This document shows positions 1 through 52,088 of a DNA stretch of 52,088 bases, in pieces. The stretch spans positions 1 to 52,088 of the forward strand of contig CAMOBD010000002.1 of the NCBI GenBank assembly GCA_946578345.1. The letters run 5' to 3'. The notes below the pieces were generated by a model. It did not search any database, was not told the DNA's origin, and saw only the letters and a program-made list of their open reading frames with translations. The DNA comes from an uncultured Clostridium sp. (GTDB taxonomy: Bacteria; Bacillota; Clostridia; TANB77; CAG-508). Position 1 is the first letter of the stretch. Each line of letters opens with the position of its first letter. A program made the translations under genes and the position numbers.

Positions 1-54
1 AGCACTTGACTTTTAATCAAGTTGTCCGCGGTTCGAGTCCGCGATGGCTCACCA
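1..54 (+). tRNA. tRNA-Lys (anticodon UUU), 5' part cut by window edge
   Basis: Anticodon stem-loop CTTGA-CTTTTAA-TCAAG, T-arm GGTTCGAGTCC and 3' terminal CACCA are all visible. The D-arm and 5' acceptor lie outside the window. Confidence 0.8.
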
Positions 55-103
55 ATTTATCTAGGACTTCTAAGATTAGATTAAAAGTCCTAGACAGATT
101 TCT

Positions 104-178
104 GGCCCCGTGGTCAAGCGGTTAAGACATCGCCCTTTCACGGCGGAGACATGGGTTCGATTCCCGTCGGGGTCACCA
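104..178 (+). tRNA. tRNA-Glu (anticodon UUC)
   Basis: Acceptor GGCCCCG pairs with CGGGGTC. Anticodon loop is CTTTCAC, T-loop GGTTCGATTCC, and CCA is encoded. Confidence 0.9.
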
Positions 179-182
179 AAAT

Positions 183-258
<76 letters not shown>

Positions 259-263
259 AACTT

Positions 264-296
264 AAGGAATTAGTTTTATACTAATTCCTTTTTTTA
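264..296 (+). terminator. Rho-independent terminator closing the tRNA cluster
   Basis: 10-bp stem AAGGAATTAG / CTAATTCCTT with a 7-nt loop, followed by a T-run. Confidence 0.75.
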
Positions 297-330
297 AAAG
301 AGAGGGCATATAAAGGAGCGAATTTGAATC

Positions 331-1086
331 ATGGTAGAAAAACAAGGAAAAAATATAGTAAATAAAGTAGTTGTTGTGACAGGAAGTTCAAGAGGTATAG
401 GGGCAGAAATAGTAAAACTTCTTGCGAAATCTGGTCATACAGTTATTCTCAACTACAGTAAATCAGAAGATTGTGCTAAAAGTGTGGAAAATGAGCTAAA
501 AAATCTAGGATATACTGTAGATATTTTTAAAGCTGATGTTTCTAAAAAAGAAGAAGCAGAAAGTTTAGTAAAATTTGCAGTTAACAAATATGGAAGAATA
601 GATGTGCTTATAAATAATGCAGGAATTTCTCAAACAAAACTATTTACAGATATAACTGATGAAGATTGGCAAAATATGCTGAATAATAATTTGAATTCTG
701 CATTTTATTGTACAAGAGAAGCTGTAAAAAATATGATACATAACAAACAGGGATTAATAATAAACATGTCATCTATTTGGGGAGTTACTGGAGCAAGCAT
801 GGAGGTTCATTATTCTACAGCAAAAGCAGGATTAATTGGATTTACAAAAGCTTTAGCAAAAGAGCTTGGCCCTTCAAATATAAGAGTTAATGCGATTGCA
901 CCAGGAATTATTGATACAGATATGTGCAGTGAATATTCTGTAAAAGAAAAGGATAAAATAAAAGAAGAAATACCTTTAGAAAGAATTGGAACGGCAGAGA
1001 ATATTGCAAAATGTGTCAAATGGCTTATAGAAGATGATTACGTGACTGGAGAAGTTATCTCTATAAACGGTGGATGGAACATCTAG
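331..1086 (+). CDS. Short-chain dehydrogenase/reductase, 3-oxoacyl-ACP reductase (FabG)-like
   Basis: 251 aa. Cofactor motif TGSSRGIG, NNAG, catalytic YSTAK (YxxxK), and an upstream AGGAG. Confidence 0.85.
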   Translation: MVEKQGKNIVNKVVVVTGSSRGIGAEIVKLLAKSGHTVILNYSKSEDCAKSVENELKNLGYTVDIFKADVSKKEEAESLVKFAVNKYGRIDVLINNAGISQTKLFTDITDEDWQNMLNNNLNSAFYCTREAVKNMIHNKQGLIINMSSIWGVTGASMEVHYSTAKAGLIGFTKALAKELGPSNIRVNAIAPGIIDTDMCSEYSVKEKDKIKEEIPLERIGTAENIAKCVKWLIEDDYVTGEVISINGGWNI

Positions 1087-1136
1087 TCATAAAATAACGA
1101 TTTTTTTCTAGTGAATAAAAGTAGAGACAAAAAATA

Positions 1137-1167
1137 AAACGACCTACAGTAACTATAGGTCGTTTTA
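1137..1167. terminator. Bidirectional terminator hairpin between convergent genes
   Basis: AAAACGACCTA...TAGGTCGTTTT, with an A-run on one side and a T-run on the other. Confidence 0.6.
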
Positions 1168-1248
1168 TGCAACAAAAGAAAAAATAATATGAAAGGAGTG
1201 CTTTTGTCAGTATAAAGACAAAAACAGTCTAGCACGCTTAATTTAAAT

Positions 1249-1719
1249 CTATTGTTCATTAGTATTATTAACTTTTCTTTTATAATTACCTGATATTATT
1301 TTAGGTAAATAAGTTATTATTTTATAAATAGCAATACGGATTTTCTTACTCCATATATAAGTTTTTCTTAATTTATGAGGCATAACTTCAGTATTTTCTT
1401 CTTTAACAACTAAAGCAAGTTCTGCCTTTTCAATAGGAAATACATAGTTTTGTCCATCATTATTATCCCATTCATTATTTGAATTTCTAAAACATAAATT
1501 TAAGCTGTCATTAGATAGAAGCTCTATTTCGGCTTGGAAACCTAGATCTGATTTTTCCATTTTAATTTCATTTAAATTGTCCCAGTTGTTTCCAAATCCA
1601 TAATGAATGAATACTTCTTCTGAGTTATCTTGAAAAAATTTTCCTGTATAAGAAATTTTTACTGTACTATTTTCAATTAATTTATCTGTGTTAAAAAAAA
1701 TGTTTTTTACTAGTTCCAT
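1249..1719 (-). CDS. Small protein with a starch/carbohydrate-binding-module-like fold (CBM25-like) and a basic C-terminal tail
   Basis: 156 aa. The pattern HYGFGNNW ... EWDNNDGQNYVF resembles the WDNNxGxNY signature of CBM25/26-type modules. The call is motif-level only. Confidence 0.45.
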   Translation of the reverse strand: MELVKNIFFNTDKLIENSTVKISYTGKFFQDNSEEVFIHYGFGNNWDNLNEIKMEKSDLGFQAEIELLSNDSLNLCFRNSNNEWDNNDGQNYVFPIEKAELALVVKEENTEVMPHKLRKTYIWSKKIRIAIYKIITYLPKIISGNYKRKVNNTNEQ

Positions 1720-1832
1720 TTTTATCTCCTTTTTATCTCTTGTAACAATCTATCATAATATAACAAATTATATTATTAAAATACAAAATAAGCAATAGTT
1801 TTTTGAAAAAAATTTGAAAAATTTTGTTTATA

Positions 1833-2420
1833 TTAAAAAATGAGCCCAGTATTAGTTCCAAGTATTTTTCCTATAAAACTATATTTATCTTTATCTGTTA
1901 AAACAATATCTTCGAAATCTTTATTATCTGCTCTTAAGCTAAGTCCGTCTTTTCTAATAACATATCTTCTAATCATTATTTTTCCATTGTAATCTACTAA
2001 AGCGATGTCTTTATTTTCTAACGGAGTATTAAATTCTATAAAAACGTAACAACCTTCTGGGATTTTTGGCTCCATAGATTTATCATTAACTTTTAATGCT
2101 AAACATGCAGAAGGAAAATCAGCTGGTATTTCCATAAATGAGTCTACAGAACTTACTGCAGGTACTTGATTGTATGAAATATGTTCATACATTTTGTTTT
2201 GCATCTGCTCATCTGAAAAAACTTTATCGTAAGTGTACATCAAAGGTTGATAAGGAATTTCCATAGCTCTACAAATTGTTTTTAATGCTCTATGACTAGG
2301 ATTACGCTCTTCATTTTCTAAATGAGAAATATGACCCACATTAATATTTGTAAGCCTTGCTAGGTCTGATTTTGTAATTTTCTTCTCCTCACGAATTCTT
2401 GAAATCATATCTCCTACCAT
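1833..2420 (-). CDS. XRE-family HTH repressor fused to an S24 (LexA/CI-like) autopeptidase domain
   Basis: 195 aa. N-terminal HTH (KSDLARLTNINVGHISHLENEERNPS). C-terminal S24-like segment with SMEP and a downstream Lys. Confidence 0.75.
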   Translation of the reverse strand: MVGDMISRIREEKKITKSDLARLTNINVGHISHLENEERNPSHRALKTICRAMEIPYQPLMYTYDKVFSDEQMQNKMYEHISYNQVPAVSSVDSFMEIPADFPSACLALKVNDKSMEPKIPEGCYVFIEFNTPLENKDIALVDYNGKIMIRRYVIRKDGLSLRADNKDFEDIVLTDKDKYSFIGKILGTNTGLIF

Positions 2421-2632
2421 CTATATCGACCTCTTTCATTAAATTTTTAATTTAAGCATAATGTAATTATACATAAAAAGAAAAAAAATGTCTAGTATAA
2501 AAAATTTTTTTGTAAAAATATAGCGAAAAATGTGTTGTAAAAAATAATTTGTTATGGTAATATAAATTTATAAAATTGTATAGAATAAAGTAAAAATAAT
2601 TAGAGCTGGAAATGCTCAGATAAGAGGTTTTT

Positions 2633-4441
2633 ATGGAAGAAAATAAAAAAGAAGCAGACAATGAATTAGAAGAAAATTCAGCCAAGAATAATGAAGAAGT
2701 AGTAGCGGCAGACAAAAAAGAAGTCAAAAAAGAAAATTTAGAAAAAGACCAAGATAAAAAAGAAATAGAAAAGGAAGAAAGCAAAAAAGAAAAAAAAGTT
2801 AGCAAAAAAACAAAAATATTATTAATAGTAATATTTATAATCTTCTTATTAATTTTTTCTGTTATTTTCGCAATTATTAACATTGGCAATGAAAAAGTAT
2901 TTGGAAAAATATCTATTATGGGAATAGATGTCGGTAATATGACAAGAGAAGAAGCCAAGGAAACTCTGAATAAAATAATAGATGAAAAGATGACTGAAGA
3001 ACTGATTTTAAAGAAAGACGACTACGAGACTAGTTTAAATGCAATTCAATTGGATGCAAATTTTAATATTGATGAGGCTATAAATGAAGCGTATAACATA
3101 GGAAGAAGTGGAAACATTATTACAAATAACTATAACATTTTATATACGATGATTTTTGGAAGAAATATCGATTGTGATTTTAGTTATAGTGAAGATTTAC
3201 TAAATGAAAAAGTAAATAATATTGCTTCTAAAATACCTGGAGCAGTAGTTCAAAGCAGTTATTATATAGAAGACGAAAACTTAATAATTGTAAAAGGAAC
3301 AGAAGGATTAGCAATAGAAGAAGATGAACTAAAAAATGCTATAATTAATGAAATAAAAGATATAAAGCAAAAATATAATATAATAACAATTCCAACAGAA
3401 GAAGTTAAACCAGATGAAATAGACATAGAAAAAATAAAAAATGAAATATATAAAGAGCCACAAGATGCATATGTATCAGAAAATTCTGAAACAGGTAAGA
3501 CAGAAGTCCATACGCATGTAAATGGAGTGGATTTTGCCATTTCTATAGATGAAGCAAAAGAAATTTTAGCCGAAGATAAGCAAGAATATACTATTCCACT
3601 AAAAATAACAGTACCAGACAAAACTATAGCTGATTTAGGAGAAGAGGCATTCCCTGATGAATTAGCTACGTATTCTACCAGATATGATCCTACAAATAAA
3701 AATAGAAGTAATAATATAGCTATTTCAACAGAAAAAATAGATGGAACAATTATAATGCCAGGAGAAACATTCTCATACAATCAAACAGTTGGTGAAAGGA
3801 CAATTGCAGAAGGATACAAAGAAGCAGGAGCTTATGCAGGAGGAAGAGTTGTTCAAGATGTTGGAGGAGGAATTTGTCAAACATCTTCAACACTATATAA
3901 TGCAGCACTTCTTGCAAACTTAGAAATAGTAGATAGAAGCAATCATCAATTTCTAACATCATATGTAGATGCTGGAAGAGATGCAACAGTTGCATGGGGA
4001 TCTATAGATTTTCAATTTAAAAATACAAGAACGTACCCTATAAAAATAGAGGCAACAGCAAAAAATGGAGTATGCACAATGAGTATATATGGCATAAAAG
4101 AAGAAACAGAATATGAAGTAGTTATACAGTCAGAAGTACTTTCATATATACCATTTACTACTAAATATGAAGATGATGAGACTTTGGATGAAGGGGAAGA
4201 AGTTGTTGAACAATCAGGATATAGAGGTTGCACAAGTGAGGCATATAGAATACTTAAACAAAATGGAGAAGTAGTCTCTAAAACGCTATTATCTAAAGAT
4301 ACTTATGACCCTATGACAAGAATTATAAAAAGAGGAACAAAAAAGGAGGCAGTAACAACTAAAACTAATGAAAAAGTTGACAATGAAGAAACAAACCAAG
4401 TAGATAATACATTAGCACAAGAAGTGAATAATGTAGAATAA
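2633..4441 (+). CDS. VanW-family protein (membrane anchored, Lys/Glu-rich N-terminus)
   Basis: 602 aa, one TM helix. The VanW core ETFSYNQTVGERT...GGGICQTSSTLYNAAL is readable. Confidence 0.8.
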   Translation: MEENKKEADNELEENSAKNNEEVVAADKKEVKKENLEKDQDKKEIEKEESKKEKKVSKKTKILLIVIFIIFLLIFSVIFAIINIGNEKVFGKISIMGIDVGNMTREEAKETLNKIIDEKMTEELILKKDDYETSLNAIQLDANFNIDEAINEAYNIGRSGNIITNNYNILYTMIFGRNIDCDFSYSEDLLNEKVNNIASKIPGAVVQSSYYIEDENLIIVKGTEGLAIEEDELKNAIINEIKDIKQKYNIITIPTEEVKPDEIDIEKIKNEIYKEPQDAYVSENSETGKTEVHTHVNGVDFAISIDEAKEILAEDKQEYTIPLKITVPDKTIADLGEEAFPDELATYSTRYDPTNKNRSNNIAISTEKIDGTIIMPGETFSYNQTVGERTIAEGYKEAGAYAGGRVVQDVGGGICQTSSTLYNAALLANLEIVDRSNHQFLTSYVDAGRDATVAWGSIDFQFKNTRTYPIKIEATAKNGVCTMSIYGIKEETEYEVVIQSEVLSYIPFTTKYEDDETLDEGEEVVEQSGYRGCTSEAYRILKQNGEVVSKTLLSKDTYDPMTRIIKRGTKKEAVTTKTNEKVDNEETNQVDNTLAQEVNNVE

Positions 4442-4480
4442 AATACAAAAAATAGAAAATAATAATTAAGGGGGATACGT

Positions 4481-5122
4481 ATGATAAAAAAATCTATAGT
4501 AACAATATTTTTAATAATAGCAATATTATTTGCTTTTATAATACCATGTTTAGCATATGAGGATGAACTTTTTGAATTTGATCTACCAAGTAATTATGCA
4601 AATATGTCATATCAAAGTGTTTATATATTTGGTGATACATCAGGGAATTCGAATAGAGGATTTATAATTTATGTATATGAAAATGATGAGATGAAAAAGT
4701 CAGTTTGGGATATAAGTGATGACGACCTGGACTATTTGATAAGAAAATTAGGATATTCTGTAACAGTTATTAATACAGACAAAAAGGCAAAATTAGGAAA
4801 AGAAAAGGCGGTTAAGATAACAGCAACAGATTCAGGTGAATATGCAGATATGTACATTTTAGCATCAAATAAATACATTTATTTAGTTATGTTTTTTGGA
4901 GATTCTACATCAGATTTAAACTGTGCTGACTATGAAATGATAAAGGATTCATTTAAACTAAAAGATGCAACGACTAATTATAAAGCAATTTTTACAGTTG
5001 GATTTATAATAATTATTGTAGTAATAATGCTATTTAGCTCAAGAAGAAGACCACCGTATAATCCAAATCATAATATAGATTATAAAAATATGACAGAAGA
5101 AGATTTTAATATAAAGCAATAG
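4481..5122 (+). CDS. Hypothetical exported/membrane protein (N-terminal signal peptide, C-terminal TM anchor)
   Basis: 213 aa. RBS GGGGGA lies upstream. Both termini are hydrophobic. I recognise no family. Confidence 0.5.
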   Translation: MIKKSIVTIFLIIAILFAFIIPCLAYEDELFEFDLPSNYANMSYQSVYIFGDTSGNSNRGFIIYVYENDEMKKSVWDISDDDLDYLIRKLGYSVTVINTDKKAKLGKEKAVKITATDSGEYADMYILASNKYIYLVMFFGDSTSDLNCADYEMIKDSFKLKDATTNYKAIFTVGFIIIIVVIMLFSSRRRPPYNPNHNIDYKNMTEEDFNIKQ

Positions 5123-5130
5123 AAAAAAAG

Positions 5131-5156
5131 ACCACACCGCAAAGGTGTGGCTTTTT
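5131..5156 (+). terminator. Rho-independent terminator
   Basis: ACCACACC-GCAA-AGGTGTGG followed by CTTTTT. Confidence 0.75.
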
Positions 5157-5231
5157 GGTGCGCCATAGAGGATTCGAACCTCCGACCATTTGATTAAGAG
5201 TCAACTGCTCTACCAACTGAGCTAATGGCGC
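5156..5231 (-). tRNA. tRNA-Lys (anticodon CUU)
   Basis: The reverse complement reads GCGCCATTAGCTCAGTTGGTAGAGCAGTTGACTCTTAATCAA...GGTTCGAATCCTCTATGGCGCACCA. Anticodon loop is CTCTTAA. Confidence 0.9.
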
Positions 5232-5514
5232 ATTTATGTAATTTAATATTTTAAATAAAAACATTTTATATGTTTCAAAAAAATAAGAAAAGTAGCTTCG
5301 CTATATGTGCATTTCGCTTCGCGAATATGCACGAACCAAAGAAACTTAACCTTGTTGTATACGGAAAAATCAAAGATTTTTCCTATACAATAAAATATTA
5401 ATCAAACAACATAAATATTATAATGCCAAAATGAAGTTTTGTCAATATTTTTTCAAATTTAAGTTGTAATTATTCCTAAGGTATGTTAATATATTATACT
5501 GAGGGGTGATAACT

Positions 5515-6465
5515 ATGTTTAAAATGTATAGAACAGATATGGAAACAAATATAACAGTAGAAACAAAAGAATATATAAAAGGGAATTGGATAAACATGGT
5601 CTCACCGAGTGATGAAGAAATAAAAACAGTGTGCGAAAATATTGGAATTCAAGAAGATTTCATTAGATATGCGCTGGACTCAGAGGAAAAAGCCAGAATA
5701 GACGTTGAAGATGATGACAACACAATATTGTTTATAATAGATACTCCTATAATGGAGATTGAATTTGGTGCAAAGGTATATAGTACAATGCCTATTGGTG
5801 TAATTTTCGTAAGAGATGACTACATCATAACAGTATCTTTAAGTAAAAATCCTATTATGGAGGAGCTTACTAAAAAGAAAAATAGGAATATGATAACATA
5901 CAAAAAAAGTAGAATGCTTTTGCAGATTTTTTATTCAAATGCAGAAATGTTTCTAAGTCTATTAAAAAAGTTAAATAAAGAAACAGAAATTGCTGAGAAT
6001 GTTTTAAAGAACTCGATGAAGAATAAAGAATTGTTAAAATTGCTAAGCTTAGAAAAAGGATTGGTATACTTTACAACATCATTAAAATCAAATGAAGTTG
6101 TAATGGAAAAAACAATGAGGGGCAATCTAATTAAACTATATGATGAAGATGAAGATATACTAGAAGATGCAATCATAGAAAATAAACAGGCAATAGAAAT
6201 GGCAAGGATTTATAGAGATATATTATCAGGAACAATGGATGCATATGCTTCTATAATCTCAAATAACTTAAATGGTGTTATGAAATATCTAACATCAATT
6301 ACAATTATATTAGCAATACCAACAATGATAGCAAGTTATTGGGGAATGAATGTGCCAGTTCCATTACAGGATAATCCAATTGGATTTATAGCTATAGTAT
6401 TAATTTCAATTCTAATTGGCGTAATAGCTACATTATGGTTGAAAAGAAAGGGAATGCTCGACTGA
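5515..6465 (+). CDS. corA: CorA-family magnesium/cobalt transporter
   Basis: About 316 aa. YWGMNV (GMN motif) sits between two C-terminal TM helices. ATG 5515 follows GAGGGG. The track's GTG at 5506 is less likely. Confidence 0.85.
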   Translation: MFKMYRTDMETNITVETKEYIKGNWINMVSPSDEEIKTVCENIGIQEDFIRYALDSEEKARIDVEDDDNTILFIIDTPIMEIEFGAKVYSTMPIGVIFVRDDYIITVSLSKNPIMEELTKKKNRNMITYKKSRMLLQIFYSNAEMFLSLLKKLNKETEIAENVLKNSMKNKELLKLLSLEKGLVYFTTSLKSNEVVMEKTMRGNLIKLYDEDEDILEDAIIENKQAIEMARIYRDILSGTMDAYASIISNNLNGVMKYLTSITIILAIPTMIASYWGMNVPVPLQDNPIGFIAIVLISILIGVIATLWLKRKGMLD

Positions 6466-6628
6466 GAAAATGGGGACAGTCCCAAAATTCTCATTTATGA
6501 GAAATTGGGGACAGGTCTTAGTTAATAATAAAGAAAAAATATTTTATTAATAGGGAATGGGAGTCATTAAAACGACAATTTTGTCGCGAAAAGGCCTGTC
6601 CCTAAAGCGACAAAAGGAGGAAATAGAG

Positions 6629-8209
6629 ATGTTAACTGCGACAGGAGTTACAGTAAGATTTGGAAAGAGAACATTATTTGAAGATGTTAATATTAAATTT
6701 AATAAAGGATGTTGTTATGGAATAATTGGTGCAAATGGTGCCGGCAAATCAACATTTTTAAAGGTTTTATCTGGGGAATTAGAACCTAGTAAAGGTGAAG
6801 TTTCAAAAGAGAAAAATGAAAGAATTTCTGTATTAAAGCAAGACCACTTTGCTTTTGAAGAGTTTACAGTAATGGATACTGTTATAATGGGGAATGAAGA
6901 GTTATATAGCATAATGAAAGAAAAAGAAGCTATATATGCAAAACCTGATTTTTCTGAGGAAGATGGAATGAAAGCTGCAAAACTTGAGGAAAGATTTGCA
7001 GAGCTTGATGGTTGGAATGCTGAATCAGATGGAGCAGTTCTTTTAAATGATTTAGGAATTGAGCCAGACAAGCACTATAAGTTAATGAGCGAAATTGAGC
7101 CAAAAGATAAAGTCAAAGTGTTATTAGCACAGGCTTTGTTTGGAAATCCTGACATTTTGTTATTAGACGAGCCTACAAATGACTTGGATTTAAAAAGTAT
7201 AAATTGGTTAGAAGAATTTTTAATTGATTTTGAAAATACAGTTATTGTAGTTTCTCATGATAGATATTTCTTAAATAAGGTATGTACACATATTGCAGAT
7301 GTTGACTTTGGAAAAATTAAAGTATACCCTGGAAACTATGATTTCTGGTATGAATCAAGCCAGCTTGCATTAAAGCAAATGAAAGAAGCTAATAAAAAGA
7401 AAGAAGAAAAGATAAAAGAACTTCAAGAATTTATTGCTAGATTTAGTGCCAATGCATCAAAATCAAAACAAGCAACATCAAGAAAGAAATCTTTAGAGAA
7501 AATAGAATTGGATGAAATAAAACCTTCTAATAGAAGATATCCATATATAGATTTTAAACCAGATAGAGAGCCTGGAAAAGATATATTAGAAGTAAGAAAT
7601 ATATCAAAAACAATAAATGGTGAGAAAATATTGGATAAAGTATCATTTGTAGTAAAACCAAATGACAAAATAGCATTTTTAGCAGATAATGAAAATGCAA
7701 AAACAGTATTATTTCAAATATTAGCAGGAGAAATAGAACCAGACTCAGGAACTATTAGATATGGAACAACGATAACAACAAATTATTTTCCAAAGGATAA
7801 TAACTATTTATTTGAGTCAGACTTATCTATTACAGATTGGTTAAGACAGTATTCTAAAGACCCAGATGAGACATATGTAAGAAGCTTCTTAGGAAGAATG
7901 TTATTTTCTGGAGAAGAAGCTCTTAAAAAAGTAAATGTATTATCTGGAGGAGAGAAAGTAAGATGTGTACTTTCTAAAATGATGCTTTCAGGAGCAAACC
8001 TTCTTATATTTGATGAGCCAACTAACCATTTGGATATGGAAAGTATTACAGCATTAAATGAAGGAATGAAGAGATATAAAGGAATTATATTATTCACTTC
8101 ACATGACCATCAATTAACTCAAACAGTAGCAAATAGAATATTAGACATAAAGAAAGACAAGTTAGTTGATAGAGAAGTAACATATAATGAATACTTAGGA
8201 ATAGAATAA
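6629..8209 (+). CDS. ABC-F family ATPase (two ABC domains, no TM domain; YbiT/EttA-like translation-associated factor)
   Basis: Walker A GANGAGKST, signature LSGGEKVR, Walker B LLLDEPTNDLD / LIFDEPTNHLD, and a charged inter-domain linker. ATG 6629 is preceded by AAAGGAGG. The track's upstream extension is rejected. Confidence 0.9.
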   Translation: MLTATGVTVRFGKRTLFEDVNIKFNKGCCYGIIGANGAGKSTFLKVLSGELEPSKGEVSKEKNERISVLKQDHFAFEEFTVMDTVIMGNEELYSIMKEKEAIYAKPDFSEEDGMKAAKLEERFAELDGWNAESDGAVLLNDLGIEPDKHYKLMSEIEPKDKVKVLLAQALFGNPDILLLDEPTNDLDLKSINWLEEFLIDFENTVIVVSHDRYFLNKVCTHIADVDFGKIKVYPGNYDFWYESSQLALKQMKEANKKKEEKIKELQEFIARFSANASKSKQATSRKKSLEKIELDEIKPSNRRYPYIDFKPDREPGKDILEVRNISKTINGEKILDKVSFVVKPNDKIAFLADNENAKTVLFQILAGEIEPDSGTIRYGTTITTNYFPKDNNYLFESDLSITDWLRQYSKDPDETYVRSFLGRMLFSGEEALKKVNVLSGGEKVRCVLSKMMLSGANLLIFDEPTNHLDMESITALNEGMKRYKGIILFTSHDHQLTQTVANRILDIKKDKLVDREVTYNEYLGIE

Positions 8210-8210
8210 T

Positions 8211-8297
8211 TTACAAAAGGGGACGGACTCAAATTGTAAAAAAGTAAATATTACTTTGAGAAGTTTTTTTACAATTTGAGTCCGTCCCCTTTTGTAA
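8211..8297. repeat. About 33-bp inverted repeat (long hairpin) between convergent genes
   Basis: TTACAAAAGGGGACGGACTCAAATTGTAAAAAA ... TTTTTTTACAATTTGAGTCCGTCCCCTTTTGTAA, loop of about 20 nt. Probably a bidirectional terminator or dispersed palindromic element. Confidence 0.8.
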
Positions 8298-8313
8298 AAA
8301 ACTTCTCAGCAAA

Positions 8314-9000
8314 TTAATCAATATTAAATATTATTTTACCATCACTGTATGTACTATCATCATATTCAATTTCAATTGTTTCAGCATCAGATGGCACTTC
8401 AAAATATATAGAACCAGTGGCTTTTTTACCAGAAGCTATTGATTCTGAAAAATATCCATCTTCTACAGAGTTAAAACTATCACAAGAGAATTTGTCTGCA
8501 TAGCATGTAAAATCATATGATGAAATATATGCAGAATAATCACCAACATTTTCAAATTCAAAATTTGCTTTTAATATTTTACATCCATCTTCTACGCTAG
8601 CAAAATCATAATAGTCTTTGAAATCTTTTTCTACAGATGTTAAAGTTACCTTTACATCATCTAAAGTTGCAGATTCTCCAACATTGCAAGTTATATCCTC
8701 TTGTTCGAATTCTGTTATAATTTCACTTTCTAAATTTGTTAAACTACTTGATATAGCGTCAGATGCGTTGTTATAAACATAAACGGCAAAAACAACAATT
8801 AAGATACATATTGCTAAAGCTATTGTAGACAATACAATACCAGCTATTGATAGCCCTTTTGGTAATTTCTTTTTAGACTTTATGACAGTATCCACTATTC
8901 CTAATATTAAAGCCAAAATAGCAGGTAAAATTAAAAAGACGCTTAAAAATGGTGATAGTATTAAACAAACTAAACCAATTACAAATGATGCAATTCCCAT
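8314..9000 (-). CDS. Membrane protein with extracellular beta-rich domain (DUF4352-like)
   Basis: 228 aa. Two N-terminal TM helices, then a Ser/Asp-rich domain ending in GSIYFEVPSDAETIEIEY. The family name is recalled from memory and not verified. Confidence 0.5.
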   Translation of the reverse strand: MGIASFVIGLVCLILSPFLSVFLILPAILALILGIVDTVIKSKKKLPKGLSIAGIVLSTIALAICILIVVFAVYVYNNASDAISSSLTNLESEIITEFEQEDITCNVGESATLDDVKVTLTSVEKDFKDYYDFASVEDGCKILKANFEFENVGDYSAYISSYDFTCYADKFSCDSFNSVEDGYFSESIASGKKATGSIYFEVPSDAETIEIEYDDSTYSDGKIIFNID

Positions 9001-9141
9001 ATAAACTTCCCCTTTCTAAATTATAAATATAAACAGATTAATGTCTGTTTTTTGATAATATAATATATGCAATATTATATTATCAAATACAATTTTATTA
9101 TACTACAGAATTCGACAAAAAACAATACTAAAACATAAAAG

Positions 9142-9170
9142 TTGACATAAACTAAAATAAAATGTATAAT
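9142..9170 (+). promoter_or_regulatory. Consensus sigma-A promoter
   Basis: TTGACA (9142-9147), exact 17-nt spacer, TATAAT (9165-9170), 36 nt upstream of the ATG at 9206. Confidence 0.7.
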
Positions 9171-9205
9171 AGATATATATATTTTTTTATAAGGAGGGCT
9201 AAACT

Positions 9206-10156
9206 ATGTTTGGCTGGATTAACAACAAGACGGAAGAGAGATTGACAATCCAAGCACAAGAACAACTAAAAGCATTTTTGAAACGGAGGCTTGATAAATT
9301 AAGCGTTAAAGAGGCTGAGAGAATTCTCTGGCAACTGACATACTCATTGGTACTTCTGCAAGAAATGGGAATTCCAGCATGCCGAGAAAACGCTGATATT
9401 GTTCGAGCTGAGCTTGTAGCTCAGTTTAGAACACATTTTCCAAACTGGAATTATGCCACTGAAGTAAGCCAGTATGAAAAGTTTGAAGAGTACAAAGATC
9501 TTCGGAAAAGCTTAAATGGCGATAAATATGCCATCTGGGAAGTTGTAAAAAGAGCAGAAAACAGTGTAAACAACGATAAACCGACAAGAGAAAAAACTGT
9601 AGCATTGCTACGAAACAAAAATATGGCTAAAGTTCCAACGGGTTTTAAGTTGTTAGGCTTTTCGAATGAAGAAGAGGTGAAATTTCTAATTTCGTACAGA
9701 TTCGATATTGCAAACTTTCTGGAAAAAATCTATGCTGATTTTGATAGCAGTCTGGATGCTTATCGTAGTTATCCAGATTGCAAAGTACAAGATGTAACCC
9801 ATGTAGATTGTACTTCACAGGCTAAAGCCGACAAGCAAGAGATGGCTATTCAGTATCCAGGAACCCCAGAAGAAACACAAAAGGCTGCTGAAATAAAGAA
9901 GGGATATAGGAGAAGTGGCGGACTGAAAGAATATATAGTTCAAAATAGTAATGAACTTCAACAACTTCTGGAACTTATCCAAAAGAATCCTGAACTCAAA
10001 TGGCTTTTGAAACACCCAGAAGAGGTAAAACAATTGACAGAAAGGTCTAAAGAGATTGGGTTTGAGGAATATTCACAACCAATCCTCAACGATATGGAAG
10101 AAGTCTTACAGCTCTGCATTCTTTTAAGAAGGTTTGAGCCCTCAGAAAGCTCATAA
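9206..10156 (+). CDS. Hypothetical protein, compositionally atypical (visibly higher GC and different codon usage than neighbours)
   Basis: 316 aa. RBS AAGGAGGG. I recognise no family. It contains two in-frame CGG codons (AAA CGG AGG; CTT CGG AAA) and CTG/GCC-type codons that are rare in the flanking genes. Confidence 0.6.
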   Translation: MFGWINNKTEERLTIQAQEQLKAFLKRRLDKLSVKEAERILWQLTYSLVLLQEMGIPACRENADIVRAELVAQFRTHFPNWNYATEVSQYEKFEEYKDLRKSLNGDKYAIWEVVKRAENSVNNDKPTREKTVALLRNKNMAKVPTGFKLLGFSNEEEVKFLISYRFDIANFLEKIYADFDSSLDAYRSYPDCKVQDVTHVDCTSQAKADKQEMAIQYPGTPEETQKAAEIKKGYRRSGGLKEYIVQNSNELQQLLELIQKNPELKWLLKHPEEVKQLTERSKEIGFEEYSQPILNDMEEVLQLCILLRRFEPSESS

Positions 10157-10176
10157 ATTTATGAGCTTCAAATGAA

Positions 10177-10203
10177 AGAGACCAACTTTAAAAGTTGGTC
10201 TCT
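10177..10203 (+). terminator. Rho-independent terminator
   Basis: AGAGACCAACTTT-AAA-AGTTGGTCTCT. Confidence 0.7.
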
Positions 10204-10317
10204 AAAAATTTATAGCATATAGGAGAAATTATTTTGTAGTAGGATTAGCTTATTCATAAAACCATCTCCTTTTACATCAAATACTTGTATATATTATACA
10301 ATAAGTAAATTTGAAAA

Positions 10318-10875
10318 TCAAATTGTAATATTAATACTTAAATTCTCCTTAGGAAACAACCCATCATATATACTTTCTATAGTATCTTTTAACACATTTG
10401 GAGAGATACTGCTTTCATCAGTAGAATAAGTTAAAATATAATAATCAACATTATATAAAACATATTTTAACGTATTACATTTTACAAATCCTGCATTTAA
10501 ATAATAACGTAATCTTTTTTCTATTACCTCAAGCTCTTGTTCGTTTTTCGCGTTTTTCTCTGATTCTACTTCAACAATTAGTACTTTTTTATTAGCTAAA
10601 AACTCTTTTATGGCTTCTATAAATCTCTTTCCAACGCCTTGACCTCTATGTTCTTTTATAACAGCTAGATGGGTAATTAAAACCTTCTCATCTTTTTCCA
10701 TTGTAATAAAATATGCTATTTCTTGAGAATTTTCCTCATAGATATATACATTTTGAATATTTTCTTGAGTTAACTTCACAAATCCAGTGTAATTTGGAAT
10801 TTCGTTTTTAGGAAAATCTTCTTCCATATATTTATATATTTGTTTTGCTTTTTCTAAATCTGCTTTTTTAATCAT
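10318..10875 (-). CDS. GNAT-family N-acetyltransferase
   Basis: Acetyl-CoA motif HRGQGVGKRFI. ATG 10875 is preceded by GGAGG. The track's longer start is rejected. Confidence 0.7.
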   Translation of the reverse strand: MIKKADLEKAKQIYKYMEEDFPKNEIPNYTGFVKLTQENIQNVYIYEENSQEIAYFITMEKDEKVLITHLAVIKEHRGQGVGKRFIEAIKEFLANKKVLIVEVESEKNAKNEQELEVIEKRLRYYLNAGFVKCNTLKYVLYNVDYYILTYSTDESSISPNVLKDTIESIYDGLFPKENLSINITI

Positions 10876-11268
10876 TTTAACCTCCATTCGAGCGAATTTA
10901 TGCTCTAACAAAAAATTTATTTAATAACCTCTATTAAATTCGTGAGAATGTTAGAGGTTAAAATTAGCCATCTCAAAATTCGTTAGAATTTTGAGGGCGA
11001 TAGCGATTGTAGCCGATAGTGTGAAAAACAAGTTTTTCACACTATCAATCCTACCTTTCATAATTTATATTATAGCATAATTATTAATTTTACAATCAAA
11101 AAATAGACCACTCTTTACAATTGCCTAAAAAATCTGATATAATAGGCAAAGCGGTTTGTAGGCGAATCTATAAACCTTAAAGAATATAAAAGTTTAAAGA
11201 AAATTATCATAAAATGTCACAAAATGGCCTGTCCCTTTTGCGACACTAAGAAAGGAAAAAGAAGAAAT

Positions 11269-13455
11269 ATGGAAATTAATAAAATAATTGCAGAGGAATT
11301 AAGTATTAGAGAAAATCAAGTAGAGGCAGCAGTGAAACTAATAGATGAGGGAAATACTATTCCATTTATTGCTCGTTATAGAAAAGAAGTTACAGGAGGG
11401 CTTTCTGATGAGGTTTTAAGAGATTTGGGTGAAAGGCTTACATATTTAAGAAACCTAGAAAAGAGAAAAGAAGAGGTTGTGAAGTCTATAGAGGAGCAAG
11501 GAAAATTAACAGAGGAAATATCAAAATCTATAGAAGAGGCTAAGACACTTGCAGAAGTAGAAGATATATATAGACCATATAAGCCTAAAAAGAAAACAAG
11601 GGCAACAGTTGCTAAAGCAAAGGGATTAGAACCTTTGGCAAATATTATATATCAGCAAAAGGAAACAAGGCCAATAGAAGAAATTGCAAAAGAGTATGTA
11701 AATGTGGATAGTGTGGAAGAAGATACTCCAAAAGACAAGATTGTTGCAAATGTTGAAGATGCAATTCAAGGAGCACTAGATATAATTGCGGAAAATATCT
11801 CTGATGAGCCAAAATACAGAAAGAAAATTAAAGGAATATGCTATAGAGAAGCAGTTATAAATGTAAAAGCTACAAAGCCTGAAGAAAAATCAAGTTATGA
11901 TATGTATTATGATTTTAATGAAAGTATTAAGAGACTTCCAAGTCATAGAATATTAGCGATAAATAGGGGAGAAAAGGAAGATTTTCTAAAGGTAAAAATA
12001 GATAAACCAGAAGACAAGATATTAGAATATATGGAAAGAGACATCATAAAAGGACATACACAGTTTGAAGAATATTTAAAATCTACCATAGATGATAGCT
12101 GGAAAAGACTTATAGAGCCATCTATAGATAGGGAAATTCGTTCTGATTTAACTGAAAAGGCTGAAGAAAAGGCTATTAAAGTTTTTGGAAAGAATGCAAA
12201 ACAATTACTTTTAGGAGCTCCAATTAAAAACTTAACAGTTATAGGATTTGACCCAGCATATAGAACAGGATGTAAAATTGCAGTAATTGATGAAACAGGA
12301 AAGGTTTTAGAAACTACAACCATCTATCCTACAGAGCCACAAAATGACACGGAAAACTCAGCAAAAGTATTACTAAATCTTATAAAAAAATATGATGTCA
12401 ATATGTTTGCAATAGGAAATGGAACAGCATCAAGAGAATCAGAAATATTTGTAGCAGATGTAATAAAAAGGGCAAAGGAAGAGCTAGGAAAAGATGTGCA
12501 CTATGCAATAGTTTCAGAAGCAGGAGCATCAGTTTACTCTGCATCAAAACTTGCAACAGAAGAATATCCAGATATAAATGTTTCATTAAGAGGAGCAATA
12601 TCTATAGCAAGAAGATTACAAGACCCACTAGCAGAACTTGTAAAAATAGATCCAAAATCAATTGGTGTAGGACAATATCAACATGATGTTGATCAAAAGA
12701 AACTTTCTGAAAGTTTAACAGGTGTTGTAGAAGATGCAGTTAATAAAGTCGGTGTAGATGTAAACACAGCAACACCATCACTTTTACAGTATATCTCTGG
12801 AATAAATAAAACAATTGCAAATAATATTGTAAAATATAGAGATGAAAATGGAAAAATAAAGGAAAGAAAAGAACTTTTGAAAGTGCCAAAGTTAGGGAAA
12901 TCAGCATTTGAACAATGTGCAGGATTTATACGTGTATTTGATGGAAAAAATTCATTGGAAGTTACAGCAGTTCACCCAGAAAGTTATGAAATAGCAGAAA
13001 AATTATTAAATAAAATAGGGTATAGCAAAGAAGAATTAACAGACAAAGAGAAATTAAAAGAAATAAAAACAAAACTTGCAGAGATTAATGTATCAAACAC
13101 TGCTAAAGAACTTGATGTAGGGGAGATGACTTTAAAAGATATAATAGATGAACTTTCAAAACCAGGAAGAGACCCAAGAGAAGAAATGTCAAAACCGGTT
13201 TTAAGAGCAGATGTACTTAAATTTGAGGATTTAAGAGAAGGACAAATATTAACAGGCACAGTAAGAAATGTTACAGACTTTGGAGCATTTGTGGATGTTG
13301 GTGTAAAACACGATGGGTTAGTACATATATCAGAAATGAGCAACAGCTTTGTAAAAAGTCCGTCAGACGTAGTATCTGTAGGAGACATTGTAAAAGTAAA
13401 GGTAATTGGAATTGATAGTGAGAGACAAAAGGTTAAACTTAGTATGAAGATTTAG
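11269..13455 (+). CDS. tex: Tex-like transcription accessory protein (YqgF/HhH/S1 domains)
   Basis: 728 aa. N-terminus reads ...IPFIARYRKE.TGGL. A C-terminal S1 domain is present (GTVRNVTDFGAFVDVG...DGLVHISE). Confidence 0.9.
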   Translation: MEINKIIAEELSIRENQVEAAVKLIDEGNTIPFIARYRKEVTGGLSDEVLRDLGERLTYLRNLEKRKEEVVKSIEEQGKLTEEISKSIEEAKTLAEVEDIYRPYKPKKKTRATVAKAKGLEPLANIIYQQKETRPIEEIAKEYVNVDSVEEDTPKDKIVANVEDAIQGALDIIAENISDEPKYRKKIKGICYREAVINVKATKPEEKSSYDMYYDFNESIKRLPSHRILAINRGEKEDFLKVKIDKPEDKILEYMERDIIKGHTQFEEYLKSTIDDSWKRLIEPSIDREIRSDLTEKAEEKAIKVFGKNAKQLLLGAPIKNLTVIGFDPAYRTGCKIAVIDETGKVLETTTIYPTEPQNDTENSAKVLLNLIKKYDVNMFAIGNGTASRESEIFVADVIKRAKEELGKDVHYAIVSEAGASVYSASKLATEEYPDINVSLRGAISIARRLQDPLAELVKIDPKSIGVGQYQHDVDQKKLSESLTGVVEDAVNKVGVDVNTATPSLLQYISGINKTIANNIVKYRDENGKIKERKELLKVPKLGKSAFEQCAGFIRVFDGKNSLEVTAVHPESYEIAEKLLNKIGYSKEELTDKEKLKEIKTKLAEINVSNTAKELDVGEMTLKDIIDELSKPGRDPREEMSKPVLRADVLKFEDLREGQILTGTVRNVTDFGAFVDVGVKHDGLVHISEMSNSFVKSPSDVVSVGDIVKVKVIGIDSERQKVKLSMKI

Positions 13456-13461
13456 GAATAT

Positions 13462-13645
13462 AAACAAAGAATTCGTCGATGTTTAATGGTATACATTTTT
13501 AAAGTCCGCGCAGGGATGTTCTAATTTAAATAAACGAACGGAGCAGTGAGCTCCGTCGGGACGAAGTGAGGTTATTTAAATTAGAACTCCCGTTGCAGGA
13601 CATGTGTGATTTAAAAACCATTAAACATCGACGAATTCTTTGTTT
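13462..13645. repeat. 184-bp nested palindromic element between convergent genes
   Basis: Perfect 29-bp outer arms AAACAAAGAATTCGTCGATGTTTAATGGT (13462-13490) and their reverse complement (13617-13645). An inner 16-bp inverted repeat GTTCTAATTTAAATAA / TTATTTAAATTAGAAC. A central hairpin GAACGGAGC..GCTCCGTC with a GC-rich core. Confidence 0.9.
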
Positions 13646-13651
13646 TAAAAT

Positions 13652-14707
13652 TTACGCAGGATACTTTTCCTGTATTTCCTCAATCTTACCATACTCATTA
13701 TCAATAATATCAAGAAAAACTTTGCCTATTTCTGGGTCAAATTGTGTGCCCAAATTCCTTTCTATTTCTTCACGTACTACATCTATTGGCAATGAATTTC
13801 TATATGTTCTTTTTGAAGTCATTGCATCAAATGCATCTACAACTGCTGCAATTCTTGCTAAATATGGTATATCTTCGCCTTTTAACTGACCTGGATAACC
13901 TCTTCCATCATATCTTTCATGATGATGTTTTACAATTGGTATAATGTCTTTAAAAACTTCTGCATTGCATAGTATATGAGCTCCAATTGATGGATGGTTT
14001 TTAATTTCTGAATATTCATCATCTGTAAGTTTTGATTCTTTCAATAAAATACTATCTGGTATACCAATCTTTCCAATGTCATGGAATAGGCCACCTACTC
14101 TTAGTGTTTTTAAATCATCTTCAGATAAGCCTAATTTTTCACCAATTAATACAGAGTATTCTGATACTCTGTCAGAATGTCCTCTAGTATATGGGTCTTT
14201 TGCTTCAACGGTGTATCTTAGAGTCTGAATACTTTCTAAATATGCTTTTTCTAATTTTTCATATGTTTCAGACAATTCTTGATTTATTCTTTTTATTTCA
14301 TTCATTTGTTTTATAGATTTAATTCCTGACTCAATTAAAAGTAATAATTGGTCAAACTTATCACTTTTTTCACAATAGCCCTGAATATCTAATCTTCTAA
14401 TTGTTTCAAGAGGTGGAGCTAAATCTTTATGACCAGTTAGTAACAGAATATATAATTCTTTATTAAATTTACGAATTTCTTCCACAACTTGGTCACCATG
14501 TATAGGGTCCATAATAAAGTCAAGTATCATTAAATCAAAATGTTCATTCCTAACTTTTTCAATTGCCTCCATTGGGTCTGTTACTCCAGTAAATTCATAT
14601 CCAGACCTTTTTAAAAATATTGAAAGTGAATCTACAATTCCTTCTTCATCATCAACAGCAATAATTTTATAACCATTAGATTGTGCTATATGTTCATTTT
14701 TTCTCAT
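13652..14707 (-). CDS. Response regulator with receiver domain and HD-GYP (c-di-GMP phosphodiesterase-type) output domain
   Basis: Receiver segment KIIAVDDEEG...MILDFIMP. HD-GYP motifs GGLFHDIGK and HHERYDGRGYP. ATG 14707 is preceded by GGAGAAGG. Confidence 0.85.
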   Translation of the reverse strand: MRKNEHIAQSNGYKIIAVDDEEGIVDSLSIFLKRSGYEFTGVTDPMEAIEKVRNEHFDLMILDFIMDPIHGDQVVEEIRKFNKELYILLLTGHKDLAPPLETIRRLDIQGYCEKSDKFDQLLLLIESGIKSIKQMNEIKRINQELSETYEKLEKAYLESIQTLRYTVEAKDPYTRGHSDRVSEYSVLIGEKLGLSEDDLKTLRVGGLFHDIGKIGIPDSILLKESKLTDDEYSEIKNHPSIGAHILCNAEVFKDIIPIVKHHHERYDGRGYPGQLKGEDIPYLARIAAVVDAFDAMTSKRTYRNSLPIDVVREEIERNLGTQFDPEIGKVFLDIIDNEYGKIEEIQEKYPA

Positions 14708-14882
14708 AACATCACCTTCTCCAATTAATTCACCTACATTATATAAATTGTTTCGGCAAAAATCAAGCACTTTTGTCAAAAAGTCGGATTAAGGTTAATT
14801 TTTACACTTCATTAAATAGTTTTGCTTTTAGAGAATAAGTATATATTTTCAATGCTCACATAAAGTTGTAAATTATATCAAC

Positions 14883-16697
14883 CTACTTACCGAGCAAAAG
14901 CGGTAGCACTATATGAAATACTGTACCTTTTCCTTTTTCTGTCTCGAATGTAATATCTCCATTAAAGTGAGCTCTGATTGTTGAATATGACATAAATAGT
15001 CCAAGTCCAGTTCCATTCTTACCTTTAGTTGTAATCATCTCTTTAAACAACTTGTCTTGTACAGATTTTGGTAATCCTGAGCCATAATCTCTTATGGATA
15101 TAACTAAAGTGTTTTGTATTTTATCAACTGTTAAATCAATAAATTGGTTAGTTTTTCCGTTATATGATTGGATACTATTTGATATCATATTGTTGATAAC
15201 TTGTACTAAACTTGTTATATCTCCATGTAGTATAGTATTCTTGTCCACATTGATTTTTGTATTTAATTCAATCAAAGCATTTTTAAGCTCATGTTTCATA
15301 AGTATATTTACTCTTTTCATAAGTTCATCTATATCGAAAGTAATATTTTCACTTTCTGATAATGTTACTGCCTGTCCCTTAACTGCAGTAATTACATCAG
15401 ACATATATTCAGAATAAGACTTTATTTTTTCTACCCATTCAGACATATCTTTAGCAATAGCATGATGATCATCATTTGTAACCTCAGGGTCACCAATTGA
15501 CTCGTCATATTCTTTTATTAGGTCAGATAGTCCCTCTGCCGCACCAGATATAGACATTATTGGCGTTTTTAAGTTATGTGCAATTCCGCCGATTAATTGT
15601 CCAAGAGATGCTAAACGTTCTCTTTCCATAAGCATGTTTTGGTTATTTTGAATAGTTTTTAAATCAAGCATATGCTGAGTTGTATCTTTAAACAGAATAA
15701 GAATTCCTAAAAATTTGTTATCTGTTACTATTGAATTTATTTCTATATGAAAATATTTTTCTGCATTAGTTAATTTTTTATCAAAAGAGTATGTATCATC
15801 AGAAGTTTTGACTTCCTGAATGCACTTTTGTAATTCATCCTTATTAATATTAAAATAACTAAATTTAGAAATAAATTCATAAAAGTTTTTATTTCTAATA
15901 GAAACCTTTTCTAATCCAAACATGTTTAAAAATGTTTTATTGAAATCAATAATAATATCTTCGTTATTAATTACAACATAACCGTCAGAAATTTTATCAA
16001 CTATCTTCTGCAATGCAATAGGTGTGATTTTCAAAAATCCAAATTTAAATATAGCAAGTGCATGGAAGAAAATAGCAAAGGCAAAAGATATAGGTGTAAT
16101 ATATATTGTCATTGGAATAATTGCAAATGTTCCTAGTAAATTTACTACAATTGGAATAATTGACCCAATTAAGAATAAAATTGATTGCTTAGAAAAAAAG
16201 CCAGAATTCTTAATTGAATATCTTAGTAAATTTATTAATCCAATTGCCAGCATAATATATGTGTATGCTAAATATACATAGACATATGGTCCAATTACTG
16301 TTTCATTTAAATTAATTGAATATACTTCATAAAATAAATGATGAAAATCATTTGTCCACAATACTAGTAGAGATAATATAGGGATAATGAATAACAATAA
16401 ATACCATCTCTTAAATACGAAATTGCTATTGGCAAATGCGATACTAATAAAGTAAATACAAACAGGTAAAAAGCAAGAACCAATATATGAAAAATAGTCA
16501 AAATAAATTGGCGGAATTCCTAGAGGTTCACTAAGAACCCCACCTAAGAATACAAAAAAGCACATATCAAGAAGCAATAACAAAATAATAGTAAAAATAT
16601 TTTTTATCTGATTTTTATTCTTTTGCTTATCAATAAAATACATAAGCAAAAGAATAGCTATCATAATTATAAACAAAAGTGGTATATAAAAACTCAT
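14883..16697 (-). CDS. Sensor histidine kinase with N-terminal multi-TM (7TM-type) sensor, PAS-like region, HisKA and HATPase domains
   Basis: About 604 aa. About 7 N-terminal TM helices. H-box GGIAHNLKTP, N-box NMISNSIQ, G-box GSGL...GTGLGL. The start is 12 nt after the NRPS stop, and GGAGG lies in the junction. Confidence 0.85.
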   Translation of the reverse strand: MSFYIPLLFIIMIAILLLMYFIDKQKNKNQIKNIFTIILLLLLDMCFFVFLGGVLSEPLGIPPIYFDYFSYIGSCFLPVCIYFISIAFANSNFVFKRWYLLLFIIPILSLLVLWTNDFHHLFYEVYSINLNETVIGPYVYVYLAYTYIMLAIGLINLLRYSIKNSGFFSKQSILFLIGSIIPIVVNLLGTFAIIPMTIYITPISFAFAIFFHALAIFKFGFLKITPIALQKIVDKISDGYVVINNEDIIIDFNKTFLNMFGLEKVSIRNKNFYEFISKFSYFNINKDELQKCIQEVKTSDDTYSFDKKLTNAEKYFHIEINSIVTDNKFLGILILFKDTTQHMLDLKTIQNNQNMLMERERLASLGQLIGGIAHNLKTPIMSISGAAEGLSDLIKEYDESIGDPEVTNDDHHAIAKDMSEWVEKIKSYSEYMSDVITAVKGQAVTLSESENITFDIDELMKRVNILMKHELKNALIELNTKINVDKNTILHGDITSLVQVINNMISNSIQSYNGKTNQFIDLTVDKIQNTLVISIRDYGSGLPKSVQDKLFKEMITTKGKNGTGLGLFMSYSTIRAHFNGDITFETEKGKGTVFHIVLPLLLGK

Positions 16698-16709
16698 ATT
16701 AACCTCCAT

Positions 16710-19700
16710 TTAATTAATATTTATATTAAAATATCCAATATCAGCTAAATATTTAAAGTAATTTCTTAAATATCTTTCATCAATAATTGGCCACTTAAAT
16801 CCCATTTTAGCTAGCACGGCTGAAGAAAAATCAGATTTGATTTTTACCTCGGATTCATAAACTAGTTTTTTGTCGTAGTTTAAATCATTGATAATGCCTT
16901 CCAAATATGATTTTTTATCAGGATTTTGTAATAAGTCAGATATTATTTTCTTAAACTCTTGGTCACTAACTATTTTTAATGGAATTCCTAATTTAACCAT
17001 TGTATCATATAATTTATCTAAGTCAACATGATTTTCATTTAATAAATGGAAAACATTATATTTTCTATTATAATGACTTGCAATTTTTATAATTGCATCA
17101 CCACAATAGTCAATTGGAGTAAATTCAGCATAAAGTCCTAACATATAATCTGGAACATATCCAATCTGTAAAAATGATTTAAATCTATTTACAAATGCAT
17201 TTTCAAAGTGATTTTGTTGAAACTTGCCCTCTGAAAACCTACTTGTTAGATTTCCCATTCTTAAAATACATGCAGAAACTCCACGAGAAATTGCATCTAA
17301 GACAATTCTTTCTGCTTCAAATTTACTATGTATATATGAATTTTTTAAATTTTGTCCTACATAAAAATTAGTTTCATCAAAAATAATATCTTTGCCAAAG
17401 TAATTCTCTATATTAGCACCTTCTGCTAAGTTATTTCCAGACACACTAATTGTAGAAATATGAAGTAATTTTAAATTAAATTTTTCACACAAGTCTACAA
17501 TTTTTTGTGTACCATCAATATTAATTTTTTTGAATGCGTTATAATTTCCATAGTGTTTTACCAATGCGGCGCAATGTATAACTGTGGTTAGTTTATTACC
17601 TAAATTATTGTAATCTTCATCTGATAATCCTAGATTATCCAGAGTTATATCGCCTTCAATCAAGTGTATACGTTTGCCGATTAATGCATCATATGAATTT
17701 CCAAAGTAAAAATGTAAAGTGTTTTCTAATCTTTGCTTTGGTGAAATATTGTCTTTTGAACGAATTAGACAATATATATTTCCAGTTTCATTTTTTATAA
17801 AACTATCTAAAACATGTGCACCTAGAAATCCAGTAAATCCAGTTAGTAAAACATTTGAAATTGGTGTGTATTCAAGTTCTATATTGTCTGTTAGTTTATT
17901 ACCTGAGATTAATGCATCATATTTTTTGTATTCTTCTATATAATGACGTTTTGTATTTAAATTATTTTTAGAGTCAATATGTTTTGCGAGATTTTCGACT
18001 GTTAAAAACTCAAAAATATCTCCATATGCAATAGACAAGTTGTTACTTAAGCATTCCACTTGTACTTTCATTGCGGTTAAAGAATCCCCACCAAATTCAA
18101 AGAAATTATCAGTAACTCCAATTTCATCATAGTTTAATACTTTTTTAAAAATAGAAAGTAATAATTCTTCAGTCTCATTTCTAGGAGGCACAATTGAGCT
18201 AGAATGAGCTATTGCTTTACTAAAATCAGTAGGTAATTTACTTCTATCAATTTTTCCATTAGCATTAATTGGCAAATGCTCTAATTGCATGAAATATGTA
18301 GGTATCATGTATATAGGCAAACGGCTTTTTAAATAAGCTTTTAAAGCAGATATATCAATTTCAGAATCTGCAACAAAATAGTTACAAATTACTTTTTCGC
18401 TATTAATAGTATTTACAACTGTGAAGGAATCCTTGATTCCATCAAATCTAGAAATCTGTAAATTAATTTCACCTAATTCAACACGATATCCTCTGATTTT
18501 TACTTGCCCATCAATTCTACCAATAAAATCAATTGTTCCATCAGGACGCCATTTTACAAGGTCTCCTGTTCTATAAACCATTCCTTCTCCAAAAGGATTA
18601 GCAATAAACTTTTTGGAAGTTAAATCTGGATTGTTTAAATAACCTTTACCAACACCATCTCCACCAACCCATAATTCCCCAGGAACTCCTATAGGTAATA
18701 AATTACCAGTTTGAGAAACTACATATGCTGTGGAATTTGATATTGGCCTTCCAATTGGAATGGAGTCATTGTAAGTTTTATCAATAGTAAAGCAGCAAGA
18801 AAATGTTGTATTTTCTGTTGGTCCATAACCATTGATAATTGTTAAGTTAGGGTTTGCAGCCCTTACTGCATTAATATGACTTGGAGAAAGCACATCTCCA
18901 CCAGTTAATAATTTTTTAACGTTTTTAAACATATATGGATTGTCTTCAGAAAGTTGGTTAAACAAAGGAGCAGTAATCCATAAAGTTGTGATTTTATTTT
19001 TTGCTAAATAATTTTGTAAAAGTGAAGCATCTAATAATTCATCTTTTTTAATAATATATAACTCAAATCCATTTAGCAAAGAACACCAAATTTCAAAAGT
19101 ACATGCATCAAAAACAATAGAGCCAGTTTGAAGAATTCTTTCATGCTCTTCAAAAGTAATAAATTTATTATTTTTAGCTAATCTTATAATATTTCTATGA
19201 GTTATCATTACTCCTTTTGGATTTCCTGTTGAACCAGATGTATACATTACATAAGCTAAATCATCTGGAGAACAATTTACTATCTCTATAGAAGATTTGT
19301 CTTGATTTTGGTAAATAATATTGTTCAATTCTACAGATAAAGCTTTTACATTTGATGTAGCTTTGTAAATAAAATCTGATACTGTGAGTAATATTTTCGA
19401 GTTTGAATCACGAAGCATGTACTCAATTCTTTCTTTAGGATATTGTACATCAATTGGTAAAAATGCTGCACCTACTTTTAAAATGCCTAAAATTGCAACT
19501 ATCATTTCAAGAGATTTGTCCATTAAAATTGGAACAATATCTCCATGTTTTACTTGGTTTTCAAGTAAAATGTGTGCTAATTGATTTGATTCTTGATCTA
19601 ACTCTAAATATGTCATTTTAGTATTTTCAAAAACAATGGCAATGTTATTTGGAGATTTTTTTACTTGTTCTTTCCATAACTCAATAATATTTTTATCTCT

Positions 19701-30274: not shown

Positions 30275-31909
30275 ATGAAATCTTATTGGATTGATAGTGT
30301 AAAGGAGCAAAATAAATTTGGAGCATTGGAAGAAAACATAAAAACAGATATATGCATAATAGGTGGTGGTCTTACTGGGCTAAGTACGGCATACAATTTA
30401 AGCAAATATAAGATAAGAACAGTATTGTTAGAAAAAGATGAAATTTGTAAACAAACCAGTGGAAATAGTACTACTAAGATTACAAGCCAGCATGGGCTTA
30501 TCTACAAGTACTTGACAGATTCAAAAGGACAAGATTTTGCAAGAAAATATTATGAGGCAAATGAAAATGCAATAAGAAATATAAAAAATATTATAGATAA
30601 AGAAGGAATTGATTGTGATTTCGAGTATCAACCTGCATATGTTTTTACACAAAAAGTGCAAGATGTACAAAAAATAAAAGATGAGGTGGAAGCGGTAAAT
30701 AATCTTGGTGGCAGAGCAAAATTTATAGAAGCAAAAGATATAGAAATAAATAAGTTGAACAGTGTAGAATATGTGGAAAACCAAGGAGAAAAATTAAAGA
30801 TTAGTGGAGATAATATAGAAAAAGAAAATTTGAATTTGGAAAGAGATATTGTAAAAGAAAGAATGAAACAAGTACTACCAATAAAAGCAATAGCAGGAAT
30901 TGAATTTGAAAATCAGGCACAATTTAACCCATATAAATATGGAAATGCTCTAGCTAAAATATGTAGTGATTCTGGAATAAAGATATTTGAACATTCAAAA
31001 GTAATCGATGTAGATACAGAAGATGAAGATGAGTACTATATAATAACACTAGAAAATGGATGCAAAATAAAAGCGAAGTATGTAGTAATAACAACAAAAT
31101 ACCCAATAGTCAACATACCAGGATTTTATTTTGTAAAAATGTATCAGTCAAGCAGTTATGCTATTGCTATGCAAACAAAGCAAAGACTATTTGAAGGTAT
31201 GTATATAGATTCAGAGGAGCCAACAATATCTTTGCGTACAGCAAAGTTTGGAGACGAATATTTACTAATAGTAGTAGGATTTGACCATAAAACAGGAGCT
31301 CAAATAGATTTAAGTAATTCTTATAGATATTTAGAAGAAGTGGCAAAAAGCCTCTATCCAGAGGGAAAAATTAAGTATCACTGGAATACAGAAGATTGTA
31401 TAACACTTGATAAAATACCATATATAGGGAACTTTTCTAATTTATGGGAAAACGCTTATGTAGCAACAGGATTTAATAAGTGGGGAATAACAACATCTAA
31501 TATAGCAGCCGAAATTATAACAGATAAAATATTAGGACAAGAAAATGAATATGAGGAAATTTTTAAATCTACAAGGTTAGAACCAATAAAAAACATAAAA
31601 GAAGTGACAAATATGGTAAAAGAAAGCGTAAATTCTTTAGTAGCAAAAAAACTAGAATTACCACAAGAAGAAGCAAATCAAATACAAAATGGAGAGGGAA
31701 AAATAGTAGAAGTAAACGGGCAAAAAATAGGAATATATAAGAATAATGAGGGAGAGATATATAAAGTAAATCCAGTATGCAAACATTTAGGATGTGAACT
31801 TTCATGGAACAACTTAGATAAAACGTGGGATTGCCCATGCCATGGGTCAAGATATGACTTTAAAGGAAATTTAATATATGGGCCTAGTGTAAAGGACTTG
31901 GATAAGTAG
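30275..31909 (+). CDS. FAD-dependent oxidoreductase fused to a C-terminal Rieske [2Fe-2S] domain
   Basis: 544 aa. Dinucleotide motif DICIIGGGLTGLSTAY. Rieske motifs CKHLGC ... CPCHGSRY. Confidence 0.8.
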   Translation: MKSYWIDSVKEQNKFGALEENIKTDICIIGGGLTGLSTAYNLSKYKIRTVLLEKDEICKQTSGNSTTKITSQHGLIYKYLTDSKGQDFARKYYEANENAIRNIKNIIDKEGIDCDFEYQPAYVFTQKVQDVQKIKDEVEAVNNLGGRAKFIEAKDIEINKLNSVEYVENQGEKLKISGDNIEKENLNLERDIVKERMKQVLPIKAIAGIEFENQAQFNPYKYGNALAKICSDSGIKIFEHSKVIDVDTEDEDEYYIITLENGCKIKAKYVVITTKYPIVNIPGFYFVKMYQSSSYAIAMQTKQRLFEGMYIDSEEPTISLRTAKFGDEYLLIVVGFDHKTGAQIDLSNSYRYLEEVAKSLYPEGKIKYHWNTEDCITLDKIPYIGNFSNLWENAYVATGFNKWGITTSNIAAEIITDKILGQENEYEEIFKSTRLEPIKNIKEVTNMVKESVNSLVAKKLELPQEEANQIQNGEGKIVEVNGQKIGIYKNNEGEIYKVNPVCKHLGCELSWNNLDKTWDCPCHGSRYDFKGNLIYGPSVKDLDK

Positions 31910-32074
31910 TATTTGAAAATAATAAATTATATTATTGCTCAAACTTATATTTAGTGATATAATTTGCTCAAAATATATAAAAAGTAGTTTATAAAAAAAT
32001 AGAAATATTAATATAAAGAAGATAAGGTAGAAGAAGTGAAGGAGTAGAAAAAATTCTCTCCTTCTCTTATGTAT

Positions 32075-32151
<77 letters not shown>

Positions 32152-32218
32152 AAAATCAAGTCTATACATAATTATACTTTTATTTTATAAAAAATTCAAT
32201 AGAAAATTCAAAAAAAAC

Positions 32219-32247
32219 TTGCAAATTCGAAAAAAATGTGCTATTAT
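32219..32247 (+). promoter_or_regulatory. Sigma-A-type promoter for tRNA-Pro
   Basis: TTGCAA, 17-nt spacer ending in TGC (extended -10), TATTAT. About 20 nt upstream of the tRNA. Confidence 0.55.
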
Positions 32248-32266
32248 ATTATAGTGTTAAATAAAT

Positions 32267-32342
32267 CGAGGCGTAGCGCAGTTGGTAGCGCGCGTGGTTT
32301 GGGACCATGAGGTCGCAGGTTCGATCCCTGTCGCCTCGACCA
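32267..32342 (+). tRNA. tRNA-Pro (anticodon UGG); integration target of the downstream island
   Basis: CGAGGCGTAGCGCAGTTGGTAGCGCGCGTGGTTTGGGACCATGAGGTCGCAGGTTCGATCCCTGTCGCCTCGACCA. Confidence 0.9.
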
Positions 32343-32343
32343 G
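32330..32343 (+). repeat. attL core (3' end of tRNA-Pro)
   Basis: GTCGCCTCGACCAG, repeated at 42413-42426. Confidence 0.75.
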
Positions 32344-32580
32344 TTTAAAGGATTTTTTAAGAAATTCTAGAAAATTTCAAAAAAGTCTAAGATGAGAAAA
32401 AGCAGATGTCTGTAGCAGTGCAGCACCTGCTTTTAATTTTATCAAATTCTATAAAATACTTAAAAATGCTGAGAAAATTTCAAAAATAAATTTCAAGAAT
32501 TATTTTTTGTCTTAAAAAAATTTCCAAAAAATTTCAAGAATAGCTATCCCTTATCCATACTGGATTAGGAGGAATTTACA

Positions 32581-33171
32581 TTGCTAACTTTTGTACCACA
32601 TAAAATAAGTGAAGACTACAAAATAGTTGAATTTTATCGTGTTAATAAAGATCTTTGTGAAAATAAATTATACAAAGATTTAAAGCCTACATCAATTTTA
32701 TTATATGCACTTTTATGTGACAGATTATCTATGTCTTATGCAAATGAAAATAAAAGCAATATTTCAAAAAACAAATTTCATTATTATGATGAAGATGAAA
32801 ATGTATTTGTAATATTTACGAGAATCGATTTAGAGAAGAAATTGCATATTGGTAAGCAATCTTTATGCTCTGCATTTAAAGAGCTTGTCAAAGCCAATTT
32901 AATTAAAGAAATAAGGCAAGGTAAAAATAAACCAAATAAAATTTATGTAGGGAAAACTATATCAGAAATAAATAACAAATTTGTAAATTGGAAGGTTGAA
33001 AATCAGACTACAGGAGTTCCGATTTCAAGCTGTCCGGAAGTATTAAAAACAGACACTAATAAAAATAATATATTTATTAAAAAGAATAATTATTTAAATT
33101 ATCAAGGAAGAGATTATTCTGATATGGATTGGAACAAATTATATGCGAATTATAATTTTGAAAATGATTAA
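32581..33171 (+). CDS. Replication initiator protein A N-terminal domain (RepA_N) family protein
   Basis: 196 aa. The typical RepA_N pattern is present: ...YKDLKPTSILLYALLCDRLSMS...VFVIFTRIDLEKKLHIGKQSLCSAFKELVKANLIKEIRQGKNKPNKIYV. TTG start after AGGAGG. Confidence 0.7.
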   Translation: MLTFVPHKISEDYKIVEFYRVNKDLCENKLYKDLKPTSILLYALLCDRLSMSYANENKSNISKNKFHYYDEDENVFVIFTRIDLEKKLHIGKQSLCSAFKELVKANLIKEIRQGKNKPNKIYVGKTISEINNKFVNWKVENQTTGVPISSCPEVLKTDTNKNNIFIKKNNYLNYQGRDYSDMDWNKLYANYNFEND

Positions 33172-33189
33172 TTTTATAGGAGGTTTTAT

Positions 33190-33561
33190 ATGGAAAATTC
33201 AAGACGCAAATTGGAATATCATATAGAAAATGATTATCTAATACCTAATATAGCTATGAAAAATAATAATTTGGGTAATTATCAAATTGGAAAATATGGA
33301 TATTTAAGGCTTGAGTATCTAAAAAAGTATAAAAGAGGTTATTATACAGAGTTAATGTTAGAAGGAACATTACCAGAACACATTGTAGCCATTGATAAAG
33401 AAACAAATATGCAAGTAAACAATATAGTTAAAAACTTAGCTAAAGCTAATAATGTTGATGAAATATTGAAACAAAACAACCAATTTGAATGGATAAGATT
33501 AATGAATAATTTTAAAAATAGTGCTGAGGAAATTGTTTTAAAAGAATTAATTTATAATTAA
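33190..33561 (+). CDS. tnpV: TnpV-like protein (Tn4451-family accessory protein)
   Basis: 123 aa. The pattern ...IGKYGYLRLEYLKKYKRGYYTELMLEGTLPEHIVAIDKE...WIRLMNNFKNSAEEIVLKELIY matches my recollection of TnpV. Confidence 0.65.
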   Translation: MENSRRKLEYHIENDYLIPNIAMKNNNLGNYQIGKYGYLRLEYLKKYKRGYYTELMLEGTLPEHIVAIDKETNMQVNNIVKNLAKANNVDEILKQNNQFEWIRLMNNFKNSAEEIVLKELIYN

Positions 33562-33580
33562 ATTTAGGAGGAATATTAAA

Positions 33581-33871
33581 ATGTGCAATTTTAGAGAAGT
33601 AAATGATGATATATTAAGAGAATGGCTAAATATTCGAGAACAAGAGGTATTTTGTACTTTAACACCTGAAGATAAAAAGCACCATCTATATTTTGATGAG
33701 CTATCTGAAAATATTTTAAAGAATGTACCTAAACAAAATCAAAAGTATGTTAAGAAGCAATTAGATAAACTTAATAATAATTTTATGGATTATCTTTGTT
33801 ACTGGAATGAAAAGTATTATAGGAATGGTTTTGTTGATGGAATGCAACTGATTGGTGGATGTATAAAATAA
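33581..33871 (+). CDS. Hypothetical small protein of the mobile element
   Basis: 96 aa. RBS GGAGG. No family recognised. Confidence 0.5.
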   Translation: MCNFREVNDDILREWLNIREQEVFCTLTPEDKKHHLYFDELSENILKNVPKQNQKYVKKQLDKLNNNFMDYLCYWNEKYYRNGFVDGMQLIGGCIK

Positions 33872-33915
33872 CAAAAAATAAATCCCAGAAGGAATGAAAC
33901 TTCTGGGACTTATTT

Positions 33916-34284
33916 TTATACATATATGAATGACTGTGGTGCAGACTTTATTCCATAGCTAGATAATTCTTGAGGAATACTATATTTTTTTATGTTGGTT
34001 AATTTATATGCTATAGCTTTACTTCTATCCTTAAAATACTGTTGATAAAACTTCAAATCTATTCCTGAATAATTTTTAGTTTCTTCCCATATATTATCTG
34101 GGGAATCTTCTAATATTTTTTCTACTTTAGCTTCACCTACAATTTTCATTATAGGATATGTTGAATATATTATTATTTTGTCAACCTCTTGTTTACATCT
34201 AATTTTTCTATATTCATATTTTTTAGTTCCATTAAAAATATTTTCTACATGTTGTGGATTAATTGAAATTAACATATTACACAT
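33916..34284 (-). CDS. ASCH (PUA-like fold) domain protein
   Basis: 122 aa. ISINPQHVENIFNGTKKYEYRK...IIIYSTYPIMKIVGEAKV is the ASCH N-terminal beta-barrel pattern. It lies 3 nt downstream of the HTH gene. Confidence 0.65.
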   Translation of the reverse strand: MCNMLISINPQHVENIFNGTKKYEYRKIRCKQEVDKIIIYSTYPIMKIVGEAKVEKILEDSPDNIWEETKNYSGIDLKFYQQYFKDRSKAIAYKLTNIKKYSIPQELSSYGIKSAPQSFIYV

Positions 34285-34287
34285 AAT

Positions 34288-34653
34288 TTACTCACTCTCA
34301 CTTTCCAATTCTTTTATCTTACTTTTCCAATACGAATTGTCTAATTTTTTATCTTTTGCTATCCTAATAAAATTTCGTAAAAACTCGTTCTTCATTATAT
34401 ATTCTGCTATATCTCCAGAGACTTTATATTTATTTGGACTTTCTTTTGCCACAAGATCATAAAATCTATCCTTTTCATCATCTTTTAAGTTAAATGCTTT
34501 TATAAATTTATCTAGCTTTTCTTTAGATGGAAACCTGTTTCCGTTTTCTATGTCTGATAAATAAGCAGCAGATATTCCTATTTCATCACCTAATTTTTTC
34601 AAGCTCTTAGCACCTCTATATTCCTTTACTAATTCTCCAAATTTCTTATTCAT
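34288..34653 (-). CDS. XRE-family HTH protein with C-terminal extension
   Basis: 121 aa. FGELVKEYRGAKSLKKLGDEIGISAAYLSDIENGNRFPS. Confidence 0.75.
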   Translation of the reverse strand: MNKKFGELVKEYRGAKSLKKLGDEIGISAAYLSDIENGNRFPSKEKLDKFIKAFNLKDDEKDRFYDLVAKESPNKYKVSGDIAEYIMKNEFLRNFIRIAKDKKLDNSYWKSKIKELESESE

Positions 34654-34768
34654 CTTTTCTCCTTAATTTGACAAACATGCTTATTAGCATATTTGTTAAT
34701 ATTATATATAATAAATGCTTTATTGTAAATACTTTTACGCAAAAAAGATACACTTTGTTGTGTATCCT

Positions 34769-36253
34769 TTACAGTATTTCAATCATATTTTGAGCTTTTC
34801 CTTCTATTATTATTTTTTCTAAATTTTCTTTTTTTATACTTGTCGGTGCTTGAATATAGCCGTTAACAATATTATTATTTAATAAAAACGCATATGTAAT
34901 TGGTTTTTGAAATGTTATAAAATGTTTAAACATTATAACTAAACTGTCTAGAGTCGTCACCTCTTTTAATTCTTCTTCATCGTAAGCTGTTCTTTTTCTT
35001 ACTATATTAAAAATTTCTTCTTGAGATTCAAATTTATTCCATGTTGTTTCTACAATGCCCAATGTGGTTATGGCTTTTTTATCGTGAGAAGCATAAAACA
35101 ATAATATATCTCCAGGATTAATCATCTTTATTTTTGAATTTGAAATGAATGCCTTTTTTATAGCATTTGCAGAAGTATTTTTCCCTTGTGTATCATCAAT
35201 ACTTATCTGGTATTCTTTTTCTGCATCTTCAAATAATAGTTTATGATATTTAGGTATTACTGGGCAAATGAAAATTCCTTGTTCTTTTAGTTGCACATAT
35301 GGATATTGAGTTTTATCTTTAAGATTTTTTACATAAATTGCTTCCTTTTCAACTGTTCCATCACTTTTAGTAGTTTTTTTGTGCGTGAATAATTTAAATC
35401 CATATTGTTCTAGTAAATAAATTAGTGCTTCTTGCCTTTCAAAAGTTGTAACATATATTTCATCAACATTTTTTCTAATAGCCTCATTCACCATTATTTT
35501 TATAAAACACTCTCCAATTTTCTTCCCAGTATCTGATACTTTGAAAGTTGAAACTTTAATTCTTCTTCCTGGTTTAAATGGGGTATCAAATGAAGAATAA
35601 TTTTCATGTTCTTCTTCTTCTTTTAACATTAAAAATGATGTAATTTTATTTTCCTTTGTAGTAGTAACATATGCTTTTTCGCCTTTTAATTGTTTACTTT
35701 TAAACCATTTGTCGAACCCTAAATAATCTCTGCGCAAAGTAGTGAAAAAATCATCTTCTAAATCCATATTATATAGATATTCTGTTTTAATAAACACAGG
35801 CGTATGTATAATAACCTGTTCTTCTTTTTTGAACTTTTCTAAGGCTTTATCGATAGACAATACTCTATTATCTAACCCTAAAATTGCTGCTTTTCTTAAA
35901 AGTTTTTTGTCATTTGTAATAAAATAGCTAACACAATTTTTTCTTACAGCATACAGCATTTCGTTGTCTATTTTATCATTCTCATTTTTACATCCAGCTA
36001 AATTATTAAATTCTTCTGGCATTTTAGGTGGATTATCTATTATATTATAGACTTTTAATTTAGATATAAATATAGATTTTCGTTCTTCTTCTTTAATTTT
36101 GTTAGCCTCTTCTAACGTTTTAGGGTGTATTGCAATCATATATCTATCAGAGTCATATAATATTTTAGTTAATTTGGATATTTTTTCATCTAGAACATGA
36201 TCATCTAAAATATAAATCATCATATTGGTATCTAATAATATTTTTTCTTTCAT
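34769..36253 (-). CDS. Three-domain protein: N-terminal PIN-like nuclease, central GNAT-like acetyltransferase, C-terminal PUA-like (ASCH/EVE-type) domain
   Basis: 494 aa. PIN signatures ILLDTNMMIY and YFITNDKKLL. GNAT-like segment SDTGKKIGECFIKIMVNEAIRKNVDEIYVTTFERQEALIYLLEQYGFKLF. PUA-like segment MINPGDILLFYASHDKKAITTLGIVE. The start overlaps the upstream ASCH gene stop by 4 nt (ATGA). Domain calls are motif-level only. Confidence 0.55.
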   Translation of the reverse strand: MKEKILLDTNMMIYILDDHVLDEKISKLTKILYDSDRYMIAIHPKTLEEANKIKEEERKSIFISKLKVYNIIDNPPKMPEEFNNLAGCKNENDKIDNEMLYAVRKNCVSYFITNDKKLLRKAAILGLDNRVLSIDKALEKFKKEEQVIIHTPVFIKTEYLYNMDLEDDFFTTLRRDYLGFDKWFKSKQLKGEKAYVTTTKENKITSFLMLKEEEEHENYSSFDTPFKPGRRIKVSTFKVSDTGKKIGECFIKIMVNEAIRKNVDEIYVTTFERQEALIYLLEQYGFKLFTHKKTTKSDGTVEKEAIYVKNLKDKTQYPYVQLKEQGIFICPVIPKYHKLLFEDAEKEYQISIDDTQGKNTSANAIKKAFISNSKIKMINPGDILLFYASHDKKAITTLGIVETTWNKFESQEEIFNIVRKRTAYDEEELKEVTTLDSLVIMFKHFITFQKPITYAFLLNNNIVNGYIQAPTSIKKENLEKIIIEGKAQNMIEIL

Positions 36254-36603
36254 AAATTCTCCTTTTTCAATTTTATTTCTATTCCTACAACTCCATATTT
36301 TTCTTCTTTTTCTTTAGTATAAAATTTGTATAAATCTTTTAAAAATTTCTCTTCGGTTTCATTTTTATCAGAATATTGAGAAATATCTAAAGTATTTATC
36401 AACTCTTTAAAACTTTTCTTTATTTTTAACCCAATTATTTCAGTATATATTTCATCTGTTAGTTCAGGTTCTTTTTGAAAAATTATTTCATCTCCTATTT
36501 GAATGCATCTTCTTTTTTCGTCATTTAGCCTAACTTCTACTCTTTTAGTTCCATTCTTCATATATTCAAAATATTTTGGATTTAATTTCATTATATATTT
36601 CAT
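36250..36603 (-). CDS. ASCH domain protein
   Basis: 117 aa. MKLNPKYFEYMKNGTKRVEVRLNDEKRRCIQIGDEIIF is the classic ASCH opening. It is translationally coupled to the 494-aa gene. Confidence 0.7.
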   Translation of the reverse strand: MKYIMKLNPKYFEYMKNGTKRVEVRLNDEKRRCIQIGDEIIFQKEPELTDEIYTEIIGLKIKKSFKELINTLDISQYSDKNETEEKFLKDLYKFYTKEKEEKYGVVGIEIKLKKENL

Positions 36604-36745
36604 ATTACATTTTTCCTTTCTATATTTCTTATATTAAGATATTTTTATTTCAAAAAATATCGGAATTTGTAGTTTTATCAAAAAAGCAAAATAACCCTGT
36701 AATCATAAATCACATTATTATTTTGCTTTTCTTAAGTATGTCGTA

Positions 36746-37609
36746 TTATTTAAATATTTCTTTCATAATCCCATTTTTCATATCTGCAATATTATAAATA
36801 TTATTCATACTATCAAATGTTTCCTTTAAGTTATTTCTAGCAGAAATCCAGCCCATTCCATCAGTAAACCAAACAAAAGCAAATCCCATAACTTTTTCTG
36901 ATTCTTCTGCTATCATTTTGTAACTCCTAGCTGTTTCATTTAATTTTGATCCACCTGAAGCATAAAAGTTTGTTTCTATACCATATATACAATTATCAGT
37001 CTTAACCACAAAATCAAATCTTTTAGTTGCTTGATTTTTATTGCTAATAAATGACATATCTAATTTCCATTTTTCTTCTATGTCTTGTAAATACATTTCT
37101 TTAAAATATGTTTCATTTTTCTTAAATCCGGCTTTTTGAATAAATCTTTCCACTATGTCTTCCATTAAATGTCCACCACGATTTTTTCTGGCATTTGAAT
37201 TTAGACCAGATTCAACTCCTAAAACATAATCATATAAATTATTTACTATATGATTTTGAATCAAATCAAATAATCCTGTTTCTCTCATAAATATTTTATA
37301 TTGTTCTACACTATAATTCATTTTTTTAAAATTATAATCAAACTTGTTTCCATCATGGTCTAAGACTAATATTTCATATTGTCTAACAGCTAATAATGTA
37401 GGTATGCATTTTATTATTTCAGGATATTTAATCATTAATTCTTCAAAGTCTTTTTCAATATTTTGGCTTCCTATTAATGAATTCATTATATTTAATTCTA
37501 TTTTATATTTTTCAGCTTTTTTATAAATTGTTTCAAAATCTATGTAATACTTATAATCTGCTATACTATCTGTGAAAGTTAGTAACCATTCTGCAAAATC
37601 TCTTTTCAT
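36746..37609 (-). CDS. dpnB: Type II restriction endonuclease, DpnII family (GATC)
   Basis: 287 aa. The N-terminus ...FAEWLLTFTDSIADYKYYIDFETIYKK...LNIMNSLIGSQNIEKDF resembles pneumococcal DpnII as I recall it. It is the third gene after two Dam-type methylases, as in the dpnM-dpnA-dpnB cassette. Confidence 0.7.
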   Translation of the reverse strand: MKRDFAEWLLTFTDSIADYKYYIDFETIYKKAEKYKIELNIMNSLIGSQNIEKDFEELMIKYPEIIKCIPTLLAVRQYEILVLDHDGNKFDYNFKKMNYSVEQYKIFMRETGLFDLIQNHIVNNLYDYVLGVESGLNSNARKNRGGHLMEDIVERFIQKAGFKKNETYFKEMYLQDIEEKWKLDMSFISNKNQATKRFDFVVKTDNCIYGIETNFYASGGSKLNETARSYKMIAEESEKVMGFAFVWFTDGMGWISARNNLKETFDSMNNIYNIADMKNGIMKEIFK

Positions 37610-37611
37610 AG

Positions 37612-38394
37612 TTATTTTTCCTCCAATTCCTCATATCTTCTTATTGATAAATCTAGATATTCTTTTTTATTATCTATTCCTATGTACTCTCTATTTAATT
37701 TTACTGCTGAAATACCTGTTGTACTACTTCCACAAAATGGATCTAAAATTAAATCATTTTCTTTCGTTGAAGCTAAAATAATTTTATCTAATATATCTAA
37801 AGGTTTTTGTGTCGGATGTTTTCCTTGTTTTTTTTCAGATGGTTTTGTAAGAGAAGTTGTCCAAACATCTTTCATCTGTTTATTCCCATTCATTTGTTTC
37901 ATTACCTCATAATTAAATGTATATTTTACATTTTTTAAATCTTTCCTTGCCCATAAAATTGTTTCTGTTGAGTGCGTAAATGTTTTGCAAGCTAGATTAG
38001 GTGGAGGGTTGGTCTTTTGCCAAGTTATATTATTTAAAATTTTGAATCCTTCTTCTTCAAGTGCCATTCCAATTGAATAGATATTATGTAATGTTCCACT
38101 AATCCATATCGTTCCAGTATCTTTTAATATTCTATAGCACTCTCTAATCCATTTTTTATTAAATTTATGTTTATCTTCTTGTGTTAAAGTTCTATCCCAA
38201 TCTCCTTTATTAACACTAACCATTTTACCACCACTACAAGTTATACCATCATTTGACAAAAAGTATGGTGGATCTGCAAATATCATATCAAATGTTTTAT
38301 TTGTAAATTTCTTTAGTTCTTTAAATGTATCTCCATTTATTAAGCTAAAGCTTCCTGTTTCATTTGTATAATAAAGTTTGTTTGAGAATTCCAT
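37612..38394 (-). CDS. dpnA: N6-adenine DNA methyltransferase, DpnA-like (beta class)
   Basis: 260 aa. An N-terminal FADPPY motif followed by a C-terminal DPFCGSSTTG AdoMet motif. Confidence 0.8.
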   Translation of the reverse strand: MEFSNKLYYTNETGSFSLINGDTFKELKKFTNKTFDMIFADPPYFLSNDGITCSGGKMVSVNKGDWDRTLTQEDKHKFNKKWIRECYRILKDTGTIWISGTLHNIYSIGMALEEEGFKILNNITWQKTNPPPNLACKTFTHSTETILWARKDLKNVKYTFNYEVMKQMNGNKQMKDVWTTSLTKPSEKKQGKHPTQKPLDILDKIILASTKENDLILDPFCGSSTTGISAVKLNREYIGIDNKKEYLDLSIRRYEELEEK

Positions 38395-39296
38395 TCTAAT
38401 TGCTCCTTATAGTTTGTTATTAATAATTCTGAAATTTCTCCACGTCCTTTTGCATTTGAATTTATCATCCTTTTAGCTGAGACTTCATTTATGTTAAATC
38501 CTTTATAAATATTTTCAAAAAAGTCATCATTTTCATCAATATTCTTAGGATTAGAATTGCTTAACATTAGCTTTGCATTTTTAACATTTAGTTTATTGTA
38601 ATACTTCGCCAATTCTTTTTGGTTTTTATCATTAAAATCTTCTTTTGTATAAGATGTAAATCCAGATGTTACCGAAAGTGGTCTATATGGAGGATCAAAA
38701 TAAACAAATGTGTTCTCATCTATTAAACTTTCGCTTTCTTTATAATCTCCATACTTAAATATTGTATTTTTAAATAATATTGATAAATTGCTTAAATTTC
38801 TGGAATCACATATAGTTGGATTCTTATATTTACCAAAAGGAACATTGAATTTTCCTGACTTATTAACTCTATATAGTCCATTAAAACATGTCCTATTCAA
38901 AAATATAAATTCAGAAGCACGTTCCACATCTAATTCAGTATTTAAAAAGTAAGAATTATATTTTGTTCTTATATTATAAAAACATTTTTGTCTCCCATCT
39001 ATCTCTAATGACAAAAATTCTTTTTCTTTTTTGTCTAGCTTTTGAATTAAATCTTCAACTTTATATTTAATTACATTGTAGCAATTTATTAAATCTTTAT
39101 TTATATCAAAAGCATAAGCTTGTTTTACATCATATTTTTGTAAAATGTCTATTAAAACAGCTCCGCCTCCAACAAAAGGCTCTATATATTTTTCTATTTT
39201 TCCATTTTTTAATTCAAATGGAAAATATTTAGTTATTTGTGGAATTAAGCTAGTTTTTCCTCCAGCCCATTTTACAAATGGCTTTACAATTTCCAT
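38340..39296 (-). CDS. dpnM: Dam-family (D12 class) N6-adenine DNA methyltransferase, DpnM-like
   Basis: 318 aa. VKWAGGK, EPFVGGGAV, FDPPY. Its tail overlaps dpnA by 55 nt and contains the dpnA RBS. Confidence 0.85.
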   Translation of the reverse strand: MEIVKPFVKWAGGKTSLIPQITKYFPFELKNGKIEKYIEPFVGGGAVLIDILQKYDVKQAYAFDINKDLINCYNVIKYKVEDLIQKLDKKEKEFLSLEIDGRQKCFYNIRTKYNSYFLNTELDVERASEFIFLNRTCFNGLYRVNKSGKFNVPFGKYKNPTICDSRNLSNLSILFKNTIFKYGDYKESESLIDENTFVYFDPPYRPLSVTSGFTSYTKEDFNDKNQKELAKYYNKLNVKNAKLMLSNSNPKNIDENDDFFENIYKGFNINEVSAKRMINSNAKGRGEISELLITNYKEQLEWNSQTNFIIQMKQEALA

Positions 39297-39429
39297 CTTT
39301 ACCTCCAGAAATTCTTTTAAAACATATCATATTTTTGTATACTTAAAAAAATATATGACCTATGTTTTTAATTCTTTATTTGACATTATTCAAAAGTTTA
39401 TTAATGAGTTGAATTATCTATACTATTGC

Positions 39430-39846
39430 TTAAAAATATTTAACTAAATAATATTTGTTAAGTTTAGGATTTTCTTTGCTTTTTCTAATAAATTCAACTT
39501 TAAATCCACATTTCTTGTAAAATTCAAGTGCTTGAAATCCATAAGTAGTTAAATTTATATTTTCATATCCTTTATTTTTATAGTAGTTCTCAACTGTTTC
39601 CATTAATTTGCTTCCAATATGTTTATTTCGATATTGTTCTAATACAATTAAATCACTTATATGAACTTCTTTATAATATGAATTTCCTGTTATTATTCCA
39701 ATAATTTTAGATTTTTCTTTAGCAACAAAAGCAAATGATTTATAATTGCAAACAATTCCATTTTTTGTGGCAAATTTATTAAATTCTTCGTCTATTATTT
39801 CATAAATTTCTTCATCTAAATTTTCTTTATATTCTACTTCTATCAT
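39430..39846 (-). CDS. GNAT-family N-acetyltransferase
   Basis: 138 aa. LIVLEQYRNKHIGSKLM ... GYENINLTTYGFQALEFYKKCGF. Confidence 0.7.
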   Translation of the reverse strand: MIEVEYKENLDEEIYEIIDEEFNKFATKNGIVCNYKSFAFVAKEKSKIIGIITGNSYYKEVHISDLIVLEQYRNKHIGSKLMETVENYYKNKGYENINLTTYGFQALEFYKKCGFKVEFIRKSKENPKLNKYYLVKYF

Positions 39847-40553
39847 ACTTTACTCCAAATTATAAAATCATCAAAATTATTTTAACATTTTTTTTAAAAT
39901 TTATAAATAGCTTTTTATAAATTATACAACAAAAATTTTTCTACTCAGGGTTTGGGATTTTATCTCATTAAATAGAATTCGTGTGAACGGATTCATTGCT
40001 TGCTAGGACAAGGAATTCATTTTTGTATAAAATTTAGCTTCTGAATAAAATGTAAGATAATTTACTTTAAAATGATTTCTCGTACTAAATAGTTTTCATT
40101 TAATTCTTAATTAAGAAAATATTTTGTTTCTATACATATTCCTTATAAATTATTTTATTAGATTATAAAAGTACAAATGTATTCCATATCAAATGTCCCT
40201 AAAATCAGTTTTTATTTAAAATATATTCTTTTTATATTTTTAGAGCTATTAAATACAGAAGCATGTATAAAAAAGTTCAAAAAAGTTTTAAAAATTTTTA
40301 AATACTTGTCCCGATTTGTAAGATTAAAAGTGCTGTTAATTTATAGAAAAGTAAAAAAATTTTTAAAAATTATCGTAACCTTTTGGATATTTAAGTGCTG
40401 TTATACATAGAAGGAAATTTCAAAATAGTCCTTGACAAAATTAAAAATGTTATGTTAAATATTGACTCATAAGGGTGCATAAATCACACAATATTTAACT
40501 TAAACATTTGCGAAAAGTACTTACAAAAGGAACAAGTTAAAGGAGGTGTGATT

Positions 40554-40763
40554 ATGGAAAAACTTGATAATATAGTTATGTATTCACCAGAAGATGTTAG
40601 AAAACTTCTTCATTTAGGTAATGCAAAATGTTTAGAGTTGTTTAATTCAAAAGATTTTCCTAGCATAAGAATTGGTAGAGCCTTTTGGGTAAAAGCTGAT
40701 TGTTTAGAAAAATTTTTAAGTGAAAAACATACTCTGAATAACCAGAACGAAGAAATGTTTTAA
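40554..40763 (+). CDS. Small HTH DNA-binding protein, excisionase-like
   Basis: 69 aa. It sits immediately upstream of the integrase and follows AAAGGAGG. The assignment rests on position and size. Confidence 0.5.
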   Translation: MEKLDNIVMYSPEDVRKLLHLGNAKCLELFNSKDFPSIRIGRAFWVKADCLEKFLSEKHTLNNQNEEMF

Positions 40764-40891
40764 TTAAACAAAGAATTTTAATAACTAACTATTTACAAGA
40801 ACGCCCTTACATAACACGATAAAATAAAGTCTTATTAAGTACAATGAGTTATTGCAAGGGAGTTTCTTCTAAAGTAAGGAGGATACATACA

Positions 40892-42223
40892 ATGCAACAC
40901 TCAAAAGGAATTACAGTTGGAACTTATACCGTCAAAACAAAGAAGAAAGTTAATTCTTTACCTATCTGTCCAACTTGTAAAAAATGCAAAGATAGGTCTG
41001 TTTGTAGCAATAGGAAAAAACTTACCAAATGTTCTATATGTAAAAATTGTAGTGATAAAGACAACTGTGATATTTACTATATTTCATCTTGTTGTAAAGC
41101 AATTTTAAATTTAGGAAGAAGCCCACAAACTGGAAAGGAAATCAAGAAAACATTTACTGGCCAAACTGAAGATGAGGCTTTATATAAACTTTATCAATTT
41201 AAAGATGATATAAAAAGAAATGGGCTTCCACAAAATATTATTCAAAAAACAACTGTTACAATTTATAATATAGGAATGCAAATGGAATATATAAAAAAAT
41301 CTAAAGGTAAGATTGGAACAAATGCATATAGAACAAATATGAGTACTTTAAAAAGATTAAAACCATATAAGTTTTCTAATATTCCTATTGAAAAAGTTAA
41401 AAAAGAGCAAATTGAAGAATTTTTAGAAGATGAAAGAAATAAGTCAAATTCTATAATAAAAAAAGATTATGGAATGCTTGCGAGAATTTATGATTATGCC
41501 GAAGAAAATAATTATATTACTAAAAACTTTTTTAGGGGTTTTTATAAAATTGAAAAAACTCAAAGTAAGATTGCTACAAAACAAGTTAATCCAATGACAT
41601 TTGATGAAGAAAGAAGATTTAAAAAATACTTATCACAAGATATTCATCCTTTTAAGAATCTAGTCTTAATTGAATTGTACACTGGAATGAGATTAGGCGA
41701 AGTATTGGCTTTAAATATATCTGATGTTGATATAAACAGTAATATTATTCATGTTAGTAAAATATTAACACATGATGAAAATCATAAACCATACATCCAT
41801 GAATCTAGCTTATCTCAAACAAAAGACGGTGCTAGACTTGTACAGATTAATGATGTTTTTAAAAATAATGTTATTGAAGCAATTAAATTTGCACAAGGTA
41901 ATGAAAATAATAAAGAACAATTATTATTCTGCCAAGAAAATGGCTCACTTATTTTAGAAAGTAGTGTAAATAGTTATTTAAAAAGAGTGGCAAAAGAAAT
42001 AAACTTAAATTATTGGAAACAGTTTAGTTCTCATAGATTAAGGCATACTTTTGCTACAAGATGTATTGAAGCAGGTATTTCTCTTCCTGTCCTTCAAACA
42101 TTAATGGGACATCATGATATTCAAACAACCATTAATGAATATGGTAAAGTATTCAATTTTTACCAAAGAAAAGAGAAAGAAAAATATATAAAATATGTAA
42201 CAGATGGAATAAGTGAGATGTAA
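40892..42223 (+). CDS. int: Tyrosine-type site-specific integrase with a Cys-rich N-terminal extension
   Basis: About 443 aa. Catalytic region GMRLGEVLAL ... HRLRHTFATRCIEAG ... LMGHHDIQTTINEY. N-terminal CPTCKKCKDRSVCSNRKKLTKCSICKNCSDKDNC. ATG 40892 follows AAGGAGG. Confidence 0.85.
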   Translation: MQHSKGITVGTYTVKTKKKVNSLPICPTCKKCKDRSVCSNRKKLTKCSICKNCSDKDNCDIYYISSCCKAILNLGRSPQTGKEIKKTFTGQTEDEALYKLYQFKDDIKRNGLPQNIIQKTTVTIYNIGMQMEYIKKSKGKIGTNAYRTNMSTLKRLKPYKFSNIPIEKVKKEQIEEFLEDERNKSNSIIKKDYGMLARIYDYAEENNYITKNFFRGFYKIEKTQSKIATKQVNPMTFDEERRFKKYLSQDIHPFKNLVLIELYTGMRLGEVLALNISDVDINSNIIHVSKILTHDENHKPYIHESSLSQTKDGARLVQINDVFKNNVIEAIKFAQGNENNKEQLLFCQENGSLILESSVNSYLKRVAKEINLNYWKQFSSHRLRHTFATRCIEAGISLPVLQTLMGHHDIQTTINEYGKVFNFYQRKEKEKYIKYVTDGISEM

Positions 42224-42412
42224 GCTATAAGGAAGCAAATTGAAAATTTAATAGATAAAAAACAAAGTTGGAATTTATATACTTATCTTGTATAGAATTT
42301 AATCATATTCAAACATAAAAACAAGATAAAAAATTTCAAGGTCATATTTCAAAAATAGATTTTGATAAAACAAACTCAGTAATTGCAATAGATATATGCT
42401 TATATAGAGGTA

Positions 42413-42426
42413 GTCACCTCGACCAG
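42413..42426 (+). repeat. attR core (copy of the tRNA-Pro 3' end)
   Basis: GTCACCTCGACCAG versus GTCGCCTCGACCAG at 32330-32343. Confidence 0.75.
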
Positions 42427-42430
42427 AAAA

Positions 42431-42451
42431 AGGAGCTTCTTACAAGCTCCT
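42431..42451 (+). terminator. Hairpin following attR (probably the displaced tRNA-Pro terminator)
   Basis: AGGAGCTTCTTACAAGCTCCT. Confidence 0.5.
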
Positions 42452-42517
42452 AAAATTGTTTTTAGGCTATTTTAAGCCTTTTTTCTTTTCTCAAACTTTT
42501 TCAAAATTTCTCTATTA

Positions 42518-42815
42518 TCAATTATCGGCTTGTAATTTTTTTCTATATTGTAAAAGTTTTTGTTTTCTAATTTCATTCGATTTCTTTAAGTTTGAAATTT
42601 GTCTATCATATAAATCGCATAATGATTTATATTGAGTTTCTGTTAAATCTTCTTCTTTAATTTCACCTTTACGATACTGTTTCTGTAATTTTAACAATTT
42701 AGTTTCTTCATTTTAAATATTCTTTATAGTTTCAAGAAACTTTTGCTTTTGCGAATCATTTTCTATTTTATTATTTGAAAATGATTCAGAAACAGAATTA
42801 AAACTTTTGTTTTTT
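42518..42815 (-). pseudogene. Decayed ORF: no start codon and an in-frame TAA
   Basis: One minus-strand frame reads ...KSFNSVSESFSNNKIENDSQKQKFLETIKNI*NEETKLLKLQKQYRKGEIKEEDLTETQYKSLCDLYDRQISNLKKSNEIRKQKLLQYRKKLQADN*. It is open except for one TAA and has no ATG, GTG or TTG near its 5' end. Confidence 0.3.
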
Positions 42816-42996
42816 TAAATAATTTTCTAAAAAAATTTTCTAAAACTATGTACTTTTTTAAAAATTTAGTGTATAATTTTAATAGATAAATGAATAATAT
42901 ATATTATAAATAATATTATTTATATTGGTCTCACAAGGACCAAACCCGTGTAGACGCAGAGCGTCGCAAAAAGCCATTCACACGAATGGCTTTTTA

Positions 42997-43677
42997 TTAT
43001 AGTCTTTTATTTTTAAGTTGCCTTATAATTCCTAAAATATCTTTTACACTAAAAAAGTATTTTTCAGCTCTAGTAAGTGGAATGTTATGATTATGCTTAT
43101 ATACTATTTTATCTATAAAAGTTAGCATATCAGAGACTTGAAATAGTCTTTTTTCTTTATGGTCAAATTCAATTCTATGTTCAACATTATTTTTAGTAAT
43201 TAATAATGTATCAATAATTGCTCCTAATGATTCTTGTCCATTGTCATAATAAACAACTACTTTTTCAAACTGATTCATATAATTACTAATAGATTCAAAA
43301 AATTTATTTATCCCAATGGCTAATTCTCTGTTTAATTGAGTTTTACTATTCTTAAATCTTTTATCAATTATGATAGTATGTATTTTTACTTTAACTCTTT
43401 TTGAAAAATAAAATATAGCCCAAAAAATATTTTTTCTTTGTTCAAGCTTTAAATATGAATAATCGCCTCTTTTTGCAACTAAGTCAGCAAGATGTATCAT
43501 ACCATCATAATTGGCTTTTTTTAATCTATTATTTAAATATTCTAAATCATTAACTATTGAATCATCACTTTCATGTATTGTAAAAGAAACTCCATATAAA
43601 TCTGAACTTCCGTCTACAAATCCAAAGTCACCACTTTCGTCGATGAATATGTTTAGTCTTCGCTTTATATTAATCAC
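42997..43677 (-). CDS. DUF3800-family protein
   Basis: 226 aa. The N-terminal LNIFIDESGDFG signature is typical of DUF3800. A bidirectional terminator AGCCATTC-ACAC-GAATGGCT lies at 42972-42991. Confidence 0.6.
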   Translation of the reverse strand: MINIKRRLNIFIDESGDFGFVDGSSDLYGVSFTIHESDDSIVNDLEYLNNRLKKANYDGMIHLADLVAKRGDYSYLKLEQRKNIFWAIFYFSKRVKVKIHTIIIDKRFKNSKTQLNRELAIGINKFFESISNYMNQFEKVVVYYDNGQESLGAIIDTLLITKNNVEHRIEFDHKEKRLFQVSDMLTFIDKIVYKHNHNIPLTRAEKYFFSVKDILGIIRQLKNKRL

Positions 43678-43885
43678 CTACCTTGTTGTTTATTTTTCAA
43701 TTATATAATAAAAACCACCAAATATATTTTAAATTAATCACCACCATAGATCAATATTTTGGGTGGCGATTAGTTTAAATTTTTTTAAGCTAATGATTAT
43801 TTCAGATAAAAATATTTGATAATATTGTCTGAATCTAATTTATAACAATACACTTCATTAAAAGACATTTCAGAATAGTAAACAA

Positions 43886-44104
43886 TTAATTCACATCATT
43901 CTCAATTTCGCTATTTTTTATTTTTTCGCTTAAGTTCTTTGCAAATTTGTCCAGTTCTTCATCAAAAGATGTAAAATATTTTCTCTCATTTTGATATTGC
44001 TCTTCTGTGAGATTTGCAATTTCATCACAAGCTTCAAGTATAAAATCAGAATATTCTTTTTCGTTTTTCTTTTTATTGTGTGTTACAAAAACTATTTCTT
44101 CCAT
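43886..44104 (-). CDS. Hypothetical small acidic protein
   Basis: 72 aa. RBS AGGAG. No family recognised. Confidence 0.4.
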   Translation of the reverse strand: MEEIVFVTHNKKKNEKEYSDFILEACDEIANLTEEQYQNERKYFTSFDEELDKFAKNLSEKIKNSEIENDVN

Positions 44105-44218
44105 TTCTAAATCTCCTTTTTAAGTACTGCAGGTATTATATCACTAAATCTAATAATATTCAAAACTTGAAAATCGTATATAATCGTGGTACAATCTAAA
44201 AAGAAATGAGGAATACAT

Positions 44219-45052
44219 ATGATTTTAGATTTCAACAAAAACGAAGATATACCAAGAATCAATTTATATAAAAAAAGCAAAGGCATAATGCTAGCTAAGA
44301 AGTGGTTGCCAGAATTAAATCAAGTAGAAAAATTCTATCTTATAGATTCATTAGAAGACTGGAGAAAAGTTGAAGAAGAGTTCCCTCCTGAAATGATGAC
44401 TGTAAGGTGCGATTGTCCTAGAGGACTTGATGCTAAACTACCAAGTGGTGAAACTTTTGAAAGGGCAAGAGTTCCTGAATATATAAAAAAAGTAAAATCT
44501 AAAGTTCCAGATGCAGTAATCATATTAGAAAAGATGAAGGATGGAAGTAATGAAAGAATACATACACAAGGTGGAGTAAACTTAGAAATGAATATAGGAA
44601 AGGTCATGAGGCTAGAATATGTCGGACCTAGTTTTGATGCCAGAGAGTTATGTGCCGCAAAAGCTGCTCATGAAGCATGGGTTATTCCATGGGAAGATGT
44701 GCCTTTTATGAAAGATTCTGCAATTAGAAAATATAAAGTTGGAGAGATAAGTCATGTGGATTATATACAGACGGCAAGGGAAAGACTACATTTTTTGTTT
44801 GATGCTTATCCTAATCAGAGAGCAGAAATTTTGAGAACTATGCCTACTGAATTTAAAGGTATGGATATAAGAGTTTTTAGAGATATTAGAGATAAAGTGG
44901 TATTTCCATTGTGGGAAAAGAGCGAGAATCTATTAAGAGATGGTTTAAATAACTTTATAGTTGAGATTAATATCATGCAAGATGGAAGACTTGTACCTAT
45001 GGAGATGGCAGTACAAGAAAGATTTAAAGAAAAAAGAGAACATGAGAGATAA
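44219..45052 (+). CDS. Hypothetical protein (orphan, somewhat higher GC)
   Basis: 277 aa. RBS GAGGAA. No recognisable motifs. Confidence 0.5.
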   Translation: MILDFNKNEDIPRINLYKKSKGIMLAKKWLPELNQVEKFYLIDSLEDWRKVEEEFPPEMMTVRCDCPRGLDAKLPSGETFERARVPEYIKKVKSKVPDAVIILEKMKDGSNERIHTQGGVNLEMNIGKVMRLEYVGPSFDARELCAAKAAHEAWVIPWEDVPFMKDSAIRKYKVGEISHVDYIQTARERLHFLFDAYPNQRAEILRTMPTEFKGMDIRVFRDIRDKVVFPLWEKSENLLRDGLNNFIVEINIMQDGRLVPMEMAVQERFKEKREHER

Positions 45053-45105
45053 AAAGTGTTTCAAAAATGAAACACTTTAATTGAATGCGTAACAGAAAAA
45101 TACTT

Positions 45106-45676
45106 TTATACTTCTCTATTAAATTGCCCGTCCTTGTAGTATAAACTTTCTCCATTCTTAGCCCAAAACGGCATTAATGCATTTGGGACTTTTAACGTAT
45201 GATTACCGTTTTCATAACTTAATGTACTATAATCTTTTTCTCTTGCTTCAATTTTATATCTAGTATTAGCATCAATTTCCAAAATACCGCTTTCTTTTTC
45301 AAAATTATTTTGTATTTCTTGATATTCTTTAATATCTACTAAGCTATCAAAGAACTCACCGAGTTAACTCTTTTTCATAAATATACTGTCCATCTTTAAA
45401 TCTCAATATACTATCATTTTTAATTTTATCTAATACATCTTTTGGAATATCAGTTTCTTTTGCTACTTTATTAGTCTCAGTATTTTGTAAATAAGCACCA
45501 TTTGAAAATATATCGACTACTTGATACAATACATCTTCTTGTTTTAAAATGTTATCCTTGGTGTTATTACTCAAATCGTTATTTTTAAAAGCGTCAGTCA
45601 ATTCATTTATAAAATTCTGCACAAAATCATTCTCCTTTAAACCATTAATAAGATTATTAATTAAATCTAAACTCAA
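45106..45676 (-). CDS. Hypothetical 189-aa protein reconstructed across a +1 shift at CGG 45359-45361
   Basis: Track ORF 45356-45676 ends ...ACT CGG TGA. Skipping the C gives 84 more stop-free codons (GEFFDSLVDIKEYQEIQNNFEKESGILEIDANTRYKIEAREKDYSTLSYENGNHTLKVPNALMPFWAKNGESLYYKDGQFNREV*). Confidence 0.55.
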
Positions 45677-45921
45677 TATACAATCACTCCTTTACTATAA
45701 GTAGGTTTAAGTTCCATCACTATGCATATTTGAAAAACAAGTACACATATGTAAAGTAATATCCTTAAAAAATCTTCAACCTAGGAAATCTACTATAGGT
45801 AAATAGTAGTAAGAATTAATCTAGGAGTGATTATATACTATTTTACATAAATATGCAATACTTTATGTAAAAAATCATGTTCTGTTCGTTTTTGAAAATG
45901 TATCATTTACACCGAGAAAGC

Positions 45922-46656
45922 TTATTCTGCGTGATTTTCACCAGTTGCATAATCAATAACTACACCTGGCTGCACATTATAGCAATACACATTAAAACAA
46001 ACCCCTTGTCCATTATCCTCAACAGACCATGCTTCCATTTGCACACCACTTGCTAAAAGATTATCTCCCTCAAAAATAGGTGTTATTCTATATAAAACAT
46101 GATTGTTTACGTTGTTATCAATATATTCTGCAACTTTATTCTCAAAAGGCAACATTCCTTCTACATTTAAATATCTTGTTCCAGTTATTAAGTTTTCCTT
46201 GTTAGCATCTTCATCTGATAATTGATATCCTATTAAGTGGCATCTATTATACAAATACTCCCCGTCATATTCATTTTGAACCCAACCCGTAGGCTTCACA
46301 GAAGAAATGCTTCCTCTTTCATCACCATCAGGTGGCATAGTATCTTTACAAATATTTGCATATGCAACACCACATCTACCATTCTCATCTAAATCACTAT
46401 ATTTTTCAAATGGCTCGGTGGTATAATCCTCTTCAGTAAAATATGGAACATTGTTATTTATCTCCACATAAGGACTTGAAGAATATTCCGGAATTGTAGA
46501 TAGTTCAAAAACTGTATTTTGACTGCTTACACTATTTGTACTTGTTGCTCCTGTTTGAATTATGTCTGGATTAAAATATCCAAAAGCTATAATGCAAATA
46601 AGTATTATAAAACCAACAATGAGTTGATACCCCTTTTTGTTTTTTCTTCTACTCAT
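45922..46656 (-). CDS. Secreted/membrane-anchored DNA/RNA non-specific endonuclease (DNA-entry nuclease, EndA/NucA-like)
   Basis: About 244 aa. N-terminal TM anchor. Motif YLYNRCHLIGYQLS...NLITGTRYLN is typical of the Endonuclease_NS_2 / DNA-entry nuclease family. ATG 46656 follows GGAGG. Confidence 0.7.
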   Translation of the reverse strand: MSRRKNKKGYQLIVGFIILICIIAFGYFNPDIIQTGATSTNSVSSQNTVFELSTIPEYSSSPYVEINNNVPYFTEEDYTTEPFEKYSDLDENGRCGVAYANICKDTMPPDGDERGSISSVKPTGWVQNEYDGEYLYNRCHLIGYQLSDEDANKENLITGTRYLNVEGMLPFENKVAEYIDNNVNNHVLYRITPIFEGDNLLASGVQMEAWSVEDNGQGVCFNVYCYNVQPGVVIDYATGENHAE

Positions 46657-46786
46657 AAAACCTCCATTCAAATTAAGATTATTATCATAATCTTATCTCT
46701 ATTTTAAAATTTTTTCAACCATTTTTTGAATTATATTATTAACCTGTTGTTACTATTTAAAGGTCTACGAAGATTTTATTATTTAT

Positions 46787-47015
46787 AGTCATTGAATATG
46801 TATGTTTTGAAAATTTATGTAGGAGCGCGCAGCGACCAAACGAGCCTTTAGGCGAGTGCGAGTTGGAGAAACCGAGCACATAATATACTATTTTATTTGG
46901 CATATAATTTAGCTGATGGCTAATACTTTGAATTTTTTCATACCTTTCTTTGTGCTTATATGGTTTCGACCAGCAAGCGACAAATAAATTTGAAAAACAT
47001 ACATATTCAATGACT
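46787..47015. repeat. 229-bp element with 32-bp terminal inverted repeats and a GC-rich interior
   Basis: AGTCATTGAATATGTATGTTTTGAAAATTTAT (46787-46818) versus ATAAATTTGAAAAACATACATATTCAATGACT (46984-47015), with 30/32 complementary positions. The interior includes GGAGCGCGCAGCGACCAAACGAGCC. Confidence 0.85.
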
Positions 47016-47093
47016 TTTAGCAAGTATAAGGTAAAAGAACTTTAAATAGTAACTTAACTTTTTCACACACATATAATATACAAGGTGATTGTA

Positions 47094-48021
47094 ATGGAAG
47101 AAGATTTAATAGTTCCTACAAATATAGCGTATTCATCATGTATATTACAAGGAAATATAGAACAATTAAGAAAAAGATATAAATTTTTAAGAACAGGGAA
47201 TATAGGGTATAGTGTTTTGGGAAAGCCAATACCATATATTCGAATAGGAAATGGTCAAAAAGAAGTAATGTATAGTGCTTCAATACATGCGAATGAATGG
47301 ATAACTTCTGTGGTACTTATGAAATTTGTAGAAGATTTTGCAAAAGCGTACGAAACTGATGGATTTATATATGGATATAGTGCAAGAGAAATATTTAATA
47401 ATACATCTATCTATATAGTACCTATGGTAAATCCTGATGGAGTGGACTTAGTAACAGGTGTTATTAGAGAAAATACAGGGGTATATAATCAATTTAGAGA
47501 CATATCATTAAATTTCCCTAACATTCCATTCCCATCAGGATGGAAAGCAAATTTTAATGGTGTAGACTTAAATTTACAATTTCCAGCTGGATGGGAAAAT
47601 GCAAGAGCAATTAAATTTGCCCAAGGCTATACAAGGCCTTCGCCTAGAGACTTTGTCGGATATGGGCCATTAACAGAGCCGGAATCACTAGCATTATATA
47701 ATTTTACACTAATACATGATTTTAGATTGATTTTAGCATACCATACTCAAGGAGAAGTAATTTACTGGAAATATGCAGATTATCTACCTGAAAATTCACA
47801 AGAAATAGGGGAAAGGTTTGCAGAAGCAAGTGGATACACGCTGGATATAACCCCACCAGAATCAGCTTTCGCAGGATATAAGGATTGGTTCATACAAGAA
47901 TATAATAGACCTGGTTACACAATTGAAGCAGGCCTCCGGAGAAAATCCATTACCTATTTCACAATTTGACCAAATATATAGTGATAATATAGGAATATTG
48001 GTGTTGGGAGCTGTGCTATAA
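47094..48021 (+). CDS. M14-family zinc carboxypeptidase (gamma-D-glutamyl-meso-diaminopimelate peptidase-like). The frame needs a +1 shift at CGG 47937-47939
   Basis: About 308 aa. Zn motif SIHANEWIT, PMVNPDGV, LAYHTQG. After GYTIEAGL the frame continues as GENPLPISQFDQIYSDNIGILVLGAVL* only if one base is skipped. Confidence 0.7.
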
Positions 48022-48103
48022 GAAAAGAAAATAGAGAAAACTATAAATAAATCTCCTCCTAATATAGAATATTAAGAGGAGACCAATTTGTTTACTATTA
48101 TTT

Positions 48104-48841
48104 TTAAATATATAATCTAAAGAAACTTAAAACTAATGCAACACCATAGTAAATTGCCATTGTGATAATAAATTTTATAGTAACTTTATCATCATCTTCT
48201 TCTTTGTAAAGTGCTTTAATAGCAAAGTATAGTAAAACTGTAGAAAGTACACCGCAAAATCCTGAAAATGCACTAGTTATTTTTGCTACTTCACTACCAA
48301 CTGAACTTAGTAAAGAAATAATGCTTGCTACAACTACTGGTAGTTTAGCAACAACAACAGCAATTACAACAGCTAAAAAGTTTTTCTTTTTGTCTTTCAT
48401 AAATAAGTATATAATTCCTGAAAGTAATGCTACTATAATTACAGGTATTAAAATAGATGAAATTATAGTAAATACTGATGATACAGAATTTCTCATAAAT
48501 CCTTCTAAAGTGTAATAAGAACCTAGAGAATACATGTTAGCTACAGAAATTATACCGTCAATTAATCCAGCAACTACCCAAACAGCTAATATGATAATAG
48601 CAATTACTAAAAATGGTTTGTGATTTGCTGCAATTTCTTTCATTTCTGAGTAAGGTTTTGTAAAGAAGTTCTTAACAAAATTTTTTGCCATAGCTACACT
48701 TTCTTTTGAATTTGTATTTTTAGTAGCCTCTTTAACCTCAGATACTGTTTCAGAAATTGTTTCGGATACAGTCTTAGATTCATTTTTTGCTTCTTCTTTT
48801 ACTTCTTCTGTGTTATTTTTGTTTTCATTATTTTCCTCCAT
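48104..48841 (-). CDS. Polytopic membrane protein (Yip1-like) with acidic N-terminal tail
   Basis: About 245 aa with 5 TM helices. ATG 48841 follows AGGAAAGGA. The family assignment is weak. Confidence 0.45.
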   Translation of the reverse strand: MEENNENKNNTEEVKEEAKNESKTVSETISETVSEVKEATKNTNSKESVAMAKNFVKNFFTKPYSEMKEIAANHKPFLVIAIIILAVWVVAGLIDGIISVANMYSLGSYYTLEGFMRNSVSSVFTIISSILIPVIIVALLSGIIYLFMKDKKKNFLAVVIAVVVAKLPVVVASIISLLSSVGSEVAKITSAFSGFCGVLSTVLLYFAIKALYKEEDDDKVTIKFIITMAIYYGVALVLSFFRLYI

Positions 48842-49017
48842 AAGAACACATCCTTTCCTTTTAATATACATATATTAAACTACAAAATGACCAATTTGTA
48901 AATAGTTATATTCAATATATATTAAGTAATTAGGTATAATATTAACAAAATTTGCAAATAATATTGAAAAAAACTTTTTAGATGATATAATAAGAAAAGC
49001 GAAAGGAGAGATTTTAT

Positions 49018-52088: not shown

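Follow-up and report, generated by a model that had tools for sequence, protein, structure and literature searches.

The window, the whole stretch of 52,088 nucleotides that we analysed, carries a cassette of four genes on its minus strand. The genes, the domains of the largest product and the surrounding signals are listed below, beginning at the upstream end of the cassette.

Positions 36250-36603, minus strand: ASCH117, a stand-alone ASCH open reading frame of 117 aa, first of the four in transcription order
Positions 34769-36253, minus strand: M11A, a PIN-GNAT-EVE open reading frame of 494 aa
Positions 35819-36253, minus strand: PIN domain of M11A (aa ~1-145), placed by Foldseek and the Pfam matches of relatives
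Positions 35294-35791, minus strand: GNAT domain of M11A (aa ~155-320), placed by Foldseek and the family profile
Positions 34772-35281, minus strand: PUA-like EVE/ASCH domain of M11A (aa ~325-494), placed by Pfam EVE and Foldseek
Positions 34741-34767, minus strand: hairpin and T-run, GATACAC-AACAAA-GTGTATC-TTTTTT, directly after the M11A stop codon
Positions 34701-34729, minus strand: sigma-70-type promoter of the HTH-M11B unit, TTTACA-17-TATAAT, the best match in the region
Positions 34671-34696, minus strand: 26-bp palindrome ACAAATATGCTAATAAGCATGTTTGT, downstream of the -10 box and ahead of the ribosome-binding site
Positions 34288-34653, minus strand: HTH121, an XRE HTH open reading frame of 121 aa, between M11A and M11B
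Positions 33916-34284, minus strand: M11B (ASCH122), an ASCH open reading frame of 122 aa, last of the four
Positions 33874-33917, minus strand: strong intrinsic terminator with an 18-pair stem and a T-run; it shares two bases with the M11B stop codon, extends downstream from there and closes the cassette

The four reading frames lie where the original prediction had placed them, and the junctions that it described were found as well: an ATGA start/stop overlap joins ASCH117 and M11A, with a ribosome-binding site AAGGAG, and gaps of 115 bp and 3 nt separate M11A from HTH121 and HTH121 from M11B. M11A and M11B are thereby spaced by 484 bp on the same strand, with HTH121 as the one intervening gene. 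The genes dpnM (D12/Dam), dpnA (N6_N4 methyltransferase) and dpnB (DpnII, E 3.8e-107) are indeed directly upstream on the same strand. Rfam found no RNA gene within the cassette. An att repeat of the island was not established, a 17-nt repeat at 32477 and 42346 being no better than many chance repeats.

Read from its sequence signals, the cassette appears to form two transcription units, [ASCH117-M11A] followed by a terminator, and then a promoter, a palindromic operator and [HTH-M11B] with the closing terminator. The hairpin at 34741-34767 is likely the intrinsic terminator of the first unit: a hairpin and T-run are found at the equivalent spot in 14 of the 14 related loci with the HTH gene, the stem bases varying while the pairing is preserved, and in two of these (L022 and L023) the sequence after M11A is different and the hairpin is still formed. 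The near-consensus promoter of the second unit matches 11 of the 12 consensus positions, and both the TTTACA box and the -10 box are conserved among the related loci. The palindrome occurs as a single copy in the window, with 0 chance matches expected; it is perfect as ACAAATATGCTTATAAGCATATTTGT in seven loci (L003, L004, L005, L007, L009, L011 and L017), while L008 and L022 carry a near-perfect copy and L023 one that can still be recognised. The overall identity of L022 and L023 is as low as ~67-71%, yet they retain it. We predict that the palindrome is the operator of HTH121 (Pfam HTH_3 8e-9 and HTH_31 1.5e-8; PADLOC matches HTH_VI, capH and Control_protein), and that HTH121 is an autoregulator of the HTH-M11B unit. 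In a sequence search, the operator half-site did not recur upstream of ASCH117, and there is thus no sign that HTH121 also controls the ASCH117-M11A unit. We also considered HTH121 as a split-off part of an HTH-ASCH fusion, which could not be supported as the similarity to the HTH of the Paracoccus fusion is marginal (E 0.02).

A direct sequence search of M11A against the PDB gave no match, so profiles and structure models were needed. These bore out the domain calls of the original prediction, a PIN, a GNAT and a PUA-like domain in the 494-aa protein besides two ASCH proteins and an XRE HTH protein. An AF2 model of the N terminus, the PIN domain, was matched by Foldseek to Utp24/FCF1 (the best match), TTHA0540 (3ix7), PAE2754 (1v8p) and VapC, and Pfam found PIN_3 in 7 of 32 diverse relatives. 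The AF2 model of M11A has a pLDDT of 84.9. The GNAT region matched Naa50, Naa10, Naa60 and PaiA in Foldseek; the family profile gave an E value of 5.6e-6 against Naa50, and Acetyltransf_1 was found in 6/32 relatives (best 8.8e-9). At the C terminus, the Pfam EVE match (4.8e-4) is below the gathering score and is the sole Pfam match of the window protein itself; EVE was found in 10/32 relatives, and Foldseek aligned the domain with ZmASCH at a TM score of 0.82. Among the acidic residues of the PIN domain, D8 and D115 are invariant and D93 and D96 at least 90% conserved in the M11A alignment, and E49 is invariant only among closer relatives (alignment A1). Motif A of the GNAT domain follows the canonical form only in part (TGKKIG vs. 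RGxGxG), and acetyltransferase activity is therefore not assured. M11A is a single polypeptide that joins a PIN domain, whose nuclease site looks intact, to a GNAT fold and a PUA-like reader, and we predict it to be the effector or toxin. As its nuclease is a PIN domain, and neither Pfam nor Foldseek found an HNH or PD-(D/E)XK domain in it, we rejected its assignment to the PUA-nuclease modification-dependent restriction enzymes.

M11B matches Pfam ASCH weakly (0.025) and the ZmASCH structure at 7.5e-7 as a single sequence and 4.4e-28 with the family profile (5gus, model positions 4-130). The invariant residues of the family are K21, E24, R26, Y40, P44, W66, Y83, P116 and Y121. The functional residues Tyr47 and Ser128 of ZmASCH align with the family-conserved Y40 and S118 (PQS motif) of M11B; Lys53 aligns with K47 of the window protein, which is not kept family-wide. 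By these sequence matches, M11B is clearly an ASCH protein of the ZmASCH/GevA family and is predicted to be an antitoxin or a nucleic-acid-binding subunit. According to a single report, ZmASCH binds ssDNA and ssRNA and cuts ssRNA with Mg2+ in vitro, ssRNA being its preferred substrate (Kim et al. 2017, PMC5615036). Should M11B itself have RNase activity, its role could be that of a co-effector and not of an antitoxin. BLASTP found no similarity between M11B and the C-terminal domain of M11A, and recent paralogy of the two is unsupported at the sequence level.

ASCH117 is of a different type from M11B, that of Pyrococcus PH0355/PF0455, with matches to Pfam ASCH (2e-9), DUF3850 (8e-6) and PDB 2z0t (8e-14) and none to the PADLOC models. 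The original prediction had suggested a YqfB-like eraser role for the small ASCH protein. This found no backing: in searches of solved structures with E values up to 10, neither ASCH117, M11B nor the M11B family profile retrieved the YqfB structure, and we dropped YqfB-type N4-acetylcytidine amidohydrolase as an identity for either protein.

Conservation of the genes extends to 71 genomic loci in Bacteria and Archaea, far beyond what chance would give. M11B lies directly downstream of M11A in 67 of the 71, window included, and three of the four loci without it are contig-end truncations; M11B thus follows M11A in essentially every evaluable locus of both domains. ASCH117 is present in 13/71 loci, every time directly upstream of M11A, and adjoins it in six further places. 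The conserved partner of M11A is the downstream M11B (67/71 vs. 13/71 loci) and not ASCH117, with which the original prediction had paired it because of the ATGA overlap. L001 lacks ASCH117; across its remaining three genes the DNA identity is 97.5%, and its M11A is intact and 97% identical. We regard ASCH117 as a lineage-specific accessory, its coupling to the translation of M11A suggested by the ATGA. HTH121 is found in 14/71 loci, all in the Clostridia clade.

Both core proteins have names. M11A matches PADLOC PDC-M11A (PDLC04422, E 3.5e-138; residues 4-489 aligned to positions 2-496 of the 501-position model) and M11B matches PDC-M11B (PDLC04425, E 5.4e-43), and the window cassette thus carries both PDC-M11 proteins on one strand. 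PDC stands for phage defence candidates, of which 145 systems were described as untested (Payne et al. 2024, 10.1101/2024.01.29.577857). PIN-GNAT-EVE proteins were likewise described by Bell et al. (2020, PMC7641849), who found an ASCH protein encoded in nearly all operons, sometimes fused to an XRE HTH, with an AAA_17 ATPase frequent and type I restriction-modification (RM) close by, and who credit the (PIN)-GNAT-EVE + ASCH operon to Iyer et al. 2013. The PIN, GNAT and EVE/PUA-like domains and the separate ASCH gene of that operon are all present in the window. The statement that the module maps to no named system was therefore wrong.

The (PIN)-GNAT-EVE/ASCH family comprises 1,673 representative clusters at 50% identity, carried by bacteria, archaea, plasmids and phages, and the module has a patchy distribution with horizontal transfer across phyla and domains. 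The idea of a mobile island held up. Homologues sit on islands, plasmids and prophages, and at least 19 of the 71 loci have an integrase, TnpV or RadC gene within 8 kb. Homology to 12 loci (L003-L005, L007-L011, L017, L022, L023 and L028) covers the four-gene block and ends within ~130 nt upstream of ASCH117 (36596-36733); in 9 of the 12 it also starts at 33901-33947, and block homology to other loci stops at ~33901-33916, at the cassette-end terminator. By these boundaries, the four genes travel as a set from one genomic context to another. Within a single clade of gut Clostridia, the XRE HTH gene was inserted between M11A and M11B and an ASCH gene of a second type was added upstream. The linkage to DpnII, on which the original prediction had also built, is incidental: DpnII is beside the cassette in 1/71 loci, and in related elements (L075-L080) GmrSD and Fic adjoin the cassette at that position. 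At least 18/71 loci have RM genes within 8 kb, and in six (L033, L036, L059, L060, L066 and L069) the M11A-M11B pair is embedded in a type I RM operon.

A toxin-antitoxin-like or defence module is the most likely function of the cassette; the general idea had been put forward in the original prediction and held up, and the literature predicts likewise. With moderate confidence, we view the cassette as a lineage-specific four-gene version of the widespread PDC-M11 module, with a toxin-antitoxin-like or abortive defence role. The PUA-like domain of M11A would dock on a modified nucleotide in RNA, most likely tRNA or rRNA, or in DNA, and the PIN and/or GNAT domain would then damage the docked target. 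M11B, as a nucleic-acid-binding PUA-like protein, would restrain M11A by competing for the ligand or by binding M11A. In the four-gene variant, M11B would be supplied independently of M11A, at a level that HTH121 sets by repressing its own unit at the palindrome, and ASCH117 may be a dispensable auxiliary reader or modulator. Which nucleic acid is targeted, what triggers M11A and how M11A is neutralised are inferences here; as far as we know, no member of the family that contains the PIN domain has been studied experimentally.

The same layout could serve as a plain addiction or stabilisation module of an integrative element with no anti-phage role, a reading to which we give a rather low probability. 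The order of toxin and then antitoxin with an autoregulated promoter on the antitoxin side fits it, as do the TnpV, RepA_N, Xis-like and integrase genes with which the cassette travels and the weaker association of PDC systems with other defence systems in comparison with those found by enrichment (Payne et al. 2024, 10.1101/2024.01.29.577857). It sits poorly with the pair's embedding in type I RM operons of archaeal loci that do not look mobile, with the swappable defence cargo (DpnII vs. GmrSD) at the adjoining position, and with a lambdoid phage pair located between cI and kil.

Rather improbable, too, is an RM accessory acting on DNA and not a toxin-antitoxin. The GNAT-EVE protein would then add an acetyl group to a base of DNA, either to mark self or to attack the invader, the ASCH protein would read modified DNA, and the PIN domain would be a restriction nuclease. 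DNA base acetylation was proposed by Iyer et al., as relayed by Bell et al. (2020, PMC7641849), and the HTH-ASCH and HsdS-ASCH fusions noted in the latter suggest that ASCH binds modified DNA; the six type I RM operons, and the RM or type IV (GmrSD) enzymes adjoining the cassette in the window's clade, point the same way. However, PIN domains are mostly RNases and this one comes closest in structure to Utp24/FCF1 and VapC, ZmASCH favours ssRNA in vitro, ribosomal protein L22 occurs in fusion with an M11B-type domain (NCBIfam PRK12279), and most loci carry the pair with no RM neighbour.

By analogy with DarT/DarG, the cassette might instead be a reversible nucleic-acid acetylation system, in which a reader-guided GNAT would place an acetyl mark on an RNA or DNA base, the PIN domain would cleave molecules so marked and the ASCH partner would be an enzymatic eraser or a shield. 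We consider this unlikely, and equally so its extension in which the HTH-controlled M11B supply and ASCH117 would form a second, tunable control layer; no support for the ASCH eraser step was found. That ASCH117 is the functional partner of M11A, as reader, eraser or antidote, with HTH121 and ASCH122 as a separate module, is quite improbable. The ATGA overlap with its ribosome-binding site, and the adjacency to M11A wherever ASCH117 is present, would agree with such pairing, but the gene is missing from 58/71 loci, M11A persists intact without it in L001, PADLOC defines the system as M11A and M11B, and the phage protein annotated as antitoxin is a homologue of ASCH122. A housekeeping role in the processing or modification of RNA, such as FCF1-like rRNA processing or that of an ac4C writer/eraser pair, is hardly credible: JGI labels two homologues "rRNA-processing protein FCF1" and the PIN model agrees best with Utp24/FCF1, but the module is patchy, horizontally transferred and found on islands, plasmids and prophages, a close relative locus lacks one of the four genes, and the pair shows no synteny with core genes.

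The PIN-GNAT-EVE/ASCH module itself has already been described by comparative genomics. What is new is the Clostridia-specific four-gene variant, in which, judging from the signals at the locus, M11B has its own regulator and promoter. The family unites two distinct effector chemistries with a domain that reads modified bases. The variant in the window is compact and well delimited; with a terminator, a promoter and a 26-bp operator as clear regulatory parts, it should be easy to dissect genetically. L001 without ASCH117 and the two-gene forms without the HTH provide ready-made comparisons. The value is that of a good way into an open question by experiment and not the discovery of an unknown system.

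Among the known systems, TacT/AtaT and VapC resemble the window cassette in their GNAT and PIN folds, in the toxin logic predicted for it and in an HTH-controlled promoter. However, they are single-domain toxins with RHH, DUF1778 or VapB-type antitoxins encoded upstream, whereas M11A joins both folds to a reader domain and has an ASCH protein as its partner; in structure, the M11A GNAT is matched best by Naa50, Naa10 and PaiA and not by TacT or AtaT. We rejected a TacT/AtaT-type II toxin-antitoxin as the GNAT is internal to the 494-aa fusion and no RHH/DUF1778 antitoxin gene is present. ZmASCH (PDB 5GUQ/5GUS) has in common with M11B the GxKxxExR motif, Tyr47 (Y40) and the PPQS motif with Ser128 (S118). 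It is the ASCH domain of an alphaproteobacterial HTH-ASCH fusion protein, whereas M11B stands alone, and its study left the genomic partner unconsidered (Kim et al. 2017, PMC5615036).

Escherichia phage PhiR47_2 (PV340567.1) carries relatives annotated as "GevT toxin" and "GevA antitoxin", names that come from the GenBank annotation and for which our literature search found no publication. GevA is 37% identical to M11B over the full length (E 2e-33) and GevT 28% identical to M11A residues 155-486 (E 7e-37), and they match the PADLOC models PDC-M11A (GevT, 2e-133) and PDC-M11B (GevA, 7e-52). As in the window, the effector gene comes first and the ASCH gene follows; unlike M11A, GevT has no PIN domain, and gevT and gevA overlap directly with no HTH between them, where the window has HTH121. 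The pair is phage-borne between cI and kil, the interval that in lambda holds the exclusion genes rexAB.

The operons of Bell et al. show the same three-domain fusion and an obligatory second PUA-like ASCH gene, and nearness to RM or defence genes and the XRE HTH association are common to both. The differences are that their HTH is in some cases fused to the ASCH protein whereas the window HTH is a separate gene between the two core genes, with its own promoter and operator; that the window has an extra upstream PH0355-type ASCH and no AAA_17, which is found in the relatives L049, L051 and L056; and that their RM neighbour is type I and that of the window type II (DpnII). PDC-M11, finally, is a two-gene candidate whose models both core proteins match over their full length, and to which the window adds one gene between A and B and one before A.

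The cassette almost certainly belongs to a family that already carries a name. The 494-aa protein matches PDC-M11A in PADLOC-DB over its full length (E 3.5e-138) and the 122-aa ASCH protein, ASCH122, matches PDC-M11B (E 5.4e-43); we call the two M11A and M11B after these models. Payne et al. 2024 (10.1101/2024.01.29.577857) list 145 PDC systems, or "phage defence candidates", and Bell et al. 2020 (PMC7641849) described the same module as "(PIN)-GNAT-EVE", naming Iyer et al. 2013 as the first to describe it and to propose acetylation of DNA bases. Given these matches and a family already predicted by papers of 2013 and 2020, the original prediction that the gene set maps to no named system does not hold. 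In our literature searches, the name PDC-M11 came up elsewhere in a single preprint, as part of its PADLOC output. Clustered at 50%, the family comprises 1,673 representatives up to E 1e-3; at the stricter limit of E 1e-30 there are 475.

All four predicted genes were recovered in the ORF listing with exactly the predicted ends:
36250-36603, minus strand, ASCH117 (117-aa ASCH protein)
34769-36253, minus strand, M11A (494 aa)
34288-34653, minus strand, HTH121 (XRE HTH protein, 121 aa)
33916-34284, minus strand, M11B (ASCH122)

The ATGA overlap of ASCH117 and M11A is genuine and preceded by an AAGGAG ribosome-binding site, and the intergenic gaps measure 115 bp and 3 nt, as predicted. The genes directly upstream, on the same strand, are dpnM (D12/Dam), dpnA (N6_N4 MTase) and dpnB (DpnII, E 3.8e-107). 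The dpnM and dpnA ORFs as listed share 55 nt (38340-38394), and the true dpnA start may be further downstream. The region has a GC content of 0.22-0.25 against about 0.28-0.30 in the flanking DNA; tRNA-Arg and tRNA-Pro adjoin this low-GC stretch on one side, and it includes RepA_N, TnpV, an Xis-like HTH_17 gene and a tyrosine integrase, which together make the proposed mobile-island context plausible. A search of the window for att repeats of the island established none. A 17-nt direct repeat (ATTTCAAAAATA[A/G]ATTT, 32477-32493 and 42346-42362) flanks the segment from RepA_N to just beyond the integrase and could represent the att sites, but DNA this AT-rich has chance repeats of equal strength. 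Two further genes lie outside the cassette: a RimI-like stand-alone GNAT (138 aa, 39430-39846, minus strand) upstream of dpnM on the same strand, and a DUF3800 protein (226 aa, 42997-43677, minus strand) just past the integrase.

Searched alone, M11A gave nothing in Pfam beyond one sub-threshold EVE match, and no match in a sequence search of the PDB. Its AF2 model (pLDDT 84.9) has three domains. In Foldseek searches with the whole model, the C-terminal domain resembled ZmASCH, an ASCH domain of known structure (TM 0.82), and the middle domain resembled many GNATs, among them Naa50, Naa10, Naa60 and PaiA. Residues 1-148, modelled separately (pLDDT 84.7), retrieved the PIN proteins Utp24/FCF1, TTHA0540, PAE2754 and VapC with TM up to 0.68. 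When 32 diverse M11A relatives were scanned one by one, Pfam recognised EVE in 10, PIN_3 in seven and Acetyltransf_1 in six (best 8.8e-9). Across relatives, D8 and D115 of the PIN domain are invariant and D93 and D96 at least 90% conserved, while E49 is invariant among the closer relatives only; M11A of the window carries all five, and its nuclease site thus looks intact, judging from these residues. GNAT motif A aligns as only partly canonical (TGKKIG versus RGIGIG in Naa50). Foldseek, the Pfam matches of relatives and the conserved residues bear out the PIN, GNAT and PUA-like assignments made from the window alone.

To establish which genes belong together, we scanned one genome per species and searched the ORFs of the resulting 71 loci with the window proteins. 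The loci come from Clostridia, Bacilli, methanogens, Thermococci, Dehalococcoidia, Kiritimatiellia, Treponema, Fibrobacter and others. A homologue of M11B was found in 67 of them, nearly always directly 3′ of M11A and overlapping it or less than 100 bp off; of the four loci without a typical copy, L041, L054 and L068 are contig-end truncations and L062 has a reversed gene order. ASCH117 is present in 13 loci and the HTH gene in 14, all inside the window's Clostridia clade, and a DpnII cassette adjoins in one (L002). One locus (L001, 7830-10336) shares only M11A-HTH-M11B with the window, at 97.5% nucleotide identity: the homology ends 14 nt short of the M11A start codon, ASCH117 is replaced, and the upstream DNA carries a cytidine deaminase gene. 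An intact M11A without ASCH117 is a strong argument against ASCH117 being its essential antidote. The HTH N-terminus of L001 is out of frame, which could reflect a pseudogene or a MAG assembly error. The gene set itself was correctly observed and its first interpretation is partly supported; the conserved partner of M11A is M11B and not, as first proposed, ASCH117, and the link to DpnII is incidental.

Nucleotide comparison revealed 12 loci aligning to the window over the four-gene block (L003-L005, L007-L011, L017, L022, L023 and L028). The homology starts at 33901-33947 in nine of them, at 33439-33587 including the TnpV side in L005, L007 and L022, and ends at 36596-36733, at most about 130 nt upstream of ASCH117, so the four genes move as a unit. 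In L002 the homology extends over the whole island (32072-42227). The ASCH117 homologue P0142 was the most widespread, occurring on 246 contigs, and each of the six places read (L075-L080) has it within the four-gene cassette, with a small ORF and TnpV next in line, just as they are in the window. The TnpV side is constant, but the upstream slot holds the DpnII RM system in the window (36746-39296) and GmrSD_N (601 aa) with Fic in the six others (about 1671-4865), so the slot accommodates exchangeable defence cargo. In six loci (L033, L036, L059, L060, L066 and L069) the M11A-M11B pair lies within a type I RM operon, most clearly as HsdM-A-B-HsdS-HsdR in L033. At least 18 of the 71 loci have RM genes no more than 8 kb away, and at least 19 have integrase, TnpV or RadC genes in that range. 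Homologues were also found on 33 plasmids, where a ZmASCH-type gene adjoins the GNAT match, and in 16 phage records. In the Methanothermobacter prophage psiM100, ORFD (492 aa) and ORF5 (129 aa) form an M11A/M11B pair matching PDC-M11A and PDC-M11B (L074 2498-4343, equal to NC_002628.3 8233-10078). ORFD starts inside the annotated 'inserted fragment IFa' and extends slightly beyond it; ORF5 lies just outside and is annotated as present in phage psiM2 too.

ASCH117 matches Pfam ASCH (2e-9) and the Pyrococcus structural-genomics proteins PH0355, PF0455 and PF0469 (8e-14). A 29-sequence profile of M11B and its phage relative GevA has K21, E24, R26, Y40, P44, W66, Y83, P116 and Y121 invariant, with Q117 and S118 nearly so, and matches the ZmASCH crystal structure over the whole domain (E 4.4e-28). 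ZmASCH derives from a Zymomonas "helix-turn-helix domain-containing protein", of which it forms the ASCH domain. Binding to ssDNA and ssRNA was reported for it in vitro, as was Mg-dependent cleavage of ssRNA, with contributions from Tyr47, Lys53 and Ser128 (Kim et al. 2017, PMC5615036); Tyr47 corresponds to the invariant Y40 of M11B and Ser128 to S118 of its PQS motif. M11B also resembles the C-terminal domain (positions 191-309) of NCBIfam PRK12279, a '50S ribosomal protein L22/unknown domain fusion protein' (E 7e-13). Some organisms therefore have an M11B-type ASCH domain joined to ribosomal protein L22, which hints that M11B may bind RNA or the ribosome. Among solved structures, YqfB was retrieved by neither ASCH117, M11B nor the M11B profile, and the suggested ac4C-eraser role, though still possible, thus finds no support here.

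HTH121 is of XRE type (Pfam HTH_3, 8e-9), and the DNA around its gene contains the following features:
34767-34741, minus strand, hairpin with T-run immediately 3′ of the M11A stop codon
34729-34701, minus strand, near-consensus promoter TTTACA-17-TATAAT (11/12 positions)
34671-34696, minus strand, 26-bp palindrome ACAAATATGCTAATAAGCATGTTTGT between the promoter and the ribosome-binding site
33917-33874, minus strand, 18-pair terminator overlapping the M11B stop codon and closing the cassette

The palindrome, which precedes the ribosome-binding site and start codon of the HTH gene, occurs once in the window, with a chance expectation of none. The hairpin is kept in the 14 related HTH-bearing loci with compensatory changes, and by entirely different sequences in L022 and L023. 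The -35 and -10 boxes are likewise retained. Seven related loci have the palindrome in perfect form; it is near-perfect in L008 and L022 and can still be recognised in L023, although overall identity in L022 and L023 is only about 67-71%. The cassette therefore consists of two transcription units, ASCH117-M11A and HTH-M11B, and the HTH protein very probably autoregulates the latter. Upstream of ASCH117, no further copy of the operator half-site was found.

The identities of the parts, the conserved M11A-M11B pairing, the mobile and defence-associated context and the two-unit regulatory layout are established; a toxin-antitoxin or defence function is slightly more likely than not. The cassette would be a toxin-antitoxin-like or abortive defence module, in which the PUA-like domain may direct M11A to a modified nucleotide, damage to the target would come from the PIN and/or GNAT domain, and M11B would hold M11A in check. 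The PIN type, the ssRNA preference of ZmASCH and the L22 fusion make RNA the more likely target. In the window's clade, M11B output would be decoupled from M11A and kept steady via HTH autorepression, with ASCH117 as an optional modulator. The specific target and the mode of neutralisation are far more tentative. It is possible that the module is instead an RM accessory acting by DNA acetylation, after Iyer and Bell. A plain addiction module of the element is also possible. Pairing of ASCH117 with M11A is disfavoured by its distribution (13/71) and L001, and the patchy distribution, shaped by horizontal transfer, makes a housekeeping role in RNA processing very unlikely.

In Escherichia phage PhiR47_2 (PV340567.1; L072 2980-4408), a PIN-less homologue bears the annotation "GevT toxin" and the downstream gene that overlaps it "GevA antitoxin". 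Both match the PDC-M11 models: GevT aligns to M11A residues 155-486 (28% identity, E 7e-37) and GevA to M11B (37%, E 2e-33). GevT lacks the PIN domain that M11A carries. The two genes lie between cI and kil, the interval in which lambda has rexAB. Literature searches found no paper with the names GevT and GevA, and the toxin and antitoxin assignment therefore rests on the annotation of PV340567.1. The same GNAT-EVE gene occurs in seven more records of lambdoid E. coli phages, where it is labelled hypothetical or bears a FIG identifier only.

According to Bell et al. 2020 (PMC7641849), nearly every (PIN)-GNAT-EVE operon codes for a second PUA-like protein, ASCH, sometimes fused to an XRE HTH and often alongside an AAA_17 ATPase; PIN-bearing forms lie near type I RM and other defence systems, and no such module had been experimentally characterised. 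Among Verrucomicrobia/Kiritimatiellia loci, M11B-type ASCH is fused to AAA_17 in 332-aa proteins (L049, 9473-10471; L051, 6096-7094), and AAA_17 is a separate neighbouring gene in L056 (6434-6973). The parent protein of ZmASCH is of the HTH-ASCH fusion type. For HTH121, an origin as the split-off half of such a fusion is not demonstrated: a Paracoccus fusion is clearly homologous to M11B in its ASCH part (1e-12) but only marginally similar to HTH121 in its HTH part (E 0.02), and we regard the separate HTH gene as an analogous solution. The four-gene variant offers a good experimental handle on a biochemically unexplored family. The module family itself is already described, and what is new is this Clostridia variant with its regulatory anatomy, in which the HTH is a separate gene and not, as in some of the described operons, fused to the ASCH protein.
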